Origin: an uncultured Gemmatimonadota bacterium
Lineage (GTDB): Bacteria > Gemmatimonadota > Gemmatimonadetes > Palauibacterales > Palauibacteraceae
NCBI GenBank assembly: GCA_964465015.1
Contig: CAYXHP010000072.1
Location: 5,355 to 69,354 of the forward strand
Length of the DNA: 64,000 nt
Direction of reading: 5' to 3'
Shown here: positions 1 to 64,000 of the stretch, piece by piece
Position numbering within the stretch: position 1 is the stretch's first letter
How the letters are laid out: each line of letters opens with the position of its first letter
The notes under the pieces: generated by a model
What the model saw: only the letters and a program-made list of their open reading frames with translations
Database searches by the model: none
Told to the model about the DNA's origin: nothing
Position numbers and translations under genes: made by a program

Positions 1-213
1 CATGACCTCGAAGTCCACGTGGACGTGAGCGTACGCCACCGCTCCGGGCGGCACCGTGGCGACGTTCATGGAGAGCCGCTTCGCTCCCACGTTCTTGGCC
101 GAGAGCCCCGTCCGGTAACGGATCCCGTTCCAGCCGCGGTGGACGCCGGGGTTGCGGATGCACAGGATCCCGCCACCATCTTCCACGGCTCGGGTCAGGT
201 CCTCGTGGTCCAT
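1..213 (-). CDS. cupin-domain protein, N-terminal part (gene runs off the window start)
   Basis: Minus-strand translation from the ATG (forward 'cat' at 211-213) reads MDHEDLTRAVEDGGGILCIRNPGVHRGWNGIRYRTGLSAKNVGAKRLSMNVATVPPGAVAYAHVHVDFEV. This has a cupin-like Hx..H / G..Y pattern. There is no stop codon before the window edge. Confidence 0.45.
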   Translation of the reverse strand, partial: MDHEDLTRAVEDGGGILCIRNPGVHRGWNGIRYRTGLSAKNVGAKRLSMNVATVPPGAVAYAHVHVDFEVM

Positions 214-254
214 GGTTCCCTCGCGGAGTGGCCGGGGTGAGGTCGGACGTCGAG

Positions 255-1592
255 ATGGGACGCTACGCCGCCACATCGCCGGGAGGCAAGCGGGCCGCGC
301 TGCTCGCGGCCCTCGTGATGGCCTGCGGAGCGCTGGCCGATTGTGCCGCGACCGCGCCCTCCCACCCCGCCTCCTCCCGCCCGGCTTCCTCTCCCCTGCC
401 GGACTCCGTGCGCGCCGAGCTCCTGGACCTCCGCAGGCGGCACGACTTCTTCCGTCTCCGTGACCGGATCGCCGACCTCGCAGAGCCGGCGGGCCCGTGG
501 GGCCTCCTGCTCCGGGCCGAGGTGGTGAGCGCCTTCGGCGACGAAGCCGCCTCCGACTCGCTCCTGGACCGCCTGGCCGCCCGCTACGGGAGTCATCCCG
601 ACTCGGTCACCTTCACCGCGCTGGGGCTGCGCTACCGCAACGACGTGAGGCTCTATCACTTCGCCGACGCCCTCTCCGACGCCGACGCCCTCCGGGCCTC
701 CCCCCTGTCCGACTCGGCCACCCTCAGCGAGCTGGGGATCCGAAGCGACCTCCCCTTCCTGCGGGCGCTACGGGACGCGCCTGCTCAGACGGTCGAAGTG
801 CGCGCCGACACGGTCCTCCCGCTCTGGAACGACGAAGTACCGGTCACGATCGACGGCGAGTACCGTCACTACGCCTTCGACAGTGGAGCCAACTTCTCGG
901 CCCTCATCCGCTCGGAGGCCCGGAAGCTCGGTCTGGAGATCCAGCCCACCGGGGGCAAGATCGGGAGCTCGACCGACCTCGACGTCGCGGCCGACGTCGC
1001 GGTCGCGAACCGGGTGGAGGTGGGAGGGACCATCCTCCGGCACGTCGTCTTCCTCGTCCTCCCGGACTCGGCCCTCACCTTTCCGGGAGGTATCCAGATC
1101 CGGGGCCTGCTGGGCTTCCCCGTCTTGAGAGCGCTCGGGGCGGTGGGCTTCCGGCGCGACGGGACGCTGAGGGTGGGACCCCGTCGCGTCGCGGCCCACC
1201 CGTACACCATGGCGCTCGAGGAGTACACGCTCTTCGCACCCGTGGTCGTGGCGGGCGACACGGTCTCGTGCCACCTGGACACGGGCTCGGGCACGACGGA
1301 CTTCTACCAGTCGTTCTACCGCACCCATCGGCGCTGGGTGGACAGCGCCGGCACACCCGACTCCGTGGAGACCGGTGGGGCGGGTGGGATGCGGCGCTTC
1401 CGCGTGGTCCGGGTCCCGAACGCCACGCTCCTGGTGGCCGGCAGGCACGTCAGGCTGAAGCGGCTGAACGTGTACACCTCCCCCGTTCGGCCCCGGAGCC
1501 GGGACGCCTGTCTCCTCGGACGCGACGCCCTGGGCCAGTTCGACGAGTACGTGCTCGACTTCGAGCACATGGCCCTGGAGCTGGGAGGCTAG
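255..1592 (+). CDS. lipoprotein with two retropepsin-like aspartic-protease motifs (FDSGAN and LDTGSG)
   Basis: ORF 228..1592. ATG at 255 gives MGRYAATSPGGKRAALLAALVMACGALADC, a lipoprotein signal with a VMAC lipobox. The D-S-G-A and D-T-G-S aspartyl-protease signatures are separated by about 130 aa, suggesting a pseudo-dimeric pepsin/retropepsin fold. Confidence 0.6.
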   Translation: MGRYAATSPGGKRAALLAALVMACGALADCAATAPSHPASSRPASSPLPDSVRAELLDLRRRHDFFRLRDRIADLAEPAGPWGLLLRAEVVSAFGDEAASDSLLDRLAARYGSHPDSVTFTALGLRYRNDVRLYHFADALSDADALRASPLSDSATLSELGIRSDLPFLRALRDAPAQTVEVRADTVLPLWNDEVPVTIDGEYRHYAFDSGANFSALIRSEARKLGLEIQPTGGKIGSSTDLDVAADVAVANRVEVGGTILRHVVFLVLPDSALTFPGGIQIRGLLGFPVLRALGAVGFRRDGTLRVGPRRVAAHPYTMALEEYTLFAPVVVAGDTVSCHLDTGSGTTDFYQSFYRTHRRWVDSAGTPDSVETGGAGGMRRFRVVRVPNATLLVAGRHVRLKRLNVYTSPVRPRSRDACLLGRDALGQFDEYVLDFEHMALELGG

Positions 1593-1720
1593 ACGGCGAG
1601 GCCGTTCCCTGCCGCCGCGCCGGGGCTATCTTTCACGCGCGCCGCGCTCGGCGGGTCGATGGCACGGATGCGCCCGGATACCCGGCCCTGCTCCTCGTCG
1701 AGAAAGGTCCGAAGGGAGCC

Positions 1721-2266
1721 ATGTCGATCTTCACGAATGCCGCCGCGAGCACCGCGGAAGAGACCGATGCCTACATCGCCGCCATCCTGGACCTCCTGGG
1801 AGACCGCGACCCGCTGGAGGTGCTGGCCGAAACGCCCGCCGCGCTGCGCCGCCTGGTGGCCTCGGTCCCGGCCGCGGCTCTCCTGGTGCCCGAAGCCCGG
1901 GGCAAGTGGTCGATCCGCCACGTGCTCCGGCACCTGGCCGACTCCGAGATCGTGTGGGGATGGCGCCTGCGGGTGGTGCTGGCCCAGAACCGACCGTCTC
2001 TCACCGGCTGGGACCAGGACGCCTGGGCGGATCGGCTCCACTACGAGGAGGCGGACGCCGCCGAGGCCCTGGAGGAGTTCGAGACGCTCCGCCGGGGCCA
2101 CCTCCGCCTCCTCGGCGCCATGGCGCCCGAAGACCTGGAGCGGATCGGGCTCCACGCAGAGCGTGGCGAGGAGAGCGTGGGGCGCATGCTCCACCTGTAC
2201 GCCGGGCACGACCTGGTGCACCTTCGGCAGGGCGACAGGATCCGCGCGGCGGTGAACGTGGCGTAG
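1721..2266 (+). CDS. DinB/YfiT-like metal-dependent hydrolase (DinB_2 family)
   Basis: The real protein starts at the ATG at 1721 (MSIFTNAAAS...) inside the longer GC-artefact ORF 497..2266. It has a four-helix DinB-like signature with conserved His residues (HVLRHLADSE, LYAGHDLVHLRQ). Confidence 0.7.
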   Translation: MSIFTNAAASTAEETDAYIAAILDLLGDRDPLEVLAETPAALRRLVASVPAAALLVPEARGKWSIRHVLRHLADSEIVWGWRLRVVLAQNRPSLTGWDQDAWADRLHYEEADAAEALEEFETLRRGHLRLLGAMAPEDLERIGLHAERGEESVGRMLHLYAGHDLVHLRQGDRIRAAVNVA

Positions 2267-2335
2267 CGGTCGTGAGACCGAGGAGGCGCAGGACCTTCGA
2301 CCAGGCGGACCACGAACCCGAGGCACGGAGAGTCC

Positions 2336-2806
2336 ATGCCCAAGCACACCGCGCTCGTGGAGTGGACCCGCGACGGCGCCGTCTTCACCGATAACCGTTA
2401 CAGCCGCGAGCACCGCTGGCGCTTCGACGGGGGCGTCGAGGTGCCGGCTTCGGCCTCGCCCCACGTGGTCCGGGCCCCGATGTCGGTGGCCGAGGCGGTC
2501 GACCCCGAGGAGGCGTTCGTCGCCAGCCTCGCCAGCTGCCACCTGCTGTGGTTCCTCTCGATCGCGGCGGCGAGAGGCTTCGTGGTGGACGGCTACCGGG
2601 ACGAGGCCGAGGGCGTCCTGGCCCAGGACGAGGAGGGAGAGATGTGGATGCGGACGGTCACCCTGCGCCCGGCGACCACTTTCTCGGGTCCGCGACTCCC
2701 GACCCAGGAGGAGCTCGAGGCGATGCACGACGAAGCGCACGAGCGCTGCTTCCTGGCGCGCTCGGTCCGGACGAAGGTGCTCTGCGAGGCGGTGGCCGAC
2801 CTATAG
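2336..2806 (+). CDS. OsmC/Ohr family peroxiredoxin-like protein
   Basis: 156 aa. It shows the OsmC-type pattern with two conserved Cys (SLASCHLLWF, HERCFLARS). Confidence 0.8.
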   Translation: MPKHTALVEWTRDGAVFTDNRYSREHRWRFDGGVEVPASASPHVVRAPMSVAEAVDPEEAFVASLASCHLLWFLSIAAARGFVVDGYRDEAEGVLAQDEEGEMWMRTVTLRPATTFSGPRLPTQEELEAMHDEAHERCFLARSVRTKVLCEAVADL

Positions 2807-2879
2807 CCTTCCCTGCCGGGAGAGGCGTCCCCCCGCGTGCCGACACGCAGGTCCTGAGGGCCGCTACCTCGAACCCGAC

Positions 2880-3091
2880 AGGCCCCCTCCTCGTAGTAAA
2901 TCCAGGATCATCGAACATATTTCGATTCTCGGCCGATCATTCGGTTCAATTTCGGTCTGAGAGCGCTTCATTTGGACGGCCCAATCCTTAAGAAAATCAG
3001 GTATGGAAGTTGCTATGCGAGTCGGCGGCAACTCCATGTGACGCTTGACTCTCATCCGAGTCGCGGCGTGCACAGAATCGGACGTAGATAC
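2880..3091 (+). promoter_or_regulatory. AT-rich upstream/promoter region of the curli locus (TTGACT -35-like hexamer at 3047-3052)
   Basis: GC drops sharply here (e.g. 'atatttcgattctcggccgatcattcggttcaatttcgg', 'aatccttaagaaaatcaggtatgg') in a roughly 70% GC background. The region sits directly upstream of csgE and contains TTGACT. Confidence 0.3.
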
Positions 3092-3661
3092 ATGGAGGGA
3101 GGCGCGGTGACCCATACCGTGGGAATCGGGTTCTCGGGCGCTATCCTTTTATTTTCGGCCTCTCTCCTCGTGGCCCAGCAGCCATCCGACGCACCGCGAT
3201 CGGACACCGTGACGCGCGTGGCAGCCGATTCCGACGCGGTTCTGGGCGTAACCTCGCTTCCACGCGAGGAGATTCCCGGCTACGCCGCCACGGCACGCTT
3301 CTTGGGCTCGTTGCACCGGCGAGACAATTCGCGTGCCGAGCCCGCCACAACCCGGAACGAGCTCTCCCTCGACCTCGTCGTGGATGAGACGCTCACCCCC
3401 ATGGGACGAGACTTCTTCCAGGCGTTCTACACGGCCTGGAAGGCCCCCGAGGGAGCGCCTACCTACGCCATACGGATCGGCGAGCAGCCGACGCCCGGCC
3501 TGTCCACCCGGATCGTCCTCTACCTGAACAACGAGCGGCTCCTGCAGTTCCCCCTGGTGAAGACGAGCCACGATTTCATCGAGGAGGTGGCGGGTCAGGC
3601 CGTTCGGTACATGCAGCAGCAGCTCCGGCAGCGCCTGTCGCCCGACGTCGAAGGATCCTGA
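3092..3661 (+). CDS. csgE: curli assembly/secretion specificity factor CsgE homolog
   Basis: It aligns to E. coli CsgE. The segment LDLVVDETLTPMGRDFFQAFYTAWK matches [24 protein letters not shown], and the IRIGEQPTP...LLQFPL...DF block matches INERPSARW...FQTFLFPLKRDF. There is an N-terminal signal peptide. The start is ambiguous: ATG at 3092, GTG at 3068 or GTG at 3107. Confidence 0.8.
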   Translation: MEGGAVTHTVGIGFSGAILLFSASLLVAQQPSDAPRSDTVTRVAADSDAVLGVTSLPREEIPGYAATARFLGSLHRRDNSRAEPATTRNELSLDLVVDETLTPMGRDFFQAFYTAWKAPEGAPTYAIRIGEQPTPGLSTRIVLYLNNERLLQFPLVKTSHDFIEEVAGQAVRYMQQQLRQRLSPDVEGS

Positions 3662-3704
3662 CGCGGCACGCCTCGACCATCACCCCGTCTTCCGTGGAGG
3701 AACG

Positions 3705-4148
3705 GTGAGCCCCGAGCGATCGATTCCGACTCTCGTGTCCGTCGCTGTCGTCACGCTACTGATGGCACTCCCGACGTCGGCTCGCGCCCAGGACCTGGTG
3801 TTCCAACCCCAGGTCACCGGGTTCGGCGCCGCGCCGGCGACGGTTCAGGTGAACCTGCAGCTGGCCCAGGCGCAGCAGGCCCAGCCGGACTTCTCTTCGT
3901 TCAACGATCCGCTGCAGAACTTCCAGCAGGACCTCCAGCGCCAGATCCTGAGCGGCCTGGCACAGCAGATCATCCAGTCGCAGTTCGGCGGCTCGTTCGG
4001 CCAGACCAACATCGACCTGGCGCAGCGCAGCACGTTCAACCTGGGCGACTTCATCGTCGACATCATCCCGGGTACCGATGCGCTCCAGATCCGGGTGGCC
4101 AACACCATCACGGGCAACTCGACCACCATATCCGTTCCGAAGTTCTGA
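3705..4148 (+). CDS. csgF: curli assembly protein CsgF homolog
   Basis: It has a signal peptide. The segment VFQPQVTGFGAAP...LQLAQAQQAQ...FQQDLQRQILSGL...GDFIVDIIPGTDALQIRVANTITGNSTTISVPKF parallels E. coli CsgF (FQFRNPNFGGNP...NSAQAQN...FTQAIQSQILGGL...NDYIVDI...LQLNVTDRKTGQTSTIQV...F). Confidence 0.85.
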   Translation: MSPERSIPTLVSVAVVTLLMALPTSARAQDLVFQPQVTGFGAAPATVQVNLQLAQAQQAQPDFSSFNDPLQNFQQDLQRQILSGLAQQIIQSQFGGSFGQTNIDLAQRSTFNLGDFIVDIIPGTDALQIRVANTITGNSTTISVPKF

Positions 4149-4205
4149 GAGCCTCGTGAGCGGACACCGCGCGTCCAACACACGAAGCGATCAGGAGAGA
4201 CACGG

Positions 4206-5579
4206 ATGAGGCGAGCGATCGGCCTCGGCACGGCGCTCCTCCTCGGAGCGGCGGGGTGCACGAACTACATGGCTCCCCTGCACACCGCCCCGCCGCGCCC
4301 GAACGGGTCCACGCCGGTGACGCGGGAGCTCCGCGAGCTCCCGGCGCCCAAGGAGAAGGTGGTGGCGGCGGTGTACCGGTTCCGGGACGAGACGGGCCAG
4401 TACAAGCCCAGCGCGAACGCGACCAGCTTCTCGACGGCCGTCACGCAGGGGGCGACGTCGATCCTGATCGATGCGCTCCAGACCTCCGGCTGGTTCGTGC
4501 CGATCGAGCGGGAGGACCTCTCCAACCTCCTGAACGAACGCCAGATCATCCAGCAGATCCGGCAGCAGTACGAGGGCGCGGCCAAAGACCAGCACCAGCT
4601 CCCGCCCCTCCTGTTCGCCGGCGTGATGCTCGAGGGCGGCATCATCGGCTACAACACGAACACGGTGACCGGCGGCGAGGCCGCCCGCTACTTCGGGGCG
4701 GGAGGCTCGGCCGTCTTCCACCAGGACCAGGTCACCGTCTACCTCCGGGCCGTTTCCACGCAGACGGGGCGCGTGCTGGAGAACGTCCACGCGACCAAGA
4801 CCATCCTCTCCCAGGAGGTCGAGGCGGGGATCTTCCGCTTCGTCGAGGCCAACCGGCTGCTCCAGTCCGACATCGGCTACAGCTACAACGAGCCCACCAC
4901 CGTCGCGGTCCGCGAGGCGATCGAGGAATCCGTACGCGCGCTGGTCGTGGAAGGGATCAAGGATGGCCTGTGGAGTCTCGCCGACTCCGCCGACTCGCGG
5001 AGCCCCGCGATCCTGGCCTACGAGCGTGACAAGAACCGGGCGCAGCGGACCGACGTGTTCGATCTGTTCCGGGGAGCGAGCCGCACGGGCTTCTCGCTCG
5101 GCCTGTGGGCGGGCGGTCAGAAGCTGGAGGGGAATTACCAGAACTCGCTCATCCGTCCGAGCGGAGGCCTCACGATCCGGCACTCCGTCTCGCCGAACGT
5201 CACGTTCGGCCTCGATGCCTCGGCCTGGCAGATCGCGGCCCGCAACGGCTTCCAGAGCACCGGCGCCTCGTTCGGGGGGAGCGCCCTCTACTACTTCCTG
5301 CCCGACGGCACGGCCACGCCTTACGTGCAGGTCGGCGCCGGGGCGCTAAAGGGCGACCTCATCTCGAGCGCCGGATCCGAGGGCCCGCTTCGCTGGCGGC
5401 CCTACATCTCGGCCGCCCTCGGAGTCGAGTACATGGTGCGTCCGGGAGCGGCGTTCGACCTGAAGCTCGAGAACCAGTACGCGGCCGAGGAAGGCATCGA
5501 CAACGTGGACGAGGGGGGGCTCAACGACTCCCTCTGGCGCCTCTCGGCCGGCTTCATCTTCTACTTGTCGCACTTCTGA
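4206..5579 (+). CDS. csgG: curli secretion channel lipoprotein CsgG with an extra C-terminal ~190-aa beta-barrel-like domain
   Basis: It has the lipobox LLGAAGC. Residues ~40-260 align along their length with E. coli CsgG (VAAVYRFRDETGQYKP, NLLNERQIIQQ, GGIIGYNTNTVTGGEAARYFGAG, TKTILSQEVEAGIFRF, SYNEPTTVAVREAIE). Residues ~265-457 are an additional domain with alternating hydrophobic beta-strand patterns and a C-terminal ...GFIFYLSHF (terminal Phe), like an OMP barrel. Confidence 0.9.
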   Translation: MRRAIGLGTALLLGAAGCTNYMAPLHTAPPRPNGSTPVTRELRELPAPKEKVVAAVYRFRDETGQYKPSANATSFSTAVTQGATSILIDALQTSGWFVPIEREDLSNLLNERQIIQQIRQQYEGAAKDQHQLPPLLFAGVMLEGGIIGYNTNTVTGGEAARYFGAGGSAVFHQDQVTVYLRAVSTQTGRVLENVHATKTILSQEVEAGIFRFVEANRLLQSDIGYSYNEPTTVAVREAIEESVRALVVEGIKDGLWSLADSADSRSPAILAYERDKNRAQRTDVFDLFRGASRTGFSLGLWAGGQKLEGNYQNSLIRPSGGLTIRHSVSPNVTFGLDASAWQIAARNGFQSTGASFGGSALYYFLPDGTATPYVQVGAGALKGDLISSAGSEGPLRWRPYISAALGVEYMVRPGAAFDLKLENQYAAEEGIDNVDEGGLNDSLWRLSAGFIFYLSHF

Positions 5580-5787
5580 CGTTCGTGTGGGGTGGTGGGG
5601 ACGTCCGTTCCAGCAACCGCAATCACCCGGGAGGACAACGGAGCTGAACTGACGAGCGACCGCGAGGTTCCGACCGGTGAGCCGGTCGGCGTGGGAGGAA
5701 CGCCGGGTTCCCGCGACGGCAAATAGGACGGCGCAGCCAGACGAGCGAGACGCAGTACCAGCGTTCACTCAGAGCGGAGAGAACAGC

Positions 5788-6741
5788 ATGCGTAAGCTCC
5801 AAGCACTCTTACTGGCCGGCGTCGTCGGACTGTTCCTGACGGCTGTCCCGGCGTATGGGCAGAGCAATACGGCCCACACGACCCAGACCGGGGACAACCT
5901 GAGCGCCGAGACGCACCAGCCCGGCGCCAGCAACCTGGCGAACATCGTGCAGGCCAACGACAACACGGGGCCGGAGGTGGCCTTCATTCGCCAGGCAGGG
6001 AACCACAACCAGGCCTTCATCCAGCAGAGCCAGACCGGTGGCGGCGGGATCACGCCTCCGCTGGAAGCGAGCATTCGGCAGTCCGGCGACTACAACGTCG
6101 CCCATCAGTCCGAGACCGCTCCCAGTTCGAATGCCGAGCAGATCCAGGAGGCGGTTCAGTCGGGCAACCACAACCGCTCCACGCAGACCATCGAGCACGG
6201 CTACACGATCCACCAGACCGTGCATCAGTCCGGTGACAACAACGTGGCGCGGCAGACCATCGGCGCAGACGGAAACGGACATATCAACGCCGACATCGTC
6301 CAGAGCGGAAACGGCAACACAGCCACGCAGGATCAGGCGGGCCTGAACGACAACGCGAGCATCACTCAGCCGGGCAACAACAACGTCGCGCACCAGCACC
6401 AGACCGGTCCGGCGTTCAGCCACGTGAATACGGCCGAGATCCGGCAGTCGGGGAATTCCAACACGGCGGTTCAGAACCAGACCATGGTCTCCGCCGCAGC
6501 CCCGCCGCACTACAACTACGCCACGGCTCACCAGTCGGGAAGCTCTAACCACGCCACTCAGAACCAGAGCGGGTTCGATCTGAACGCCACGATCCTCCAG
6601 TCCGGCAACGGCAACGTGGCGACGCAGAGCCAGATGTCCGGGTCTCTCCTAATGTCGACGATCACCCAGTCCAGCAACAACAACGTCGCGCACACAACGC
6701 AGACGGGCACCAGCGACGTCGCGACGGTCACGCAGGGCTGA
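5788..6741 (+). CDS. csgA: curlin-repeat major subunit (CsgA-like), paralog 1
   Basis: The signal peptide MRKLQALLLAGVVGLFLTAVPAYGQ is followed by many imperfect curlin repeats of the type Q-x-G-x-x-N-x-A-x3-Q (e.g. IRQSGDYNVAHQ, VHQSGDNNVARQ, IVQSGNGNTATQ, ITQPGNNNVAHQ, ILQSGNGNVATQ, ITQSSNNNVAHTTQ). An RBS GGAGAG lies upstream. Confidence 0.85.
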   Translation: MRKLQALLLAGVVGLFLTAVPAYGQSNTAHTTQTGDNLSAETHQPGASNLANIVQANDNTGPEVAFIRQAGNHNQAFIQQSQTGGGGITPPLEASIRQSGDYNVAHQSETAPSSNAEQIQEAVQSGNHNRSTQTIEHGYTIHQTVHQSGDNNVARQTIGADGNGHINADIVQSGNGNTATQDQAGLNDNASITQPGNNNVAHQHQTGPAFSHVNTAEIRQSGNSNTAVQNQTMVSAAAPPHYNYATAHQSGSSNHATQNQSGFDLNATILQSGNGNVATQSQMSGSLLMSTITQSSNNNVAHTTQTGTSDVATVTQG

Positions 6742-6769
6742 TCAGAACTCGGGAGCTGGAGGCAACAGA

Positions 6770-7570
6770 ATGCGTAAGCTCCAGGCACTCTTGCTGGCCG
6801 GCGTCGTCGGACTCTTCCTGACGGCCGTGCCGACCTTCGCGCAGAGCAATACGGCGACTGTCAACCAAACCGGTGACAATCTCACCGCCGAGGCCCACCA
6901 GCCGGGCGCCAGCAACCTGGCCAATATCATGCAGGCCAACGATAACACGGGCCCGGTAACAGCCTTCATCAGGCAGGCCGGAAGTCACAACAAAGCCTTC
7001 ATCGATCAGAGCCAGACGGGTGGCGGAGGCATCACCCCTCCGCTCGAGGCCTCGATCAGGCAGCCCGGAAACTACAACGTCGCCCATCAGTTTGAGAACG
7101 CCCCAGGCTACAATCAGGGGCAGACCCAGGAGGCCGTGCAGTCGGGCGACCACAATACCTCTAACCAGACGATCGATCATGGCTGGGGGATTCACCAGTC
7201 CGTGAACCAGTCGGGAAACGACAACGTGGCTCGTCAAACCGTAGATGGTAGTGGGGTCGGGAATCTGGTCTCGAGTATCATCCAGTCCGGAAATGGGAAC
7301 ACCGCCACGCAGGACCAGACTGGCCTGAATCAGACCGAGAACGCGAAGCAGTCGGGCAACAACAACGTCGCGCATCAGTATCAGACAGGGCCAGGCGCAT
7401 ACAGCCACCTTAACCTGGAGACCATTCTCCAGTCGGGGAATGCCAACCTCGCGGCTCAGCACCAGATGGGTCTGGACCTGACCTCGACGGTCACCCAGTC
7501 CAGCAACGGCAACGTCGCGCACACGACACAGACGGGAACCAACGACGTCGCGACGGTCACGCAGGGGTGA
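6770..7570 (+). CDS. csgA: curlin-repeat major subunit (CsgA-like), paralog 2 (tandem duplicate)
   Basis: The signal peptide and the C-terminal ...TNDVATVTQG are nearly identical to paralog 1, also at the DNA level. It has the same curlin repeat structure. An RBS GGAGG lies 8 nt upstream of the ATG. Confidence 0.85.
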   Translation: MRKLQALLLAGVVGLFLTAVPTFAQSNTATVNQTGDNLTAEAHQPGASNLANIMQANDNTGPVTAFIRQAGSHNKAFIDQSQTGGGGITPPLEASIRQPGNYNVAHQFENAPGYNQGQTQEAVQSGDHNTSNQTIDHGWGIHQSVNQSGNDNVARQTVDGSGVGNLVSSIIQSGNGNTATQDQTGLNQTENAKQSGNNNVAHQYQTGPGAYSHLNLETILQSGNANLAAQHQMGLDLTSTVTQSSNGNVAHTTQTGTNDVATVTQG

Positions 7571-7619
7571 TGAGAAACCCGCAGCTCGCCCATGGTAGGA
7601 GCGACTGCCACAGCGGATA

Positions 7620-7643
7620 CCGGGGGGGCGCACGCCCCCCCGG
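7620..7643 (+). terminator. strong GC hairpin (CCGGGGGGG-CGCACG-CCCCCCCGG) between csgA paralog 2 and the third curlin gene; putative terminator/attenuator with no U-tract
   Basis: A perfect 9-bp G/C stem with a 6-nt loop lies about 50 nt after the csgA2 stop. Confidence 0.35.
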
Positions 7644-7715
7644 CCGCTGCGTTGAAGGCGGAAGGGACATGCGCGCGATCGGAACGGAGTTCACGACTCC
7701 TCGAGGAGTGGACCG

Positions 7716-8372
7716 ATGAGACGGTTCCTACAGGTGACCCGCCCGACGAGGCTGGCTTGCGCGGCCATGGTGGCCGTCGCGGTTGGCCCGGGGCTCTCCG
7801 GCGCGGCGGCGCAGCAGACCGGCGGCGCGTACATCACGCAGGCGACCTCGCCGGAGACCGTGCTGCCCAGGTCGACGAGCCCCGACCAGCAGGCGACCGC
7901 CCTGTGGCCCCAGCTCGCCTGCTTGGGACTCGGAGCCGCCGGAGCCTCTTGCGATCTCCGCAGCTCGGCGGGTCCGCCGGCGGGCGGCTTCCGGAACTTC
8001 GTCGCCCTCGTGCAGGCCGGCAGCGGCAACTTCATCGCCACGGTCCAGGCGGGCGGCACGGGCAACCAGATCCAGGCGAGCCAGACCGGGGACAACAACA
8101 CGCTGTACGCGGATCAGCTGGGAAGCGACAACCTCCTGGGCGTGCGCCTGGTCGGCAACGACAACACGCTGCACTCGTCGCAACACGGCAGCGGCAACCA
8201 GTACCTGTTCAGCTTCGAAGGCAACTCCCTGAACCACAACCTCCTGCAGGAGGGAGACAACCTGCGGGCGGTGCAGATCGGCGTGGGGACGCTGCCGTTC
8301 AGCATCGAGCAGCTCGGTCACGACATGGAGATCCGGATCGTGCACGACCCCCTGAGCGGATGGCCGCGATGA
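7716..8372 (+). CDS. curlin-repeat protein with a distinct Cys-containing N-terminal domain (CsgB-like nucleator candidate)
   Basis: An RBS GAGGAG precedes the ATG. After the signal peptide there is a ~90-aa N-domain with cysteines (LACLGLGAAGASCDL). This is followed by curlin-type repeats: ALVQAGSGNFIATVQAGGTGNQIQASQTGDNNTLYADQLGSDNLLGVRLVGNDNTLHSSQHGSGNQYLFSFEGNS. Confidence 0.75.
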   Translation: MRRFLQVTRPTRLACAAMVAVAVGPGLSGAAAQQTGGAYITQATSPETVLPRSTSPDQQATALWPQLACLGLGAAGASCDLRSSAGPPAGGFRNFVALVQAGSGNFIATVQAGGTGNQIQASQTGDNNTLYADQLGSDNLLGVRLVGNDNTLHSSQHGSGNQYLFSFEGNSLNHNLLQEGDNLRAVQIGVGTLPFSIEQLGHDMEIRIVHDPLSGWPR

Positions 8373-9040
8373 GAGCTGACACAGTCAGACACGGACGCAG
8401 GAACAAGGCGGGCCTCCGGGGCCCCGCCGGCCTCCTGCCGCTGGCCCTCGCCCTCGCGACGCTGGCCGGCTGCAAGACCCCGACGACCGGACCCACGGCG
8501 ACGGGTGCCATCCAGGGTCGGGTCCTCAACGACAGCACCGGGTCGCCCGTGGCCGGAGCCTCGATCACCACGAATCCGCCCACCAGCGCGCCGGTCTCCG
8601 GCGCGGACGGGACGTTTGAGCTTCCGGACCTGGACACCGGGGAGTATTCCATCTCGGCCAGGAAGTCCGGTTTCTCGTCCGCCACCGTCTCGGTCTCGGT
8701 CGAGAAGGGAAAGACCACCGACGCCACCATCCTCCTCCCGCCCACCAGCTCGAAGTCGGACGTGCTTAACGTCGAGATCGATGATGTGCGCACCAGCACG
8801 CCAGCGCCCGATTCAGTGTTCACGGAGGTCGAGTACGTCGCCAAGAACGTGTCGCAGGACACGCTGGCCGAGTACAACATCGTCTTCAACATCTTCCTGC
8901 CGGGAAAAGTGCTGAAGCAGGAAGAGACGGGAGAGGATCTCCATCCAGACCAGCAGCACGTGGGTGATTTCCGGAAGTATGTCGGAGACACGACACCGGA
9001 CTCGGTCCGCGTCGGCGACATCTACACCCGGCCGACCTGA
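8360..9040 (+). CDS. lipoprotein with a carboxypeptidase-regulatory-like (CarbopepD_reg / transthyretin-like beta-sandwich) domain, coupled to the curli locus
   Basis: In-frame ATGs at 8360 and 8369 overlap the stop (8370-8372) of the preceding curlin gene. It has a lipobox LATLAGC. The segment GAIQGRVLNDSTGSPVAGASITT...GADGTFELPDLDTGEYSISARKSGF...VSVEKGKTTDATILL matches the CarbopepD_reg pattern. Confidence 0.65.
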   Translation: MAAMRADTVRHGRRNKAGLRGPAGLLPLALALATLAGCKTPTTGPTATGAIQGRVLNDSTGSPVAGASITTNPPTSAPVSGADGTFELPDLDTGEYSISARKSGFSSATVSVSVEKGKTTDATILLPPTSSKSDVLNVEIDDVRTSTPAPDSVFTEVEYVAKNVSQDTLAEYNIVFNIFLPGKVLKQEETGEDLHPDQQHVGDFRKYVGDTTPDSVRVGDIYTRPT

Positions 9041-9217
9041 CGCCGCTCCACCCGTCGCCTCGCCCGTCGCTCACCGGCAGGCCTTGACGCCGATCCTCCC
9101 TCCCGGACATTTCAGGAGTACTTTCTACGGCCCCACCCGGACCGCGACCCACCAGGCTCGACCAGAGCCGTGGTCGGTCGGTGTCCCGGGAATCCGCGAC
9201 AGCCTCGAGGGAGGCGC

Positions 9218-10168
9218 ATGGTGAGCGTCCTCGACGCCATCGGCGGCACCACCCTGGTCCGCCTGGCCCGCGTCGTACCTCCGGGCTGTGCCGATGTGCG
9301 GGTGAAGCTGGAGTGGGAGAACCCCACCGGGAGCTTCAAGGACCGCATGGCTCGCGCGCTGATCGAGCGGGCGGAAGCCGACGGCCGCCTGGAGCCCGGC
9401 GGCTCCGTCCTCGAGTACACGGGCGGCTCCACCGGCACCTCCCTCGCCCTGGTGTGCGCCGCGAAGGGCTACCGGCTCCGCATCGTCACCTCCGACGCGT
9501 TCAGCCGGGAGAAGCTGGACCACATGGCCGCGCTCGGGGCCGAGCTCACGCTGGTGCCGAGCGAGGGCGGCAAGACCACGAAGAAGCTGATCCTCGACAT
9601 GGTCGAGAGGGCCCGGGAGATGAGCCGCGAGCCAGGCACCTACTGGACCGACCAGCTCCACAACGAGGACACGATCGCCGGCTACCTGCCGCTCGGCGAG
9701 GAAATCTGGGACCAGACGAAGGGAAAGGTGGACGCGTTCGTGCACTGCGTGGGCACGGCGGCCTCCTCGCGCGGGGTCGCCACCGCGCTCAAGCGCTACG
9801 ACGCCGACGTCGAGCTCGTGGCCGTGGAGCCGGCCGAGTCCCCGGTCCTGTCGGGCGGTGAGCCACATCCCCACGAGATCGAAGGGGTGGGGATCGGCTA
9901 CACGCCCCCGCTGTTCGACCCGGCGCTCGTGGACGGCATCGAGGCGGTGGAGACCGAGGAGGCGAAGGCGATGGCCCGCCGGCTGGCGCGCGAGGAGGGG
10001 CTGTTCGCCGGCACGTCGTCGGGCGCCAACGTGATCGCCGCGCTCCGCGTGGGCCGGCGGCTGGGACCGGGAGCCACGGTGGTCACGCTCATGTGCGACT
10101 CCGGTCTCAAGTACCTGAGCACCGACGTGTACCGGACGGCGGAGGGGAGCCAGCCATGGAGCGAGTGA
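9218..10168 (+). CDS. PLP-dependent cysteine synthase family protein (CysK/CysM-like)
   Basis: It has the Lys-PLP motif GSFKDRMA and the glycine-rich GTSSGAN loop. The length and fold pattern fit the family. Confidence 0.8.
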   Translation: MVSVLDAIGGTTLVRLARVVPPGCADVRVKLEWENPTGSFKDRMARALIERAEADGRLEPGGSVLEYTGGSTGTSLALVCAAKGYRLRIVTSDAFSREKLDHMAALGAELTLVPSEGGKTTKKLILDMVERAREMSREPGTYWTDQLHNEDTIAGYLPLGEEIWDQTKGKVDAFVHCVGTAASSRGVATALKRYDADVELVAVEPAESPVLSGGEPHPHEIEGVGIGYTPPLFDPALVDGIEAVETEEAKAMARRLAREEGLFAGTSSGANVIAALRVGRRLGPGATVVTLMCDSGLKYLSTDVYRTAEGSQPWSE

Positions 10169-10524
10169 CAGGTATCGGAGGCGTGTTCTTCAGGGCGAGG
10201 GATCCGCACGCCCTCGCGGCCTGGTATCGCGATCACCTGGGCGTGCCGGTCCAGGCAGGCCAGACGTTCGCCGGCTTCCCCGCCGGAGATTCCGCCGCGC
10301 AGACGGTGTGGTCGGTGTTCCCCGTGGACACGGAGTACTTCGGTCCCGGCCACGGAGAGCTCATGATCAACTACCGGGTCCGCGACCTCGATGCGCTCCT
10401 GGCCCAGCTCCGCGCCGCGGGGGCCGGCGTGGACGACCGGATCGAGGAGTACGACTACGGCCGCTTCGGGTGGGCCACCGATCCCGAGGGAAACCGGTTC
10501 GAGCTCTGGGAGCCGAAGCCGTAG
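10156..10524 (+). CDS. VOC/glyoxalase-family protein
   Basis: The 122-aa protein has a typical glyoxalase-fold sequence. It overlaps the upstream stop by 13 nt. Confidence 0.7.
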   Translation: MERVTGIGGVFFRARDPHALAAWYRDHLGVPVQAGQTFAGFPAGDSAAQTVWSVFPVDTEYFGPGHGELMINYRVRDLDALLAQLRAAGAGVDDRIEEYDYGRFGWATDPEGNRFELWEPKP

Positions 10525-10544
10525 ATTCCCGCGGCGAGGGGGGC

Positions 10545-11093
10545 GTGGCCGGAGCCGGAGCGTCGGAGAGCGGGATCGTCGGGCTCGGCGACCTCCTCCG
10601 CCTGGTCGGCCGCTGGGAGGGCGTCGGGCACGCCGCGTACCCGACCATCGAACCCGCCGACTACCGGGAAGAGCTGGTCTTTCGTCACGACGGCACGGGT
10701 CCGCTGCTGCGCTATTTCCAGAGGGCGTGGCGCGCCTCCCCCGGGAACCGCGACGGAGAGCCCCTGTTCCAGGAGTGCGGCTTTCTCATCGACCGGGAGG
10801 ACGGGACGTTCGAGATGGTGAGCGCCCAGTGGAGCGGCCGAACCGAGGTGCTCCGCGGACCGGCCGCGCGGGACCATGATGGGCGCCTGTCCCTGGACCT
10901 GGCCAGCGTGGCCATTGGAAACGACGATCGCGTCCTCCGCTCCGCTCGACGTCTCGAGCTGGGCACCGACACGCTCGTCTATCGGCTCCGCATGAGCACG
11001 CGCTCGCATCCCGCGGGGGGCATCCACCTGAGGGCGAGGCTGCGGAGGGTGGATCCGGAGGGCCGACCCGCCGACCCGGAGGAACCGGCCTAG
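10545..11093 (+). CDS. DUF1794/nitrobindin-like (FABP-like beta-barrel) protein
   Basis: It contains LVGRWEGVGHAAYPT...YREELVF..DG..LLRYFQRAW...EMVSAQWSGRTEVLRG...LVYRLRM. The start (GTG at ~10545) is uncertain. Confidence 0.5.
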   Translation: MAGAGASESGIVGLGDLLRLVGRWEGVGHAAYPTIEPADYREELVFRHDGTGPLLRYFQRAWRASPGNRDGEPLFQECGFLIDREDGTFEMVSAQWSGRTEVLRGPAARDHDGRLSLDLASVAIGNDDRVLRSARRLELGTDTLVYRLRMSTRSHPAGGIHLRARLRRVDPEGRPADPEEPA

Positions 11094-12115
11094 GGGCTCA
11101 CCGGGCACGTGGCCGGCGCGGCTCCGGTCGTGTCACCCGCTTCCGGGGCCTCACGGGATCCCACCGTCGCGAGGAGCTCGGCCGGCACCTTCGCGCGGTC
11201 TCCCATCACGACCCCGATCGTCGCGTAGCCCCGCTCCTCCAGCCCCTCCCGTCCCCTCCGGGAGAGCAGGAAGGCGATGAAGGCGCGGCCGACCGCCGGG
11301 TCTCCCGCCCCGCCGGGCACCGTGGCGGCGTAGACGATGGCGCCGCCGCGGTGCACGGTGCCGTCGGGGGCCCGGTAGGTCATGGTGCGGTAGACGCTGT
11401 CGCACGCCGGGTCGCCGAAACTGATGGCCGGTGGGAGCCGGAGGACCGAGAGCCCCTGCGCCCGCGCCTCGGACAGGTAGAACACGCCCGCGTCGAGCTC
11501 GCCGGTCTGGACCCTCGCCGCGAGCTGGTCCTCGGGGAAGACCTGGCGCGGCCCTCCGATGAGACGGTCCGCCAGCCCGGGAGTCCCGTAGTGGCGCTCG
11601 GCCAGCCGGAGCATCCACACGGTCCGGTAGCCCTTGGGATCCAGGGCCGGATCCGTGCGCCCGAACCGAAAGCCGGGCCTCTCCGCGACCTTCCACCAGG
11701 GGACGAGTCCCCGGGCGGCGCTGTCGAGAGCCGCCGAGAAGCGGCCGCCCGGCCGGTAGCCCAGCGACAGCTCGCCCGTGGCGAACGCGATCGCCCAGCC
11801 GGGGTCGGCGCGCCCGAGGCCTCCGAGCGTTCCGGGGTCGGCTGTCACGTAGACGTCGGCCTCGAGGAGGCCATCGCGGATCTGGTGTGCTCCCGCGGTG
11901 GAGCCGCGCGCCACGCCCCTGAAGCCACGGCCCGTGCTGTCCTGAAAGCCCGGCCCGAGGGTCTTCTCCATGGCCGCCGTGAGCGAGGCGGCGTACACGA
12001 CGTCGGCCGGGTCGTCGGCCCGGCCGGTGGGCCGGCAGCCGGCCGTCGTGGCCACGGCACCCAGGAGGAGGGCGCCGAGCACGACAGCGGGCGAGCGCGT
12101 CCGCGCAGCTCTCAC
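11090..12115 (-). CDS. periplasmic solute-binding protein (molybdate/tungstate ModA-like) of an ABC transporter; no permease/ATPase adjacent
   Basis: It has a lipoprotein-like signal (AVATTAGC) and an SBP-family fold. Its start overlaps the stop of the ModE-like regulator by 4 bp. Confidence 0.65.
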   Translation of the reverse strand: MRAARTRSPAVVLGALLLGAVATTAGCRPTGRADDPADVVYAASLTAAMEKTLGPGFQDSTGRGFRGVARGSTAGAHQIRDGLLEADVYVTADPGTLGGLGRADPGWAIAFATGELSLGYRPGGRFSAALDSAARGLVPWWKVAERPGFRFGRTDPALDPKGYRTVWMLRLAERHYGTPGLADRLIGGPRQVFPEDQLAARVQTGELDAGVFYLSEARAQGLSVLRLPPAISFGDPACDSVYRTMTYRAPDGTVHRGGAIVYAATVPGGAGDPAVGRAFIAFLLSRRGREGLEERGYATIGVVMGDRAKVPAELLATVGSREAPEAGDTTGAAPATCPVSP

Positions 12116-12525
12116 CCGTCAGCCGCCGGGAGGTCGACCATGACGTTGGTGGCCTTGATCGACGCGACCACTTCCTTCCCGGGCTCCAGCCCGAGCTCGC
12201 GCACGCTCTCGGCGGTGATGAGCGCCAGGAGCCGGAAGGGTCCCGCGTGCATCTCCACCGTCGCGGCGGCGGTGCCGCACACGACCTCGGTGACGATGGC
12301 GCGAAGCTGGTTCCGGGCCGACTGGGCGGTCACGGTGGGCCGCGGCGTTCTCTGCTCGTCCAGCAGCTTCCGGATCGCGGCGAGCGGAACGATCCGCTGC
12401 CCTCCCCGGCTGCGTCCGAGCTCGATCTTGCCCTCCTCCTCCCAGCGCCGCAGGGTATCTACGCTGACGCCGAGGAGGACGGCTGCTTGACCTATACGTA
12501 GATATGTATCTTTCATAGGCATCAT
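12112..12525 (-). CDS. MerR-type HTH + TOBE (molybdopterin-binding) transcriptional regulator, ModE-like
   Basis: The N-terminal MKDTYLRIGQAAVLLGVSVDTLRRWEEEG is a MerR/excisionase-type HTH. The C-terminal NQLRAIVTEV...ASIKATNVMV is a TOBE domain. Confidence 0.75.
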   Translation of the reverse strand: MMPMKDTYLRIGQAAVLLGVSVDTLRRWEEEGKIELGRSRGGQRIVPLAAIRKLLDEQRTPRPTVTAQSARNQLRAIVTEVVCGTAAATVEMHAGPFRLLALITAESVRELGLEPGKEVVASIKATNVMVDLPAADG

Positions 12526-12575
12526 TACCTAGGTATTATGGTTCGACGCCGCAAGGACGGCGGAGGGAGACTCCC

Positions 12576-13445
12576 ATGTTCCTGATCGCCGGAGCCACCG
12601 GCTCCGTGGGCGGCAAGGTGGCCGTCCGGCTCCTCGAAGACGGCGAGTCCGTGCGATGCCTGGTCCGCCCCGGGACCAGCGCGGAAGCGCTCGAGCGCCG
12701 GGGCGCGGAGATCGCGGTCGGCGACCTGCGCGACCCCGCCAGCCTCGAGTGGGCCTGCCGGGACATCGACGTGATCATCTCCACGGCGAGCGCGACCCGA
12801 AGAACCGACGACACCCCCGAGAACGTGGACGGTAGAGGCAACCGGAACCTCGTCGAGGCCGCAGTGCCGGCCGGCGTTCGCCGTTTCGTCCTCGTGTCGA
12901 CCCTGCGCGCGTCGTCCGACAGCCCCGTCTCGACCTACCGCGCGAAGGGGGAGGCGGAGTCGGCGGTCCGCGACAGCGGCCTCGAGTACGCGATCGTCCG
13001 GGCGAACGCGTTCATGGACGTCTGGTTCGGGATGTTCATCGAGGCGCCGCTGGCCGCGGGCCGTCCGGTGACCCTCGTGGGCGAGTCTCGCGGCCGCCAT
13101 TCGTTCATCGCCGAGCGCGACGTGGCGGCGTTCCTCCTCGCCGGGGCGCGAAGACCGGGGGCCAGGGACCGGACCCTCGCCATCGGGGGACCCGAGGCGC
13201 TGGATTTCCGGGACGTCGTGCATGCGTACGAGTCCGCGCTGGGTCGGCCCATCCCGGTGCGCCGCGTCGAGCCGGGGGCCCCGATCCCCGGGGTTCCCGA
13301 GCCCGTGTGGGGTCTGGCGGCCGCGCTGGATGCGTCCGACTCCGTGGTGCCCATGGACGAGCTCGCCCGGGAGTTCGACATCGAGCTCACCGACGCCCGG
13401 ACCTACGCGCGGCGCTCGGCGCTGGTCCTCGGTTCGCAGCCGTGA
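12576..13445 (+). CDS. NmrA-like / atypical SDR NAD(P)-binding protein
   Basis: It has the N-terminal GATGSVGG Rossmann motif and the NmrA-like length. Confidence 0.8.
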   Translation: MFLIAGATGSVGGKVAVRLLEDGESVRCLVRPGTSAEALERRGAEIAVGDLRDPASLEWACRDIDVIISTASATRRTDDTPENVDGRGNRNLVEAAVPAGVRRFVLVSTLRASSDSPVSTYRAKGEAESAVRDSGLEYAIVRANAFMDVWFGMFIEAPLAAGRPVTLVGESRGRHSFIAERDVAAFLLAGARRPGARDRTLAIGGPEALDFRDVVHAYESALGRPIPVRRVEPGAPIPGVPEPVWGLAAALDASDSVVPMDELAREFDIELTDARTYARRSALVLGSQP

Positions 13446-14056
13446 CCATCCCTACGGGCCGCACGAGCGCGGCGGGGCCTTCGGCGGACACTCGAACCGG
13501 CGCCACCGCCCTCCTCGTGGTCGACGTCCAGCGGGGCCTGGTGGACGCCGGCCCCTGGGCCGCCGACGAGGTGCTCGGCAACATCGCCGCCCTGATCGCG
13601 GCCTGTCGCGGGGCCGGCGTGGAGGTGGTGCACGTCCAGCACGACGGCCAGCCGGGAGAGCCCGAGGAGCCGGGCACGCACGGATGGGAGATCCACCCGG
13701 CGGTGCGGCCCGCCCCGGGCGAGAAGCTCGTCCGGAAGCGCTTCAACAGCGCCTTCCGCGGAACGGACCTCCTCGACCACCTGCGGGCACGGGAGATCGG
13801 CCGGCTCATCGTGATAGGTATGCAGACCGAGTACTGCATCGACACGACCTGCCGCGTGGCGTTCGAGCACGGCTTTCGGCTCGTCATGCCCGAGATGACC
13901 AACACGACGCTGGACAGCGGCGAGCTCACGGGCCGCCAGATCCAGGAGCACTTCAATCGCCGGATCTTCGCGGGTCGCTTCGCCTCGGCGCCCACCATGA
14001 CCGACGCGCTGCGCATCATCGAGAAAGCCGGGAGAGCGGAGGGAGACGCCGCGTGA
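13442..14056 (+). CDS. isochorismatase-family cysteine hydrolase
   Basis: The segments LLVVDVQRG...GMQTEYCIDTTCR carry the catalytic Asp and Cys context. The GTG start overlaps the upstream stop (GTGA). Confidence 0.75.
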   Translation: MTIPTGRTSAAGPSADTRTGATALLVVDVQRGLVDAGPWAADEVLGNIAALIAACRGAGVEVVHVQHDGQPGEPEEPGTHGWEIHPAVRPAPGEKLVRKRFNSAFRGTDLLDHLRAREIGRLIVIGMQTEYCIDTTCRVAFEHGFRLVMPEMTNTTLDSGELTGRQIQEHFNRRIFAGRFASAPTMTDALRIIEKAGRAEGDAA

Positions 14057-14403
14057 GCGCGCTCGAGCGACTGAACCTGGGCCTGCGCGCATTGATGGAG
14101 CTGGGCGTGGTGTGCGGGCTGGCCTACTGGGGCTGGCACCTGGGGCGCAGCCGCCTGTCCCGGACATTGCTGGCGATCGGCGCGCCGGCCCTCGGGTTCG
14201 GATTCTGGGGCGCCGTGGATTTCCGGGGAGCCGGAGCGGCCGCCGAGTGGCTGCGGCTGGCCCAGGAGCTCCTGGTGTCGGGCCTCGCCGCCGCGGCGCT
14301 GTACGTGGCCGGGGCGCAGGCGCTGGGGTGGGCGCTGGCCGCCCTGTCGGTGGTCCACCACGGGCTGGTGTACGTGGCGGGCGGAAGGCTGCTGAAGAGC
14401 TGA
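14053..14403 (+). CDS. small membrane protein (DUF2568-like)
   Basis: A GTGA overlap with the upstream gene. It is 116 aa with 3-4 predicted TM helices. Confidence 0.5.
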   Translation: MSALERLNLGLRALMELGVVCGLAYWGWHLGRSRLSRTLLAIGAPALGFGFWGAVDFRGAGAAAEWLRLAQELLVSGLAAAALYVAGAQALGWALAALSVVHHGLVYVAGGRLLKS

Positions 14404-14446
14404 GGCCGGAACCGGCGCACCGGCGCCCGGTCGCCGCCCGATCCCG

Positions 14447-15721
14447 CTAGCTCCCGCCTCCGGGCACCGCCGCCGCGACCTCCGGCTCCTCCGCCCCGGC
14501 CAGCCTCGCCACCAGCACCGCCGCCACCATGTCGCCCGTCGCGTTCAGCGTCGTGGCGAACAGGTCCGGGATGGCGTCGACTGCGATGAGCAGTCCGATC
14601 CCCTCCATCGGGAGACCGATAGCCAGGAAGAGGGGTGCCAGCATCAGGAACGCACCTCTAGGCACGCCGGGGCTGGCGGCGGCCAGGAACACCGCCGCCA
14701 CCCCGATGATGGCCAGGTGCGCGGGACCCACGGGGATGCCGTAGAACCATCCCACGAAGAGCGCTCCCAGCGTCCAGGAGACCGGCCCCGCGACGTGGAA
14801 GATGGAGACGGCGAGCGGGAGCACGAAGCCCGACACGCGCTCGCTGACTCCCAGCTGGTCCTCGCAGCCCTCCACCATGACCGGAAGCGTGGCGATCGAA
14901 GAGCTGGTGCTGAGGGCGATGAGCTGGGCCGGGAGCGCCGCGCGCGCGAACACCCCGAAGCCCGTGCGCCCGAGGCCCGCGGCCACGGGATACAGGAGCG
15001 CGATCATCGCCACACACGCCGCCGAGTACACGACGATGAAGCCGACCACGGCGCCGGCCAGGCCCACGCCGGCGTGGGCCGCCAGCGGGAGGAGGAGCGC
15101 GAACACCCCGACCGGCGCGGCCGCCACGACCCAGCGCACCAGGACGAGCATGGCGTCGGCCAGCGCCCCGAAGAACCCGACGAGGGTGGCGCGGGAGGCG
15201 GCCGGGCTCCGGGCGATGGCCAGGGCCAGGAGCAGCGTGAATACGATGAGGGGCAGCATGGCGCCATCGGCCGACGCCGCTACCGGATTGGTCGGCACCA
15301 GGGAGACGAGCCACGAGCCGAAGCCCGTGGGCGCGTGGCTGGAGGCGACCTGCGCCGCGGCCTCGGCGGCACCGGCGGGGAGCGGGGGCCGCGCCCCGAC
15401 CTCGGGAAGGAGCCGCGCGAGCGCGCCGGCCACGGGGATGAACACGACCGCCACGCCGGCCAGGAGTGCGAGGAAGACCAGGAGGGTCCGGCCGCCGATC
15501 CGGCCCACGTCGCGAAGGTCGGAGACCGAGGCCACACCCGTCACCAGGAGGGACACGACCAGGGGGATCACGGTCATGCGGATGGCGTTCACCCACAGGG
15601 TGCCCACCGGCGCCACCCGGTCGGCGGCGTGCAGGAGGGTCGGGCTCCCGGAAGCCGCGATGGCCGCGCCGCCGGCGATGCCGACGACTACGGCCACCGC
15701 GACCCAGCGGCTCGACTTCAC
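14447..15721 (-). CDS. dicarboxylate/amino acid:cation symporter (DAACS / GltP-SstT family)
   Basis: It is a 424-aa polytopic membrane protein. Family-typical segments include TGDM and PLFLAIGLPMEG. Confidence 0.85.
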   Translation of the reverse strand: MKSSRWVAVAVVVGIAGGAAIAASGSPTLLHAADRVAPVGTLWVNAIRMTVIPLVVSLLVTGVASVSDLRDVGRIGGRTLLVFLALLAGVAVVFIPVAGALARLLPEVGARPPLPAGAAEAAAQVASSHAPTGFGSWLVSLVPTNPVAASADGAMLPLIVFTLLLALAIARSPAASRATLVGFFGALADAMLVLVRWVVAAAPVGVFALLLPLAAHAGVGLAGAVVGFIVVYSAACVAMIALLYPVAAGLGRTGFGVFARAALPAQLIALSTSSSIATLPVMVEGCEDQLGVSERVSGFVLPLAVSIFHVAGPVSWTLGALFVGWFYGIPVGPAHLAIIGVAAVFLAAASPGVPRGAFLMLAPLFLAIGLPMEGIGLLIAVDAIPDLFATTLNATGDMVAAVLVARLAGAEEPEVAAAVPGGGS

Positions 15722-15725
15722 CCGT

Positions 15726-16520
15726 TCAGGTCGTCGTGAAACCCGAGAAGATGAACTGGTACGCCTGCGCCTGAGCGTCCCAGTCGGCCCGGAAGGTGGT
15801 GGGGTGAGGGCCCGACATCCCCGGCACGCTCGGGATCGGATAGCTGAAGGACTTCTTCTGCATCAGGAGCGTCTTCGTGAGCATCGGCTCGAGGAAGATC
15901 GGCTTGCCGGCGTAGTAGCCCACCAGCATGTCGCCCGTGAACAACTGCCCGCTCTCCAGCTCCGCCGTGGGGAGGGCGTGCATCCCCATCTGCGGTACGC
16001 AGAGCCCGACCAGGGTGTCGGGCGCGCCCATCGCCTTGGCCATGTCGGGCGGAAGAGGGACGTCGGGCAGGCTGTAGCCCGCCGGCAGTGCGGACGGCTT
16101 GCTCGTGTCCGTGCAATCCATGGCCGCGAGCTCGGAGGGCGGGACCAGGTAGAAGTGGAAGTCGAAGTGCGGTGTCAGGTACGGTCCGGGCGGATGACCG
16201 TGCGCCTCCCAGTACATGGTCAGCTCGGTGAGTCCGGTCTTCACCTGCACCGAGGCCGGTATCCCGGATGAGGCGACCGCCGTCGGCGGCCAGGTCTCCG
16301 GCGCTTCGGCCGGGGCGCCCTCGATGCTGGCGATCGGGATGGTGGCCTGGACGTCGATGACGCTGTCGCCCTGGACGTGGGCCAGCGTGCACACCTGCGA
16401 CCCGAAGGCGTCGGCACAGGCGCCCTGGACTTCGGTAGCGGCCGGCGGCTTCGCGGCGCACGCGGCCAGCACGGGCAGGACGAGCCAGCCGAGCCGGCTC
16501 GGAGTGATACGTCGCAACAT
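15726..16520 (-). CDS. hypothetical lipoprotein (co-oriented 4 nt upstream of the DAACS transporter)
   Basis: It has a signal peptide with the lipobox LAACA. The sequence is non-repetitive and of protein-like composition. Confidence 0.6.
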   Translation of the reverse strand: MLRRITPSRLGWLVLPVLAACAAKPPAATEVQGACADAFGSQVCTLAHVQGDSVIDVQATIPIASIEGAPAEAPETWPPTAVASSGIPASVQVKTGLTELTMYWEAHGHPPGPYLTPHFDFHFYLVPPSELAAMDCTDTSKPSALPAGYSLPDVPLPPDMAKAMGAPDTLVGLCVPQMGMHALPTAELESGQLFTGDMLVGYYAGKPIFLEPMLTKTLLMQKKSFSYPIPSVPGMSGPHPTTFRADWDAQAQAYQFIFSGFTTT

Positions 16521-16754
16521 GACTGCACCTCCCGTGGAAGAAGGACCTCCGGCTCCCCGTGTCCCGCTCTCTATGCGGCACAGTCACCCACGGGCAACGT
16601 CGTAGACCTGCCGATGTACACCACGCGTTCGGAGGGCACAAGGTGGCGCCGACGGGCTCGCGGGACGATCGTGTCCTCGGGCCTCGATACGGGAGCGTGC
16701 TTGAAGCGACCGGTACCGGAGGACGGACAGCGGCGTCGGCGAACGGCGGGGCGC

Positions 16755-16976
16755 ATGGTGACGGGACTCGGCGTCCTGCTCCTGGCCTCCGGACTGTGGC
16801 TGGTGGGGGGCTACGTGGCGCGCGCCGTGGCCGTACTGCACGAGCCGGATCGCTCGTGGCTCTTCTGGGGGCTCGCCATCCTCTTCCTCGGCCTGATGCT
16901 GGCGGGGGCCGGAGCCGGTCTCATCGCCTGGGGGCGGAGCCTCGCCCGCAGACCGGCCGAACGGTCCGGCCCATGA
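16755..16976 (+). CDS. small two-TM membrane protein (hypothetical)
   Basis: MVTGLGVLLLASGLWLVGG... has two hydrophobic helices. It is weakly supported. Confidence 0.3.
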   Translation: MVTGLGVLLLASGLWLVGGYVARAVAVLHEPDRSWLFWGLAILFLGLMLAGAGAGLIAWGRSLARRPAERSGP

Positions 16977-17031
16977 CCGCTCCCGGCTCGGGAAGCCTTC
17001 CATGACCCGCTCCCGAACGCTACCATGGGCC

Positions 17032-17829
17032 ATGCGCTCCGCCAGGATCGGACTCATCGGGGACCGTGACCCGGACGTGGTCGCGCACCGCGCCATCGAG
17101 CGCACTCTGGCCCTCGCCGCGGACGAGCCCACCGGATCACCCGACGCCGACGGCACGGCGAGCGCGGACCGGTCGGGCATCGCCGCATCGGCCGGGACCG
17201 CGGCCGCCACAGTCTGGGAGTGGCTCCCCACGGCGGGCCTCGCCGCCATCCGATCCGCCGACCTGGAGCCGTTCGACGGCCTGTGGGCCGTGCCCGCCAC
17301 GCCCTATGCGAGCGAGGAGGGGGCGCTGCGCGCCATCCGCTTCGCGCGGGAGACGGGCCGGCCCTTTCTCGGCACCTGCGGGGGCTTCCAGCATGCGCTG
17401 CTCGAGCTCGCCCGGCATGTCCTGGGGCTCCGGGACGCCGGCCACGCGGAGACGGACCCGACCGCACGCGACCTCGTCGTGGTACCGCTCGCCTGCTCCC
17501 TGGTGGAGACGACGGGGAGCGTGCTCCTGGCCGAGGGCTCCCGGCTCCGCTCGATCTGCGGCGCGGACCGTCTCCTCGAGGGCTACCACTGCAGCTTCGG
17601 CGTGAACCCCCTGTTCCGCGAGGCGTTCGAGGAAGCCGGCACACGTTTCGTGGCGACGGACGAGGAGGGAGACATCCGGGCCTTCGAGCTCGAGGGACAC
17701 CCCTTCTTCCTCGGAACGCTGTTCCAACCCGAGCGAGCCGCGCTGTCGGGCCGCGTCCACCCGGTGTGTGACGCGTTCCTGGAGGCCGCGCGACGGCACG
17801 CGTCGTCGCGTGGCCGGGCCGCGACTTGA
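17032..17829 (+). CDS. stand-alone class I glutamine amidotransferase, CTP-synthase C-domain-like
   Basis: It has the catalytic Cys context PFLGTCGGFQ and the His/Glu region HPFFLGTLFQPE. An alternative start is the ATG at 17002. Confidence 0.7.
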   Translation: MRSARIGLIGDRDPDVVAHRAIERTLALAADEPTGSPDADGTASADRSGIAASAGTAAATVWEWLPTAGLAAIRSADLEPFDGLWAVPATPYASEEGALRAIRFARETGRPFLGTCGGFQHALLELARHVLGLRDAGHAETDPTARDLVVVPLACSLVETTGSVLLAEGSRLRSICGADRLLEGYHCSFGVNPLFREAFEEAGTRFVATDEEGDIRAFELEGHPFFLGTLFQPERAALSGRVHPVCDAFLEAARRHASSRGRAAT

Positions 17830-18902
17830 ACGAACAGCCGGCCACGCTCCGGATCGAGATCGACCTGGCCATGGATCCGGGCGAGGCGTTCGCCCGCGTG
17901 GTCGAGGAGATCCGGTTCGGGCTCGACCGCCGGGGCCTTCGTTTCAGCGCCGGTCCGGACGGAGGACTGCTCGAGCGAGGCCGGCCCGTGGCCCGGGTCG
18001 TCGAGTGGGAGGCGGGCCGGAAAGCCGTCGTGGACTGGCATCCCGAGAGCTGGAATCCGGAGACCTCGACCCGGCTCGAGATCCGGGCCGAACCGGTGGC
18101 CCCGGGCGCCCGGGTCACGATCGAGCAACGGGGATGGGAAGTCGTGGTCGGCGGCTCGGAGGAGCTGACCGGCTGGTTCGGCGGTGAGCTCGCGGCGCGG
18201 TTCCTCTTCGCGATGGCGCCGGGCGCCGTGGGCGATTGGCTCACCGACCGCCAGGCCCGCCGGCCCACCGGTCCGCAGTCGGCCGAGGTGTACCGAGACC
18301 CCCTGTACCACTACCCGGGCTTTCACGTCCTCCTGGACGAGCTCGACCTCCGGCCCGGAGACCGGCTCCTCGAGGTAGCCTGCGGCGGCGGCGCGTTCAT
18401 GCGCATGGCCCTGGAAAGCGGCTGCCGGGCCGCGGCGATCGACTTCAGCCCGGAGATGGTCCGGGTGGCCCGGGATCTCAACCGCGAGGCGATCGCCCAC
18501 GGCCGGCTGGAGATCGCGCGGGCGGACGCCGCCGCCCTCCCGTTCGCGGACGAGACGTTCACCTGCGCGACCATGGCCGGAGCGCTGGGCTTCCTGGAGG
18601 ACCCGGTCGCCGCCCTGACCGAGATCCGGCGCGTCCTCGCCCCCGGCGGGCGGGCCGTCATCATGGGCACCGACCCCGAGCTCCGGGGGACACCGGCCGC
18701 TCCGGAGCCGATGGCCTCGAGGCTGACGTTCTACGACGAGGAGGGGCTCGAGGAGCTCGGCCGTGCCGCCGGATTCGCCGGGGTCTCCGCCGTGCGCCGG
18801 AGCCTGGACGAGCACGCCCGGACCGTCGGAATCCCCGAGGAGCACCTCGTCCTGTTCGACTCGGTCCCATCGCGCTTCCTCCTCCTGCGGAAGGACGCGT
18901 AG
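17826..18902 (+). CDS. SRPBCC (AHSA1/polyketide-cyclase-like) domain fused to a class I SAM-dependent methyltransferase
   Basis: The N-terminal ~150 aa are SRPBCC-like. The C-terminal part carries the LEVACGGG motif I and a post-I acidic residue typical of MTases. Confidence 0.75.
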   Translation: MNEQPATLRIEIDLAMDPGEAFARVVEEIRFGLDRRGLRFSAGPDGGLLERGRPVARVVEWEAGRKAVVDWHPESWNPETSTRLEIRAEPVAPGARVTIEQRGWEVVVGGSEELTGWFGGELAARFLFAMAPGAVGDWLTDRQARRPTGPQSAEVYRDPLYHYPGFHVLLDELDLRPGDRLLEVACGGGAFMRMALESGCRAAAIDFSPEMVRVARDLNREAIAHGRLEIARADAAALPFADETFTCATMAGALGFLEDPVAALTEIRRVLAPGGRAVIMGTDPELRGTPAAPEPMASRLTFYDEEGLEELGRAAGFAGVSAVRRSLDEHARTVGIPEEHLVLFDSVPSRFLLLRKDA

Positions 18903-19011
18903 ACGGGCCGGCGGCGAGGCACGGGACGCACCGCCCGGGGATTGACACACCCGCACCGCGGGTCGAGGGTGAGATGTCTCCCCTCTGCCTCCCGCTTCAG
19001 GAGGAACCCAC

Positions 19012-19262
19012 CGTGAGACGGACTCTGAGCGCCATCTCACTGACCCCGCTCCTCGCCGCGCTGGCCACGCTGGACGCAGCGCGGCAAGCACCAGAATCCT
19101 TTCCAGGGCGTGCCCGCCACCGGCAAGGACATCACCATCCACGGAATCATCATCACGCGGTTCGAGAACGGCCGTGCCGTCGAGGAATGGGAGGAGGCGG
19201 ACATGGTCGGCCTGATGCGGCAGCTGGGCGTGGCGGCTCCGCCGGGACCGGCCGACGGTTGA
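19012..19262 (+). pseudogene. remnant of a SnoaL-like ester cyclase (signal peptide in one frame, C-terminal ~57 aa in another; middle missing)
   Basis: GGAGGA-N7-GTG at 19012 gives VRRTLSAISLTPLLAALATLDAARQAPES, after which the frame degenerates to R/G/H. A second frame from ~19089 reads HQNPFQGVPATGKDITIHGIIITRFENGRAVEEWEEADMVGLMRQLG, stopping at 19260-19262. This is typical of the C-terminus of NTF2/SnoaL cyclases. Confidence 0.35.
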
Positions 19263-19412
19263 GAGTGGACCGAGCCCGGAATCCGGCCCGGTGACGCGCC
19301 GACGACTACTTTCGTCAACGAAATGGACTCCCGGGGTGTAGTCACTACGGGGAGATGCTCTCGCGACTTCGCCGTCTGGAGCGATCTCCACCCTGCAACG
19401 CGGGGAGGGAAC

Positions 19413-20183
19413 ATGAAGCAGAGCCTCGTCATTTCCGTCATGGCGCTCGCTATCGCGACGCCGCTCTCGGCCCAGAGTCGTCACCGGCCGGCGCAGCATC
19501 GGGAGAACCACCGGCGGGAAGCGCGTCGGGCGACGCCCCACCGCCAGCAAGCTCGCCCGGCGAGGCCCCACCGCCAGCAAGTCCGCCCGGCGAGGCCCCA
19601 CCGCCAGCTAGTCCGCCCGGCTCCCGACCGGCACGCGCCGCCCGTCCGGGTGACGCCTCGCGCACGCGACCGCGTGGTGCTCGGCAACCGTGGACACGGC
19701 TCGCAGGGGTCGGATCGGTCGTGGAACCGCGATCGCCAGCGCGAGCGGGACTGGAGCCGGAATCGCGACGCGGACGGCGGCCGCTACCGGGATCGCGGCG
19801 GCGAGCGGGACTGGAGCCGCGACCGCGACTGGAACCGCGAACGGGACCGGAGCTGGAGCCGCGATCGTGACCGGACTCGATGGGTGGAAGGCCGCGGCCA
19901 CGACCGCTATTACCTGGCGCGCCCGTGGGAGCACGGCCGGTTCCGATACCTCGGACCGCGCTACCGCTACTCGATCGTGCACTTCGAGCTCGGCGCCCGG
20001 CGCCTGTGGCTGCCGGGAGGCTTCCTGTTCGAGATCGCGGCCTGGGACTGGCCTTACGCGAGCCGGTGGTGCTGGACGTGCGACGAGTTCGCCGTCTACC
20101 TCGATCCGGGACACCCCGGGTGGTACTTCCTGTATGACGCCCGCCTGGGCGAGCGGGTGCACGTGCGCTTCCTCGGCGGGTGA
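19413..20183 (+). CDS. secreted low-complexity repeat protein (HRQQxRPARP decapeptide repeats, RDRDWSR repeats, Trp/Tyr-rich C-domain)
   Basis: It has the signal peptide MKQSLVISVMALAIATPLSAQ. It contains the 3x30-bp DNA repeat. The C-terminal ~90 aa (YYLARPWEHGRFRYLGPRYRYSIVHFELG...WCWTCDEFAVYLDPGHPGWYFLYD) look like a folded domain. Confidence 0.6.
   Translation: MKQSLVISVMALAIATPLSAQSRHRPAQHRENHRREARRATPHRQQARPARPHRQQVRPARPHRQLVRPAPDRHAPPVRVTPRARDRVVLGNRGHGSQGSDRSWNRDRQRERDWSRNRDADGGRYRDRGGERDWSRDRDWNRERDRSWSRDRDRTRWVEGRGHDRYYLARPWEHGRFRYLGPRYRYSIVHFELGARRLWLPGGFLFEIAAWDWPYASRWCWTCDEFAVYLDPGHPGWYFLYDARLGERVHVRFLGG
19531..19620 (+). repeat. 3 x 30-bp near-perfect tandem repeat (cgaggccccaccgccagcaagtccgcccgg) inside the repeat-protein gene
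   Basis: Three adjacent copies at 19531-19560, 19561-19590 and 19591-19620 have 1-3 mismatches each. Confidence 0.8.
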
Positions 20184-20416
20184 CGCTTCGACTGGGTGAG
20201 GCCCGCCGCGCCGAGCTGGTCGCGCGACTCCAGGGCTACTACCTGAGCGAGTTCGACGAGAAGCTGAGCGCCTTCCGGGCGGCTCAGCTCCTCGACTTCA
20301 TGCTCGGCGCGCTGGGACCACCGGTCTACAACCAGGGCGTGCAGGACGCCCGCGGCTTCATGCTCCGCAAGCTGGACGACCTGGACGGGGAGGTGTACGC
20401 GCCCGACGTCGGATGA
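20180..20416 (+). CDS. DUF2164-family small protein
   Basis: The GTG start overlaps the upstream stop (GTGA). The 78-aa protein reads RAELVARLQGYYLSEFDEKLSAFRAAQLLDFMLGALGPPVYNQG. Confidence 0.6.
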   Translation: MTLRLGEARRAELVARLQGYYLSEFDEKLSAFRAAQLLDFMLGALGPPVYNQGVQDARGFMLRKLDDLDGEVYAPDVG

Positions 20417-20554
20417 GGGCCGCGCTCCAGGTGGCGCAGAGTAGGCGCTTACGGCCCGCCAGCTCCGACCGGCGACCCGTGGTGGCCGTTGGTGCCCGCG
20501 CCGCTGGAGTTCCGGGTCGGGGACCGACTGGCCGTGCCGTTCCATCCGGACAGG

Positions 20555-22429
20555 TCAGCGCGCCGGTGGAGACGCCCCTTCCGCCACGGGCTCGAGCAGC
20601 CAGAACTGGGTAGAGTAGGACACCACGGTGAAGGCGATGGCGCGGCCGTCGGGCGAGACGGCCGGCTGCGTCTTGTCGCTGGGATCGGTGGTCACCTGCG
20701 TGACCGCACCGCCTTGGGCCGGAACCCGGAAGACCTGGAAGTGCCCGTCGTCCGCCTGCTGGATGAAGGCCACCCAGCGGAAGTCCGGCGCCGCCCCGAT
20801 GCCCGAGAACAGCTGCTCGCTCCTGAAGCGGTGGACCAGGCGTGGAGAGCCCCCGCCCCGCGCCACGACGTAGATCGCACGGCGGTTCAGCCCCTCGGCG
20901 GCGTCGAACACCAGGCTGTCGGATCCCCCGGCCCACTGCACCTGGTCCACCTGTCCGCCCAGTCCCTCGATCGTCACGCGGCGGGCCTTCCTCGTCACCT
21001 GCCCCGTGGCTGGATCGATCCCCAGCACGAAGGCGACCCCGCGCCAGCGGCCGTCCTCTCGCACCTCCGTCCCGTACGTGATCCAGCGCCCATCGGGCGA
21101 CCAGCGAGGCCAGCCCGTCTCGTGGCCCCCTCGCGTGATCGGCCAGGCCGCTTTCGACCCATCGGCCGGCTTCAGCCACACGTCGTCGAGGCCATCGGCG
21201 TGGGAGTGCAGGACGATCCACCGGCCGTCGGGCGACCAGTCCAGGCTCTGGTCTTCGGCCGGCGAGGCTCGGACCACGGCATCGGGTCGGTCGGCGGGCG
21301 CCGCACGGACTACCCGCACCGTGCCCAGGTCCTGCGCGATGTCCGGGTACCCGAAGTCGTCGACCTTCCGTCGCCAGGTGCCGAAGGTGAAGGCGACCGT
21401 CGACCCGTCGGGGCTCCAGGAGGGCGTCTCCGACTGGAACTCGGTGAGCTGACGTGGCACACCGCCGGTCGCCGACACGACCGAGAGGGTCACCCGGTAG
21501 TCCTGGACGCCGAACAGGACGCGGCCGTCGCGCGTCACCGAGGGCATGTAGCTGTCCCTCGCGAAGCGGGTGAGGACCCGTGAAGGGCCGCCGGCTGCCG
21601 GCCGAGCCCGGAGATCCAGCGTGCCCCGATCGTTGGGGGATCCGTAGTAGAGCGTGCGGCCGTCGGGGGAGAAGGCGAGCGGGCCGTAGGCGGGCTCGTC
21701 TCCCGGGCCCGGATCGGAGCCGCACGGTCGGCTGATGCGCGGCGTCCCATCCTCCACGGCAAGGCACGTCACGGCGCCGCCGCCCGGGGACCACGCCGGG
21801 TAGGAGAGCGCCGTCGGGGCCGGCCTCAGCCGGCCCGCGGAGGCGTCGGAGGCCGCGATCCACAGGGCGGAGCCGTCCTTCCAGGGCAGTGTGCCCGCCA
21901 CCTTGGATCCATCGGACGACCACGCCAGGCCCTCGGCCAGGTCCGGATCCACCCGCACGGTGTCACCCTCCGGCGTCACGGCCGGGACGGGACCGCTCCA
22001 CAGCCGGGCGCGCGCTCCGCTCGGGACGGCGAAGCTCCACCACGCCCATCGCCCCCGACCGTCCATCTCCCGCGCGACCACGCGCCGAGCATCCGGGAGC
22101 CAGGCGATGAAAGGGATGCGCCGCGCCGCCGGGCCGAGGGTCGTGACCGGACCGCTGGCCGCGCGCACCAGGAGCAGGTGGTCTCCCGACGTGTAGGCGA
22201 GCCACTCGCCGTCCGGGGAGATGGCGCCGATCGGATCCCGGTAGCCCACCGGACCCATCTGGCGCGCGACGGCGACCAGGCGCAGGCCCGCGGCCGCCGG
22301 GAGCCCGTCACCACCCTCCTGCGCCGCCGCCGAACGCGGGACGGCCGGGGCGATGGCCGCCGCCACGGTGACGATGGCCAGTGCGATGGTGCCGAGGGGG
22401 GTCGTCCAGCCACGCATGGTCGGCACCAT
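20555..22429 (-). CDS. TolB-like WD40/PD40 beta-propeller periplasmic protein
   Basis: It has a signal peptide and many PD40-type repeats (SPDG..LAYTS, SPDGRTLYY, SWSPDGSTVAF, WSPDGRWIVL, SPDGRWITYG, SPDGRAIAFT). Confidence 0.8.
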   Translation of the reverse strand: MVPTMRGWTTPLGTIALAIVTVAAAIAPAVPRSAAAQEGGDGLPAAAGLRLVAVARQMGPVGYRDPIGAISPDGEWLAYTSGDHLLLVRAASGPVTTLGPAARRIPFIAWLPDARRVVAREMDGRGRWAWWSFAVPSGARARLWSGPVPAVTPEGDTVRVDPDLAEGLAWSSDGSKVAGTLPWKDGSALWIAASDASAGRLRPAPTALSYPAWSPGGGAVTCLAVEDGTPRISRPCGSDPGPGDEPAYGPLAFSPDGRTLYYGSPNDRGTLDLRARPAAGGPSRVLTRFARDSYMPSVTRDGRVLFGVQDYRVTLSVVSATGGVPRQLTEFQSETPSWSPDGSTVAFTFGTWRRKVDDFGYPDIAQDLGTVRVVRAAPADRPDAVVRASPAEDQSLDWSPDGRWIVLHSHADGLDDVWLKPADGSKAAWPITRGGHETGWPRWSPDGRWITYGTEVREDGRWRGVAFVLGIDPATGQVTRKARRVTIEGLGGQVDQVQWAGGSDSLVFDAAEGLNRRAIYVVARGGGSPRLVHRFRSEQLFSGIGAAPDFRWVAFIQQADDGHFQVFRVPAQGGAVTQVTTDPSDKTQPAVSPDGRAIAFTVVSYSTQFWLLEPVAEGASPPAR

Positions 22430-22562
22430 AGGGGCGGCCTCCCTCCTCCGCCAGACGCCGGTCGGGCGCTACATTGGAAGAGCGACGCCGTGATCCTCGC
22501 CAGCTCCCGGCCGGAGGCGCGCGCCCGCGTCGTGGCCGTCGAGACCGGAACGGAGTCCCGCC

Positions 22563-23429
22563 ATGAGACGATTCCTGAGGCGGCACCCGATCACCTCGTT
22601 CGTGCTCCTCGCCGACGCCCTCTCGTGGGCCGCATGGCTCCCGCTCCTCGCGCGGGGGGCGGTCGTGAGACCCGGGAGCGCCGTCACGCACTTCCCCGGT
22701 CTGCTCGGTCCCGCGGCGGCCGCTTTGCTGGTGGTGGCCGCGGGGGAGGGCCGCGCGGGCCTCTCCGGCCTCGTGCGGCGCGTGACCGAGGTCACCGTGC
22801 CGCCGGCGCGCTTCCTCGCCTACGGCCTGAGTCCTCTGGCCTTCCTCGGCGCGGCGCTGGCGCTCGACGCGGTCACGGGGCGGCCGCTCCCGGCGGCACG
22901 CGATTTCGCGGTCTACTCCGGGCTCCCGGTCCTCCCGGTTCCCGTCGTTGCCCTCCTCGTCTTCGGATTCAACGGCCTGGGCGAGGAGACGGGCTGGCGG
23001 GGCTTCGCGCTCGGAGCCCTGCAGCAACGCTTCGGCGCCGTGAAGGGCACGCTCGTCCTCGCGCTCGCATGGGCCTCCTGGCACGCGCCGCTGTTCGGGA
23101 TCGTCGAGACCTATCGGGTCATGGGGCCAGCCGCGCTCCTGGGCGGCTTCGGGCTCGGGATCTGTGCGGGGGCGGTGGTGCTGGCGCGCGTCGTGAACCG
23201 GACCGGGGGAAGCGTGCTGGCCGCGGCCCTGTGGCACACCACCTACAACCTCACCTCGGCGACGGCGGCCGGCCGGGGGCTGGTGGCGGCCGTCACCACC
23301 ACGTGCGTGATGGCGTGGGCCGCCGGGCTCCTGCTACTGGAGTGGAGGAGGCCGCTGGAACGGTCCCGGCTCGCGGTGCCCTCCACCGCCGTCCACACGG
23401 GCGGATCCGCCGCTCCCGGTGGCCCATGA
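22563..23429 (+). CDS. CPBP-family (CAAX-protease-like) intramembrane metalloprotease
   Basis: Motif 1 is GLGEETGWRGF (EExxxR). Motif 2 is the WASWHAP His context. Motif 3 is HTTYN. It is polytopic. Confidence 0.8.
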   Translation: MRRFLRRHPITSFVLLADALSWAAWLPLLARGAVVRPGSAVTHFPGLLGPAAAALLVVAAGEGRAGLSGLVRRVTEVTVPPARFLAYGLSPLAFLGAALALDAVTGRPLPAARDFAVYSGLPVLPVPVVALLVFGFNGLGEETGWRGFALGALQQRFGAVKGTLVLALAWASWHAPLFGIVETYRVMGPAALLGGFGLGICAGAVVLARVVNRTGGSVLAAALWHTTYNLTSATAAGRGLVAAVTTTCVMAWAAGLLLLEWRRPLERSRLAVPSTAVHTGGSAAPGGP

Positions 23430-23587
23430 GGACCGGGAGTGCCCGATCGGAGACCCGGCCCCGGCGGTGGGCGCACGCCGGGCTCCGATGCGCTGGTGTG
23501 CGAACTTGGAGCGACGTCCGCCGCGACGTAACGTTGAGTGTCTTGCGCGACCCGATCGCAGGTGCCGCGCAGAACCCGGAGGTAGCC

Positions 23588-23899
23588 ATGCCTCGATCCC
23601 CGAAGGAGCTCCCGCGGCCACGCGCCGCTACGGCCGTGGCCGGCCTCTACCTGTTGGTGGCCCTGATCACGCTCCTCCTCCCGGTGTTCTCGGGCTCGAC
23701 GCTTGTGGGCGTGTGGCCGATCCTCCTCGCGCTCCCGTGGAGCGCGTTCTTCCCGCTGGGCCTGGTGAATCACGCGGCTCCCGGAGTAGCCGGGGCGGCC
23801 CGATTCCTCATGCTTCTGGTGGCCATGCTGGCCAATGCCGCCCTGCTCTACCTGGGCATCCGGTGGGCCGGCCGGTGGTCCGCGGCCCGACGACGCTGA
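23588..23899 (+). CDS. small hydrophobic membrane protein (hypothetical)
   Basis: 103 aa, three hydrophobic segments, ATG start. Confidence 0.45.
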   Translation: MPRSPKELPRPRAATAVAGLYLLVALITLLLPVFSGSTLVGVWPILLALPWSAFFPLGLVNHAAPGVAGAARFLMLLVAMLANAALLYLGIRWAGRWSAARRR

Positions 23900-23937
23900 C
23901 CGCCCATCTCGACCGCCGCCGGGTCCGGCCGATCACC

Positions 23938-24489
23938 GTGCTGGGCCACGTCGGCGGTGCCTGGCTCAGGAGCCAGAGGGAGCGCTATCGCCCCGAGGGA
24001 CGACCCCTGGCGGAGGACGAGGAGGCGCTCCTGGCGCCCCACTTCGGACGGTCCACGCTGAGCTCGGTCCGCATCGCGCTGGTCCCGGGCAGCGGCCGGC
24101 CACCGTTCTACCGGGAGACGACCCGCGTCGCGCTCGACCTCGCGGGCATGTCCGCGATCACGTTGGTGGACACGATCGTGGTGAATCGCCGATTCGTGGA
24201 GGAGCCGCTCCCCGGGGCGCTCCTGTTCCACGAGCTCGTGCACGTGGTCCAGTTCGAGGCGCTCGGGGCGGAGGAGTTCGCGCGCCGCTACGTCCTGGGC
24301 TGGCTCCGCGGCGGCCTGTCCTACTCGGCCATCCCGCTGGAGCGGGCGGCCTGCCGGCTCCAGGCCACCTTCCAGAACGGAACGCTCACCGGGCGCGTTG
24401 TGGGACCGATGGCCACCGACGGAACGGCTGATCTCGAGGTGCGAACCGGCCGTGCGACGGAACGCCGGGGGACGGGAGGAGCCGGATGA
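23938..24489 (+). CDS. DUF4157-like putative zinc metallopeptidase (HExxH: LLFHELVHVVQ)
   Basis: The segment LAPHFGRSTLSSVRIALVPG ... LLFHELVHVVQFEALG matches the DUF4157 signature (F.PRFG.DFS.VR.H ... AHEL.HVVQQ). The start is by eye (GTG at 23938). Confidence 0.55.
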   Translation: MLGHVGGAWLRSQRERYRPEGRPLAEDEEALLAPHFGRSTLSSVRIALVPGSGRPPFYRETTRVALDLAGMSAITLVDTIVVNRRFVEEPLPGALLFHELVHVVQFEALGAEEFARRYVLGWLRGGLSYSAIPLERAACRLQATFQNGTLTGRVVGPMATDGTADLEVRTGRATERRGTGGAG

Positions 24490-25634
24490 CCTCGCTCAGG
24501 ATGGTCGCCACGGGGTGGGTCGCGATCGTCGCCCTGGCGGCGAATCCCGGCTGTGAGCCGGGACAGGGCGGAGCGGAGGCGTCTTGGTCCGGCACGCCGG
24601 CCGTCGACTACCGGGTCGTACGAGTCGCGCCCATGACCATCGACCGGGCCGCCCACCAGGCCACGCGCCTCCCGGATGGACGCGTCCTCGTCACCGGCGG
24701 CTGCTCCGGCGAGCACTGCGGCCGCATCCTGGCCTCGACGGAGCTGTACGATCCGGCCACCCGGTCCTTCCGGCCCGCGGCGCCGATGAGCATGCCGCGC
24801 GCCAGCCACGCGGCAGCGCTCCTCGCCGACGGCCGGGTGCTGGTCGCGGGGGGCTGGGACGGGAGCGGGCCGACGGCCACGGCCGAGGTCTACGACCCCC
24901 GGGCCGACCGCTGGGCGCGCGTGGGAGACCTGACGGTGCCACGCGCGAGCGGCATCGCGGTCCCGCTCGAGGACGGGCGGGTGCTGATGGTGGGAGGCGG
25001 CCAGGGAGGGAGCGTCGACCTGGCCTCCGTGGACGCCTTCGATCCAGCGACCGGGACCTTCTCGGCGGTCGGAAGCGCGGCGACCAACCACTACCTGGCC
25101 ACGCGCCTCGCCGATGGCCGGGTGCTCCTCACGGGCGGTGACGGCGCGGACGGCTCGATCCTGGCCACCGCCGAGATCCTGGATCCGGCCACCGGCAGCT
25201 TCACGACCACCGGCTCCATGGCCACGGCCCGGGTCAAGCACGCCGCGGCGCTCCTCCCGGACGGCGAGGTGCTGGTGATCGGCGGGTCGGACCGGCGCGG
25301 CTACGCGGCGCGCTTCCCGAGCACGGAGCTCTACGACCCGGCGGCGGGTACCTTTTCGCCGGGGCCCGACCTCCGATGGGGTCGTCACAAGATCCGCGAC
25401 GCCGTGGCCGTGCTCCCCTCGGGCGATGTCGTGGTCGCGGGAGGTGCGCGACGGCCGGAGGTCTTCGACCACGCGCGCCGCGTCTTCGTACCGGTAGAGG
25501 GGGAGATCGGCGGACCGCAGATGTTCGCCACCGCCACGGCGCTCCGCTCCGGAGAGGTGCTGGGCCTGGGCGGCTACGACGACCACACGCGGCCTTCATC
25601 GGCCGCGTGGCTGATCGTGCCGGCGGCGCCCTGA
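24486..25634 (+). CDS. secreted Kelch-repeat beta-propeller protein
   Basis: It has a signal peptide. There are six repeats of the type DGRVLVxGG...TAE.YDPATG.F. Confidence 0.8.
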   Translation: MTSLRMVATGWVAIVALAANPGCEPGQGGAEASWSGTPAVDYRVVRVAPMTIDRAAHQATRLPDGRVLVTGGCSGEHCGRILASTELYDPATRSFRPAAPMSMPRASHAAALLADGRVLVAGGWDGSGPTATAEVYDPRADRWARVGDLTVPRASGIAVPLEDGRVLMVGGGQGGSVDLASVDAFDPATGTFSAVGSAATNHYLATRLADGRVLLTGGDGADGSILATAEILDPATGSFTTTGSMATARVKHAAALLPDGEVLVIGGSDRRGYAARFPSTELYDPAAGTFSPGPDLRWGRHKIRDAVAVLPSGDVVVAGGARRPEVFDHARRVFVPVEGEIGGPQMFATATALRSGEVLGLGGYDDHTRPSSAAWLIVPAAP

Positions 25635-26437
25635 CCGAGCGCTGCGCCAACTGCGGCGAGGTCCTGGTCGGCCCGTTCTGCCACGAGTGCGGACAGGAGG
25701 CGGCGTGCCGGCCGGATTCCCTGCGGGACTTCCTCCGCCACGGCGTCTCCGGCCTCCTCCACGTGGACGGGATCACCCTCCGGAGCGTTCGAGATCTGCT
25801 GCTTCAGCCGGGAAAGCTCACGGCCGACTTCCTGGCCGGGCACCGCGTGCGCTACGTGCAGCCGGTGCAGCTCTACCTGCTGGCCGCCGCCCTCTTCTTC
25901 CTGCTCAACTCCTACCATCCGTTCCTCGTGGCGGACCTGGCCCATCGTCAGGTTCGGAGCTCCCTGGGGATCATGTCCACGGGCGGGCCGATCGAGCCGG
26001 AACAGCTCCGCCAGTTGGCGGCTCGCGGCATCTCGCCCGCCCTGTTCGCCGAGCGCTTCCGCAGGGCCGCCGGGGGACTCATGCCGCTCTTCCTGCTGGC
26101 CGCCGTGGTGCTGTTCGCGCTCGCCATCGCCGCCTTCCACCCCCGCTCTCCCCGTCCGCTCCTCGGCGCGGCGATCTTCGCGCTCCACTGGACGGCCTTC
26201 TATCTCCTCCTGATGATGGTCGAGCGCACGCCGGGCGGTCCCCCCGGCTCGAGGCCCCTGGTGAGCGGCCTCCTGTCGGCCGTGGCTCTGGTACACCTCG
26301 TGGCGGCGCTCCGGCGCGTGTACCATCAGGCGTGGGCGTGGACGGTGCTCAAGGGGCTCGGCCTGTTCTTCGTCTTCAACATCTTCCTCGCGGCGTGGGC
26401 GAGCGCGGTGATCCTGTACGCCTACCATTCCATCTGA
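25607..26437 (+). CDS. DUF3667-like zinc-ribbon + polytopic membrane protein
   Basis: The N-terminal CANCGEVLVGPFCHECGQE is a Cys4 ribbon, followed by 4-5 TM helices. The start is uncertain (GTG at 25607). Confidence 0.55.
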   Translation: MADRAGGALTERCANCGEVLVGPFCHECGQEAACRPDSLRDFLRHGVSGLLHVDGITLRSVRDLLLQPGKLTADFLAGHRVRYVQPVQLYLLAAALFFLLNSYHPFLVADLAHRQVRSSLGIMSTGGPIEPEQLRQLAARGISPALFAERFRRAAGGLMPLFLLAAVVLFALAIAAFHPRSPRPLLGAAIFALHWTAFYLLLMMVERTPGGPPGSRPLVSGLLSAVALVHLVAALRRVYHQAWAWTVLKGLGLFFVFNIFLAAWASAVILYAYHSI

Positions 26438-26480
26438 GCCCAACCCCGACCGCAGCCGGAGTCGGAACCATGATAGAGTC

Positions 26481-27290
26481 GTGAGCCAGCCGGCCGAGTC
26501 GACCGGAGGTCGGCCCGTGCAGACCGAGAAGGTCGAGCACATCCCGGTGATTTGGGTGGAGCCCGATGCGAACTCCCACCCGAGGCGCCTGGCGCTCTTC
26601 CTGCCCCACTTCACGGGCACCAAGGAGAAGGTACGGCCGCAGCTCGAGGACCTGGCCGCCGACGGCTTCGTCGCCATGTCCTTCGACCCGTGGCAGCACG
26701 GCGAGCGCGGGAGCGGCGAGACGCCCGACGAGATGGTGGAGCGGGTGTTCGCTGCTTTCCGGCGGCGATTCTGGCCCATCCTGGGGCAGACCACGCTGGA
26801 CGTACTGCGCGTCATCGACTGGGCCACCGACACGCTGGCGGTCGAACCCGCCATCCGCGTGGGAGGCCTGTCCATGGGAGGGGACGTGGCCGTGGCGGCC
26901 GCCGGAATCGACCGGCGCATCGAGCGGGTGGCGGCCGTCGTGTCCACGCCCGACTGGCTCCGGCCCGGCATGCGGGATCTGTCGCATCCGGAGCGGCTGC
27001 TGGAGCCGGGCGAGCCCGATTCCTACGCGCGCTGGTTCTACGACCAGCTCAACCCGCTCACCCACGTGGGACGGTACGGCCACGGGCTCGCGCTGAAATT
27101 CTGGTGCGGGGAGCGGGACACACAGGTCCCGGCCGACGGCGCGCTCCGGTTCCAGGCCGAGGTCCGGGACGCCTTCTCGGAGCGGAGCGGCGACGTCCAG
27201 GTCGACATGCTGCCGGGCCTGGCGCACATGGACGTGCGGGATCCCGCGCGCTGGTGGCCCGACTGCCGGGAGTGGCTGGCGGGCCCCTGA
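26481..27290 (+). CDS. alpha/beta-hydrolase (dienelactone hydrolase / S9-like)
   Basis: The nucleophile elbow is GLSMGGD, with downstream Asp and His (LAHMD). Confidence 0.75.
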   Translation: MSQPAESTGGRPVQTEKVEHIPVIWVEPDANSHPRRLALFLPHFTGTKEKVRPQLEDLAADGFVAMSFDPWQHGERGSGETPDEMVERVFAAFRRRFWPILGQTTLDVLRVIDWATDTLAVEPAIRVGGLSMGGDVAVAAAGIDRRIERVAAVVSTPDWLRPGMRDLSHPERLLEPGEPDSYARWFYDQLNPLTHVGRYGHGLALKFWCGERDTQVPADGALRFQAEVRDAFSERSGDVQVDMLPGLAHMDVRDPARWWPDCREWLAGP

Positions 27291-27306
27291 GCCCTATCTT
27301 TTCGTC

Positions 27307-28089
27307 ATGACCGAGCGACGCTACACCGAGGACGAGGTCGCCAGGATCTTCGAGCGGGCCGCCGACCCCGAGCAGGCCTCGCGACGTCGCCTGGCCGCCG
27401 GCGAGGGCCTGACGCTCGGCGAGCTCCAGGAGATCGGCCGCGAGGTGGGGATCGCGCCGGAGGCGGTCGAGGACGCCGCCCGGTCGCTGGAGAAGCGGCC
27501 GGAGCGGCCCACGCGGCGTACCCTGCTCGGCTTTCCCATCGGGGTCGGCCGCACCGCGCAGCTGGACCGGCACCTCTCCGACCGGGAGTGGGAGAGGCTC
27601 GTGGTCGACCTGCGTGAGACGTTCGACGCCCGGGGCAGCCTCCGGACGCACGGCTCCTTCCGGGAGTGGACCAACGGCAACCTCCAGGCGCTGGTCGAGC
27701 CCACGGCGGACGGCGATCGGATCCGGCTCAGGACCTTCCGGGAGCAGTCCCGCCTGCTCATGTTCGCGGGCTCCGGCATGTTCGGCCTGGGGGGCGTCGC
27801 GCTCCTCACGCGCGCCCTGTCGGGCGCGATGCAGCACGGTGGCGGCGGTCTCACCTCGCTGTTCCTGATCGGACTCGGCCTGTTCGGGCTCGGCGCCTTC
27901 CGGTTGCCGCGCTGGGCTCGGCTGCGCGGCCGCCAGATGGACGGGATCCTGGCGCGGCTCGAGGCCGCGGCGGCGGAGAGCGCGCGTCCGGAGTCTACGA
28001 CCTCAGACCAGGCCGCAGTCCCATCAGACACCACCCCGCCACGGCCCACATCAGGGCCGCCGAGATCCACGCCACCCGGGACGGACTGA
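27307..28089 (+). CDS. hypothetical membrane-anchored protein
   Basis: The soluble N-domain is followed by two hydrophobic helices and a Pro/Ser/Thr-rich tail. Confidence 0.55.
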   Translation: MTERRYTEDEVARIFERAADPEQASRRRLAAGEGLTLGELQEIGREVGIAPEAVEDAARSLEKRPERPTRRTLLGFPIGVGRTAQLDRHLSDREWERLVVDLRETFDARGSLRTHGSFREWTNGNLQALVEPTADGDRIRLRTFREQSRLLMFAGSGMFGLGGVALLTRALSGAMQHGGGGLTSLFLIGLGLFGLGAFRLPRWARLRGRQMDGILARLEAAAAESARPESTTSDQAAVPSDTTPPRPTSGPPRSTPPGTD

Positions 28090-28110
28090 GCGCCAGCGCG
28101 GGAGCCTGCC

Positions 28111-29283
28111 ATGCACCGTTCGCTTCACTACTCGGCGTGGCTCCTCTGCCTCGCGGCTCTCGCGTGCGGCGAGCACCCTGGCCACGCCCCCGGCGCCTCG
28201 CCCCCCCTCTCTGGCGCACCCGTATCGATGCGGGCCGCGCCCACGCTGCGCGTGGGCGTCGCGGAAGGCGACACGACGCTCGAGTTCCACCGGGTGGTCA
28301 CGCCTTTCCGGCTCCCGGATGGTCGGCTCGTGGTGCCGGTCGCGGGCTCGGGCGTCCTGCGCGTCTTCAGCGCGGACGGCACGCTCCTGGAGAGCCTGGG
28401 ACGGCCGGGGGACGGGCCGGGCGAGTTTCGATCCCTGGCAGCCGCCTGGCCGCGAGGGGACACGATCGAGGCGTTCGATGCCGCGCTCGAACGTATCACG
28501 TGCTTCCCGCCTTCGGCCGAGCCCAGGGTGGTGACGCTCCGGGCGCCCGGAAACGCCCGTGCGCTCACGGAGGCCCAGGCCATCGTGCCCGGAGCGCTTT
28601 CCGACGGCTGGATGCTCTACGGCGTCGAATCGGCCGGCATGGGGCGACGGGACACCGTGGCCGTGCGGCGCTTCGGCCCGGACGGCTCGCCGGCGGCGCT
28701 CGTGGCGCGCCTTCCCGGCATGGCGCGCTACAGCACGCCGATGGCCGGAGGTCCGGACCCCCTCTCGCCCCGCACCGCCTTCGCCATCCACGCGGGACGG
28801 GTCTACGTGGCCGAGACGATGAAGGCGGAGATCTGGGAGCTGGACGGCGACGGCCACATGGAACTCGAGCTGAGCTGGACGCCCGAGAACCCGCCGTCCC
28901 CGAAGACGGCGTTCCGGGAGGCGGTCCAGGCGGCCGTGGCCGCCGCCCCGCCGGAGCAGCGGCCCGTCGTGCGCGAGCGTCTCGAGTCGTTTCCGGTGCG
29001 CGACCGGGTGCCGGTCTTCTGGAGCTTCCTGGTCGACGCGGACGGCTTCGTGTGGGTCGAGCCGTTCGAGCCGGCGCGCCACTCCATGGTCCTGCCGGCG
29101 GCCGCGGTCGCGGAATCCGCCAGCGTCTGGAGCCTCTTCACGCCGGGCGGGACGGCCGCGGGGACCATACGGGTGCCCGCCGGCTTCCAGCCCGCCAGCA
29201 TCGGACGTGACGCGGTCGTCGGAGTCCGGCGCGACAGCCTGGGGGTCGAATACGTCGAGGTCCACGCGCTCGAGCGCCGCTGA
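28111..29283 (+). CDS. hypothetical lipoprotein (beta-propeller-like)
   Basis: It has a signal peptide with an LAALACG lipobox and repetitive beta-strand-like blocks. Confidence 0.6.
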   Translation: MHRSLHYSAWLLCLAALACGEHPGHAPGASPPLSGAPVSMRAAPTLRVGVAEGDTTLEFHRVVTPFRLPDGRLVVPVAGSGVLRVFSADGTLLESLGRPGDGPGEFRSLAAAWPRGDTIEAFDAALERITCFPPSAEPRVVTLRAPGNARALTEAQAIVPGALSDGWMLYGVESAGMGRRDTVAVRRFGPDGSPAALVARLPGMARYSTPMAGGPDPLSPRTAFAIHAGRVYVAETMKAEIWELDGDGHMELELSWTPENPPSPKTAFREAVQAAVAAAPPEQRPVVRERLESFPVRDRVPVFWSFLVDADGFVWVEPFEPARHSMVLPAAAVAESASVWSLFTPGGTAAGTIRVPAGFQPASIGRDAVVGVRRDSLGVEYVEVHALERR

Positions 29284-29425
29284 CGGCCGCCTCCCGGCTC
29301 TATCCGCGTCAGCTCCGTGCCCGTGAGCGAAGCGCGACCTGGCCGGCAGATGAAACCGGCAGACCTTGCCCCGCGTCGAGCCGACGGGCACGCTATCGGA
29401 AACCGAGCAACCGCAGAAGGCTGTC

Positions 29426-29683
29426 ATGGATGAAACGCTACGTCTCCTCATCCCGGTGCTGGCGATCTCGATCCCGGTGATCGCGGTCGCGGGACGCTAC
29501 ATCGTGACGCCTCTGGTCGAGGCTCTCTCGAAGCGGGACCTCGAGGACGGGAGCCCCCGCGTCGACCGGGAGGAGATGGACCAGCTTCGGGACCGCGTGG
29601 AAGGGCTGGAGAAGGCCCTCGCCCGGGTGACCGAGGAGCAGGAGTTCCAGAAGGCCCTGCAGGGCCGCGGCGAGAGCTCCTGA
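29426..29683 (+). CDS. small single-TM protein with coiled-coil tail (hypothetical)
   Basis: MDETLRLLIPVLAISIPVIAVAGRYIV then a charged helical tail. The ATG at 29366 is an alternative start. Confidence 0.4.
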   Translation: MDETLRLLIPVLAISIPVIAVAGRYIVTPLVEALSKRDLEDGSPRVDREEMDQLRDRVEGLEKALARVTEEQEFQKALQGRGESS

Positions 29684-29689
29684 ACCGCC

Positions 29690-31543
29690 GTGGACCGCAG
29701 ACGGTTCGTCCGGAACGCCGCGGCGCTGCCGCTCCTGGCCCTGCCCTGGCCCGGAGCACGGCCCGACGTCCGCGGCTCTCGAGCCATCACCGGTGCCGGC
29801 CCGGGACAGGCCGCGGGCGGTGACCGCGTCCGGCCCGGCGACCCGGAGTGGCCGTCGCCGGCGGAGTGGGCGGAGCTGAAGGGGAAGGTCGGCGGGCGGC
29901 TGCGGGAGCTCCGCTCGCCTCTGGCGGCCTGCCGCGCCGATCCGGGTGGCGCGGCAGGCCGGAAGTTGTGGGCGGAGCTTCGCGACCCCTTCTACCTCCG
30001 TGACCACCCGGCGCTCACGGGCTCCAGCGGGTGGGTGGACGCGTGGACCAGCGTCCCGAGCGCCTACGCCGTGGCCGCTGAAACGACCGCCGACGTGGCC
30101 GCGGCCGTGGTCTTCGCCCGGGAGCACCGGCTGAAGCTGGTGGTCAAGGGCGGCGGCCACAGCTACCAGGGGCGCTCGTGCTCCCCGGACTCCCTTCTCG
30201 TATGGACCCGCGGGCTGGACGACATCCAGATGCACGAGGCCTTCGTCCCGGCGGGATGCGAGAGTCGGGTGGCGGGGCAGCCGGCCGTGAGCGTCGGTGC
30301 GGGCTGCATCTGGATGGAAGCGTACGAGGCCGTCACGACGCGCGGCGGACGCTACGTGCAGGGGGGCGGCTGCACCACGGTTGGCGTGGCTGGACTGGTC
30401 CAGAGCGGCGGTTTCGGGAGCTTCTCCAAGCGCTTCGGTACAGTGGCGGCCGGGCTCCTGGAGGCCGAGGTGGTGACGGCCGACGGACGCGTCCTGACCA
30501 CGAACGCGTGCTCGGAGCCCGAGCTGTTCTGGGCCCTCAAGGGGGGCGGCGGCGGGACCTTCGGCGTGGTGACCCGGGTGACGCTCCGGACCCGCGACCT
30601 GCCTGAGACGTTCGGGGGCGCGTTCGGGACCATCCAGGCGGGCTCGGACGAGGCGTTCCGCGAGCTGCTCGGGCGTCTCCTCGCCTTCTACCGGGAACGG
30701 CTGATGAACCCGCACTGGGGCGAGCAGCTGCGGCTCCGTACCGGGAACGTGCTCGACATCTCCATGGTCCTCCAGGGCCTCTCCGGCGACGAGGCGCAGG
30801 CCACCTGGAAGCCGTTCTCGGACTGGGTGGCCTCGCGACCGGACGACTTCACGGTGCAGCGGCCGATCGGCGCCGTCGCGTTCCCGGCCCGGCACATGTG
30901 GGACGCCGACTTCCTCGAGCGCCTGGCCCCCGATCTCATCGTGCGTGACGATCGGCCCGGCGCCCCGGCCTCGAGCTTCGTATGGGCCGGCGACCACGGC
31001 CAGGCGAGCCAGTTCTGGCATGGTTTCCACTCGGCCTGGCTCCCGGCCGACTTGCTCGAGACGAAGCGGCGGGAAGAGCTGGCCGACGCGCTCTTCCGGC
31101 TCACACGGCTGTGGGACGTATCCCTGCACTGCAACAAGGGGCTGGCCGGCGCGCCTCCCGAGGAGTTGGAGGCGGCGGCGGACACGGCGACGAACCCGGC
31201 GGCCCTGCGGGCGTTCGCGCTGGCGATCGTCGGCGGCCAGGGTCCACCGGGATTCCCCGGCGTACCGGGCCACGAGCCCGACCTGGACAAGGCCCGGCAC
31301 GCCGCGGATACGATGCGCCGGGCCTGGGCCGAGCTCGTGAAGGTCGTCGAGCGGCCGGGCTCGTACTGGTCGGAGAGCGACTTCTTCGACGCCGACTGGC
31401 AGCGGTCCTTCTGGGGACGGAACTACGACCGCCTCGAGGCGGTGAAGCGACGCTACGACCCCGACGGGCTGTTCATCGTCCACCACGGCGTGGGCAGCGA
31501 GGCATGGAGCGACGACGGGTTCACCAGGAGGGCGAACACATGA
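29690..31543 (+). CDS. Tat-exported FAD-linked oxidase (FAD_binding_4 + BBE-like domain)
   Basis: The twin-arginine signal is MDRRRFVRNAAALPLLA. The FAD-binding region includes VVKGGGHSYQG. The BBE-like C-terminus includes RRYDPDGLFIVHHGV. Confidence 0.85.
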   Translation: MDRRRFVRNAAALPLLALPWPGARPDVRGSRAITGAGPGQAAGGDRVRPGDPEWPSPAEWAELKGKVGGRLRELRSPLAACRADPGGAAGRKLWAELRDPFYLRDHPALTGSSGWVDAWTSVPSAYAVAAETTADVAAAVVFAREHRLKLVVKGGGHSYQGRSCSPDSLLVWTRGLDDIQMHEAFVPAGCESRVAGQPAVSVGAGCIWMEAYEAVTTRGGRYVQGGGCTTVGVAGLVQSGGFGSFSKRFGTVAAGLLEAEVVTADGRVLTTNACSEPELFWALKGGGGGTFGVVTRVTLRTRDLPETFGGAFGTIQAGSDEAFRELLGRLLAFYRERLMNPHWGEQLRLRTGNVLDISMVLQGLSGDEAQATWKPFSDWVASRPDDFTVQRPIGAVAFPARHMWDADFLERLAPDLIVRDDRPGAPASSFVWAGDHGQASQFWHGFHSAWLPADLLETKRREELADALFRLTRLWDVSLHCNKGLAGAPPEELEAAADTATNPAALRAFALAIVGGQGPPGFPGVPGHEPDLDKARHAADTMRRAWAELVKVVERPGSYWSESDFFDADWQRSFWGRNYDRLEAVKRRYDPDGLFIVHHGVGSEAWSDDGFTRRANT

Positions 31544-32058
31544 CGGACGATCCGGTCGGCCGGGCCTTCATCGACGAGTCCCGGGCGCTGCTGACCTCCA
31601 GCCATCTTCCGCGGCTCGTGGGGAGCGTACGGTCGCTCCCGGAGCGGGACCTGTGGTGGCGCCCCAACGAGTCATCCAACAGCGCCGGGAACCTGGTCCT
31701 CCACCTGGCGGGAAACGTCCGGCAGTGGGTCGTGAGCGGCATCGGAGGCGAGCCGGACGTGCGGCGCCGGGACGAGGAGTTCGCGGCCGAGGGGGGCCGG
31801 AGCCGGGAGGAGGTGCTCGGGGTCCTCTCCGCGGCGGTCGCGGATGCCGACCGGGTGCTGGCCCACCTCGATCCGGGCCGGCTGCTGGAGCCGCTGGTGA
31901 TCCAGGGCACCGACACGACGGTCCTCCGGGCCCTGTACCACGCCGTCGAGCACTTCGGCATGCACACAGGGCAGCTCGCCTACATCGCCAAGCTCCGGAC
32001 GGACCGCGACCTGGGCTTCTACGAGGTGGAGGGCGGGATCGCCCGTCCGAGGTGGTGA
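31541..32058 (+). CDS. DinB-family / DUF1572 protein
   Basis: Its ATG overlaps the upstream stop. The conserved His triad context is NLVLHLAGN...YHAVEHFGMHTGQL. Confidence 0.75.
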
Positions 32059-32059
32059 C

Positions 32060-32803
32060 GTGAGCGTCGCCGCCCTGTACGACGTCCACGGGAACCTGCC
32101 GGCGCTCGAGGCGGTCCTCGAGGAGGTGCGCGACGCCGGCGTCGACCGGGTCCTCGTGGGCGGGGACGTGCTCCCGGGTCCCATGCCCGCCGCGTGCCTT
32201 GCCCGGCTCGAGGCCCTCGAGATCCCGGTCCACTACATCCGCGGTAACGGCGAGTCCGCCGTGCTCGCCGAGCTGGCCGGCGAGCCGCTTCCGCCCCTGC
32301 CCGAGTCGGTCCTCGAGGTCATTCGCTGGACCGCGCGCCGCATCGGACCCGAGGCGGGACGTCGGATCGGGCGCTGGCCCGCCACTCTCCACCGCGAGAT
32401 CGACGGGATCGGACGGGTCCTGTTCTGCCACGCCACGCCCGGGAGCGACACGGAGATCTTTACACGCCGGGCGCCCGAAGAGCGCCTCCTCGCCCTGTTC
32501 GGTGACACCGAAGCGGAGCTGGCCGTGTGCGGGCACACGCACATGCCCTTCGACCTCCAGGTGGGCGGGCTCCGAATCGTGAACGCCGGAAGCGTGGGCA
32601 TGCCCTACGGCGAGCCCGGGGCCGACTGGCTCCTCCTGGGCCCGGACGTGCAGCCACGCCACACGCCCTACGACCTCGAGGCGGCGGCGCGCCGCATCCG
32701 GGCCACCGACTATCCCGGGGCCGACGACTTCGCGGAGCGCTCGGTGCTCCGGCCACCGACGGCCGAGTCCATGCTGGACGCGCTGTCGGGCGCCCGGGGC
32801 TAG
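32060..32803 (+). CDS. metallophosphoesterase (calcineurin-like)
   Basis: The motifs are DVHGN, GGDVLPGP, GNGE, CHATP and GHTHMPFD. Confidence 0.8.
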   Translation: MSVAALYDVHGNLPALEAVLEEVRDAGVDRVLVGGDVLPGPMPAACLARLEALEIPVHYIRGNGESAVLAELAGEPLPPLPESVLEVIRWTARRIGPEAGRRIGRWPATLHREIDGIGRVLFCHATPGSDTEIFTRRAPEERLLALFGDTEAELAVCGHTHMPFDLQVGGLRIVNAGSVGMPYGEPGADWLLLGPDVQPRHTPYDLEAAARRIRATDYPGADDFAERSVLRPPTAESMLDALSGARG

Positions 32804-32853
32804 CCGGGGAGGCCCGGGCCCGATCGCGCGATCCCACGCCACGAGGAGGTTCG

Positions 32854-33213
32854 TTGGCCGACAAGGTGAACCTGGCCCAGAAGCTGTCGCTGTTCCACGA
32901 TCACTGGAAACCCCGGCTCGTGGCACGCCTCAACGACTACAAGGTCCTGCTCGTCAAGGTGAAGGGAGAGTTCGTGTGGCACCGCCATGCGGAGACCGAC
33001 GACTTCTTCCTGGTGCTCCGGGGGCGACTCACGATCCAGCTCCGCGACCGGGACGTCGAGCTCGAGGAGGGCGAGCTGTTCGTGGTGCCCCGGGGGATCG
33101 AGCACCGTCCTCGGGCCGACGAGGAGGCGTGGGTCCTCCTCATCGAGCCGGAAACCACGAGGAACACGGGCGACGCCGGCGGGGAGATGACGGCCGAGCC
33201 GCAGGAGATCTGA
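32854..33213 (+). CDS. cupin-domain protein
   Basis: TTG start 5 nt after GAGGAGG. The motifs WHRHAETDDFFLVLRGRL and FVVPRGIEHRP give a two-His cupin signature. Confidence 0.7.
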   Translation: MADKVNLAQKLSLFHDHWKPRLVARLNDYKVLLVKVKGEFVWHRHAETDDFFLVLRGRLTIQLRDRDVELEEGELFVVPRGIEHRPRADEEAWVLLIEPETTRNTGDAGGEMTAEPQEI

Positions 33214-33313
33214 GCGCGAGCCCGCGGCAGGACCACCGAGGCCGTCCGCTCCGCTGGCGGCCGGGCCCCGCGCTCGCCACCGGCTTCTCCGAGTCACGCC
33301 CACCCGCCCCGTC

Positions 33314-34261
33314 TCAGCGCAGCAATCGCCGGCCTTCCAGGAGTCCGCCCACCAGCACCATCGACAGGTTCGTCGCGATGAACACGAGGAGGGAGTACGC
33401 GAGGGCATGCGCGGGGCTCACGCCGTAGGGCGCGAGGAGGAGGACGAGCGCGCCCTCCCGAAGTCCGAGCCCGGCCACGCTGACGGGGAGGAGCGCGGCC
33501 ACGAGCGCCGCCGAGCGGGTCCAGGCGACGGCCGGCACGGTGAGGCCGAGCGCCAACGACCGGGCCAGCAGCGCGCACGCGGCGACCCCGAGCAGCTGGG
33601 CGGCCAGGGAGAGCAGCGCGACCTCCAGTAGCGTCCTCCGGTCCAGGCTGCGGACGGGGTTCACGGCCTCGCGCAGGGAGTCCAGGCGGCGGAGGAGCGC
33701 ACCCGTCCGTCCTCTCCCGAGCCGCTGGCCCGAGGCCGGAAGCACGGCGGTGGGCGCCGCCATCAGGGCCGTGAACGCCAGCAGGCCGACGAGGAGCGCG
33801 GCCATGACGAGCGCCGCGGTGAGGCCCGTGTGGGGCGTGGAGAGTTCCCAGAAGGCCAGACCCACGACGCACAGCGCCAGGGTGGCCAGGATGCGGTCGC
33901 AGAGGAGCGCCGCGATCAACCGCCGGCGCGCGGTCTCGGAGTCCGACAGCCGGTAGAACCGGATCGCGACCCCGGCCACGTTCCCCGCCGGGAGAAGGTA
34001 GCTGTAGAACCGGGTCGTGAGGTTGACTTCGAGGACCTCGGGCACCGAGAGCCCCATGCCCTCGGCCCGGACGAGGCGCTGGAGCCGGACACCCACGGCG
34101 GTCTGCGACACCAGGCTGAGAGCGGCGGCTCCGAGGGGGAGCCCGAGTCCGGCCCCCAGGATCGATCCGGCGATGCCGGCGAGGTCGACACGGCGGAAGA
34201 GGAGCCACAGGACCACGCCCGCCACGGCGAAGCGGCCGATGCGGACGAGCGCGCGGCTCAC
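33314..34261 (-). CDS. flippase-like / lysylphosphatidylglycerol-synthase TM-region family (UPF0104) membrane protein
   Basis: The real start is the GTG overlapping the upstream stop (GTGA). It has 8 TM helices with the family pattern (FRRVDL...YYSYLLPAGNVAG...). The N-terminal R/P-rich part of ORF 33314..35509 is off-frame artefact. Confidence 0.65.
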   Translation of the reverse strand: MSRALVRIGRFAVAGVVLWLLFRRVDLAGIAGSILGAGLGLPLGAAALSLVSQTAVGVRLQRLVRAEGMGLSVPEVLEVNLTTRFYSYLLPAGNVAGVAIRFYRLSDSETARRRLIAALLCDRILATLALCVVGLAFWELSTPHTGLTAALVMAALLVGLLAFTALMAAPTAVLPASGQRLGRGRTGALLRRLDSLREAVNPVRSLDRRTLLEVALLSLAAQLLGVAACALLARSLALGLTVPAVAWTRSAALVAALLPVSVAGLGLREGALVLLLAPYGVSPAHALAYSLLVFIATNLSMVLVGGLLEGRRLLR

Positions 34262-35502
34262 GCCGGCATGCCCTCCCTGGAGCGGTACACCGGGCGACCG
34301 GTCATGGTGGGCGGCGGATCCTCGCCGAGGAGCCCCAGCACCGTGGGCGCGAAGTCGATGAGTCGCATCCGGTCCGTCTCCAGAGCCTGCGTCGGGTCGG
34401 AGAGGACGATGAACCCCCGCTCGGCGGGGTGGGAGGGCATCTGCCCGTGGTTGCCGCGGTGCCGGGGATCGCGGATCCGGGGCCGGAGCACCCGGTTGCT
34501 GAGGCCCAGGTAGAAGTTGGCCAGCGGCTGGTAGAAGTCGTGTGGAAAGAAGGCCGACCCGTGCTCGGCGATCAGGTAGAGCTCCCCGTAGCGATCGTCC
34601 TCGAACTCCAGGTGAAAGCGCCGCATCTCCCCCCGCGTGAACACCCGAACGCCAGGAAGCGAGCGCACCGCCGCCGTGATCGCGCGGCGGGCCCGGTCGG
34701 TCTCGAACCAAAGGCGCGCCAGGCTGATCTCGACGTAGTGGTGGTACTCGCCGCGCGGAATGCCCGTCTCCTTCAGCGCCCGGACCAGATCGACGCGCCG
34801 GGTGATCGGCTCCTGCCCGTGATCGACCAGGAGCATGAATCGGGTGCCCATCTCGCGGCAGCGCGCCGAGAGTCCCTCGACCAGTCCATCCACCTCCCGG
34901 AGACTCCGCCGCACCAGGTCCGGATCGTCCAGGCCCCAGTGCGAGAGGAGATCGAAGGCGTGGAACTGGATCAACTCGAACTCCGCCCCGGACGGGCACT
35001 CGGCCAGCAGACTCGGGATGTGCTCGAATCGGTCCGTGAAGCGATAGGTGGCGCGCTCTCCCAGGAGGTCGAACAGACCGGGCATCGGTGACTCCGCGCC
35101 GACCCGCAAGTCGCCTCGGCCACATCGCTCGTACTCGAACCGGTGGAGCTGGAAGTGGCGGCGTCGGCGCCAGGGGATCGCCGCCAGGTCGACGCGGCGC
35201 GTCACGAGGTGGACCAGGCACTGGGCCGTGGTCGTCACCAGGTCGGGCACCCGCTCCAGGAGCCGAACCCACGGGCCGCGTGGCACGTCGCGCCGCAGGC
35301 TCACCTGCCAGAACCCGTGCTCGTGCGGCCAGGCCCCCGTCAGCAGAGTCGCCATCAGCTCGGTGGTGGGAAGGGTCTCCAGGGTGACGGCCGGGAACTC
35401 CGACAGCAGGTCGCAGAGGAACGGAGTGATCCGCGGATCCAGCCGGCGTCGGTCGAGGCCGGGGACGTAGCACACGAACAGGCGTCGAGCGGCTGGCTTC
35501 AC
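34258..35502 (-). CDS. alkaline-phosphatase-superfamily enzyme (type I phosphodiesterase/nucleotide pyrophosphatase-like)
   Basis: It starts at a GTG (VKPAARRLFVCYVPGLD) preceded by GAGGATG. The segments ...LLVDHGQEP... and the His/Asp metal-ligand contexts fit the AP superfamily. The N-terminal ~150 aa of the ORF are artefact. Confidence 0.7.
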   Translation of the reverse strand: MKPAARRLFVCYVPGLDRRRLDPRITPFLCDLLSEFPAVTLETLPTTELMATLLTGAWPHEHGFWQVSLRRDVPRGPWVRLLERVPDLVTTTAQCLVHLVTRRVDLAAIPWRRRRHFQLHRFEYERCGRGDLRVGAESPMPGLFDLLGERATYRFTDRFEHIPSLLAECPSGAEFELIQFHAFDLLSHWGLDDPDLVRRSLREVDGLVEGLSARCREMGTRFMLLVDHGQEPITRRVDLVRALKETGIPRGEYHHYVEISLARLWFETDRARRAITAAVRSLPGVRVFTRGEMRRFHLEFEDDRYGELYLIAEHGSAFFPHDFYQPLANFYLGLSNRVLRPRIRDPRHRGNHGQMPSHPAERGFIVLSDPTQALETDRMRLIDFAPTVLGLLGEDPPPTMTGRPVYRSREGMPA

Positions 35503-35904
35503 GTGACATCCTCGAGCTGAGTCCTGGCGCCGCCGGAACTCGGCGGGTGCCGGCGCGCCCCGGGAGCGCGATCGCGACCCGGGAAGAGGGTGGGGCAGCA
35601 GGTAGCGGGCCATCGCGCCCCTCCCCGAAACCCCATGCCCGACGGGAGGATCCGGATCTCGCGGCTCGGGGCCGCGACCGCGCATGTGGGACCGGCGCAA
35701 CACCCGGGGAGGCTCGCGGGCTCGCGCGCGCCCCTCCCGGTCCGGCGCGCGCCCGTACGACCCCGACGCCCCGCGACGACTCTTCGAAGCCCCGCCGGCG
35801 CCTCCCCGATGACCGTGGCCGGTGCCGCCCGGACTTGCCCAGCGAAGCGGCCGCCGCGAATGTCGCTGGAGTTCCGGAGAGGGATCCGCCCGCCTGGAGG
35901 AATC

Positions 35905-36324
35905 ATGGCGACGATGTCGGCCCGCGTGCGCAACGCGGCGGACGGGCACGAGGTGGAGGTGTCGACCGGGGAAGCTCGGACGATCCTCGAGATCGCGGCG
36001 AAGTCGTCCGGGCGGGGCTCGGGCGTGAGCGGAGGGGAGCTCCTGCTGGCGGCGCTCGCCACCTGCCTGTGCAACGACCTGTTCCGCGAAGCCGAGAAGA
36101 GGGACATCGAGCTGGACGAGGTCGAGGTGGAAGCCGAGGCCGAGTTTCCCGCCGAGGGCGTGGCCGCTCGTGGGGTCACTTGCCGGGTCCGGCTCTCCGG
36201 CTCGGCGAGTCCCGCTGTGCTCCGGGAGCTCACCCTCGACACGGACAAGGTGGCCGAGATCCAGAACACGGTTCGCGCCGCCACGGCCGTCACTCTTCAG
36301 AGCGTGGAAGTGCCGGACGAGTGA
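35905..36324 (+). CDS. OsmC family protein (second paralog)
   Basis: GGAGG then ATG at 35905. The conserved Cys pair is AALATCLCND. Confidence 0.75.
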   Translation: MATMSARVRNAADGHEVEVSTGEARTILEIAAKSSGRGSGVSGGELLLAALATCLCNDLFREAEKRDIELDEVEVEAEAEFPAEGVAARGVTCRVRLSGSASPAVLRELTLDTDKVAEIQNTVRAATAVTLQSVEVPDE

Positions 36325-36399
36325 GCCTGGGGCCGTTCTCGTGCGCCGGCTCCGACCCGGAGCTCGCGTCCGGCGCTTGAGCGCATAGCGGCCGCGGCC

Positions 36400-37482
36400 T
36401 CAGACTCCCAGGTCGACCACTCCGACGATCGGGTGGTGATCGGAGCCGTAGCGATCGTCGATCGTGCGGACCGTGGACGCCCACCCGGCGGGAAGCCGGA
36501 ACATCAGGTAGTCGAGCTTCCGTGACAGCACGCCGGCCATGGTGAAGGTCGGCGCGTCCTCTCCTGGCGTATCCGGGAAGCTGGCACGCAGAACGCGGGG
36601 CGCTTCCTCCAGCGCCGCGGCGCTCCACGTGTTGAGGTCCGCGCCCACCACGACGGCGTCTCCCGTCAACTCTCGCGCCACCACCCGCGCCTGCCTCGCG
36701 CGTGCCGCTCCGAAGCAGTCCCCGATTCGTGACCACGGCGCGCGGTGGGCCAGGTGGACGCTGGCCACTCGAAGGCTCCAGGGGCGACCGCCGCGAGTGG
36801 ATCCGGCGACGGTGCCCGCGACGACCACCCGTCGCTGCACCTCGAGAGGGAGCTCGATGGCCGTGGGCTCGTCCAGCGGCAGACTCGAGAGAAGGGCGTT
36901 CCCCCGATCCTCGTCGCCCTCGCCATTCCTCATGGACGGGGCGTAGAATAGGTAGAGGCCGAGGCGGCGCGCGGCCTCCACGACGTCCAGGCGCTCTCCC
37001 GAGGGCGGCGCCTCGACGATGCGACCGGCGGACCTGGCGCCGGGCTCGGAGGGCGGAAGGTCCGGGGCGACCCGGTAGCCCTCCTGAAGCAGCAGGACGA
37101 AGTTCTCCACCCTGCCGCCGCCCGTGAGGGCGCCGGCACGGAGATCCTCCACCAGGCGCACCAGGTCACCGCCGCCGACGTGTACGTTCCAGCTCACCAC
37201 GACGAGCGAGTCCGAGGGTCGCGCCGGGAGGCCGGACGGTCGTTCCACGACGGCGGGCCCCACGGCGGAGCACCACGCCTCGAGCCCGCGGCCCCGGTCC
37301 GGCCGGGCGGGGGTGAGCCAAACCACCGGAACGGCGGAGCCCACCGCGTCAACGGTGTTCATGCAATGACTTCCTTCGCCCGGTGGCGGCGCCGCCCGGG
37401 CCGTGACGCACGCTCCCGCGCCAGCGGCCGCGACACCGGCCAGCGCGATGCGGCGTATCGTAGCGGGAGATCCATGGGTCAT
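36400..37482 (-). CDS. endonuclease/exonuclease/phosphatase (EEP) family protein, secreted
   Basis: It has a signal peptide and the terminal EEP motif SDHHPIVGVV. Confidence 0.75.
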   Translation of the reverse strand: MTHGSPATIRRIALAGVAAAGAGACVTARAAPPPGEGSHCMNTVDAVGSAVPVVWLTPARPDRGRGLEAWCSAVGPAVVERPSGLPARPSDSLVVVSWNVHVGGGDLVRLVEDLRAGALTGGGRVENFVLLLQEGYRVAPDLPPSEPGARSAGRIVEAPPSGERLDVVEAARRLGLYLFYAPSMRNGEGDEDRGNALLSSLPLDEPTAIELPLEVQRRVVVAGTVAGSTRGGRPWSLRVASVHLAHRAPWSRIGDCFGAARARQARVVARELTGDAVVVGADLNTWSAAALEEAPRVLRASFPDTPGEDAPTFTMAGVLSRKLDYLMFRLPAGWASTVRTIDDRYGSDHHPIVGVVDLGV

Positions 37483-37568
37483 CGCGATCTGCTACCCCGG
37501 AGTTTCCGCCGGCGGTTCGGGAGGACGCGGCGCCCGGGCCCATCCGCCGACCCTGGACCCGTCGACTC

Positions 37569-38936
37569 GTGGTGCTGATCCTCGCCGCGATGGCCGCGGC
37601 GGCGGTGGCGGTCCTCCTGCTCCGAATTGCCGACGTGGTGCGGGGGCGTCCGATCCGCACGGTGGTCGAGGGCACGCCCGGCGAGCGGCCGCCCGCTGTT
37701 TCCGATCCACGGTTCCTGGAGGTGGCTTCGGCCGCGATCGGCACCGACCTGGAGCGAGGGAACCGCGTCGAGATCCTGACCGACACGGCCATCTTCCACC
37801 GGATGCTCGCCGACGTCTCGGCCGCCCGGCGATCGGTCACGGTGCAGGCCTACTACTGCGAGCCCGGCCGGCTCGGCGACCGGCTGACCGAAGCTCTCGC
37901 GGACCGAGCACGCGCCGGCATTCGGGTGCTCGTCCTCGGCGACGGCTTCGGCTGCGGCCGATTCCTGCGCAGCGTGGCGCCGGGGCTGCGGGCCGCCGGG
38001 GCGAGCGTGGTCGAGTTGCGTCCCGTCCACTGGTACGCCCTCCACCGCGCCCAGCACCGCAGCCACGTTCGGGCCGTGGTGATCGACGGTACCATCGCCT
38101 ACACGGGCGGATTCGGGTTCGCGGACGACTGGATCGGCGATCCGGCCGGAGCCACTCCCTGGCGCGACACGGGGGTGCGCTTCACCGGGCCGGCCGTGCT
38201 GCGGGCCCAGGCCGCGTTCGTCTCCGCGTGGGCCGAGGCGACGGGCCAGCTTCGCGCGGGCTCGCTACTGCTGCCCGGCAACCCGGCCGCCGAGGCGGCA
38301 TCCGCGGCCGGCTCCGGACGGGCGGAGGACACGATGGCCGCCTCGAGCACCGCCGCGACGGAGACATCGGTCGCCGAGGCGGACTCGGTCACCGCCGGAC
38401 TGCTGCTCTCCGAGCCCGGCCTCGGCACGACCTCGGCCGAGCGCTACCTGGCGCTCAGCATCGCCGGCGCCCGGCACACCCTGTACGTCACGAATTCCTA
38501 CTTCGTGCCGACGCCGGCCCTCGTGACGCTGCTGGTGGCGGCCGCGAGGCACGGCGTGGACGTCCGCCTCCTCCTCCCGGGCCGGCGCACGGACGTACCC
38601 AGCACGCGCTATGCCGGCCGCGTCTTCTACGGCGAGCTGCTCGCGGCGGGCGTCCGCATCTGGGAGTACCGGCCCACCATGATCCACGCCAAGACCTTCG
38701 TGGCCGACGGCGTGTGGTCCTCGGTGGGGGGAATCAACCTGGACAACCGGTCGCTGCGGCTGAACACCGAGGCCGCTCTCCTGATCCACGATCGGCGGAT
38801 CGGCACGGCCCTGGACTCGCTGTTCCGGGCCGACCTGGAGCGAGCCGACGAGGTCACGCTGGAGCGCTATCGGGCGCGGTCGACCTGGGAGCGGATCCGC
38901 GACCGCGCAGTGCATCTGGTGGCGCCCATCCTCTGA
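37569..38936 (+). CDS. cls: cardiolipin synthase / phospholipase D family (two PLD domains)
   Basis: It has an N-terminal TM helix and a second HKD motif HAKTFVADGVWSSVGGINLDNRS. The overall Cls architecture is present. Confidence 0.85.
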   Translation: MVLILAAMAAAAVAVLLLRIADVVRGRPIRTVVEGTPGERPPAVSDPRFLEVASAAIGTDLERGNRVEILTDTAIFHRMLADVSAARRSVTVQAYYCEPGRLGDRLTEALADRARAGIRVLVLGDGFGCGRFLRSVAPGLRAAGASVVELRPVHWYALHRAQHRSHVRAVVIDGTIAYTGGFGFADDWIGDPAGATPWRDTGVRFTGPAVLRAQAAFVSAWAEATGQLRAGSLLLPGNPAAEAASAAGSGRAEDTMAASSTAATETSVAEADSVTAGLLLSEPGLGTTSAERYLALSIAGARHTLYVTNSYFVPTPALVTLLVAAARHGVDVRLLLPGRRTDVPSTRYAGRVFYGELLAAGVRIWEYRPTMIHAKTFVADGVWSSVGGINLDNRSLRLNTEAALLIHDRRIGTALDSLFRADLERADEVTLERYRARSTWERIRDRAVHLVAPIL

Positions 38937-39932
38937 TCAGACGACCTCGAGCGCCCGGACCGGCGGCAGGGCGCCCATCACGTAGATCCATTCGCCATCC
39001 CGGTCGACGGCATAGTGGATCTCGCCTCCGCTGGTGGCGGCGAAGAAGCGGCCCGGGCCTTCGAGGTCGAAGGCGAGACCGGTGATCCCGTCGCGCACTC
39101 CGCGCGGATTCCACAGGGCCCGCTGGCTCCAGGAGGCGGCCCCATCGTGGCTCACGAACAGCCGCGGCCCGGCGCCCCCGGGGCTCTCCGCCCACGCTCC
39201 CGGCGTCCCGGCCGCCGTGGCCAGGAGCAGGGCCGGACCGTCGCGCTCGGGATCTTCGGGCGAGAGCCGGAAGGCCGTGCAATAGGCGCTGCCGATCGGC
39301 TCCCGTGGGGCGATCCACTGCTCCCCCCTCTCTTCGCTCACGTAGAGCCCCCCTCCGGTGGCGGCGTACAGGCGGCCCACCCGGATCGGGTCGGCGGCCA
39401 GGACATGTACGTCCTCGTACAACCCATCGTGGATCGGCCGCCAGCTCCGGCCGCCGTCCTCGCTCCGGTAGGCACCGCCGACCTCGATGCCCGCGTACAG
39501 ACGCTGCTCGTCCAGCGGGTCCACGGCCAGCGTCTCCACGTGAGGCCGTCGTTCGCCGTAGCCCTTCCACTCCTCGGTCGGAGCGAGCGCCACGAGGCCC
39601 TCGAGCTCCTCCCAGGTGCCGCCCCCGTCCACCGACGCGAACACGCCGGCCGGCTCCACCCCGACGTAGAGGACCTCGCCGCGATGACGGCCCGTCACCG
39701 AGCGCACCGCCCGGCCGTCCGGCACGCGGAACCGGGGGGCCCAGCTCTCGCCCCGGTCGCGCGACACGTACAGGCGCCCCGACTCCGTGCCGCAGAAGAC
39801 CGCGCCTTCCGTGGCCCACAGGCAGGTCGCCGGGTGGCCGGGCATGGCCTCGGCCTTGAGCTGGGCACGATACTCTCCCGCCAACCACCGGTAGACCTGG
39901 ACGCCATCAGGTGTCCCCACTATGAGCCGCAT
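38937..39932 (-). CDS. BNR/sialidase-like (Ycf48-like) beta-propeller protein
   Basis: There are multiple S-x-D-x-G-x-[ST]-W repeats (SRDRGESW, SVDGGGTW, SEDGGRSW, SEERGEQW, SHDGAASW). Confidence 0.7.
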   Translation of the reverse strand: MRLIVGTPDGVQVYRWLAGEYRAQLKAEAMPGHPATCLWATEGAVFCGTESGRLYVSRDRGESWAPRFRVPDGRAVRSVTGRHRGEVLYVGVEPAGVFASVDGGGTWEELEGLVALAPTEEWKGYGERRPHVETLAVDPLDEQRLYAGIEVGGAYRSEDGGRSWRPIHDGLYEDVHVLAADPIRVGRLYAATGGGLYVSEERGEQWIAPREPIGSAYCTAFRLSPEDPERDGPALLLATAAGTPGAWAESPGGAGPRLFVSHDGAASWSQRALWNPRGVRDGITGLAFDLEGPGRFFAATSGGEIHYAVDRDGEWIYVMGALPPVRALEVV

Positions 39933-40129
39933 GTGATGTCCCTTCCCGTGTCATCCTGTGGATGGATCGTGCCCTCGATTCACCTCGCCGGCGCGCGACT
40001 TCCCACCTGCCGGCGCACGACGGGGAAGCGGTGGCGCGAGGACCGGCCCGGGCCGCCGCCCTCCCCGAGGACCGCCGTGTCCGCAGACCCGCCCTCCCGC
40101 CCGGCGGTCCGCGGACCGCCGGGAAGGTC

Positions 40130-41527
<1,398 letters not shown>

Positions 41528-41540
41528 CGTGCTCGCCTCT

Positions 41541-42077
41541 TCAGAACTTGACCGTATCGCCGACCTTCACACCGTTCCGTTCGAACCACCCCTTCGCCAT
41601 CTCGAGCGCGTACATGGACGGCCTGGCCGAAGTGTGGAGCGAGTCGCTCTCCGCCTTCATGTGCTGGATGTCCACGATCGACCCGGCGGCGGTGATGAAC
41701 GCGATGTCGAGGGGGATCTCGGTGTTCCGCATCCAGAAGGACAGCGTCTGTTCGCTCGGGTACACGAACAACATGCCGTGATCGGTGGGTAGCGAGTCAC
41801 GGTACATGAGCCCGCGCTGACGTGCCAGGTCGTTGTCCGCCACCTCGGCGGTGACCACGTGGCCTCCGACGTCCAGGTGCGTCACCTGGAGGCCGGAGGA
41901 GCTCACCGTGTCCGCCGAGGACGCGGCGACGGCGGATGTGCCGGCCGACGGCGGGGCGGCCGCGGATTCGGATCGGCTGGCGGCCGCCGAGGCGGAGTCG
42001 CCTCCGCACGCGGCCACCAGCAGCGCTCCGGCCAGCAGCGCCGCACCGGCCGCTGGTCCTGTCGACCGTTCGAACAC
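41541..42077 (-). CDS. DUF192-domain secreted lipoprotein
   Basis: GAGGAG-N6-GTG start. It has the lipobox LVAACG. The DUF192 core is MLFVYPSEQTLSFWMRNTEIPLDIAFI...SMYALEMAKGWF. Confidence 0.65.
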   Translation of the reverse strand: MFERSTGPAAGAALLAGALLVAACGGDSASAAASRSESAAAPPSAGTSAVAASSADTVSSSGLQVTHLDVGGHVVTAEVADNDLARQRGLMYRDSLPTDHGMLFVYPSEQTLSFWMRNTEIPLDIAFITAAGSIVDIQHMKAESDSLHTSARPSMYALEMAKGWFERNGVKVGDTVKF

Positions 42078-42245
42078 GGCATCTCCTCGTTCGGAATCCC
42101 ACGCCGCCGCCGGGGTCGGTCCGGCCGCTCCGCGGCAACTTCCTTCCGCCCCCACCCTCATGCAAGGCCGACGCCGGGTCCCCCGGCACGGGGGTCCGCG
42201 GTGGCGGCGGTGGCGGCCGCGACCTATAAGGAGAGGACGGCTGGA

Positions 42246-42668
42246 ATGGACGCCTCGACAAGGACGATGGCCATGCGCCGACGAGCCGCCCCCGCCCTCC
42301 TCCTCTGCCTTCCTCTCCTCGCCGCCGGCTGCCTGGCCGCTGCGGCCGGGGCCGGAGCCGGCGGTCTCTACCTGACGACGCGCGGCGTGGGTCAGGTGAT
42401 CGAGGGGGGCATCGAGCCCGTGACCTCCGCCACCCGTGACGCCTTCCAGACCCTCGGAGTCGACTACAAGGGGCAGAAGGACTCCGACGATGGGAAGAGC
42501 CGCGAAGTATGGGGAAAGTCGGGCGAAGACGACGTGACGGTGGACCTGGAGCGCCGCACGGACGTGGCCACCAAGGTGGAGGTGTCGGTCAAGACCGGCG
42601 CCGTCACCTGGGACAAGGACATGGCGCGGAAGATCCTGGACGAGATCCGGAAGAACCGACAGGGGTAG
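42246..42668 (+). CDS. DUF3568-like small lipoprotein
   Basis: AAGGAGAGG then ATG. The lipobox is LAAGC. Confidence 0.6.
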   Translation: MDASTRTMAMRRRAAPALLLCLPLLAAGCLAAAAGAGAGGLYLTTRGVGQVIEGGIEPVTSATRDAFQTLGVDYKGQKDSDDGKSREVWGKSGEDDVTVDLERRTDVATKVEVSVKTGAVTWDKDMARKILDEIRKNRQG

Positions 42669-42702
42669 GAGGAGGAAGGCACACCGGGACCAGGAGGCCA
42701 GG

Positions 42703-43437
42703 ATGATCTTCCCCAACGTGCGCGCTTCTTTCGGTCGCGACGAAGCGGCTCGCGTGATACGCACCCTGGCCGATGGGGATGCGGGCCGCGCCAGCGAATG
42801 GAGGACCGTGCTGGCCGAGCGTGGCCTCGACCCGCTCCTGGACGACCCCTCCCTTCCCGGCCTTCTGATGGGGGGCTCCCGAACCGTAGAGGATCTCTCG
42901 CTCGGCCTGGTCCTCTACGTCCTGGTCCGGCACGCCCTCCTCGAGAGCGGCGTGGAGAGCCGCATCATCGCCGACTACGTCTCCGCCCTCGTCCTCGAGT
43001 TCGGCTTCCGTGGCCGATCCCACCGCATCTCCGACCAGGACGGCCGCGAGTATCACTATCTGGTCGACATTCTCGCCGACATGGCCACGGCGCGGGGGAG
43101 GCGAGCGTTCCTGCTCCAGGCGCACCTGGGAAACTTCGCACTGTGGCTGTCCGGACTGTTCCCCGACCACATCGAGTCGCGGATGCACGGCCGCGGGGGA
43201 CCGGACCTGTCCTACTACGAGGAGATGGGCCGGACCGGCTACCGGATGGCCGCCGACGCCCCGGTAGCCCGCCAGGAGTCCCTGGACCGCCTGTACCGCG
43301 ATGCGGCGGAGGCTTTCGTGGAGCTTCGGCGGGGCCTCAACCGGGTCTCGGACCGCTACCTGGTGCCGAAGAGGGCGGCTTCGGTGGACCGCCTGCTGCG
43401 CCAGGTGAGAGACACCGTCCAGGAGCGGGAGAGCTGA
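42703..43437 (+). CDS. hypothetical protein
   Basis: 244-aa ORF of protein-like composition with no recognisable motif. Confidence 0.55.
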   Translation: MIFPNVRASFGRDEAARVIRTLADGDAGRASEWRTVLAERGLDPLLDDPSLPGLLMGGSRTVEDLSLGLVLYVLVRHALLESGVESRIIADYVSALVLEFGFRGRSHRISDQDGREYHYLVDILADMATARGRRAFLLQAHLGNFALWLSGLFPDHIESRMHGRGGPDLSYYEEMGRTGYRMAADAPVARQESLDRLYRDAAEAFVELRRGLNRVSDRYLVPKRAASVDRLLRQVRDTVQERES

Positions 43438-43606
43438 GAGGCGGGGGTGAAGCGGTCCGTGGGACCGAGGGTCGGCCGGGGCCGCGAATCGATAATGACT
43501 ATTGATTCGAGCCTCCTGGCGGCCTAGCTTCCCGTCACCGAGCCATGCCGGAAGCACGAGGGCGCGCGCTCCGGCATCACGCGGCCGTACTCCGAGGCAC
43601 GAGCCC

Positions 43607-44113
43607 ATGGACACCACTCTCCAGACCCGACCTCCGCTGGGCTGCGCTGCAGTCATGATGAGCGTGTTCCGCGCCAGCCTGCAGGAGCACCAGCTCCCCG
43701 TCACGCAACAGCGGGAGACGGTGGCGGGCATCCTGTTCGAGTCCACCGGTCACCTGTCGGCCGACGATATCGCCGCCCGGCTCAGCGAGCGTGGCGATCA
43801 CGTCGGCAAGGCCACGATCTATCGGACCCTGAACCTCCTGGTGGACGTCGGGCTGGCCACGGAACACGACTTCGACGAGGGCTTCAAGCGCTACGAGGCC
43901 CGCATCGGGCCCTCGCGCCACGATCACCTGATCTGCACCTCGTGCGGGGAGGTGTTCGAGTTCCACCGACCGGAGCTCGACGCGCTCCAGGAGGAGATCG
44001 GGGCCGAGACCGGCTTCAGGCCCCTCACCCGGCAGGTCAAGATCTACGGCCTGTGCGCCGAGTGCGACGCCGCCGAGGCGCGCGAGGGAGAGGATCTCCG
44101 TCGTGCCGGGTAG
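43607..44113 (+). CDS. fur: Fur-family metalloregulator
   Basis: The DNA-binding helix is ATIYRTLNLLVDVGL. The metal sites are HDHLICTSCGEVFEF and the C-terminal CAEC. An alternative start is the ATG at 43655. Confidence 0.8.
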   Translation: MDTTLQTRPPLGCAAVMMSVFRASLQEHQLPVTQQRETVAGILFESTGHLSADDIAARLSERGDHVGKATIYRTLNLLVDVGLATEHDFDEGFKRYEARIGPSRHDHLICTSCGEVFEFHRPELDALQEEIGAETGFRPLTRQVKIYGLCAECDAAEAREGEDLRRAG

Positions 44114-44167
44114 GCCGGGCCACCGCGCTGCCGGCCCGCCGCCACTCTTCCCGCACGGCCGCTTCGC

Positions 44168-44734
44168 GTGAGCCGCGCGAGCGAGCGGCTCCTCCAGCTC
44201 CTGGCGCAGCGCTCCTTCCGCCTGGGCGACTTCGAGCTCGCCTCCGGTCGCCACAGCGACTACTACATCGACTGCCGTACCACCACGATGCACGCCGAGG
44301 GGCAGGCGCTCCTGGGCGAGGTGGCCCTGGACGCCTTGCACGAAGCGGAGCTCCATCCCGACCTCGTCGGTGGGCTCACCATGGGCGCCGACCCTATCTC
44401 GTACTCGATCGCCGGCGAGAGCTGGCGCCGCGGGGAGCCGGTCCACGCCTTCTCGGTCCGAAAGCGCGCCAAGGACCACGGACGTGGCCGCCGCATCGAG
44501 GGCTGCTTCGAGGCCGGCGCACGCGTGGTGGTGGTGGAGGACGTGATCACGACCGGAGGCTCGGCCCTGCAGGCGATTCGCGAGGTCGCGACCGAGAACG
44601 GCCAGGTGCTGGGTGTACTGGCGCTGGTGGACCGGGAGGAAGGCGGACGGCAGGCCATCGAGCGGGAGGGCCATCGGGTGATCGCCCTGTACACGGCCGG
44701 CGAGCTCCGGGACGCCTACCGGCAGCTCGACTGA
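44168..44734 (+). CDS. pyrE: orotate phosphoribosyltransferase
   Basis: The PRPP-binding loop is VVVVEDVITTGGS. The N-terminal segment FELASGRHSDYYID is typical of PyrE. Confidence 0.85.
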   Translation: MSRASERLLQLLAQRSFRLGDFELASGRHSDYYIDCRTTTMHAEGQALLGEVALDALHEAELHPDLVGGLTMGADPISYSIAGESWRRGEPVHAFSVRKRAKDHGRGRRIEGCFEAGARVVVVEDVITTGGSALQAIREVATENGQVLGVLALVDREEGGRQAIEREGHRVIALYTAGELRDAYRQLD

Positions 44735-44809
44735 AACAGACGAACCGGTGAGGGGTTTGGAGCAGGAACGGCCGCTTTTCGACCCGTGTTCGGTGGAGGA
44801 CAGGCCCAC

Positions 44810-45388
44810 GTGATCCGCTTCACGGAAACCGCCCGCCAGCGCGTGCTGGCGTTCATGGAGGAGGAGGGTGAGAAGGGACTCGCGGTCCGCATCGACCTGC
44901 GCGACTCGAGTCCCTTCGCCCCGGAATACGACCTGGCCCTGATCGGTCCCGAAGAGATCATCGAGGACGACCGGGCGTTCGACCAGGGAGGTTTCCGTCT
45001 CTACGCGGCACCGACCGCCGCCGAGTTCCTGGAGGGCTCGGAGATCGACTGGGTCGAATCGCTGCAGGGAACCGGCTTCAAGGTCGACAACCCCAACGTG
45101 AGGCCGCTCGGGTCCGAGCCTCCCAGCGGTCCGCTCGCCGAGCGGGTCGAACAGGTGCTGCGCGAGCAGATCAACCCCGGGGTCGCCTCCCATGGCGGCC
45201 ACGTCAGCCTGGTCGACATCCGCGACGGAGTCGTCTTCCTCCGCATGAGCGGCGGGTGCCAGGGGTGCGGGATGGCCTCCGTGACCCTGACGCAGGGTAT
45301 CAAGGAGGCGCTGCGTCGCGCGATACCCGAGGTGCGGGGGGTCGAGGACGTCACCGACCACTCCGCCGGCCGGAACCCCTACTACTAG
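44810..45388 (+). CDS. nfuA: Fe-S cluster biogenesis protein NfuA (HesB/IscA-like N-domain + NifU C-domain)
   Basis: GGAGGA-N10-GTG start. The C-terminal segment is GGHVSLVDIRDGVVFLRMSGGCQGCGMASVTL (CxxC). Confidence 0.8.
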   Translation: MIRFTETARQRVLAFMEEEGEKGLAVRIDLRDSSPFAPEYDLALIGPEEIIEDDRAFDQGGFRLYAAPTAAEFLEGSEIDWVESLQGTGFKVDNPNVRPLGSEPPSGPLAERVEQVLREQINPGVASHGGHVSLVDIRDGVVFLRMSGGCQGCGMASVTLTQGIKEALRRAIPEVRGVEDVTDHSAGRNPYY

Positions 45389-45392
45389 TCCC

Positions 45393-46622
45393 CTAGCGCA
45401 GGATCCCCGCCACCCCCGTCTCCGTGGGCATGCGCTCCGCGGGGAGCACGAGCGCGTTTCCGCCGTGCAGGATCACCACCTCGGCGAGCTCGTCCAGGAG
45501 CTCGGCCGCCTCCCCGGATGGATCGTCGCCGCCCTCCTTCTCGATCTCGATCGCGCCGGTCTCACGGTCCAGGCGGCCCCACACCCGTCGGTCACGCTCG
45601 GTGAGGAGCAGTCGGATACGGCCGGCCACGGCCAGGTGAGCCAGGTTGGCCAGGTCCAGCTCCCCCTTGCCGCGCCCGTAGGATCCCTCCCACAGGTCCA
45701 GGGCCCGGTCGATCTCGCGGTCCACCTGCGCCCGCGCGATCGGCCACGCCGCCTGGTGGACGCGCTCGGCGCTCCAATCGGCGACGGAGGCCTCGATCCC
45801 CTGCTCGGCCAGGTTGCGCAGCCGGCTCACGTCGCGGTACAGGGAGTGGTATTCCTTGACCGCGGCCAGGACCAGCGGTCCGATCTCTCCCTCGAGCATG
45901 TCCTGCAGTCCCTCGTCGACCGCCTTGAAGAACCGGCGGAGCTCGGGCTCGTCGTCGTCGGCGCCGACCCCGTGGCCGTGGAAGACCGGCATCACGCCAC
46001 CCCGACCGTGCGTGCCGTGCGTATCCCGGGTGTACTTGCGGCGGAGCACGATCTTCTGATCGCGTTCGAACTCGTAGCCCAGAGCTTCCATGAGGTTGCG
46101 CGGCACGCCCTGGAGGTCGATGGGGCTCGCTCCGGCCGCCGTCCCGGACCACAGGACGACCTTCTTCTGGCTCAGCCCGAGCACCCAGTACCGGTCGGGC
46201 GCCTGGAGGTACTCGAGCATCGGGCGGGTATGGAAGGTCGGCGCCACGACCACCAGGTCGGGGAGATCGGCCGGGAGCCGGTAGAGCCGCTGGACGGCGG
46301 GTGAGGCGAATACGGCCAGCCCTCCCGACTGGTACCGCCAGAACTCCTCCTCGCGCGTCAGCGGCTCGAGCTCCGCGGTGAGGGACTCCCCGGCGCCGTT
46401 GGAGCCCTCGGCCGTGCCGAGCAGATCCCGGGCCCGGTCCAGCGCCGCCCGGTACCGGAGGCGATTGGTCTCCGCCTCGCTGCTCGAGCGCTCGGTAGGA
46501 ACGTACATGGAGATGGCGGGACCTTCCCGCTCCTCCAGCAGGGTGCGCAGGTCATCTCGTCCAAAGTAGTCCACGAAAGCCCCCTCTCGTGAGGTCGGCT
46601 CGGTATCAGGCAGCGCGTTCAT
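45393..46622 (-). CDS. hypothetical protein (possibly bacterial eRF1/Pelota-like 'baeRF' fold; unconfirmed)
   Basis: 409 aa of soluble composition. There is no clear motif. The C-terminal ELLDELAEVVILHGGNALVLP resembles the C-domain of eRF1/Pelota-like proteins. Confidence 0.55.
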   Translation of the reverse strand: MNALPDTEPTSREGAFVDYFGRDDLRTLLEEREGPAISMYVPTERSSSEAETNRLRYRAALDRARDLLGTAEGSNGAGESLTAELEPLTREEEFWRYQSGGLAVFASPAVQRLYRLPADLPDLVVVAPTFHTRPMLEYLQAPDRYWVLGLSQKKVVLWSGTAAGASPIDLQGVPRNLMEALGYEFERDQKIVLRRKYTRDTHGTHGRGGVMPVFHGHGVGADDDEPELRRFFKAVDEGLQDMLEGEIGPLVLAAVKEYHSLYRDVSRLRNLAEQGIEASVADWSAERVHQAAWPIARAQVDREIDRALDLWEGSYGRGKGELDLANLAHLAVAGRIRLLLTERDRRVWGRLDRETGAIEIEKEGGDDPSGEAAELLDELAEVVILHGGNALVLPAERMPTETGVAGILR

Positions 46623-46706
46623 CGATTCCCTTCAACCTACGTACCAGCTCCATCGGCGCGGCCACGATCGCCCGACGCGCATCCGCGCCGCATTCGCTAC
46701 GATCCT

Positions 46707-47048
46707 CTAGTCGCCCGGGACGACGGCGTGCAGCACGAGGCCCACGACCGACATGACCAGGGCCCCCAGGAAGGCGGCCCCGAAGCCGCTCAGGGCGAAG
46801 CCCGGCGTGAGAGCGGCGGCCAGGTAGAACAGGACCCCGTTGAGGATCAGGTAGAAGATCCCCAACGTCAGGATCGTGACCGGGAAGGTGAGGAACACCA
46901 GCACCGGCTTGACCACGGCGTTGACGAGGCCGATGACCAGAGCGGCCAGGAGCAGGGCCCGCGTGCCGGCCACGGAGATGCCGGGCACGAGCCACGCGGT
47001 GAACCAGAGGGCGGCGGCGTCGATCAGCCAGTTGACCAGCAGGCGCAT
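46707..47048 (-). CDS. DUF360 / holin-family-4-like small membrane protein
   Basis: 113 aa with 3-4 TM helices. The N-terminal LIDAAALWFTAWLVPGISV matches the DUF360 N-terminal motif. Confidence 0.6.
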   Translation of the reverse strand: MRLLVNWLIDAAALWFTAWLVPGISVAGTRALLLAALVIGLVNAVVKPVLVFLTFPVTILTLGIFYLILNGVLFYLAAALTPGFALSGFGAAFLGALVMSVVGLVLHAVVPGD

Positions 47049-47169
47049 CCGGTGACTCCTTCCATGGGGAACCGCTCTGGCGGCCGACGCCGACGCGCGG
47101 GATCGCCCACCCGTGGCCGCGGACCGGGGCTCCGCGACCACCCGTAATCTAGCGCTCCGGAGGCCCGCC

Positions 47170-47718
47170 ATGAAGATCCAGAGAGATGACGTCACCCTCG
47201 AGCTGGTGCGAGGAAGCATCGCGGCGCAGGAGGGCTTCGACGCGGTGGTGAACGCCGCCAACGCCCGACTGGAACCGGGCGGGGGCGTGGCCGGGGCGAT
47301 CCACCGCGGCGCCGGTCCCGGCCTGGCGCGGGAGTGCCGACCCCTGGGCCCGATCGAGCCCGGCGAGGCCGTACTGACGGGCGGACATCGCCTCCCCAAC
47401 CCCTACGTCATCCACTGCCTGGGTCCGGTGTGGGGCCGGGACGAGCCGGCCGACGAGCTCCTGCGGCGCTGCTACCGGCGAGCGCTCGAGCTGGCCGAGG
47501 AGCACGGTCTCTCCTCCATCGCCTTCCCCGCCCTGTCGACCGGGGCCTTCGGCTACCCGCTCCCCCAGGCCGCCCGGGCCTCGATCGACGAGATCGTGAG
47601 CGCGCTGCCACGCCTCCGTTCGGTGCGGCGGATCCGATTCACGCTGTTCGGAGACGAGGCCCTGGAGGCGTACCGGAAGGCGCTCCGCGACCGAACCGGG
47701 CAGGAGGAGGGAGACTGA
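47170..47718 (+). CDS. macro-domain protein (YmdB-like O-acetyl-ADP-ribose deacetylase)
   Basis: The macro motifs are VVNAANARLEPGGGVAGAIHRGAG and SIAFPALSTGAFGYP. GGAGG lies upstream of the ATG. Confidence 0.8.
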   Translation: MKIQRDDVTLELVRGSIAAQEGFDAVVNAANARLEPGGGVAGAIHRGAGPGLARECRPLGPIEPGEAVLTGGHRLPNPYVIHCLGPVWGRDEPADELLRRCYRRALELAEEHGLSSIAFPALSTGAFGYPLPQAARASIDEIVSALPRLRSVRRIRFTLFGDEALEAYRKALRDRTGQEEGD

Positions 47719-47781
47719 AGGATCGACCGCGGAGATCTCCGGAGACTCGTCCGGCCCGCCGGGGTGGCGCTCGAAGGCCGG

Positions 47782-48453
47782 TCAGCTCTCGGGGCCGCAG
47801 GAGCGCACCGAGCCCCCGAAGCGCTGGACCACCCGGCTCGCGCCGTCCGAGTCCAGCGGCCCGGCCACCACGCGCGTGAGACCGTCGGGCCCGGCTTCGG
47901 TGCGTGCCGACTCGCCTTCCTCCTCCAGGCGGGACACCATGGCGCGGGCGTTGCCCTCGTCGCGGTAGGCGCCCACCTGGACTTCCCGACAGGCCCTCGG
48001 CGGCGTACTCACCACGATCCTCACGCGCGCCGTGCCGTCGACCAGGAAGCCCAGCTTGCGGGCCGCGGCCCTGGAGACGTCCAGCACCCGGCCCTTCACG
48101 AAGGGACCGCGGTCGTTGACGCGCAGCTCGGCCCGGCGTCCGTTGTCCAGGTTGGTGACGTCGATCCAGGTCCCGAGCGGCAGCGTCCGGTGGGCCGCCG
48201 TAAGCGCGTTCATGTCGAAGGTCTCGCCCGAGGCGGTCGGGCGACCGTCGAACTGGTCTCCGTACCAGGACGCCAGCCCGGTCTGGCTCCAGCCCGGGTT
48301 CACGCTGGCCATCGCCGGCTCGGCCGACGCCGGCCCGGGCCCGAGCGAGGGCGGGCGGTTGCGGCCGGCGCAGGCGCCGGAGTAGCACAGCAGGACCAGC
48401 GCCCCGGCGCGCACGAGCCGGCGGGCGGTGGCGGATCTCGGGACGGCGTTCAT
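47782..48453 (-). CDS. rlpA: septal ring lytic transglycosylase RlpA (DPBB + SPOR domain) lipoprotein
   Basis: The real start is the ATG at 48453. The DPBB core is GLASWYGDQFDGRPTASGETFDMNALTAAHRTLPLGTWIDVTNLDNGRRAELRVNDRGPF. A C-terminal SPOR-like domain follows. The remainder of the 997-aa ORF is artefact. Confidence 0.8.
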   Translation of the reverse strand: MNAVPRSATARRLVRAGALVLLCYSGACAGRNRPPSLGPGPASAEPAMASVNPGWSQTGLASWYGDQFDGRPTASGETFDMNALTAAHRTLPLGTWIDVTNLDNGRRAELRVNDRGPFVKGRVLDVSRAAARKLGFLVDGTARVRIVVSTPPRACREVQVGAYRDEGNARAMVSRLEEEGESARTEAGPDGLTRVVAGPLDSDGASRVVQRFGGSVRSCGPES

Positions 48454-48624
48454 GACTGGATGAGAGTCCCGGACCGCTCCGGACGCAAGCCGGAGCCCCG
48501 CGACCGGAACGCTTCTTGACCCGTGGGGAACGGACCGGGCTGGCACCCGGCCCATTCGGGGGACATCCTTGGGGCGTCCCGGCTTCCGATCAGGCGACCA
48601 CCTCCACAGGAGAAGCCGACGAAC

Positions 48625-50943
48625 ATGGCGACGGCAGCGAATCTGGGCTTTCCTCGCATCGGCACGGAACGCGAGCTCAAGAAGGCAACCGAGGCCTACT
48701 GGCGCGGCGAGATCGCGGCCGACGCCCTGGCCGCGAGAGCAGCGGAGCTGCGGCGGCGAGCCTGGGGAGCTCAGCAGGCGGCGGGCATCGAGCACGTCCC
48801 CTCCAACGACTTCTCCTACTACGACCACGTTCTCGACACGGCCGCCCTGCTGGGCGCCATCCCGGAGCGGTACGGGTGGACCGGCGGGACGCTGGAGCTG
48901 GACCGCTACTTCGCCATGGCCAGGGGCTCGCAGACCGAGGAGCTCGACGTGCCGGCAATGGAGATGACCAAGTGGTTCGACACCAACTACCACTACATCG
49001 TCCCCGAGCTCAGCTCGGACCAGGAGTTCCGGATCTCCGGCTCGAAGCCCCTGGACGAGCTGGCCGAGGCGCGTGGGGCGGGAGTCGAGACCGTCCCGGT
49101 CCTCCTGGGACCGGTCAGCTTCCTCTTCCTTTCCAAGGCGAGCGAGGGCGTGGATCCGCTGGCGGACCTCCTGGATCCCCTCGTGGAGACCTACGCCGAG
49201 GTCCTCTCCGGCCTGGTCGGCGCCGGAGCCGACTGGATCCAGCTGGACGAGCCGTGCTTCGTCGAGGACCGGCGTCAGTCCGAGCGAAGCTCGCTCACGC
49301 GGGCTTACGCGTCGCTGGCCGAGGCCGTGCCGGACGCGCGCCTCCTCGTCCAGACCTACTTCGGCCACGTGGGGGACTGCTACGAGGCCCTGGTCGACCT
49401 TCCGGTGGCGGGAATCGGCCTGGACCTCGTCCGGGGCCGGGAGCGGCACCTGGGGCTCCTGGAGACCCGTGGCTTCCCCGACGACAAGGTGCTCCGGGCC
49501 GGCGTCGTGGACGGCCGTAACGTGTGGATCAACGACCTCGAGGGCTCGCTCGAGCTCCTGGAGCGCCTCGCCTCGCTCGTGGATCCGAGCCGCCTGCAGG
49601 TCTCGCCCTCCTGCTCCCTCCTGCACGTCCCGCTGGATGCCGCGCGCGAGACGGGGCTGGACGCGGAGCTCCGCTCGTGGCTGGCCTTCGCCCACCAGAA
49701 GCTGGGTGAGGTGGAGATCCTCACGCGTGGCCTGAACGAGGGGCGGGACGCGATCGGGCGCGAGCTGGCCTCGAACCGGAAGGCTCTGGAGAGCCGGGAG
49801 GGCTCCAGCCGTACCCGCCGGCCGGAAGTGCGGCGCCGGATGAAGGCGCTCGATCCGGATGCGGCCCGTCGGCCCGAGCCGTTCGGCCAGCGCAAAGCCG
49901 TGCAGACCGAGCGCCTGGGCCTCCCGGTGCTCCCGACCACGGTGATCGGCTCGTTTCCCCAGACGGGGGAGGTACGCTCGAAGCGCCGGGCGTTTCGCTC
50001 CGGTGACCTGGACCGCGAGGGGTACGAGAGCTTCCTCGAGGCGGAGATCGACCGCTGCGTGCGGGTCCAGGAGGAGGTCGGCCTGGACGTCCTGGTCCAC
50101 GGCGAGTTCGAGCGCAACGACATGGTCGAGTACTTCGGCGAGCTCATGGACGGCTATGCCTTCACCCGGAACGGCTGGGTGCAGTCCTACGGGAGCCGGT
50201 ACGTCAAGCCGCCCATCCTGTACGGCGACATCCACCGTCCCGGCCCCATCACGGTGCGCTGGTGGTCCTACGCCGCCTCCCGCACCGACCGGCCGCTCAA
50301 GGGGATGCTCACCGGACCGGTCACCATGCTGCAGTGGTCGTTCGTGCGGGACGACCAGCCGCGCCGGGAAACGTGCTACCAGCTGGCCCTGGCCGTGCGC
50401 GACGAGGTGGAGGACCTGCAGGCGGCGGGGACGCCCGTGATCCAGGTGGACGAGCCGGCGCTCCGCGAGGGGCTCCCGCTCCGCCGGGAGGGCCGTGACG
50501 ATTACCTGCGCTGGGCCGTGAACGCCTTCCGGATCGCCACGGCCACGGCGCGGCCCGACACGCAGATCCACACGCACATGTGCTATTCGGAGTTCAACGA
50601 CATCATCGAGCACATCGCCCGCATGGACGCCGACGTCCTCCTGATCGAGAACGCGCGCTCCGACGAGGAGCTGCTGGCCGTGTTCCGGGACTTCGACTAC
50701 GAGCGCGACATCGGTCCGGGCGTGTACGACATCCACTCGCCGCGGGTGCCGCCGGCCGAGGAGATGGCCGACCACATCCGGGACTCACTCACGGTGCTCC
50801 CGGCGGACCGGCTGTGGGTGAACCCCGACTGCGGGCTCAAGACCCGGCGCTGGGAGGAGGTCGTTCCGGCCCTGGCGAACATGGTCGAGGCGGCCCGGAC
50901 CGTCCGCGGCGAGCCGGGAGACGGGGCCGCCGGAGGAGCATGA
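48625..50943 (+). CDS. metE: cobalamin-independent methionine synthase
   Basis: Both URO-D-like halves are present. The N-terminal segment is ANLGFPRIGTERELKKATEAYW. The zinc ligands are IHTHMCYSEF and NPDCGLKTRRWEE. Confidence 0.9.
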   Translation: MATAANLGFPRIGTERELKKATEAYWRGEIAADALAARAAELRRRAWGAQQAAGIEHVPSNDFSYYDHVLDTAALLGAIPERYGWTGGTLELDRYFAMARGSQTEELDVPAMEMTKWFDTNYHYIVPELSSDQEFRISGSKPLDELAEARGAGVETVPVLLGPVSFLFLSKASEGVDPLADLLDPLVETYAEVLSGLVGAGADWIQLDEPCFVEDRRQSERSSLTRAYASLAEAVPDARLLVQTYFGHVGDCYEALVDLPVAGIGLDLVRGRERHLGLLETRGFPDDKVLRAGVVDGRNVWINDLEGSLELLERLASLVDPSRLQVSPSCSLLHVPLDAARETGLDAELRSWLAFAHQKLGEVEILTRGLNEGRDAIGRELASNRKALESREGSSRTRRPEVRRRMKALDPDAARRPEPFGQRKAVQTERLGLPVLPTTVIGSFPQTGEVRSKRRAFRSGDLDREGYESFLEAEIDRCVRVQEEVGLDVLVHGEFERNDMVEYFGELMDGYAFTRNGWVQSYGSRYVKPPILYGDIHRPGPITVRWWSYAASRTDRPLKGMLTGPVTMLQWSFVRDDQPRRETCYQLALAVRDEVEDLQAAGTPVIQVDEPALREGLPLRREGRDDYLRWAVNAFRIATATARPDTQIHTHMCYSEFNDIIEHIARMDADVLLIENARSDEELLAVFRDFDYERDIGPGVYDIHSPRVPPAEEMADHIRDSLTVLPADRLWVNPDCGLKTRRWEEVVPALANMVEAARTVRGEPGDGAAGGA

Positions 50944-52847
50944 GCGAGGGCCGCGGCCCGGCCGATCGGAACGCCGACCCCACGCCCCCGGACGTCGAGG
51001 GATCACCGCCGTCCGCCCGGCTGGACCGGCGGTCCGAGGAGGACGCGCAGCCCGGGATCGCCGGGGCCGGGGAGGCCCCCCATCCGCTGGGGATCGCCTA
51101 CCGCCTGAGCCTCCTCTCCATCCTGGTGGGGGTGGTGGCCGGCCTGGGCGCCGTGGCGTTCCGCGGCCTCATCGCCCTGTTCCACAACCTCTTCTTCCTG
51201 GGACGCCTCTCGTTCAGCTACGACGCCAACCAGCACACGGCGACGAGCCCCTGGGGGCCGCTGGTGATCCTCGCCCCCGTGGTGGGCGCCGCCATCGTCG
51301 TCTTCCTGGTCAAGAACTTCGCCCCGGAGGCGAAGGGCCACGGCGTGCCCGAGGTGATCGACGCCAACTACTACCACAAGGGGATCGTCCGGCCCATCGT
51401 CGCCCTCATCAAGTCCGTGGCCTCGGCGCTGTCGATCGGGAGCGGCGGCGCGGTGGGGCGGGAGGGCCCGATCATCCAGATCGGCGCGTCCTTCGGCTCC
51501 ACGCTCGGGCAAATCATCGAGATGCCCACCTGGCAGCGGATCACGCTGGTGGCGGCCGGCGCCGGCGGCGGGATCGCCGCCACGTTCAACACCCCGATCG
51601 GCGGGATCCTGTTCGCGATCGAGATCATGCTGCACGAGAGCAGCGTGCGGACGCTCGTGCCCGTGGGGATCGCGACCGTGACGGCCACCTACATCGGCCG
51701 GCTGTTCTTCGGACCCAACCCATCCTTCGTGATCCCGAGCCTGGTGAGCTCCTCCTTCAACCTCACCGACCCCAGAGCCCTGATCTCGTTCGTGGGCCTC
51801 GGCATCCTCATGGGCCTGGCCTCGGCTCTGTTCATCCGGTCGCTGTACTGGACCGAGGACGTGCTCCTCGATTGGATCCCCCGGAGCTACTATCTCCGCC
51901 ACGGTCTCAGCATGCTCGGGGTGGGGATCACGATGTATCTGTGCCTTCGCTCCCTGGGGCACTACTACGTGCAGGGTGTGGGTTACGCGACGATCCAGGA
52001 CATCCTCTCGGGCGGCCTGGGACCGATCCTGCTCCTGCTCCTCCTGTACGTCCTCAAGCTCATGGTCACCTCGGTGACGCTGGGCTCGGGGGCCTCGGGC
52101 GGCGTGTTCTCGCCAGCCCTGTACATGGGGGGCACTCTCGGAGCGGCGTATGGGCTGGCCCTCGGCCACTTCTTCCCGCCGCTCCGGGCCGTGGGTGCCC
52201 CCGGATTCGCCGTGGCCGGGATGGCGGGCGTCGTGGGCGGGACGACCGGCGCGGCCATGGCGGCCATCGTGATGATTTTCGAGATGACCCGCGACTACGG
52301 TGTCATCATCCCGATGGCGATCACGGTGGTGCTCAGCTACGGCGTCCGGGAGCTGTTCGTGGACCAGAGCATCTACACGCAGAAGTTGGCCCGGCGCGGC
52401 CATTTCGTGCCCCTCGCCCTCCAGGCCAACTTCCACTATCACCGGCGGGCCCGCGACATCATGGACACGAACGTCGTCACGGTCTCGCCCTCCACTCCCC
52501 TCGCGCATTTCCTGCGCTCGGTGCGCGAGATGGACACGGCCAGGCACTTTCTGGTAGGGAGCCCCGACCGGGTGTTCGGCGTAATCTCCAGGGACCGTGC
52601 GCTGGAGGCCGTGGCGGGAACCGAGCCGTGTCGAACCCCGCTCGATCTCGTCCGACGTGATTACATCGTGGTGAACGAGGACGACATCTTCTTCGACGTG
52701 CTCTCGCGCATGCACAGGGCGCACGTGCCGCTGGCTCTCGTGAAGACGCACAGCGCGGATCCCGCCCGCGGCACGGTTCTCGGCATCATCACGAAGGACG
52801 AGGTGGCGGATTCTCTGGAGTCCGCCGTCGACCTGTTCGCCGACTGA
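50940..52847 (+). CDS. ClC-family chloride channel/transporter with C-terminal CBS pair
   Basis: ATGA overlap with metE. The selectivity motifs are GSGGAVGREGP, GASFGS, GIFAP-like GVFSPAL and GTTGA. Two CBS domains lie at the C-terminus. Confidence 0.85.
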   Translation: MSEGRGPADRNADPTPPDVEGSPPSARLDRRSEEDAQPGIAGAGEAPHPLGIAYRLSLLSILVGVVAGLGAVAFRGLIALFHNLFFLGRLSFSYDANQHTATSPWGPLVILAPVVGAAIVVFLVKNFAPEAKGHGVPEVIDANYYHKGIVRPIVALIKSVASALSIGSGGAVGREGPIIQIGASFGSTLGQIIEMPTWQRITLVAAGAGGGIAATFNTPIGGILFAIEIMLHESSVRTLVPVGIATVTATYIGRLFFGPNPSFVIPSLVSSSFNLTDPRALISFVGLGILMGLASALFIRSLYWTEDVLLDWIPRSYYLRHGLSMLGVGITMYLCLRSLGHYYVQGVGYATIQDILSGGLGPILLLLLLYVLKLMVTSVTLGSGASGGVFSPALYMGGTLGAAYGLALGHFFPPLRAVGAPGFAVAGMAGVVGGTTGAAMAAIVMIFEMTRDYGVIIPMAITVVLSYGVRELFVDQSIYTQKLARRGHFVPLALQANFHYHRRARDIMDTNVVTVSPSTPLAHFLRSVREMDTARHFLVGSPDRVFGVISRDRALEAVAGTEPCRTPLDLVRRDYIVVNEDDIFFDVLSRMHRAHVPLALVKTHSADPARGTVLGIITKDEVADSLESAVDLFAD

Positions 52848-52937
52848 GACGCGGCGGGCGGTGCGGCCGGAGCGCCCACGGCGGTTCGGTCGACATGCCC
52901 GGCGCGAAGGCAGCGCTCGAGCAACGGAGATCGAGTC

Positions 52938-53333
52938 ATGAGGGACACGAGCTACGGCGCGCACAGGGAGCTCCCGGGCGTCGACTACGAGGAAGCCATC
53001 GTCCGGGTGGAGGCGGCGCTGGGCGCGGAGGGCTTCGGCGTCCTCACCCGGATCGACGTGAAGGAGACGCTCAAGAAGAAGCTGGACGTGGACTTCAGGC
53101 GCTACGTGATCCTGGGCGCCTGCAATCCACCGCTGGCCCACCGCGCGCTGAGCGCCGACGACGACATCGGGCTGCTCCTGCCCTGCAACGTCGTGGTCGC
53201 CGAGATGGAGGGCGGCGCCGAGGTGGCCTACGCGCGGCCCGAGGCGATGCTGGCCCTGGCGGACGTGCCCGAGCTGCAGTCGGTGGCCCGCGAGGCCGAG
53301 GAGCGGCTGGCGCGGGCGCTGGACAGCCTGTGA
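52938..53333 (+). CDS. DUF302-domain protein
   Basis: 131 aa. VRVEAALGAEGFGVLTRIDVKETLKK...ILGACNP is the DUF302 signature. Confidence 0.75.
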   Translation: MRDTSYGAHRELPGVDYEEAIVRVEAALGAEGFGVLTRIDVKETLKKKLDVDFRRYVILGACNPPLAHRALSADDDIGLLLPCNVVVAEMEGGAEVAYARPEAMLALADVPELQSVAREAEERLARALDSL

Positions 53334-53334
53334 G

Positions 53335-53730
53335 CTAGGGCAGCGGCCGCCGGGACTGGAGAGCGAGGACGTTCTCGTCCGGATCGCGGAAGAAGGCCAT
53401 CCAGAGCTCGTGGTCCTCGGCCCGGTGCACGCGGTGGGGCTCGCCGAGGAAGACCACGCCGCGCTCGCCCAGGACGCGGTACGCGGTGTCGATGTCGTCC
53501 ACCTCGAAGTACAGGACCGACGAGGCGTGATCGAAGTCCGGGCTCTCGGGAGCCGAGAGCATGAGCTGGAGGTCTCCGCACTGCAAGAAGGCCAGGCCGG
53601 GCGGCGCACGGAACAGGAGCGGGAGGCCGAGGGCGTCGCGGTAGAAGTCCACCGACGCGTCGAGGTCCCTCGCGCGCACCGCCACCTGGCCGATGCGACG
53701 GATGCCGAATGCCTCCGCCTGCTCGTTCAT
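53335..53730 (-). CDS. VOC/glyoxalase-family protein
   Basis: ATG at 53730 gives a 131-aa glyoxalase fold (IGQVAVRARDLDASVDFYRDALGL...). The upstream part of ORF 53335..54285 is artefact. Confidence 0.7.
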   Translation of the reverse strand: MNEQAEAFGIRRIGQVAVRARDLDASVDFYRDALGLPLLFRAPPGLAFLQCGDLQLMLSAPESPDFDHASSVLYFEVDDIDTAYRVLGERGVVFLGEPHRVHRAEDHELWMAFFRDPDENVLALQSRRPLP

Positions 53731-53794
53731 GGGCTCTCCTCGCCGGTTCTCGAAGGGACGGGTGCCGCTCGCCCGAACGGCGAGCTTGATTTCA

Positions 53795-53811
53795 TTAGTT
53801 GCTCTAACTAA
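53795..53811 (+). promoter_or_regulatory. perfect AT-rich palindrome TTAGTTGCTCTAACTAA in the divergent VOC-MarR intergenic region; candidate MarR operator
   Basis: The segment 'gatttcattagttgctctaactaaactagtgag' is a sharp AT island. The arms TTAGTT/AACTAA are reverse complements. An overlapping ACTAGT palindrome is also present. Confidence 0.5.
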
Positions 53812-53821
53812 ACTAGTGAGC

Positions 53822-54376
53822 ATGGAGAGCCCGTCAAGGGGAGCCGTGGGGGACGTGGAGGAAGCCGGCCGAACCAGCGCGGTCGGGGCCGTCGGAGCAG
53901 AGGCGACGGGACCGGGCCACGCCGAGATCGCCGCCCGGCTGCACGCCGCGGCCATCCGGCTACTCCGCCGGCTCCGCAGCCAGGATGCGGCGAGCGGCCT
54001 GAGCGGTCCGCGCCTCTCCGCCCTCTCGGTGCTGGTGTTCGGGGGACCGCGGAGCCTGGGCGAGCTGGCGGACGCCGAGCAGGTTACGGCCCCCAGCATG
54101 AGCCGCCTGGCCACGGCGCTCGAAGAGGCCGGCCTGGCGCGCCGGGGGCCCGATCCCGACGACGGCCGCCGGGTGCTGCTCCGCGCCACGGCCGCGGGCG
54201 AGCGGTTGCTGCAGGAAGGACGGCAGCGGCGCATCGGAGAGACGGAGCGGCTCCTGGGGTCGATCGAAGAGACGGACTGGGACATCCTGAGGCAGGCGAC
54301 CGGGATCCTCGAGGGGGTCCTCCGGGAGGAGGGATCCCGGAGGCGCGAGACAGGGACCGGTAGCCCGGGCGGCTGA
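53822..54376 (+). CDS. MarR-family transcriptional regulator
   Basis: The winged HTH is LGELADAEQVTAPSMSRLATALEEAGLARRGPDPDDGRRVLLRATAAGERLL. Confidence 0.75.
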   Translation: MESPSRGAVGDVEEAGRTSAVGAVGAEATGPGHAEIAARLHAAAIRLLRRLRSQDAASGLSGPRLSALSVLVFGGPRSLGELADAEQVTAPSMSRLATALEEAGLARRGPDPDDGRRVLLRATAAGERLLQEGRQRRIGETERLLGSIEETDWDILRQATGILEGVLREEGSRRRETGTGSPGG

Positions 54377-54435
54377 CGGGAGCAGCTACCGCGGGCCCGC
54401 CGGGGGCGAGCCCCGGCACCCTCCCCGGTGAACGA

Positions 54436-55641
54436 CTACATGCCGCCGGCGCGCACCGGCGCGGCGCTACGGCTCTGGACGCGACGGCCGACGCGGGCCT
54501 CCAGCGAGACGCGAACGCCCGGCGGTTCGTACGGGCAGAAGGGATCCTCCCCGAGCGGGTCGCCGGAAGCCGCGAAGGCCCGCGCGCGGCTGCCGCCGCA
54601 CACGAACCGGAACGGGCAGATCCCGCACTTGCCGTGCAGGGCCTCGGGGTCCCGCAGCGAGCGGAACAGGTCGCTGTCCCGGTAGAGCTCGACCAGCGAG
54701 CGCTCGCGGACGTTGCCGGCCGATAGCGCCAGGAAGCCGGATGGGAACACCTCGCCCGTGTGGCTGATGAACACGAACCCGTTGCCATCGCCGGTCGATC
54801 CGAGATCGGCCGCGGTCGGACCCGCGGGATCGGGGAGGCGTCCGCTGTTCCGGTCCTCGGCCTCGATCTCGCGACCGACGCGCCGGTAGAAGGGCGCCTC
54901 CACGGTCACCACCTTGAACGAGGCGCGGCGCTGGCGACGGTAGATCCAGCGCAGCAGGGCCTCGGTCTCCCGCGGCCCGAGCGGCTGGAGCACGGAGCCG
55001 CGGCCCACCGGCACGAGGAAGAAGAGCTCCCAGGCCACCGCTCCCAGCGACTCCACCAGATCGGCGATGCAGGCCATGTCGCCCGCGTTGCCGCTGGTAA
55101 CGGTGGTGTTGATCTGGATCGGGAGCCCCACCCGGCGCGCGGCCTCGGCCGCCCGCATCACCACGTCGAAGGAGCCGGGCTGGCCCCGGAAGGCGTCGTG
55201 GTCGGCGCTGCTGCATCCGTCCAGAGACAGCGCCATCCGGACCACGCCGGCGTCCTTCAGTCGGCCGATGAGCTCGTCCGTGAGCGACGGCGCGGGGGCC
55301 GGTGTGACCGCCATGTGGAGCCCGAGCTCGCGACCGTGGTCGAGGAGCTCGAACACGTCCGGACGCACCATCGGGTCGCCACCCGAGAGGACGACCACCG
55401 GAGGCCGAGGCGTGAACGCCGCCACCTGCCGCAGGACTTCGAAGGCCTCCGCGGTCGTCAGCTCGTCCGGGTGCGCGAACGGCTGGGCCTCGGCACGACA
55501 GTGCACGCACTTGAGCGGGCACGCCTGCGTCAGCTCCCAGGTGAGGACCACCGGTGCCTCCGCGTACGCGCGCCGCATGGCCCGGGGGCCACCCCCGGCG
55601 CGGTGCGGGTGTCCCCCCGCGTGTCCGATTCCCATCTCCAT
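54436..55641 (-). CDS. radical SAM / SPASM-domain enzyme, AhbD/NirJ-like
   Basis: The rSAM cluster is CPLKCVHC, preceded by LTWELTQA (WE.T..C.L.C.HC as in the NirJ/AhbC/AhbD family). The SPASM C-terminus is GKCGICPFRFVCGGSRARA...DPFCPY. The start is at MEMGIGH (RBS GGGGGAGAGAG) or at MRRAYAE (55578). Confidence 0.8.
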   Translation of the reverse strand: MEMGIGHAGGHPHRAGGGPRAMRRAYAEAPVVLTWELTQACPLKCVHCRAEAQPFAHPDELTTAEAFEVLRQVAAFTPRPPVVVLSGGDPMVRPDVFELLDHGRELGLHMAVTPAPAPSLTDELIGRLKDAGVVRMALSLDGCSSADHDAFRGQPGSFDVVMRAAEAARRVGLPIQINTTVTSGNAGDMACIADLVESLGAVAWELFFLVPVGRGSVLQPLGPRETEALLRWIYRRQRRASFKVVTVEAPFYRRVGREIEAEDRNSGRLPDPAGPTAADLGSTGDGNGFVFISHTGEVFPSGFLALSAGNVRERSLVELYRDSDLFRSLRDPEALHGKCGICPFRFVCGGSRARAFAASGDPLGEDPFCPYEPPGVRVSLEARVGRRVQSRSAAPVRAGGM

Positions 55642-55927
55642 AGTCGTCTCTCTCCCCCCGGCGAACGTCGAACATGCCTCGGACTTCGCACCCATAGTGG
55701 CTCGCACGGTGGCCGGGCCGGTATAGGAAGGTGGCCGACGGCGATCGTGGGGCAACGGCCCGGCCCCGTGTGGTGGGGATCCCACCGTCTCCGTAGGGAA
55801 GCACCCGACACCGGAACGGGAGACGTGGAACGGCGCGGCACCCACGATCGTTCCCATGGGGCCGGCACCGGGCGTGCGGCCCGACCGGGCCCGCGGGACC
55901 GTGGTGGACGAAGCGAGGAGATGAAGG

Positions 55928-56524
55928 ATGCGAAGGCGGACGTTCGTGGCCGGACTGGCCGGGATCGCGGCGGCCCCGCTGTTCCTGGGTGAATGGCTCG
56001 GGCTCGAACGCGATCCGGACGAAGGGGCCGGACGCGGCGCGGGGCCCGGGCTCCTGCGCGATGCGGCGGCCGGGGGCCGCTCCGACACGACGGGTGGCGA
56101 AGCCGTGCCCCCGCTTCGGAAGAGCCGCGAGGAGTGGAAACGGATCCTCGAGCCCGACGCCTACGCCGTCCTGTTCGAAGCGTACACCGAGCGCCCTTTC
56201 TCCAGTCCACTCGACCACGAGACGCGGGCCGGCACGTACGTGTGCGCGGCCTGCTTCCTGCCCCTGTTCTCCTCGGACACCAAGTACGACAGCGGTACCG
56301 GGTGGCCCAGCTTCTGGCGGCCGCTCGATGAGAGTCATCTGGCCACCAAGCCCGACTACCAGCTGGTCGTCCCGCGCACCGAGTACCACTGCGTGCGTTG
56401 CGGCGGCCACCAGGGGCACGTGTTCGACGACGGCCCGCCCCCCACCGGATTGCGCTACTGCAACAACGGCCTGGCGCTGCGCTTCGTACCGAAGGGCGAG
56501 GACCTCCCGGCCCTGCGCACCTGA
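55928..56524 (+). CDS. msrB: peptide-methionine (R)-S-oxide reductase MsrB with an N-terminal Tat-like signal and linker
   Basis: GAGGAG then ATG. MRRRTFVAGLAGIAAAPLFLG matches the RRxF pattern plus an h-region. The MsrB core has the catalytic Cys (GTGWPSFWRP...RYCNNGLALRF) and two CxxC zinc pairs. Confidence 0.85.
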   Translation: MRRRTFVAGLAGIAAAPLFLGEWLGLERDPDEGAGRGAGPGLLRDAAAGGRSDTTGGEAVPPLRKSREEWKRILEPDAYAVLFEAYTERPFSSPLDHETRAGTYVCAACFLPLFSSDTKYDSGTGWPSFWRPLDESHLATKPDYQLVVPRTEYHCVRCGGHQGHVFDDGPPPTGLRYCNNGLALRFVPKGEDLPALRT

Positions 56525-56621
56525 GCGCTCCCGTCCGAGGCGTCGGACTTGCGTTCGCTCTCCCGCGCGCAGATCTCGTGGGGAAAGCCGGCGAACCTCG
56601 AACTGGATCCCGGAGGAGAGG

Positions 56622-57800
56622 ATGCGCTCGTTCGACTACCTGATCATCGGCGCGGGAATGACCGCGGACGCCGCCGTGGCGGGCATCCGCGAGCAGGACG
56701 AGGACGGCTCCATCGGACTCATCGGCGCCGAGGAGGAGCCCCCCTACGACCGTCCCCCCCTCAGCAAGGGCCTGTGGAAGGACATGTCCGAGGAGGACAT
56801 CTGGCGGTCTTCCGCCGCCGACGAGGCCGATCTCCTCCTGGGACGGAGGGTCGTATCGCTGGACCGCGAGGCGAAGACCGTCCGGGACGACGGCGGCGAC
56901 GAGTACGGCTACGGCAAGCTTCTCCTGGCCACGGGCGGCGCGCCGCGGACCCTCCCCGACGCGCCCGCGGAGGTGATCCACTACCGGACCTTGGAGGACT
57001 ACCGGCGGCTGCGCGCGCTGGCGGACGACGCGCGCCGATTCATCATCGTCGGGGGCGGGTTCATCGGGAGCGAGGTCGCGGCGGCCCTGTGCATGGCCGA
57101 CCGGGACGTGACGATCGTGTTTCCGGAGAAGGACCTGTGCTCCCGGCTCTTCCCTGCGCGCCTGGCGAGCTTCGTCTCCGAGTACTTCCGGAAGCAGGGC
57201 GTGACGGTGCTATCCGGCGAGAGCGTGGCGGGCGTCTTCTCCCGGGACGGCGGCGTGCAGGTCTCCCTGCGGTCGGGCGAGTCGCTGCGCGCGGACGGGG
57301 TGGTGGTCGGCATCGGCATCGTCCCGGAGACCGGTCTGGCGGAGGACGCCGGCCTGGACGTCGGCGACGGGATCGTGGTGGACGCGCACCTGCGGACGAG
57401 CGACCCGGACATCTTCGCGGCGGGCGACGTGGCGTCCTTCCCCCATCCGGCTCTCCGCCGGCGCCTGCGCGTGGAGCACGAGGACGCTGCCAACACCATG
57501 GGCCGCCAGGCCGGACGCAACATGGCCGGGGCCGACGAGCCCTACGAGCACGTACCGCTCTTCTACTCCGACCTGTTCGACCTCGGCTACGAGGCGGTGG
57601 GCCGCGTGGACACGCGCCTGGACATCGTCGAGGACTGGGAGGAGGAGCATCGCAAGGGCGTGGTCTACTACCTCGAGGACGAGCGGGTCGAGGGCGTCCT
57701 GCTGTGGAACACGTGGGGGCAGGACGAGGCCGCCCGCGGACTCCTGCGCGACCGCTCGAAGATCCTCCCCGGCGACCTGGTGGGCCGCCTGCCCGAATAG
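56622..57800 (+). CDS. FAD-dependent pyridine nucleotide-disulfide oxidoreductase (AIF/ferredoxin-reductase-like)
   Basis: GGAGGAGAGG then ATG. The FAD site is DYLIIGAGMTADAA. The NAD site is FIIVGGGFIGSEVAA. There is a C-terminal reductase dimerisation domain. Confidence 0.8.
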   Translation: MRSFDYLIIGAGMTADAAVAGIREQDEDGSIGLIGAEEEPPYDRPPLSKGLWKDMSEEDIWRSSAADEADLLLGRRVVSLDREAKTVRDDGGDEYGYGKLLLATGGAPRTLPDAPAEVIHYRTLEDYRRLRALADDARRFIIVGGGFIGSEVAAALCMADRDVTIVFPEKDLCSRLFPARLASFVSEYFRKQGVTVLSGESVAGVFSRDGGVQVSLRSGESLRADGVVVGIGIVPETGLAEDAGLDVGDGIVVDAHLRTSDPDIFAAGDVASFPHPALRRRLRVEHEDAANTMGRQAGRNMAGADEPYEHVPLFYSDLFDLGYEAVGRVDTRLDIVEDWEEEHRKGVVYYLEDERVEGVLLWNTWGQDEAARGLLRDRSKILPGDLVGRLPE

Positions 57801-57903
57801 GCGGCAGCTTCGGCCGGACGCCCGCTCCGGCCGTATTCGCCGCTCCCAAACGCGCTGGAGGGCGCCGCCTTCCGGGCCTCCCGCGAGCGTTCGGTCGCCC
57901 CTC

Positions 57904-57938
57904 TTGCATTTCTATGCATCCATCTGAATAATCATGCT
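57904..57938 (+). promoter_or_regulatory. argG promoter with two tandem ARG-box-like palindromes (TGCATTTCTATGCA and TGAATAATCATGC), centres ~20 bp apart
   Basis: An AT-rich island 'ttgcatttctatgcatccatctgaataatcatgc' lies 65 bp upstream of argG. There is a possible TTGCAT(-35)/N17/AATAAT(-10). argR is encoded at the end of the same operon. Confidence 0.45.
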
Positions 57939-58002
57939 TCGTTCGCTCGGGGGCCGGCGTGCCACCGCTCCCCGGGTCCGGCACATGCACGAGGAGCACG
58001 AG

Positions 58003-59310
<1,308 letters not shown>

Positions 59311-59353
59311 GCCCGCCATCCTCCCCTTCCGGCCCGGAGGAGGGAGCGAAGCG

Positions 59354-60865
59354 GTGAGCCGATCCGACCAGAGCGGGAGCGACGATCGTCCGGCGGAGGA
59401 CGCGGGCGCCCATTCCGTCTGGGGCGGACGGTACGTGGAGCCCCTCGACCCCGCCATCCACGCCTTCACGAACTCCCTCCCCTTCGACCGCCGCCTGGTG
59501 CGGCACGACCTGGCGGCCAGCCTGGCCCACGTCCGCATGCTGCTCGAGACGGGCATCCTGGAGCCGGAGGACGCTGGCGCCATCCTGGACGGTCTATCGG
59601 GGCTGCTGGCCGACATCGAGGCGGGAGCGCTCGCGGTCGAGGGGCCGGACGAGGACATCCACGGCTGGATCGAGCGCCGCCTGGTCGAGCGGATCGGCCA
59701 GCCGGGTCGCCGCGTGCACACGGCCCGCAGCCGGAACGACCAGACGGGCGCGGCCCTGCGGCTGTGGGTGCGCGACGCGGCCGCGCGGCTCGTGGCGGCG
59801 GCGCTCGATCTGGCGTCCGCCTGGACGGACACGGCCGCCGGCCACGTCGAGACGTGGATGCCGGGCTACACCCACCTGCAGCGCGCGCAGCCGGTCACTC
59901 TCGCCCACCACCTCCTGGCCCACGTGTTCGCGCTCCTGGCCGACGCGGAACGCCTGAGGCGCGTGCACGCCGCCGCCGGTCTCTCGCCGCTCGGGGCCGG
60001 GGCGCTGGCCGGCACGTCGCACCCGGTCGACCCGGAGCGGACCGCCCGGCTGCTCGGCCTCGGGGGCGTCTACCCGAACACGCAGCTGGCCGTGGCCGAC
60101 CGCGACTACGTGGTCGAGGCCGCCTTCGCCGCCGCCCTCCTCATGACGCACCTGTCGCGCTGGGCCGAGGAGGTCGTGCTGTGGACTTCGGCCGAGTTCG
60201 GCTTCGCCGCCCTGTCGGACCGCGTCGCCCAGGGGAGCAGCCTCATGCCGCAGAAGAAGAACCCGGAGGCGGCCGAGGTCATTCGCGGAAAGAGCGGGCG
60301 GGCGATCGGCGACCTCGTCGCCCTGCTCACCGCGCTCAAGGGTCTCCCCCTCGCCTACGACAGTGACCTGCAGGAAGACAAGGAGGCGCTGTTCGACGCC
60401 GTCGACACGGCGCTCGCCTCACTGCTCGGGGCGCGGGCGCTCTCCGCCGGACTGGAGTATCGGCCCGGGCGCATGCGGGATGCGCTCCGCGGCGGGTTCC
60501 TGACCGCCACGGACCTGGCCGACCACCTGGTGCGGCGCGGCGTCCCGTTCCGGACCGCGCACGCCCATGCGGGCGCGGCCGTGCGGGAGGCCGAGTCCCG
60601 GGGCGTGGAGCTGGCCGAGCTGCCGGGGGATGTCCTCCTGCGCGCCTGTCCCGAGATCGGGCCGGAGCCTCCCGACCTGTCGGCGGAAGCGGCGGCCCGG
60701 GCTCGACGGTCCCCGGGCGGGCCGGCCCCGGAGCGGACGGCCGAGCAGGTCGATGAAGCCAGGCGCCGCGTGGCGGAGCTTCGGGGCTGGGTGAACGGCC
60801 TGGAGGAGCCCCCGATCCTGTGGGCCCACCGGACCGGCACCCTCCGGGATCCAGATCTCCCGTGA
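59354..60865 (+). CDS. argH: argininosuccinate lyase
   Basis: GTG start after GGAGGAGGGAG. The fumarase/ASL superfamily motif is GSSLMPQKKNPE. The ArgH-type N-terminus is SVWGGRY... Confidence 0.9.
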   Translation: MSRSDQSGSDDRPAEDAGAHSVWGGRYVEPLDPAIHAFTNSLPFDRRLVRHDLAASLAHVRMLLETGILEPEDAGAILDGLSGLLADIEAGALAVEGPDEDIHGWIERRLVERIGQPGRRVHTARSRNDQTGAALRLWVRDAAARLVAAALDLASAWTDTAAGHVETWMPGYTHLQRAQPVTLAHHLLAHVFALLADAERLRRVHAAAGLSPLGAGALAGTSHPVDPERTARLLGLGGVYPNTQLAVADRDYVVEAAFAAALLMTHLSRWAEEVVLWTSAEFGFAALSDRVAQGSSLMPQKKNPEAAEVIRGKSGRAIGDLVALLTALKGLPLAYDSDLQEDKEALFDAVDTALASLLGARALSAGLEYRPGRMRDALRGGFLTATDLADHLVRRGVPFRTAHAHAGAAVREAESRGVELAELPGDVLLRACPEIGPEPPDLSAEAAARARRSPGGPAPERTAEQVDEARRRVAELRGWVNGLEEPPILWAHRTGTLRDPDLP

Positions 60866-61329
60866 ACCGGCGCGAGCGGGAACGGCTCATCCGGGAGATC
60901 GTGGCCGACTCGCCCATCGGCACGCAGGAGGAGCTCGTCCGGGCCCTGGCGGCCCGCGGCATCGAGGTGACACAGGCCACCGTGTCCCGCGACATTCACC
61001 GGCTCGGACTCGTCAAGGTGCCCGATGCGGGCGGACGCTACCGCTACACGCTCCCCGAGACCTTCGAGGAGCACGCGGCACCGGACGCCTCGGAAGCTCT
61101 GCGGCGCGCGTTCGAGGAATTCGTGCTCGATGTCGATCCCGTGCGGGACATCGTCGTGGTGAACACCGAGATGGGGGCGGCCAACGCCGTGGCCGTGGCC
61201 CTGGACGAGGCCAGGATACCGGGCGTGGCGGCCACCCTGGCCGGCGACGACACGATCTTCGTCCTCACCCGCTGCGAGCTGGACCGGCGCCGCGTGCTGG
61301 TCGCGCTTCGGGACATGCTGGTGGGCTGA
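60862..61329 (+). CDS. argR: arginine repressor
   Basis: GTGA overlap with argH. The N-terminal winged helix is QEELVRALAARGIEVTQATVSRDIHRLGLVK. The C-terminal oligomerisation/arginine-binding segment is GDDTIFVL. Confidence 0.85.
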   Translation: MNRRERERLIREIVADSPIGTQEELVRALAARGIEVTQATVSRDIHRLGLVKVPDAGGRYRYTLPETFEEHAAPDASEALRRAFEEFVLDVDPVRDIVVVNTEMGAANAVAVALDEARIPGVAATLAGDDTIFVLTRCELDRRRVLVALRDMLVG

Positions 61330-61353
61330 GCGGGACGACCCCCTCGCGGCGCC

Positions 61354-62856
61354 TCACCCGCTCCACTGCTCGAGCCACCTCTCCAGCGAGACCTTCCTGC
61401 GAGTCGCCTCGCTGCTCATGGACCGGACCTTCCCGAACACGGGACGCTGCGGCCACCCGCGGTCGTAACGACCCAGGCACCACAGGATCCCGTTGTAGGA
61501 GTTCGGATCCCGCCCGTCCACGGCCCAGCGGTCGTTGAGGTGGAGCATGACCCGGAGGGCGTCGCGCGGGTGCTCGCTCCACTCCAGGATCTTCTTTCCC
61601 CACAGCATTCGCATGTGGTTGTGGATGCGGCCCTCGCCGAGCAGCTGCCGCTGGGCCGCGTTCCACACCTCATCGTGGGTCGCCGCCGCCTCGAAGGTCC
61701 CCTCGTCGTAGCTCCACTCGCGCAGGTCGGAGGCATGCTCCTCCAGCGTGTCGCGGGCCCATTCCGGCAGCGACTCCCAGCGCTCGAAGTCGTCCGTGAG
61801 CGCGCAGCGGTTGAAGCCGATCTCGCGCCAGGTGACGAGCTCGTCCAGGAAGGCCTCGGCCTCCGGGCTCATGCCCCACCAGCCCTCGCGCGCGCCGTCG
61901 GTCCGATCCGAAATTCGGTCGGGAGACCAGCTCTCCCTCGAGGCCACGGCCCGGAACACCTCGTGCGCCGACACGTGCCCGAAGTGGAGCCAGGGCGACA
62001 GGCCGCTCGCGGCATCGGCGTCGGGATCGGAGCGATGCTCGGCATAGCGGGGCAGGCGTTCCCGGATGAAGGCGGAGAGCACCTCCGAGGCCGCCACGGC
62101 GCCGCCCCGGAAGGGCACGGGAGGCACTCCGTGGTCGATGGGCAGGGACCCGAGGCCGCGGTCGCCGACGCCGGCTCCGGCTTCCGTGCGCCCCGGCTCC
62201 AGGAGCTCCTCGGACGCGGCGGGCCACCGGTCCGCGATTTGGGGCGGAATCGGCGGCGCCCCGGGAAGCGGGTCTCCGAGCAGCGGGTGCTCGTCCGGGA
62301 AGCGGTCCAGCCACGCCGGGAGCTCGCCCTGCAGGAAGCGCCGGAACGACCGGGCCGTGCGGAAGACGCGCTCGGTGGCGCGCAGGGGCAGGAGGCCGTT
62401 GGAATCGACCGCTTCGAGCCGAACGTCCAGCTTCCGGGCGGCGGCCTCCAGCATGCGGGGCAGGAAGAAGCACGGCCAGTCGTCGGTCACCACGATGCAG
62501 GCCCGCGAGGCCCAGGCGGCCAGCAGTCCCTTGCCCGCCCCGGGCGAGGGCTCCACGTAGGGGTGGTAGAGCGCCCTGGCGCCCCCCAGCCGGTTCCGCT
62601 GGTCGGCCATGCCGTCCAGCACGAACCGGTGGTGTCGGTTCGAAGCCCAGCGATAGTCGCAGCGGAGCGCTTCGAGCAGGACGAGGGGCCGGTCCAGGTC
62701 GCGGGCGTGCTCGACGGCTCGCTGGAGCGCGAAGTTGGCGTCCAGCCTCCGGAAGGCCGTCATCCAGTAGAGGATGATGCCCCGGTCCCGGCGCAGGGGC
62801 GCGTCGTTGACGATGCGGACGCGGATCGCGGGGACTCCGGCCGTGTCGCCGCTCAT
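61354..62856 (-). CDS. phr: deoxyribodipyrimidine photolyase, class II-like
   Basis: The N-terminal segment is ILYWMTAFRRLDANFALQRAVEHA. The C-terminal FAD-binding helical domain includes RIHNHMRMLWGKKILEW and NGILWCLGRYDRGW. Confidence 0.85.
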   Translation of the reverse strand: MSGDTAGVPAIRVRIVNDAPLRRDRGIILYWMTAFRRLDANFALQRAVEHARDLDRPLVLLEALRCDYRWASNRHHRFVLDGMADQRNRLGGARALYHPYVEPSPGAGKGLLAAWASRACIVVTDDWPCFFLPRMLEAAARKLDVRLEAVDSNGLLPLRATERVFRTARSFRRFLQGELPAWLDRFPDEHPLLGDPLPGAPPIPPQIADRWPAASEELLEPGRTEAGAGVGDRGLGSLPIDHGVPPVPFRGGAVAASEVLSAFIRERLPRYAEHRSDPDADAASGLSPWLHFGHVSAHEVFRAVASRESWSPDRISDRTDGAREGWWGMSPEAEAFLDELVTWREIGFNRCALTDDFERWESLPEWARDTLEEHASDLREWSYDEGTFEAAATHDEVWNAAQRQLLGEGRIHNHMRMLWGKKILEWSEHPRDALRVMLHLNDRWAVDGRDPNSYNGILWCLGRYDRGWPQRPVFGKVRSMSSEATRRKVSLERWLEQWSG

Positions 62857-62937
62857 GGCTCCTCGCCGGGGGCGGCCGCGCTCAGGCCTGCCGCGAGGAC
62901 GCCGCCGCGGCGGCCGGCGCCGGGACCGGCCGGCGGA

Positions 62938-63261
62938 TCAGGAAGAAGGGGGAGGCGAAGCCGTGTCCGCGGCGCTCCGCAGGAGTTCGTCCAGGTACAC
63001 CCGGAGCTCATCCAGCCGGCCGGGAACCAGCGAGTAGTACACCCAGCGTCCCTCGCGCCGGTCGGAGACGAGTCCGGCATCGCGGAGCGACTTCAGGTGG
63101 AAGGAGAGCAGCGACTGGGCGACCTCCAGCTCCTCCGTAAGTCGGCCCACGCACTTCTCGCCACCCCGGAGCAGGCCGAGTATTCGGAGACGTTTCGGGT
63201 CGGAAAGGGCCTGGAAGCAGCGGCCCATTTCCCGCGCGGGAACGGCAGCTTCGACTTTCAT
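62938..63261 (-). CDS. ArsR/SmtB-family transcriptional regulator
   Basis: CFQALSDPKRLRILGLL...CVGRLTEELEVAQSLLSFHLKSLRDAGLV is a canonical ArsR HTH. Confidence 0.8.
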   Translation of the reverse strand: MKVEAAVPAREMGRCFQALSDPKRLRILGLLRGGEKCVGRLTEELEVAQSLLSFHLKSLRDAGLVSDRREGRWVYYSLVPGRLDELRVYLDELLRSAADTASPPPSS

Positions 63262-63285
63262 GCATACAAAATGTATTCCGTATGC
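63262..63285 (+). promoter_or_regulatory. inverted repeat GCATACaaaatgtattccGTATGC (inner ATACA-aaa-TGTAT) abutting the arsR start codon; candidate ArsR operator
   Basis: A 6-12-6 inverted repeat in an AT-rich patch immediately upstream (in the mRNA sense) of the minus-strand arsR ATG. Confidence 0.45.
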
Positions 63286-63304
63286 CGGAAGTCAAGCAGG
63301 CCCG

Positions 63305-64000
63305 TCAGGCCGTCGCGGCGCCCAGGGCGGCCACGACGGTGTCGTGCACGGGGGTCGGCACTCCGGCGCGCCGACCCAGCCGCGTCACGGCGCCGCTCAG
63401 GATGTCGAGCTCGGTCGGCCCGCCCGCCTCGACGTCGAGGACGAAGCTCGGCACCATGGCGCCGGGCAGGCCGGCGATGAACTCGACCGCGCGCGACTCC
63501 TCGTCATCGGGGAGGGCGGCCCCGGCGGCCCGTCCCACGGCCGCCGCCTCGGCCACGGCTCGCTCGATCAGCAGGAGCCCGAGCTCGGCCTCGCGCACCC
63601 GGCCGACGGAAGCCCGGGCCAGGCCGCACGCGCCCGAGATCGCTGTCAGGAACACGAACTTCCGCCACAGGTCGACCTCGATCTCCCCCGATGCCCGGGC
63701 GTCGGCCCCCGCCTCGCGGAAGATCTCCGCCACCCGCTCGACTCGCTCGGAGAGTCCACCGCCGGGCTCCCCCACGACGACCCGCCGGAACGGGCTCCTC
63801 CGCTCGATGATGCCGGGCGCCACCTTCGCGGCACTGATCGTGGTGACCCCGGCCAGGAGCCTCTCCTCCGGGACGCCGCCCTCCCGCAGGCGGGCCACCG
63901 CCTCGACTCCGTTGAGGAACGGGAGGACATCGGCGCCGGCGGCCGCCAGGCTCGCTGCGGCGGGCGTGACCGAGGCGAGTGAATAGGCCTTCACCGTGAC
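63305..64000 (-). CDS. panE: 2-dehydropantoate 2-reductase (ketopantoate reductase), C-terminal portion; gene continues beyond the window end
   Basis: The stop is at 63305. The translation up to the window edge matches the ApbA/PanE C-terminal helical domain (WRKFVFLTAISGACG..., VTRLGRRAGVPTPVHDTVV). The N-terminus lies outside the window. Confidence 0.7.
   Translation of the reverse strand, partial: VTVKAYSLASVTPAAASLAAAGADVLPFLNGVEAVARLREGGVPEERLLAGVTTISAAKVAPGIIERRSPFRRVVVGEPGGGLSERVERVAEIFREAGADARASGEIEVDLWRKFVFLTAISGACGLARASVGRVREAELGLLLIERAVAEAAAVGRAAGAALPDDEESRAVEFIAGLPGAMVPSFVLDVEAGGPTELDILSGAVTRLGRRAGVPTPVHDTVVAALGAATA

Follow-up and report, generated by a model that had tools for sequence, protein, structure and literature searches.

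A probable curli locus of the Bacteroidota type, with a barrel-bearing CsgG and a transthyretin-like lipoprotein, in a high-GC genome

The divergent csgDEFG/csgBAC layout of curli genes has been reported only in Enterobacteriales and Vibrionales, and csgC and csgD are missing from every genus of Bacteroidetes, save for Spirosoma, where csgD is present (Dueholm et al., 2012). Runs of consecutive accessions in Table S1 of that survey correspond to co-linear clusters, and a synteny comparison with these loci, proposed in the initial annotation of the DNA studied here, revealed that an order of csgE, csgF and csgG followed by curlins is already listed there. In a 2025 screen of GTDB v226, CsgA/B+CsgEFG came within the top five compositions by abundance and complete csgBAC operons accounted for only ~9% of clusters; the text of that screen does not name Gemmatimonadota (PMC12822426). 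The gene set and one-directional layout of the present locus are those most often met outside E. coli, and the initial claim that its gene order and accessory set are not well described is not borne out by either survey.

The locus occupies positions 3092-9040 of the window, by which we mean the whole 64 kb stretch of DNA that was analysed. It consists of seven co-oriented genes on the + strand, all with intact frames, in the order csgE, csgF, csgG, two paralogous multi-repeat curlin genes, a degenerate curlin-like gene and a lipoprotein gene, separated by 43, 57, 208, 28, 145 and -4 nt, respectively. The initial annotation had described seven co-oriented genes with short gaps or overlaps, and the coordinates, strand and frames were all confirmed. 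The features, with their predicted functions, are the following:

2807..3091, + strand: upstream intergenic region of lower GC (58% at 2801-3200 compared with 71% window-wide), presumed csgEFG promoter region
3092..3661, + strand: csgE, 189 aa, secretion adaptor for curli in the periplasm (Pfam PF10627)
3705..4148, + strand: csgF, 147 aa, curli assembly factor exposed at the surface and plugging into CsgG (Pfam PF10614)
4206..5579, + strand: csgG, 457 aa, lipoprotein secretion channel (residues 1-273; PF03783) plus C-terminal barrel
5088..5564, + strand: C-terminal domain of CsgG (residues 295-453), OmpA/NspA/OmpW-like 8-stranded outer-membrane beta-barrel
5666..5787, + strand: non-coding leader/promoter region before the first curlin gene, with the palindrome CCGACCGG-TGAG-CCGGTCGG
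5788..6741, + strand: curlin paralogue 1, major, 317 aa, ~12 repeats (Curlin_rpt, E = 5.8e-18)
6770..7570, + strand: curlin paralogue 2, major, 266 aa, ~10 repeats (Curlin_rpt, E = 6.7e-12)
7611..7649, + strand: GC-rich stem-loop that separates the second major curlin gene from the curlin-like gene, from sequence and fold a putative attenuator, terminator or 3' stabiliser
7716..8372, + strand: degenerate curlin-like protein, 218 aa, candidate minor subunit/nucleator (CsgB analogue)
8369..9040, + strand: accessory lipoprotein, 223 aa, with lipobox, transthyretin-like CarboxypepD_reg domain and an all-beta C-terminal domain of ~90 aa

Matches to the CsgE, CsgF, CsgG and curlin profiles and to PDB structures bear out the initial view of a complete curli locus, and the profile searches that the initial annotation had set as refutation tests placed CsgE, CsgF, CsgG and both major curlins above the cut-off. 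CsgE matched PF10627 over residues 95-181 (E = 3.8e-15, 56.5 bits, cut-off 25) as well as the NCBIfam CsgE model (E = 1.3e-5). It carries an N-terminal extension of ~90 aa with respect to E. coli CsgE, and its start was called identically in a Logan copy (L011). CsgF covered the PF10614 profile over its full length (E = 4.4e-25, 88.8 bits, cut-off 25.8) and matched the CsgF chains of PDB CsgG-CsgF complexes (E = 2e-6). CsgG matched PF03783 (E = 1.4e-63), and its residues 16-273 aligned with residues 14-269 of E. coli CsgG in the PDB (E = 2e-64), covering the entire E. coli protein at ~45% identity as judged by eye; its lipobox cysteine, Cys18, is invariant in 50 homologues. On inspection of the translations by eye, signal peptides were recognised on CsgE, CsgF, both curlins and the curlin-like protein, and lipoboxes on CsgG (GAAGC) and on the accessory lipoprotein (LATLAGC).

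CsgG also gave an NCBIfam match to HfaB (E = 6.8e-13), as would be expected if the locus encoded a holdfast-anchor system rather than curli. However, this equivalog match reached 48 bits, against an HfaB cut-off of 300 bits and a score of 230 bits for CsgG, and the neighbouring genes are csgE, csgF and curlins, with no HfaA- or HfaD-like gene among the flanking genes scanned, so that a holdfast anchor is effectively refuted.

The two major curlins scored 65 and 45.6 bits against Curlin_rpt (cut-off 20.7). They contain 10 and 8 Q.G..N units, respectively, at a spacing of 22-29 residues, and the full motif Q.G..N.A...Q is present seven times in curlin 1 and five times in curlin 2, against a mean of ~0.01 or less in shuffled sequences. 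Both match the solved curlin 8C50 (E = 9.6e-15 for curlin 1), the Pontibacter R15.5 protein that forms fibres in vitro (PMC10192328), and by analogy with it curlins 1 and 2 are predicted to form amyloid fibres. Curlin 2 is a tandem duplicate of curlin 1, with 75% nucleotide identity and signal peptides that differ at two residues only, curlin 1 being ~50 residues longer. The closest relative, L018, has one curlin only, of 266 aa.

Canonical curlin repeats had initially been claimed for three proteins, which holds for the two major curlins but not for the third, where only minimal units are found (four Q.G..N units and no full motif). This curlin-like protein reached 20.2 bits against Curlin_rpt, 0.5 bit short of the cut-off, and matched the NCBIfam CsgB model (E = 1.5e-5). 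The alignment of its family keeps the invariant Q/G/N columns, the family profile matches 8C50 (E = 1.5e-33) and E. coli CsgA (E = 1.2e-4), and the protein has a conserved non-repeat C-terminus, F.IEQ.G..MEIRI.H. CsgA and CsgB have been distinguishable in Gammaproteobacteria only (Dueholm et al., 2012), and a CsgB-like role for this protein is a guess that draws on its position and on the conservation of its family.

CsgG had been annotated at ~277 aa; the protein is in fact 457 aa long, and its extra C-terminal domain had gone unnoticed. The best 120 homologues measure 433-486 aa, some of them carry a precomputed PF13505 match, and named members of this long-CsgG locus type include Balneolales, Solirubrum, Arundinibacter, Altibacter and Chryseosolibacter. 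The transmembrane hairpins were poorly modelled in the CsgG monomer (pLDDT below 50), and the model therefore does not place the barrel relative to the pore. With one 8-stranded barrel per CsgG subunit, the domain would most likely serve as outer-membrane anchor of the channel or in its targeting.

The start of the lipoprotein gene overlaps the stop of the curlin-like gene (ATGA), and in high-GC relatives it also lies directly 3' of that gene. The protein matched CarboxypepD_reg with an E-value of 3e-15, and a gene with this domain at its N-terminus is found in all 11 related loci that have enough flanking sequence (L001, L002, L006-L010, L012, L014, L015 and L018). We infer that translation of this transthyretin-like lipoprotein is coupled to that of the nucleator-like gene and that the protein probably helps in envelope assembly or acts as a safeguard.

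The under-described parts of the locus are the CsgG-fused barrel and the conserved lipoprotein with its CarboxypepD_reg domain, both missed by the initial annotation, and a search of the curli literature returned no description of a CsgG-barrel fusion or of a CarboxypepD_reg lipoprotein in a curli locus. They might define a structurally distinct version of type VIII secretion in this lineage and its Bacteroidota-type relatives, where BAM-inserted satellite barrels would ring the pore and the lipoprotein would act as a safeguard in place of CsgC/CsgH, either holding periplasmic curlins in a non-amyloid state or tethering the nucleator to the secretion machine; we offer this as a speculative scheme that is rather unlikely to be right.

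The best NCBIfam match of the lipoprotein was to part of a glycoprotein family of anammox S-layers (E = 1.1e-13), with a score far under the family cut-off. Moreover, the CsgG family serves other systems, Pfam CsgG matching many paralogues (Dueholm et al., 2012), and in Armatimonadetes a CsgG-like gene lies beside a PF13620 protein without a curlin (PMC4737851). These observations would suit a CsgG-type channel that exports repeat-rich non-amyloid adhesins or S-layer-like proteins rather than curli fibres. Yet the seven and five full motifs at curlin spacing, in proteins that pass Curlin_rpt and match 8C50, together with the presence of both curli-specific genes, csgE and csgF, make such cargo very improbable, and fibres of curlins remain our preferred product.

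The leader that precedes the first curlin gene is strongly conserved, being 93.5% identical to L018 over 93 nt (window positions ~5667-5759), while the genes flanking it share only 59-67% of their third codon positions. Near the ATG, an indel of 2 nt with respect to L018 excludes that the leader is coding. It matched no Rfam family, its fold is no stabler than that of shuffled sequence (z = -0.77), and no similarity was found in loci more distant than L018, which leaves it conserved in one relative only. The stem-loop at 7611..7649 is conserved in L018 and L012, with a consensus structure of 14 pairs, one of which shows a compensatory change, and is not a classical intrinsic terminator, since it has no T-run. 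The conserved leader and the conserved hairpin argue for more than one transcription unit, and the seven co-oriented genes are not thereby one operon. Expression would probably involve two units or more, one made up of csgEFG and another of the curlin genes, which have a conserved leader to themselves, and the hairpin would damp read-through into the nucleator-like and lipoprotein genes.

The region upstream of csgE is not conserved in L018, whose upstream neighbour differs, and a scan for sigma-70-like promoters, including upstream of csgE, found no site. Pfam assigned none of the ten flanking genes within ~5 kb to CsgC, CsgD or CsgH, and tblastn of approximate E. coli CsgC and CsgD sequences gave no match across the window, in agreement with the initial annotation, which had reported csgC and csgD as absent. 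No regulator is recognisable within ~5 kb of the locus and, as all its genes are assigned, there is no leftover ORF as csgH candidate.

Together with the degeneration of the third curlin, the failure to recognise a regulator in that interval or a sigma-70-like promoter might indicate a locus in decay or fallen silent, without remaining function. We find this scarcely credible, as all seven frames are intact, Shine-Dalgarno-like sequences precede five of the seven genes, and the gene set has been retained across the high-GC clade. Furthermore, in every gene compared with L018, codon positions 1+2 are far better kept (identity 0.71-0.91) than position 3 (0.59-0.67), which indicates purifying selection.

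The window has a GC content of 71%, close to the ~70% initially stated for the genome, and the AT-rich region noted upstream of the locus corresponds to a drop to 58% GC in 2801-3200. The host is probably a member of Gemmatimonadota, on the weak evidence of one marker, ArgG (72% identity), and of argG-argH-argR synteny. The genes of the locus range from 61 to 70% GC, below the window value, and their flanking genes are unlike those of L018, as might be the case if the locus were not a lineage trait but a genomic island acquired recently. However, the locus genes have a GC3 of 0.79-0.93, not far from the 0.92-0.94 of host genes, which gives no sign of recent import, the lower overall GC being due to Q/N/T/S-rich protein composition. 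The nearest homologues all lie on contigs of ~70% GC, and no mobile-element genes occur in the flanks scanned. We therefore judge recent acquisition clearly improbable. The gene order is common to L018, L012 and L013; L014 and L015 have the same gene set in permuted order, and this widespread type of locus also occurs in Bacteroidota and Balneolales.

The gene identities, domain folds, conservation and synteny shown above together point to a curli locus (type VIII secretion) that is functional and of the kind known from Bacteroidota and relatives, in a 71% GC genome that probably belongs to Gemmatimonadota, a reading to which we assign a probability of about 0.85. Going by homology to E. coli, we infer that the seven products, each with a signal peptide or a lipobox, leave the cytoplasm via Sec. 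The lipoprotein CsgG would form an oligomeric outer-membrane channel, CsgE would cap it on the periplasmic side and deliver unfolded subunits, and CsgF would occupy its outer mouth. The two major curlins would pass out in unfolded form and then polymerise into amyloid fibres of beta-solenoid structure, and the degenerate curlin-like protein would probably be the cell-bound nucleator, in the role of CsgB.

With several thousand curli loci already catalogued, one more, in a phylum unnamed by the curli surveys consulted, is not surprising, and its use lies in annotation and in the biofilm-matrix ecology of soil and sediment Gemmatimonadota. The comparative picture is more useful, as it brings out a large and mostly uncultured set with a barrel-bearing CsgG and an ever-present transthyretin-like accessory protein. 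If these two components are mechanistically important, they could reveal what anchors amyloid secretion and keeps it safe in the absence of CsgC/CsgH, and provide new parts for engineered curli materials and CsgG nanopores.

The Bacteroidota-type clusters (Flavobacterium johnsoniae, Gillisia, and Pontibacter korlensis R15.5 with curlin 8C50) are alike in having co-linear csgE-csgF-csgG and several multi-repeat curlins without csgC or csgD. Their CsgG is likewise ~460 aa long, with the same C-terminal barrel and 36-46% identity over the full length, a gene starting with CarboxypepD_reg adjoins csgG or the curlins, and 8C50 itself is matched by the curlins of the locus. They differ in their host, which here has 71% GC and is probably a Gemmatimonadota; in their accessory protein, which is ~500 aa in Bacteroidota homologues and ~223 aa here, without the PD40/TolB-like propeller; and, for Flavobacterium and Gillisia, in the position of the curlins, upstream of csgG in those genomes and downstream here. 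The CsgA/B + CsgEFG class has exactly the same recognised csg gene set, and the ~10-12 repeats found here fall inside its reported local maximum of 9-14; the GTDB v226 screen used csgA-H models only and mentions neither the CsgG barrel fusion nor the lipoprotein (PMC12822426).

The enterobacterial curli of E. coli and Salmonella share homologous CsgE, CsgF and CsgG, subunits made of curlin repeats and, presumably, the division of labour between major subunit and nucleator. In contrast to them, and as had been noted initially, the genes here are not divergent but lie on one strand without csgD and csgC, which sets the locus apart from the enterobacterial subtype. Two long major curlins replace the single 5-repeat CsgA, the nucleator candidate lies downstream rather than upstream of the major subunits, and both the CsgG barrel and the lipoprotein are additions. 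Burkholderia sp. 383 also has csgE-F-G, curlins and an accessory gene, with the order judged from consecutive accessions (Dueholm et al., 2012, Table S1), but there the accessory gene is csgH, whereas here it encodes an unrelated transthyretin-like lipoprotein. Finally, a cluster in Armatimonadetes similarly links a CsgG-family gene to a CarboxypepD_reg (PF13620) protein (Eloe-Fadrosh et al., 2016; PMC4737851). In that case curlin, CsgE and CsgF were not reported, and the four-domain PF13620 protein was itself proposed to be the amyloid, whereas in the present locus PF13620 belongs to a small lipoprotein and the curlins are the obvious choice as fibre subunits.

In the ORF listing, the seven frames at 3092-9040 are intact and all lie on the + strand. 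Together with the Pfam searches, they uphold the complete curli locus of seven co-oriented genes proposed in the initial annotation, including its assignments of CsgE, CsgF and CsgG:

3092-3661, + strand: csgE (Pfam CsgE, E = 3.8e-15)
3705-4148, + strand: csgF (Pfam CsgF, E = 4.4e-25)
4206-5579, + strand: csgG (Pfam CsgG, E = 1.4e-63)
5788-6741, + strand: curlin 1, a major curlin (Pfam Curlin_rpt, E = 5.8e-18)
6770-7570, + strand: curlin 2, a major curlin (Pfam Curlin_rpt, E = 6.7e-12)
7716-8372, + strand: curlin-like gene, encoding a degenerate repeat protein (Pfam Curlin_rpt, 20.2 bits, slightly below the 20.7 cut-off)
8369-9040, + strand: lipoprotein gene (Pfam CarboxypepD_reg, E = 3e-15)

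The NCBIfam families for CsgE, CsgF, CsgG, CsgA and CsgB were also matched, all under the enterobacterial equivalog cut-offs, as expected for distant homologues, and CsgF matched the CsgF chains in solved CsgG-CsgF complexes. A holdfast (HfaB) reading was rejected, the NCBIfam HfaB score lying far below the family cut-off. In CsgE, a ~90-residue N-terminal extension (3092-3370) precedes the CsgE domain at residues 95-181; CsgE ranges from 106 to ~190 aa in relatives, and the extension is thus variable.

CsgG calls for a correction: the protein has 457 aa, ~180 aa beyond the length of its E. coli counterpart, to the whole of which its residues 16-273 align (E = 2e-64). The C-terminal addition gave a match to OMP_b-brl that is weak (E = 0.0024), yet spans the full profile, and an AlphaFold2 model based on a 50-sequence alignment folds residues 295-453 into eight long antiparallel strands with a pLDDT of ~90. 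The same alignment shows no variation at the lipobox cysteine. The C-terminal residues of the protein are ...FYLSHF, the pattern W.L..G...Y is conserved in the last strand, and the last residue is F or Y in 23 of the 50 homologues. The BAM beta-signal is a C-terminal pattern of this kind, and we infer that the CsgG C-terminus resembles it. The best 120 CsgG homologues are all 433-486 aa long, and the fusion is therefore not peculiar to the window; among species-representative genomes, the long architecture occurs in Balneolales, Solirubrum, Chryseosolibacter, Arundinibacter, Altibacter and other Flavobacteriaceae. When the barrel domain alone served as query, an exhaustive search recovered 64 representatives at E <=0.001, a figure that is not a census since the barrel is too divergent to be counted from a single-sequence query; many of these matches are ~460 aa long and were matched at the C-terminus.

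Canonical curlin repeats had been ascribed to three proteins, which holds for the two major curlins only. The full motif Q.G..N.A...Q occurs seven times in curlin 1 and five times in curlin 2 (shuffles, ~0.01 or less), so that the repeats are no artefact of composition, and the units are spaced 22-29 residues apart. The two genes are tandem paralogues by sequence, with 75% nucleotide identity, signal peptides differing at two residues only, and curlin 1 being ~50 residues the longer. The closest related locus (L018, CsgG 83% identical) has a single curlin of 266 aa (L018 3463-4263), which makes the duplication recent. The paralogues (5788-7570) resemble each other more at their 5' and 3' ends than in the middle, a pattern that could come from gene conversion or from selection on the signal peptide and last repeat.

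The curlin-like protein, in turn, contains four minimal Q.G..N units and no full canonical motif. In a five-member alignment of its family, there are invariant Q/G/N columns, and the C-terminus, F.IEQ.G..MEIRI.H, is not a repeat; the family profile matched both the solved curlin R15.5 of Pontibacter korlensis (PDB 8C50, E = 1.5e-33) and E. coli CsgA (E = 1.2e-4), which identifies the protein as a true curlin relative. On these alignments it is the best candidate for a nucleator.

The start codon of the lipoprotein gene and the stop codon of the preceding curlin-like gene overlap (ATGA), which suggests translational coupling of the two. A word-indexed homologue search with the lipoprotein returned two matches only, and its family was accordingly assembled from the related loci; in the model built from a 2-sequence alignment, the C-terminal domain has low confidence. 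A homologue is present in all related loci with sufficient flanking sequence. In four high-GC relatives (L012, L014, L015 and L018) it is ~220 aa long and lies immediately 3' of the curlin-like gene, also where gene order is permuted, and a Balneolales locus (L001) carries one of 223 aa. The homologues of Cytophagales and Flavobacteriaceae are ~500 aa long and lie directly 3' of csgG in most loci (L006, L008, L009 and L010; after the curlin-like gene in L002). In these five, a CarboxypepD_reg N-terminal domain is followed by fn3-like sequence, with PD40/TolB-like propeller repeats in L002 and L006. The lipoprotein of the high-GC clade corresponds to only the first ~220 aa of this Bacteroidota form.

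From csgE to the lipoprotein gene, the intergenic gaps measure 43, 57, 208, 28, 145 and -4 nt, and a Shine-Dalgarno-like sequence precedes five of the seven genes. The last ~120 nt before the curlin 1 ATG form a leader (5666-5787) that shares 93.5% identity with L018 across 93 nt, whereas identity at third codon positions in the neighbouring genes is only 59-67% (near saturation). A 2-nt indel relative to L018 beside the ATG shows that the leader is not coding. It holds a perfect 8-4-8 palindrome, CCGACCGG-TGAG-CCGGTCGG, that is operator-like, and the element probably serves as promoter/operator or as 5' leader. Known riboswitches, c-di-GMP elements included, were ruled out by the absence of an Rfam match: nothing was found in the whole window at the gathering threshold, and a permissive scan of 2780-9200 gave two chance microRNA matches only. 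The leader fold had no extra stability over shuffled sequence (z = -0.77), and among the other related loci the leader was matched in L018 only. Between curlin 2 and the curlin-like gene, a GC-rich hairpin (7611-7649) with a G7/C7 core and an outer CAGCGG/CCGCTG stem is kept in L018 and in L012; one change in it is compensatory, and there is no T-run on its 3' side. The conserved leader and hairpin argue against one simple operon for the seven co-oriented genes. A sigma-70 scan gave no sites, and a terminator scan gave weak matches only, mostly antisense.

The AT-rich region described upstream of csgE is borne out (58% GC vs 71% for the window); it has no conservation, even in L018. So is the absence of csgD and csgC, for which tblastn across the window with E. 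coli queries found no match; none of ten flanking genes scanned with Pfam was curli-related. Their products on one side are an aspartyl-protease-like protein, DinB_2 and OsmC, and on the other a PLP enzyme, a glyoxalase, and THAP4-like, ModA-like, ModE-like, NmrA-like and DUF2568 proteins. Two genes upstream of the locus (228-1592), a 454-aa protein has a retropepsin-like aspartyl protease domain (Asp_protease_2, E = 1.2e-14). Signalling genes accompany the curli loci of two relatives: a PAS histidine kinase and sigma-54 activator upstream (1634-5743) and a GGDEF-like gene downstream (10835-11776) in L014, and a PAS-GGDEF-EAL gene nearby (15961-17431) in L012. No such gene lies within ~5 kb of the locus in the window. 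Elsewhere, a 409-aa protein (45393-46622, - strand) matches the NCBIfam 'AOC03_06830 family ribosome hibernation factor' (E = 5e-36, 125 vs a 330-bit cut-off).

The host is probably a member of the Gemmatimonadota, to judge from the best-scoring named ArgG match and from synteny. Of the named matches, that of ArgG to a Gemmatimonadota MAG scores best (72% identity, 685 bits; next named match, 644 bits), within a set at 69-73% identity that spans several phyla. The order argG-argH-argR (57934-61326) is shared with this MAG, GCA_046757485.1 (76, 65 and 58% protein identity), whose GC is the same as that of the window (71.4%); argC-J-B-D, 5' of argG in that MAG, had no match in the window (tblastn, E <=1e-5). 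A recently acquired island was rejected, because the GC3 of the locus is host-like and the nearest CsgG relatives are all on ~70% GC contigs. Codon positions indicate purifying selection on every gene compared with L018, and this, with the host-like GC3, argues for a system that is active and resident.

By homology with the E. coli system, all components would leave via Sec, and CsgG would form the outer-membrane channel, gated by CsgE from the periplasmic side and carrying CsgF at its outer mouth. Curlin 1 and curlin 2 would be exported unfolded and stack into beta-solenoid fibres, nucleated at the cell surface by the curlin-like protein. The most plausible role of the fused barrel is to anchor each CsgG subunit in the outer membrane or to direct it there. 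The lipoprotein would be a helper located in the envelope; a candidate role as a CsgC/CsgH-like safeguard is attractive, since all three are small beta-sandwich proteins.

CsgC or CsgH is found in 39,784 of 43,279 CsgA-containing genomes (Sleutel et al., 2023), leaving a recognised minority with neither. Curli have already been reported in Bacteroidetes, where all genera lack csgC and csgD save Spirosoma, which has csgD (Dueholm et al., 2012). There is one earlier record of linkage between a CsgG-like gene and a PF13620 protein, in a curlin-free cluster of Armatimonadetes (PMC4737851). Our literature search, weak evidence of absence as most subscription journals lay outside it, found no mention of the CsgG barrel fusion or of the lipoprotein in curli loci, and in the literature searched nothing on point was found for curli in Gemmatimonadota; the locus is probably in a phylum unnamed in the curli surveys consulted. 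Three features merit mention: the fusion of CsgG to a barrel, the constant presence of a transthyretin-like accessory protein, and the conservation of the leader before the curlins. They are lineage-wide, seen across thousands of database entries, and not specific to the window.

The unusualness initially claimed for the layout and accessory set does not hold. In a 2025 GTDB v226 screen (PMC12822426), CsgA/B+CsgEFG ranks in the top five compositions by abundance, with complete csgBAC operons in ~9% of clusters and a repeat-number maximum at 9-14. In the survey of Dueholm et al. (2012), the divergent layout is confined to Enterobacteriales and Vibrionales, with single operons elsewhere, and co-linear clusters are listed in its Table S1, including that of Burkholderia sp. 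383, where csgE-F-G are followed by the curlins as in the window. In contrast to the divergent enterobacterial loci, the present one is co-oriented and has neither csgC nor csgD, and a co-oriented layout without csgC, csgD and csgH is the common state outside enterobacteria.

Follow-up and report, generated by a model that had tools for sequence, protein, structure and literature searches.

A curli secretion channel protein, CsgG, with a predicted OmpA/NspA-like β-barrel fused to its C terminus

A curli locus within a 64,000-nucleotide stretch of DNA from an uncultured Gemmatimonadota bacterium (hereafter the window, to which all positions refer) encodes a 457-residue protein that is probably the outer-membrane channel lipoprotein CsgG of curli (type VIII) secretion, fused to an OmpA/NspA-like β-barrel. 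CsgG is the paradigm type VIII secretion channel, provides the pore used in commercial nanopore sequencing and is a textbook case of an outer-membrane pore that assembles without BAM. The occurrence of a putative BAM-type barrel on each CsgG protomer across a lineage raises the question of how outer membranes unlike that of Escherichia coli receive, anchor and assemble oligomeric lipoprotein pores.

Pfam matches place a csgE-like gene, csgF, csgG and two or three curlin genes in the window, all in the same direction. The features of the locus and of the fusion gene are as follows.

3092 to 3661, + strand: csgE-like gene, 189 aa (Pfam CsgE in the C-terminal part, E = 5.6e-15)
3705 to 4148, + strand: csgF, 147 aa (Pfam CsgF, E = 4.4e-25, profile positions 3–132 of 132)
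4206 to 5579, + strand: csgG–barrel fusion, complete ORF of 457 aa plus stop codon (ORF list; identical protein P0001; GC3)
4206 to 4259, + strand: lipoprotein signal peptide with lipobox LGAAG-C18 (sequence; conservation of G17 and C18)
4260 to 5024, + strand: CsgG domain, residues 19–273 (Pfam PF03783; phmmer; Foldseek; position 75)
5025 to 5087, + strand: linker, residues 274–294 (DSSP on the AF2 model; conservation; near-constant length)
5088 to 5564, + strand: predicted eight-stranded outer-membrane β-barrel domain, residues 295–453 (AF2; Foldseek; amphipathic strands; weak Pfam OMP_b-brl match)
5565 to 5579, + strand: C-terminal tail L-S-H-F and stop codon (sequence)
5788 to 6741, + strand: curlin-repeat protein 1, 317 aa, a CsgA/B-like substrate (Pfam Curlin_rpt, E = 6e-18; gene call on Logan contig L015)
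6770 to 7570, + strand: curlin-repeat protein 2, 266 aa (Pfam Curlin_rpt, E = 6.7e-12)
7716 to 8372, + strand: possible third curlin-like protein, 218 aa (Pfam Curlin_rpt, E = 5.7e-4; 20.2 bits, slightly below the cut-off of 20.7)
8360 to 9040, + strand: lipoprotein with a CarboxypepD_reg domain (Pfam PF13620, E = 2.9e-15; lipobox LAGC in the translation)

The csgE-like product carries a signal peptide and about 95 additional N-terminal residues ahead of its CsgE domain, and its gene corresponds to a gene call at 2700–3269 on contig L015, which is identical to the window there. CarboxypepD_reg lipoproteins are recurrent neighbours of curli loci with a long csgG, being found also on contigs L008 and L016. 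An Rfam scan of the whole window returned no match and a promoter scan of the curli locus returned no promoter-like site; a terminator scan of the locus gave seven weak terminator-like sites, where chance alone would give 3.4 ± 2.0.

The N-terminal part of the protein had been described in the initial annotation as spanning the whole CsgG fold, lipidation signal included, and profile and structure comparisons bear this out. Pfam CsgG (PF03783) matches residues 45–258 (E = 1.4e-63; 214.4 bits against a cut-off of 20.8), and a phmmer search against CsgG chains in the PDB extends the match to residues 16–273 (E = 2e-64), which align with residues 14–269 of E. coli CsgG (PDB 3x2r, 277 aa). The lipobox LGAAGC, with Cys18 as the predicted lipidation site, has G17 and C18 conserved in at least 90% of homologues, and 105 of the 120 carry a lipobox-like motif. 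The CsgG domain comprises a periplasmic α/β core, a constriction loop, two transmembrane hairpins (strands at residues 140–184 and 190–228) and a C-terminal helix; conservation along the protein peaks in the hairpin regions (entropy 0.6–0.9 bits), and the constriction-loop aromatic, Phe, Trp or Tyr at position 75, is present in all 120 homologues. By Foldseek, the AF2 model fits membrane-form CsgG (6l7a and 4uv3; target-normalised TM 0.75–0.76) better than the pre-pore form (4uv2; TM 0.66–0.67). The enterobacterial CsgG equivalog profile, NCBIfam NF011731, scores 229.8 bits and does not reach its cut-off of 505, so that on sequence scores the window protein is a homologue of enterobacterial CsgG and not an equivalog by the NCBI criterion.

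Beyond this fold the chain continues for about 184 residues (274–457, positions 5025–5576). An extra domain had been recognized initially, with its start at position 4990 (residue 262); the domain stands, but that boundary falls about 12 residues inside the last CsgG helix, which runs on to residue 281 (DSSP on the AF2 model, helix 267–281). A 13-residue linker segment with conserved D283, F285 and R293 follows. Most homologues have no indels in the linker, and the spacing from W256 to R293 is 38–40 residues in 114 of 120.

After the linker, AF2 predicts eight long antiparallel strands between residues 295 and 453 (295–308, 314–327, 332–345, 350–363, 370–382, 398–412, 415–426 and 442–453), at pLDDT values that mostly exceed 90, whether the full-length protein (overall pLDDT 84) or the isolated domain (overall 89.6, pTM 0.84) is modelled. 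Two longer loops, L3 (383–397) and L4 (427–441), are presumably extracellular, and the remaining loops have just 4–6 residues each. In Foldseek searches of the PDB the top matches were all outer-membrane barrels, led by NspA (E = 1.7e-7; TM 0.72/0.81) and including OmpA, Ail, OmpW, OprG, the N-domain of OprF, and OmpX. The monomer and isolated-domain models thus agree with the OmpA/OmpW-like eight-stranded integral barrel suggested from the raw sequence, and are neither disordered nor of a soluble type.

Conservation among the 120 homologues points the same way, and the strand periodicity and aromatic girdle residues first seen in this one sequence prove to be genuine, shared features. In each of the eight strands, aliphatic residues that face the lipid take turns with small or polar residues; the hydrophobic positions average +3 to +4 on the Kyte–Doolittle scale in every strand, and strand-end aromatics are 70–100% conserved and form two girdles. 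Lipid-facing positions are variable yet hydrophobic (entropy about 2–2.4 bits), as expected of a lipid-exposed wall. Pfam OMP_b-brl (PF13505) scores the window protein at 18.3–18.7 bits, below its gathering cut-off of 28.7, over profile positions 17–175 of 175; among 34 family members, 12 match the profile at E < 0.01, the best at 4.3e-9, and several homologues already carry precomputed PF13505 matches. Soluble eight-stranded barrels exist, and one could imagine a lipocalin-like periplasmic domain, or a disordered tail, regulating the channel from the periplasm. We consider this highly improbable: strand pLDDT above 90 speaks against disorder, none of the 37 Foldseek matches at E ≤ 0.001 is a soluble barrel, the outward faces are aliphatic and bounded by two aromatic girdles, relatives match OMP_b-brl, and the nearest non-fused relatives have signal peptides and an OmpA-type build, as integral outer-membrane proteins typically do. 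The predicted structure and its conservation therefore support a C-terminal domain that is an OmpA/NspA-like eight-stranded transmembrane barrel on a linker of near-constant length.

The protein does end in GFIFYLSHF, as initially noted, but only 57 of 120 homologues share the terminal Phe to which weight had been given, so that classical β-signal recognition is not assured. Conservation lies instead in the last strand, in the motif G449-hydrophobic-x-aromatic-Y453: of 120 homologues, 114 have Y453 and 112 have G449, and about 80% have an aromatic at 452.

Could two genes have been joined by a sequencing or assembly error, placing csgG in frame with a separate downstream outer-membrane protein gene? 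High-GC DNA does yield long spurious ORFs, such as a 330-aa antisense ORF at 4191–5183, yet we found no support for an error here. The ORF is uninterrupted over positions 4206–5579 (+ strand). Its single-ORF architecture recurs in more than 120 different homologues of independent genomic or metagenomic origin, each a cluster representative of 433–486 aa covering 94–100% of the query, and most of them have no linker indels. Ten named genomes carry the long csgG. GC at codon position 3 (GC3) is 0.95 in the CsgG part and 0.92 in the extension, and high GC3 in the same frame in both halves argues that there is no frameshift. An identical ORF lies on a Logan contig from run SRR8556254, and a 100% identical protein (P0001) is present in public collections. 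An artefactual fusion, which the initial annotation had raised as a caveat, is effectively refuted.

The fusion is widespread. Long CsgG proteins occur in Balneolales, Solirubrum, Chryseosolibacter, Arundinibacter, Altibacter, Flavobacteriaceae, Bacteroidales, Rubricoccaceae and entries named as Bacteroidota, and the long csgG sits within csgE–csgF–csgG–curlin loci of Solirubrum, Altibacter and metagenome contigs. In the curli loci of Bacteroidota, Balneolales and Rhodothermales-type bacteria, all of the FCB (Fibrobacterota–Chlorobiota–Bacteroidota) group, csgG normally takes this fused form. The initial annotation regarded a nine-fold ring of extra barrels as architecturally novel. The fusion is undescribed in the literature searched, which included Dueholm 2012, Sleutel 2023, NanoporeDB 2026 and OMPdb 2021, and no solved CsgG chain in the PDB has a barrel extension by phmmer or Foldseek; it is, however, common in FCB-group bacteria and already in databases under the generic name CsgG.

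The barrel itself belongs to a wider modular family of membrane domains in these bacteria. An exhaustive profile search for it gave 1,216 matches, and the best 150 of them include 30 full-length fusions, each representing a cluster at 50% identity. A word-index search with the C-terminal 193 residues alone had matched nothing despite an identical full-length entry in the collection, and we did not take that result as absence. Relatives of the barrel stand alone, occupy the N terminus of OmpA- or TPR-type proteins, or follow an unrelated domain of about 290 residues; one protein (P0122) has two tandem barrels behind CsgG. A free-standing barrel (P0221), considered as the detached half of a split gene beside a short csgG, adjoins glutamine synthetase genes with no curli genes nearby, and this context lends no support to a split-gene link in function. 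P0221 carries the NCBI name 'CsgG'. Recognizing the fusion corrects an annotation practice, since it is through the fusion that free-standing barrels acquire that name.

These observations suggest how the two parts might work together. Conservation of the transmembrane hairpins, the constriction aromatic and the lipobox, together with the adjacency of csgE, csgF and curlin genes, leads us to infer that the CsgG part still forms a nonameric, 36-stranded channel. Around the edge of that channel, every protomer would in addition place a closed barrel of its own in the outer membrane. On geometric grounds the result would be nine satellite barrels on a radius of about 50 Å, bringing the total to 108 transmembrane strands; such a ring is sterically feasible, because the estimated spacing of 34–36 Å exceeds the barrel diameter of 26 Å.

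As to the role of the barrel, its predicted lumen is packed with Gly, Ser and Thr together with conserved Arg317, Arg325 and Glu408, and its loops are short, so that it is most likely non-conducting, an integral-membrane anchor or assembly module around the nonameric channel rather than a second channel or a receptor. The presence of OmpW, OprG and AlkL among the structural matches could instead indicate an independent small channel or transporter of that type, for a hydrophobic or ionic solute and merely co-expressed through the fusion. This we hold to be very unlikely, given that NspA, OmpA, Ail and OmpX, which match best, are not channels, that the inward-facing residues resemble the salt-bridged interior of OmpA-type anchors, and that the loops lack the length that the lateral-opening extensions of OmpW-family proteins would require. 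A conserved outward face that might contact the central pore was sought by entropy across the homologues and found on no strand, and so there is no sequence evidence of a specific barrel-to-channel contact.

Loop L4 is the one region that hints at more than passive anchoring. Its length is fixed at 15–16 residues, D432 and D441 are invariant and G437 and W444 nearly so, a pattern that may reflect, for example, binding of ions or LPS. One could go further and suppose that L3 and L4 bind LPS or Ca2+, the CsgF head, the nucleator curlin or the growing fibre, making the barrels nine docking sites around the channel exit; the near-constant linker length, which suggests a defined geometry, would fit such a surface module. 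We nevertheless judge it unlikely. The L4 motif D-x-[LI]-D-...-G-...-[ND]-D-x-[WY] also occurs in free-standing and N-terminal barrels outside curli loci and is thus a family trait, not a curli-specific one, the other loops are all minimal, and the tandem barrels of P0122 better suit a generic membrane module.

Under the anchor or assembly reading, BAM would most likely insert the barrel, given its classical monomeric form and the conserved aromatic character of its last strand. Assembly of the channel would thereby gain a BAM-dependent step that is absent for E. coli CsgG, which is targeted by Lol and needs neither BamA nor TamA (Dunstan et al. 2015, summarized in PMC4973683). A further picture, possible though speculative, is a 108-strand FCB curli super-complex of hybrid biogenesis, in which BAM would insert the barrel of each protomer first, thereby concentrating and orienting the lipoprotein CsgG domains for oligomerization and formation of the central pore. 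If so, a secretion channel that does without BAM in E. coli would have come to depend on it through domain fusion, and a ring of nine barrels, if real, would be a new multi-barrel membrane architecture of 36 + 9 × 8 strands. The short CsgG of Proteobacteria functions without any barrel, which counts against the anchor reading, as that reading gives no reason why FCB bacteria should need one. An explanation through the absence of LolB was considered and dropped, because short CsgG also occurs in Alphaproteobacteria, which are without canonical LolB. Both parts of the protein are of known kinds and the role of their fusion is putative, which makes the advance incremental rather than fundamental; long CsgG proteins could serve as natural scaffolds for CsgG pore engineering.

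Among known systems the closest is E. coli CsgG itself (PDB 4UV3, 3X2R, 4Q79, 6L7A and 6SI7). Like it, the window protein is predicted to be a lipoprotein with an N-terminal Cys, two transmembrane hairpins and a constriction-loop aromatic; it shares the fold over residues 16–273 at 41–47% identity in Foldseek alignments (target-normalised TM about 0.75), and its gene has csgE, csgF and curlin genes alongside. The E. coli chain stops about 8 residues past the point at which the window protein enters its linker and 159-residue barrel, and the equivalents of constriction residues Tyr66 and Asn70 are Ser/Thr-type residues in the window protein. HfaB, a CsgG-like holdfast anchor protein, shows weak homology to the N-terminal domain (E = 6.8e-13); an identity with HfaB (NCBIfam NF037935) was rejected, as the score of 48.4 bits falls far short of the cut-off of 300 and the genes around it are those of curli and not of holdfast. 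The 264-position HfaB profile stops matching at query residue 248 and does not reach the barrel.

The barrel resembles the small OmpA-type barrels (PF13505), such as NspA (1P4T), the transmembrane domain of OmpA (1BXW and 1QJP), Ail (3QRA), OmpX (1QJ9) and the OprF N-domain (4RLC), in its eight antiparallel amphipathic strands, short periplasmic turns, aromatic girdles, packed polar interior and aromatic last strand. Sequence similarity to these barrels is weak but consistent, with just 14–19% identity to those solved. In OmpA and OprF the barrel is N-terminal and is followed by a peptidoglycan-binding domain, whereas the window barrel is C-terminal in what would be an oligomeric lipoprotein channel.

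Two further systems offer parallels in arrangement. PorG, a small outer-membrane barrel of the type IX secretion system of Bacteroidota, is tied covalently, by a disulfide, to PorK, whose subunits make up a large lipoprotein ring below the outer membrane (abstract of bioRxiv 10.1101/2025.03.18.644022), and the concept of small barrels anchoring a large ring recurs in the same bacterial group; unlike the barrel of long CsgG, PorG is a separate polypeptide, and the PorK ring has 32–33 subunits. A PorG identity for the C-terminal domain was rejected, as NCBIfam NF052316 gives a partial match of 19 bits against a cut-off of 130 (E = 9e-4), and the resemblance is one of possible working, by analogy, rather than of family membership. 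FapF, which exports functional amyloid in Pseudomonas (PDB 5O65), is likewise an outer-membrane barrel in amyloid export and a distant structural match (E = 1.9e-3). The fit is poor (TM 0.39/0.28), and FapF is itself the channel, whereas in the window protein CsgG would be the channel and the barrel its accessory.

A single open reading frame of 457 codons (ORF list) encodes the long CsgG within a curli locus whose genes, from the csgE-like gene to the CarboxypepD_reg gene, all run in one direction:

Genes of the curli locus
3092-3661, + strand: csgE-like gene
3705-4148, + strand: csgF
4206-5579, + strand: long csgG
5788-6741, + strand: clear curlin-repeat gene
6770-7570, + strand: clear curlin-repeat gene
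7716-8372, + strand: marginal curlin-repeat gene
8360-9040, + strand: CarboxypepD_reg lipoprotein of 226 aa with lipobox LAGC

Pfam matches CsgG (PF03783) to residues 45-258 (E 1.4e-63), and residues 16-273 align with residues 14-269 of the 277-aa E. coli CsgG (E 2e-64; PDB 3x2r, 4uv3 and others), so that the first 273 residues cover essentially the whole E. coli protein. The lipobox LGAAG-C18 lies ahead of the mature protein, with G17 and C18 at least 90% conserved in relatives. Sequence and structure comparison with the PDB found no counterpart of residues 274-457 among solved CsgG chains. The initial annotation had placed an additional domain at 4990-5579; the extension is real, but that start falls some 12 residues within the final helix of CsgG, and the extra part proper is 5025-5576. 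The hallmarks of a functional channel are retained in the CsgG part. Conservation there is highest in the transmembrane hairpins (0.6-0.9 bits), all 120 homologues have an aromatic (F, W or Y) at the constriction-loop position of E. coli Phe71, and the AlphaFold2 model is closer to the membrane form of CsgG than to the pre-pore form. Equivalents of E. coli Tyr66 and Asn70 are Ser/Thr-like. An antisense ORF of 330 aa (4191-5183, − strand) overlaps csgG; it is typical for DNA of about 68% GC and provides no evidence of a gene.

The concern that a frameshift or assembly error had fused two genes found no support. GC3 is 0.95 in the CsgG part and 0.92 in the extension, in one frame, and an identical protein is recorded on a Logan contig (run SRR8556254), with NCBI and JGI added in the source list. 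A full-protein search returned 3,360 matches at E ≤ 1e-10, and the best 120 of these all carry the full length (433-486 aa, query coverage 94-100%). Named genomes with a long csgG comprise a Balneolales MAG, Solirubrum puertoriconensis, Arundinibacter roseus, a Bacteroidales MAG, two Chryseosolibacter MAGs, two Altibacter and two Flavobacteriaceae MAGs; named long-CsgG proteins also come from Rubricoccaceae and Bacteroidota. The shared frame, identical record, homologues and named genomes together confirm that the fusion is a real single gene, the rule in the lineage rather than an accident of one assembly.

The gene neighbourhood recurs as well. Solirubrum and Altibacter carry csgE-csgF-long csgG plus curlin genes, with a CarboxypepD_reg protein also in Altibacter, and two metagenome contigs (L016 and L017) encode csgE, csgF, a double-barrel csgG and a CarboxypepD_reg/beta-propeller protein, along with two unannotated genes. 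Curli loci with a long csgG repeatedly end in a CarboxypepD_reg protein (window 8360-9040, + strand; compared locus L008, 7400-8902; L016, 7758-9275), of about 500 aa outside the window and with added beta-propeller matches in L016; it is a possible, so far unrecognised accessory component of the curli systems concerned. The CsgE-like proteins (189-260 aa; window 3092-3661, + strand; compared locus L002, 4779-5444; L008, 4808-5590) confine the Pfam CsgE domain to their C-terminal ~90-100 residues, leaving an unexplained N-terminal region of ~95-160 residues. The adjacent curlin-repeat genes at 5788-6741 and 6770-7570 (+ strand) have nearly identical signal peptides and N-termini (MRKLQALLLAGVVGLFLTAVP...), which suggests that the substrate gene was recently duplicated in tandem. 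Elsewhere in the window, an ORF at 45396-46622 (− strand) matches baeRF (bacterial archaeo-eukaryotic release factor) families (family 3, E 6e-37), an uncommon protein class unrelated to the CsgG fusion.

Structure prediction supports the proposal that the extension is an eight-stranded, OmpA/OmpW-like barrel. With a 120-sequence alignment, AlphaFold2 modelled the full-length protein (mean pLDDT 84, pTM 0.74) as a CsgG fold, a helix ending at 281 and eight long strands (295-308, 314-327, 332-345, 350-363, 370-382, 398-412, 415-426 and 442-453) whose block pLDDT is mostly 93-98. The isolated C-terminal domain was modelled with the same fold (pLDDT 89.6, pTM 0.84), contrary to the alternative of a disordered region. 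Its top Foldseek match in the PDB is NspA (E 1.7e-7, TM 0.72/0.81), followed by OmpA, Ail, OmpW, OprG, the OprF N-terminal barrel and OmpX, and the 37 PDB matches with E ≤ 0.001 include no soluble barrel. The Pfam OMP_b-brl profile scores the window protein below threshold (18.3-18.7 versus 28.7 bits), yet is spanned whole; 12 of 34 relatives match it (best E 4.3e-9), and the OprF and OmpA barrels were weakly recovered when PDB sequences were searched with a profile.

Across the 120 homologues, strongly hydrophobic positions (mean Kyte-Doolittle +3 to +4) alternate with small or polar ones in every strand, and aromatics sit at strand ends 307, 332, 362/363, 373, 398/400, 425, 444 and 452/453 (70-100%), forming girdles. 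Inward-facing positions hold Gly, Ser or Thr and the conserved R317, R325 and E408. At the barrel end where the chain termini lie, turns span 2-6 residues; the opposite end bears two longer loops, a variable L3 (8-17 residues) and L4 (15-16 residues, with D432 and D441 invariant). The predicted topology is of the standard outer-membrane type, with both termini periplasmic. Outward-facing residues in all strands are hydrophobic yet variable (~2-2.4 bits), like a lipid-exposed wall. Among the lipid-facing residues, 302, 304, 320, 356, 360, 378, 403 and 405 (about 5109-5420) lie in the presumed outer-leaflet half, where Ala or Gly predominates, and the inner-leaflet half carries Leu, Val or Ile; LPS packing and contact with a neighbouring barrel are possible explanations.

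An exhaustive profile search with the C-domain alignment against 1.84 billion cluster representatives gave 1,216 matches at E ≤ 1e-3 and 244 at E ≤ 1e-10, and the best 150 of the 1,216 were assigned to architecture classes:

Architectures among the best 150 barrel matches
Full-length CsgG-barrel fusions: 30
CsgG followed by a tandem pair of barrels (P0122, 662 aa): 1
Fragments retaining part of CsgG: 25
N-terminal barrel in a longer protein: 18
Flagged possibly free-standing with signal peptide: 12
Other, including fragments of the barrel alone: 64

P0122 places two tandem 8-stranded barrels behind its CsgG domain, inside a csgE-csgF-csgG locus, and its gene lies on contigs of two different metagenome assemblies (L016, 2630-4618; L017, 2581-4569). 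Seven of the 18 N-terminal-barrel proteins were scanned: two have OmpA domains, in one case with TSP3 repeats, four have TPR domains and one showed the barrel alone. About nine of the 12 flagged free-standing barrels are real signal-peptide proteins (208-265 aa), the remainder being fragments. In the 'other' class, P0181 (467 aa) and P0185 (474 aa) have ~290 aa of unrelated N-terminal sequence ahead of the barrel, with no Pfam match and no hhalign similarity to CsgG, hhalign aligning the barrel only; their total length is strikingly like that of the CsgG fusions. P0221/P0270 (218 aa; locus L011, 6001-6657) is a free-standing barrel that has a signal peptide but no CsgG domain, adjoining glutamine synthetase genes in a locus that is not a curli locus. 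NCBI names it 'Curli production assembly/transport component CsgG', a name probably carried over from the C-terminal part of fusion proteins. This range of architectures marks the barrel as a membrane module of these bacteria, recruited to CsgG. The invariant Asp pair of L4 is common to non-curli relatives and is therefore probably structural, or binds an ion or LPS, throughout the barrel family.

Should the CsgG part assemble as its usual nonamer, every protomer would also have to insert a closed barrel of its own in the membrane that holds the channel. The linker, a short one, is near-constant in length (W256-R293 distance 38-40 residues in 114 of 120 homologues), with 13 residues, ~44 Å at most, from helix end to strand 1. 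Standard barrel geometry estimates outer radii of ~37-39 Å for the central 36-strand wall and ~13 Å for the 8-strand barrel; nine satellites at ~50 Å radius would lie 34-36 Å apart, centre to centre, exceeding the 26 Å barrel diameter, so a ring of nine, with 108 strands in total, is sterically allowed. From such features we infer both this arrangement and the function: with its packed lumen and short loops, the barrel most likely serves as an anchor or assembly module rather than as a second channel or receptor. E. coli CsgG is reported to be Lol-targeted and to reach the outer membrane under BamA and TamA depletion (Dunstan et al. 2015, as given in PMC4973683). Because a classical monomeric barrel with a conserved last strand (G449-hydrophobic-x-aromatic-Y453) is a BAM-type substrate, the fusion probably adds a BAM-dependent step, which would either anchor the channel only or seed its oligomerization.

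Dueholm et al. 2012 reported curli systems in Bacteroidetes, and NanoporeDB 2026 trimmed CsgG-like models to the pore core; no description of the extension turned up in these sources, in Sleutel et al. 2023 or in OMPdb 2021. Full-text searches of the open-access literature likewise found none, an earlier mention elsewhere being possible, and no PDB chain covers both the CsgG domain and the barrel. The fusion proteins are already in databases, some with both Pfam domains precomputed. Each half is of a known kind, one belonging to the CsgG family and the other to the small OmpA-like barrels. The C-domain scores below the PorG family threshold; in principle, the closest analogy to a barrel-tethered CsgG is PorG-PorK of the Bacteroidota type IX system, in which, according to a preprint (bioRxiv 10.1101/2025.03.18.644022), the small barrel PorG is disulfide-bonded to the PorK lipoprotein ring.

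What the first reader, a model, noticed from the sequence alone, without database searches (positions are those of the whole stretch)
8360..9040. CarbopepD_reg-type (transthyretin-like beta-sandwich) lipoprotein translationally coupled to the last curlin gene: candidate new curli accessory factor
Its start codon overlaps the stop of the csgB-like gene (ATG at 8360/8369 versus TGA at 8370-8372), so it is almost certainly co-translated. Known curli loci encode small beta-sandwich periplasmic chaperone/inhibitors (CsgC, CsgH) that this locus lacks. A lipidated beta-sandwich protein here could play an analogous amyloid-control or fibre-anchoring role.
Basis: inference. Interest (0 to 1): 0.6.

Follow-up and report, generated by a model that had tools for sequence, protein, structure and literature searches.

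The report
Conserved extra lipoprotein of curli operons
The gene is real and encodes an outer-membrane lipoprotein that sat at the end of the curli amyloid-fibre cluster in all 12 loci examined from Bacteroidota-related bacteria, so it is probably an undescribed accessory part of that machinery, though not a stand-in for the known chaperones CsgC/CsgH.

Summary
Window 8369-9040 (+; alternative ATG at 8360) encodes a 223-aa lipoprotein with lipobox LAGC, a CarboxypepD_reg domain and an unannotated ~95-aa beta domain. Its ATG overlaps the TGA of the csgB-like gene (ATGA, 8369-8372), at the 3' end of csgE-F-G-curlin-curlin-csgB-like.

The C-terminal domain defines a small family: 36 clusters among 1.84 billion representatives, 28 of them 207-245 aa with the same architecture. 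All 12 independent loci encoding a full-length homologue are curli clusters, and the gene always comes last. They include Balneolales and Rubricoccaceae MAGs.

In Bacteroidota, a ~500-aa relative shares the same lipidated N-terminal module but continues as fn3 plus a PD40 propeller. It follows csgG or csgB in 8 loci. Proteins matching only the generic domain are not curli-linked.

The CsgC/CsgH-substitute idea is not supported:
- A bona fide CsgH gene sits directly upstream in 6 of the 12 loci.
- There is no profile homology, and only weak fold similarity (TM 0.34-0.38).
- The family is acidic (median pI 4.2), unlike CsgH.

The overlap is conserved only in the nearest relative.

Most likely this is a clade-specific curli accessory lipoprotein acting at the outer membrane. 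Its precise role is inferred, not shown. No paper found describes it.

The parts
8369..9040 (+). Lipoprotein gene, 223 aa (an alternative in-frame ATG at 8360 gives 226 aa). It is the last gene of the curli cluster.
   Evidence: ORF and sequence. Identical public protein P0001. GC3 0.85 and dN/dS 0.20 against L001.
8369..8372 (+). ATGA start/stop overlap with the csgB-like gene, implying translational coupling.
   Evidence: The same junction (GAGCGGATGGCCGC[G/A]ATGAGA) occurs in L001. It is not conserved in L013 or in more distant loci.
8369..8473 (+). Signal peptide with lipobox L-A-G-C. Cys35 is the predicted lipidated first residue of the mature protein, followed by K-T-P-T-T-G-P.
   Evidence: Sequence. 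The Cys is invariant in the 31-sequence family alignment A7.
8510..8737 (+). Domain 1: a CarboxypepD_reg (transthyretin-like) beta-sandwich. This module is shared by the short and long curli-linked forms.
   Evidence: PF13620, E 3e-15. Foldseek to carboxypeptidase D TTL domains, TM about 0.8. hhalign of short against long N-terminal modules gives probability 99.9%, E 4e-36.
8747..9037 (+). Domain 2: an unannotated ~95-aa all-beta domain, predicted to be an Ig-like sandwich. It defines the short-form family.
   Evidence: No Pfam hit with E<0.1. AF2 mean pLDDT 74 with 6 strands. 36 clusters in 1.84e9 representatives. No PDB sequence hit.
7716..8372 (+). csgB-like curlin (218 aa), immediately upstream and overlapping.
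   Evidence: Curlin_rpt and CsgB models. Its homologue precedes the lipoprotein gene in L001, L013, L016 and L004.
6770..7570 (+). Curlin 2 (266 aa).
   Evidence: PF07012, E 6.7e-12.
5677..6741 (+). Curlin 1 (354 aa from the GTG at 5677; the signal-peptide Met is near 5788).
   Evidence: PF07012, E 1.9e-16.
4206..5579 (+). Long CsgG (457 aa): a CsgG domain plus a ~190-aa C-terminal extension that resembles an outer-membrane beta-barrel.
   Evidence: PF03783, E 1.4e-63, aa 45-258. PF13505 weak hit, E 0.0034, on aa 259-457.
3705..4148 (+). CsgF.
   Evidence: PF10614, E 4.4e-25.
2972..3661 (+). CsgE (start uncertain: TTG at 2972 or ATG at 3089).
   Evidence: PF10627, E 5.6e-15.

Best explanation
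Window 8369-9040 encodes a lipid-anchored outer-membrane protein that is a dedicated, clade-specific component of the curli (type VIII secretion) gene cluster. It is found in Rhodothermales/Balneolales-like bacteria and, in a longer form, in Bacteroidota.

The conserved curli-linked unit is the N-terminal module: signal peptide, lipobox Cys, a short linker and a CarboxypepD_reg/transthyretin-like beta-sandwich. Lineages attach different C-terminal modules to it. The window type carries a ~95-aa Ig-like beta domain. Bacteroidota carry fn3 plus a PD40/TolB-like propeller.

The gene is co-expressed with the csgB-like nucleator (4-nt overlap here). I infer that the protein works at the outer membrane as a structural or adaptor partner of the secretion and nucleation machinery, that is, the long CsgG with its extra barrel-like extension, CsgF and the CsgB-like nucleator. 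In that role it would help to position or retain the nucleator and fibre at the cell surface. I do not think it acts as a soluble CsgC/CsgH-type anti-amyloid chaperone.

Shown: gene reality, domain content, family coherence and strict genomic linkage. Inferred: membrane location, partners and role.

Approximate probabilities: curli-system component 0.85-0.9; the adaptor/anchor role specifically about 0.4.
For: Linkage:
- 12 of 12 independent short-form loci are curli clusters with the gene last: window; L001; L013; L003; L016 and L017; L022-L025; L026; L029. L029 was chosen because its source names a taxon (Rubricoccaceae).
- 8 long-form loci (L004, L008, L009, L010, L011, L012, L018, L027) carry the gene right after csgG or csgB/csgH.
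- 7 of 7 informative loci selected by CsgG carry it.
- Hits to domain 1 only (L014, L019-L021, L028) have no csg genes.

Family coherence: the domain-2 profile finds only 36 clusters in 1.84e9 proteins, 28 of them 207-245 aa with the domain at the C-terminus. Cys35 is invariant. Short and long N-terminal modules align at hhalign probability 99.9%, E 4e-36.

Operon structure: the ATGA overlap. Genes downstream of the lipoprotein gene differ between loci and often lie on the opposite strand, so it marks the 3' boundary of the cluster.

A role distinct from CsgH: the two coexist in 6 of 12 short-form loci, and the family is acidic.

Hint of surface exposure in relatives: residues +2 to +6 after the Cys are C-[NSTG]-E-[DE] in 6 of 7 long forms, K-[DE] in 21 of 31 short forms, and include at least one acidic residue in 29 of 31. 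None of 14 CsgG lipoproteins from the same loci has an acidic residue there. This resembles the Bacteroidetes lipoprotein export signal (PMC5080379).

Precedent: PorE/PG1058 is an outer-membrane lipoprotein with a TolB-like propeller and a CarboxypepD_reg domain, and the T9SS needs it (PMC5053529).
Against: There is no experimental or interaction evidence, so function rests on gene neighbourhood alone.

The window protein and its closest relative (CKTP / CKSP) are the only 2 of 31 short forms without an acidic residue after the Cys. Surface exposure is therefore least supported for this particular protein. Most short forms have only one acidic residue after K, not the K-(D/E)2 of the defined signal.

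The loci without CsgH (window, L001, L016, L023) leave room for a chaperone role there.

The link to the long CsgG could not be tested against FCB curli loci with a short CsgG, because none was sampled.

The AF2 models are of only moderate confidence (mean pLDDT 67 and 74, from 3-sequence alignments).
Confidence: 0.5

Rival explanations
1. An anti-amyloid guard tethered to the outer membrane. The lipoprotein faces the periplasm beneath CsgG. Its beta-sandwich domains would keep curlin subunits from polymerising before export, a functional analogue of CsgC/CsgH.
For: The window, L001, L016 and L023 have no CsgH/CsgC gene. Transthyretin-fold proteins can inhibit CsgA polymerisation in vitro (YedX; PMC12925577). 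Among 350,542 PDB chains, CsgC (rank 5) and CsgH (rank 14) appear in the weak Foldseek list for domain 2. The window protein has no acidic export-signal-like N-terminus, which fits a periplasm-facing anchor.
Against: It coexists with a bona fide CsgH gene, immediately adjacent, in 6 of 12 short-form loci and in L027. There is no profile homology to CsgH (probability 0.1%). No Pfam or NCBIfam CsgC/CsgH hit was found. TM-scores of 0.34-0.38 are below fold-level significance and sit among generic Ig-like hits. The family's median pI is 4.2, equal to or below that of its curlins, whereas CsgC/H act through positive charge and average about 2 pH units above CsgA (PMC4838910). The module conserved between short and long forms is domain 1, not the CsgC-sized domain 2.
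Confidence: 0.22
2. A surface-displayed matrix or adhesion module. The lipoprotein is flipped to the cell surface and binds something other than the secretion machinery, such as exopolysaccharide, mature fibres or a substrate. It would link curli fibres to the cell or the matrix without affecting secretion or nucleation.
For: Most family members, and especially the long forms, have export-signal-like acidic N-termini (PMC5080379). The C-terminal modules are interchangeable (Ig-like, or fn3 plus propeller), as is usual for binding domains. Weak fold hits include the biofilm scaffold protein RbmA and pilin-type Ig domains.
Against: No carbohydrate-binding or adhesin family is matched above threshold. 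The window protein itself lacks the acidic motif. Strict placement inside the operon, including overlap with csgB-like or csgG (L012 overlaps by 14 nt), suggests a stoichiometric machinery partner.
Confidence: 0.15
3. A hitch-hiking envelope lipoprotein with no role in curli. A generic CarboxypepD_reg protein happens to be co-transcribed.
For: CarboxypepD_reg domains are very common in these phyla. Other CarboxypepD_reg proteins sit in unrelated contexts, such as flagellar clusters and TonB-dependent receptors.
Against: Linkage holds in 12 of 12 short-form and 8 of 8 long-form loci. It spans GC contents of 30-72%, identity down to 27%, and rearranged gene orders: before csgE in L003, after csgG in Flavobacteriia, after csgH elsewhere. 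The protein is under purifying selection.
Confidence: 0.05

Closest known systems
CsgC / CsgH (periplasmic curli anti-amyloid chaperones)
   Same: They are small all-beta proteins encoded at the 3' end of curlin operons. Domain 2 is of similar size and is predicted to be an Ig-like sandwich. CsgC and CsgH appear among its weak Foldseek hits.
   Different: There is no sequence or profile homology, and TM is only 0.34-0.38. This protein is lipidated, has two domains and is acidic, whereas CsgC/H are soluble, single-domain and positively charged. It coexists with CsgH in many loci.
PorE / PG1058 of the type IX secretion system
   Same: It is an outer-membrane lipoprotein accessory to a Bacteroidota secretion system. 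It contains a CarboxypepD_reg-like domain and a TolB-like propeller, the same two domain types as the long curli-linked form (PMC5053529).
   Different: PorE has TPR and OmpA_C peptidoglycan-binding domains, which are absent here, and the domain order differs. The window's short form has no propeller. Homology beyond the shared generic domains was not tested.
CsgF (surface-exposed curli assembly factor that holds CsgB at the CsgG pore)
   Same: The proposed role is analogous: an outer-membrane partner that helps the nucleator stay at the cell surface. It is encoded in the same cluster.
   Different: The sequence and fold are unrelated. A normal CsgF is also present in every locus, so this protein is additional and not a replacement.
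N-terminal CarboxypepD_reg extension of SusC/RagA TonB-dependent transporters, and the transthyretin-like domains of carboxypeptidase D
   Same: Domain 1 belongs to the same Pfam family (PF13620/PF13715) and has the same fold (TM about 0.8 to 5aq0).
   Different: There is no plug, barrel or peptidase domain. This is a free-standing lipoprotein with a family-specific TT-x-P-x-T motif shared only with the long curli-linked forms.
Transthyretin and the transthyretin-related protein YedX as CsgA inhibitors
   Same: They have a prealbumin/transthyretin-like beta-sandwich, and amyloid inhibition has been demonstrated (PMC12925577).
   Different: They belong to a different family. No PF00576 hit appeared in the Pfam scan. 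Those proteins are cytoplasmic or host proteins and are not encoded in csg operons.

Membership tests
Bacterial lipoprotein (Lgt/LspA substrate) | An N-terminal signal peptide ending in a lipobox [LVI][ASTVI][GAS]C. | tested here: met
   The sequence MRADTVRHGRRNKAGLRGPAGLLPLALALATLAGC ends in L-A-G-C. The Cys is invariant in 31 of 31 family members. Lipidation itself cannot be tested with these tools.
CarboxypepD_reg (PF13620 / PF13715) | A score above the Pfam gathering threshold. | tested here: met
   PF13620 scores 56.8 bits (cut-off 32.3). PF13715 scores 50.0 bits (cut-off 32.2).
CarboxypepD_reg (PF13620 / PF13715) | A transthyretin-like 7-stranded beta-sandwich fold. | tested here: met
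   The AF2 model of domain 1 matches 5aq0 with TM 0.79-0.84 and rmsd 1.7-2.0, and also matches 1qmu, 3mn8 and 6hif_Y. Model confidence is moderate (pLDDT 70-84 in this domain).
CsgC/CsgH chaperone family | Sequence or profile similarity to CsgC (NF007507) or CsgH (NF041112 / PF21112). | tested here: not met
   No hit in NCBIfam or Pfam. hhalign of domain 2 against six CsgH-like proteins gives probability 0.1%.
CsgC/CsgH chaperone family | The CsgC-type Ig-like fold. | tested here: inconclusive
   Foldseek gives 2xsk at E 0.026, TM 0.37, and 2n59 at E 0.07, TM 0.34. These are below significance and lie among generic beta-sandwich hits. The model's pLDDT is 74.
CsgC/CsgH chaperone family | A pI well above that of the cognate curlin (positive patch; Taylor 2016, PMC4838910). 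| tested here: not met
   The mature protein has pI 4.5 against curlins at 4.9-5.5. The family median is 4.2. CsgH-like proteins in sister loci lie 0.8-4 units above their curlins.
CsgC/CsgH chaperone family | A soluble periplasmic single-domain protein. | tested here: not met
   It has a lipobox and two domains.
Curli (csg / type VIII secretion) gene cluster component | Conserved co-location and co-orientation with csgG/E/F and curlin genes across divergent genomes. | tested here: met
   12 of 12 short-form and 8 of 8 long-form loci.
Curli (csg / type VIII secretion) gene cluster component | Requirement for, or physical participation in, curli assembly. | not testable with these tools
   This needs genetics or biochemistry.
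Bacteroidota surface lipoprotein (LES-dependent export) | K-(D/E)2, Q-A-(D/E)2 or S-D-D-type acidic motif at +2 to +6 after the Cys (PMC5080379). | tested here: not met
   The window protein reads C-K-T-P-T-T, with no acidic residue. 6 of 7 long forms read C-[NSTG]-E-[DE] and so meet the criterion. Most short forms have K-[DE] only, a partial match.
TolB / PorE-like propeller lipoproteins | A PD40 beta-propeller domain. | tested here: not met
   The window protein has no propeller (223 aa, two beta-sandwich domains). The long forms do: PF07676, and the TolB model at 72 bits against a cut-off of 343, so they are not TolB itself.

The most novel reading that the evidence does not exclude
The lipoprotein is an eighth, so far unnamed core subunit of a distinct FCB-group architecture of the curli secretion system. 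In this reading it docks on the ~190-aa beta-barrel-like C-terminal extension that all these CsgG proteins carry. Together with CsgF it would form the surface platform that holds the CsgB-like nucleator. The short (Ig-like) and long (fn3 plus propeller) forms would be lineage-specific versions of the same subunit.
Probability: 0.3. Interest if true: 0.75.

Novelty: new variant of a known kind. Interest (0 to 1): 0.6.

Why it matters
Curli biogenesis is the model system for controlled secretion of functional amyloid. Its parts list (CsgA-H, plus CsgI in E. coli) comes almost entirely from Proteobacteria.

This work points to a strictly operon-linked lipoprotein family in Rhodothermales/Balneolales and Bacteroidota. 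Those loci also carry an enlarged CsgG. Together these features suggest that non-proteobacterial curli machines are built differently at the outer membrane.

The finding gives a concrete, testable candidate for how fibres are nucleated or anchored in these phyla, which are abundant in soil, marine environments and the gut. It also defines a new ~95-aa domain family that has no annotation. Cultured carriers of the long form exist (Solirubrum, Arundinibacter, Altibacter), so genetics is feasible.

Tried and rejected
- The single-sequence homologue search found only the query itself and one relative. The first metagenome scan, with over-specific patterns, found nothing. Both were overcome by using alignments.
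- P0004 and P0059 scored high in profile searches. They are multi-repeat CarboxypepD_reg proteins next to flagellar genes, with no domain 2 and no csg genes, so they are not family members.
- P0031 (1183 aa) hit the domain-2 profile in 8 stretches. It is a Big_1/invasin repeat protein and I regard the match as spurious or generic Ig-like.
- I tested whether short-form domain 2 is homologous to the fn3-like domain 2 of the long forms. It is not (hhalign probability 1.6%), despite an apparent tblastn extension into it.
- CsgC/CsgH homology of domain 2 is rejected at the profile level. A PDB sequence search returned nothing.
- Rfam and the promoter/terminator scans around the locus were uninformative.
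- Organism identification failed. The window has no rRNA. The window's genome was not among the GTDB species-representative contigs returned by the CsgG scan. Relatives with names are Balneolales and Rubricoccaceae MAGs.
Full report
OBSERVATION

On the + strand, ATG codons lie at 8360 and 8369. The csgB-like ORF (7716-8372) ends with TGA at 8370-8372, so the second ATG and the stop form an ATGA overlap. The ORF ends at 9038-9040. Public gene calls use the 8369 start, giving 223 aa (P0001).

The ORF is a real gene. GC at third codon positions is 0.85, like its neighbours. Against its 74%-identical homologue, dN/dS is 0.20 over 221 codons.

The protein starts with a basic n-region, a hydrophobic core and the lipobox L-A-G-C (Cys35). 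A CarboxypepD_reg domain follows (PF13620, 56.8 bits against a cut-off of 32.3). The last ~95 residues match no Pfam family.

Upstream, on the same strand with small gaps, lie CsgE, CsgF, a 457-aa CsgG, two curlins and the CsgB-like protein. The cluster has no room for a CsgC/CsgH gene. An HMM built from six CsgH-like proteins of related loci finds nothing anywhere in the 64-kb window.

WHAT THE PROTEIN IS

AlphaFold2 was run with only three sequences and gave moderate confidence: mean pLDDT 67 for the whole protein and 74 for domain 2 alone.

Domain 1 superposes on the transthyretin-like domains of carboxypeptidase D (5aq0: TM 0.79-0.84, rmsd about 2 Å).

Domain 2 is predicted as a six-stranded beta-sandwich. 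It has no significant PDB match. Its best hits are small lipoprotein or Ig-like sandwiches: YajI at E 5e-3, SadB and DUF1425. CsgC (2xsk: E 0.026, TM 0.37) and CsgH (2n59: E 0.07, TM 0.34) appear in the same weak list.

A profile of domain 2 was scored against 1.84 billion representative proteins. It found only 36 clusters at E<=1e-3:
- 28 are proteins of 207-245 aa with the domain at the C-terminus.
- 6 are fragments.
- 1 has three CarboxypepD_reg copies before the domain.
- 1 is a Big_1/invasin repeat protein that I regard as spurious.

The 31-sequence alignment has an invariant lipobox Cys and motifs conserved through both domains. This is therefore a small, coherent and unannotated family. 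Where sources name members at all, they call them only 'carboxypeptidase regulatory-like domain-containing protein' or, wrongly, 'TolB protein'. The organism labels are Balneolales and Rubricoccaceae MAGs.

LINKAGE TO CURLI

From CsgG to the lipoprotein. A scan of species-representative genomes with the window's CsgG returned ten Bacteroidota/Balneolales loci, all with a long CsgG. Seven of them have sequence downstream, and all seven encode a lipidated CarboxypepD_reg protein inside the cluster:
- L003 (Balneolales MAG) has a 223-aa full-length homologue at 37% identity.
- Solirubrum, Arundinibacter, Altibacter and other Flavobacteriia have a ~500-aa form. It consists of lipobox, CarboxypepD_reg, an fn3-like domain and a PD40/TolB-like propeller, and it lies directly after csgG or csgB-like.
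- In L012 the long-form gene overlaps csgG by 14 nt.

From the lipoprotein to curli. Protein and metagenome searches with the lipoprotein or the family profile gave L001, L013, L016 and L017. All of these are curli clusters, and the gene is the last one in each.

In total, 12 of 12 distinct short-form loci and 8 of 8 long-form loci are curli-linked. They span GC contents from 30% to 72% and identity down to 27%.

Loci that match only the generic domain 1 have no csg genes. These are L014, L019-L021 and L028, two of which lie next to flagellar genes. Genes downstream of the lipoprotein gene differ from locus to locus and are often on the opposite strand. The gene therefore belongs to the curli cluster and marks its 3' edge.

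The ATGA overlap itself is conserved only in L001. L013 has a gap of about 55 nt, and other loci have 16-150 nt or an intervening gene.

SHORT AND LONG FORMS

hhalign aligns the N-terminal modules of the two forms (signal peptide, Cys, linker, CarboxypepD_reg) at probability 99.9% (E 4e-36, 33% identity). The second domains are unrelated (probability 1.6%). The curli-associated unit is thus the lipidated transthyretin-like domain, and lineages have attached different C-terminal modules to it.

IS IT A CsgC/CsgH SUBSTITUTE?

The evidence says no, at least not in general.
- In L003, L022, L024, L025, L026 and L029 (6 of 12 short-form loci), and in the long-form locus L027, the gene immediately upstream is a CsgH homologue. 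Five of the six scanned in NCBIfam pass the curated cut-off (37-56 bits against 35). L003 scores 30.8 bits, just below it. L029 was not scanned in NCBIfam; its CsgH assignment rests on the precomputed PF21112 annotation.
- Domain 2 shows no profile similarity to these CsgH proteins (probability 0.1%).
- Taylor et al. showed that CsgC/H act through a positive surface and average about two pH units above CsgA (PMC4838910). In these loci the CsgH-like proteins follow that rule, lying 0.8-4 units above their curlins. The lipoprotein family is uniformly acidic (median pI 4.2, window 4.5) and lies at or below its curlins.

Three points keep the idea alive as a rival. The window, L001, L016 and L023 have no CsgH. 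Transthyretin-fold proteins can inhibit CsgA (YedX; PMC12925577). CsgC and CsgH do appear in the weak fold list.

WHERE IT SITS AND HOW IT MIGHT WORK (INFERENCE)

The residues after the lipidated Cys are informative.
- 6 of 7 long forms read C-[NSTG]-E-[DE].
- 21 of 31 short forms carry K-[DE], and 29 of 31 have at least one acidic residue at +2 to +6.
- None of 14 CsgG lipoproteins from the same loci has an acidic residue there.

This resembles the lipoprotein export signal that sends Bacteroidetes lipoproteins to the cell surface: K-(D/E)2, SDDDD or SDDFE (PMC5080379). The long forms fit it. Most short forms fit only partly. The window protein (C-K-T-P) and its closest relative are the two exceptions with no acidic residue.

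Five features point the same way: tight coupling to the nucleator gene or to csgG, coexistence with CsgH and CsgF, a constant anchor module with swappable outer modules, universal co-occurrence with an enlarged CsgG in the loci sampled, and the precedent of PorE. PorE is an outer-membrane lipoprotein with a CarboxypepD_reg domain and a TolB-like propeller that the type IX secretion system needs (PMC5053529).

On that basis my best reading is a structural or adaptor subunit of the outer-membrane secretion and nucleation platform, one that helps retain the nucleator and fibre. I put about 0.85-0.9 on 'dedicated curli-cluster component' and about 0.4 on that specific role. The rivals are:
- an outer-membrane-tethered anti-amyloid guard (about 0.2);
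- a surface matrix-binding module (about 0.15);
- a hitch-hiker with no curli function (about 0.05).

COMPARISON WITH WHAT IS KNOWN, AND NOVELTY

Domain 1 is an ordinary member of PF13620. The protein is not a member of the CsgC/H, TolB, PorE, SusC or transthyretin families; the per-feature tests are in the membership table.

Full-text searches found no paper that connects curli with a CarboxypepD_reg or TolB-like lipoprotein. The survey of curli operon diversity by Dueholm et al. lists only the loss of csgC/csgD for Bacteroidetes and names CsgH as the single extra gene (PMC3521004). Sleutel et al. do not discuss it either (PMC10192328).

I therefore class this as a new variant of a known system: curli clusters with an additional conserved lipoprotein.

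LIMITS

- The organism is not identified. It is a lineage with 71% GC whose closest CsgG outside L001 is 51% identical.
- All functional statements rest on gene neighbourhood, motifs and moderate-confidence models.
- No FCB curli locus with a short CsgG was sampled, so the link to the CsgG extension is a correlation without a negative control.

Noticed in passing
window 4206-5579 (aa 259-457 of CsgG); also CsgG in L001, L003-L012, L016-L018, L022-L025, L027: Every CsgG in these loci is 437-483 aa, against 277 aa in E. coli (figure from my own knowledge). Each carries a ~190-aa C-terminal extension with a weak OMP beta-barrel match (PF13505, E 0.0034) that ends in an aromatic residue (…YLSHF). 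This may be a fused extra barrel on the curli secretin. The Pfam scan of the window extension is; the CsgG lengths come.
   Followed up: partly
L003 3985-4398; L022 7613-7984; L024 7438-7848; L025 7565-7966; L026 1913-2356; L027 7620-7970; L029 2444-2821: CsgH homologues lie directly upstream of the lipoprotein gene in Balneolales and Rubricoccaceae-type curli loci. The first six were scanned against NF041112 (30.8-56 bits, cut-off 35); L029 rests on its precomputed PF21112 annotation. The window cluster has none. Taylor 2016 already mentions CsgH sub-families in Bacteroidetes.
   Followed up: yes
L009 1376-2173; L010/L011 8802-9587; L012 8696-9562; L018 7397-8122: A custom CsgH HMM hits the N-terminal part of the 250-263-aa 'CsgE' ORFs of Flavobacteriia (E 1e-7 to 8e-15). 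This suggests a CsgH-CsgE fusion protein.
   Followed up: no
L003 5241-6575; L022 3752-4504: CsgE carries extra N-terminal domains in some relatives: DUF4168 in L003 (444 aa) and LysM in L022.
   Followed up: no
L014 543-2276; L028 8001-9128: Multi-repeat CarboxypepD_reg proteins (P0004, P0059) lie next to flagellar gene clusters in two low-GC metagenomic contigs. They are unrelated to curli.
   Followed up: no
window 5785-5850 and 6770-6835: The two curlins share a nearly identical signal peptide (MRKLQALLLAGVVGLFLTAVP), which suggests a recent tandem duplication. Their repeats are unusually rich in histidine: 16 and 10 His.
   Followed up: no
window 7716-8372: The CsgB-like protein has only a marginal curlin-repeat score (20.2 bits against a cut-off of 20.7). 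It has three Cys in its N-terminal part. Its C-terminal ~60 aa is 52% identical in L013 and may be the part that matters for partnering.
   Followed up: partly
L027 8001-8987 and 9101-9478: The long-form gene appears split into a 328-aa CarboxypepD_reg/fn3 ORF and a 125-aa PD40 ORF. This is either a frameshift or assembly error, or a decaying gene.
   Followed up: no
window 20555-22429 (-): A 624-aa PD40/TolB-like propeller protein is encoded elsewhere in the window and is not linked to the curli cluster.
   Followed up: no
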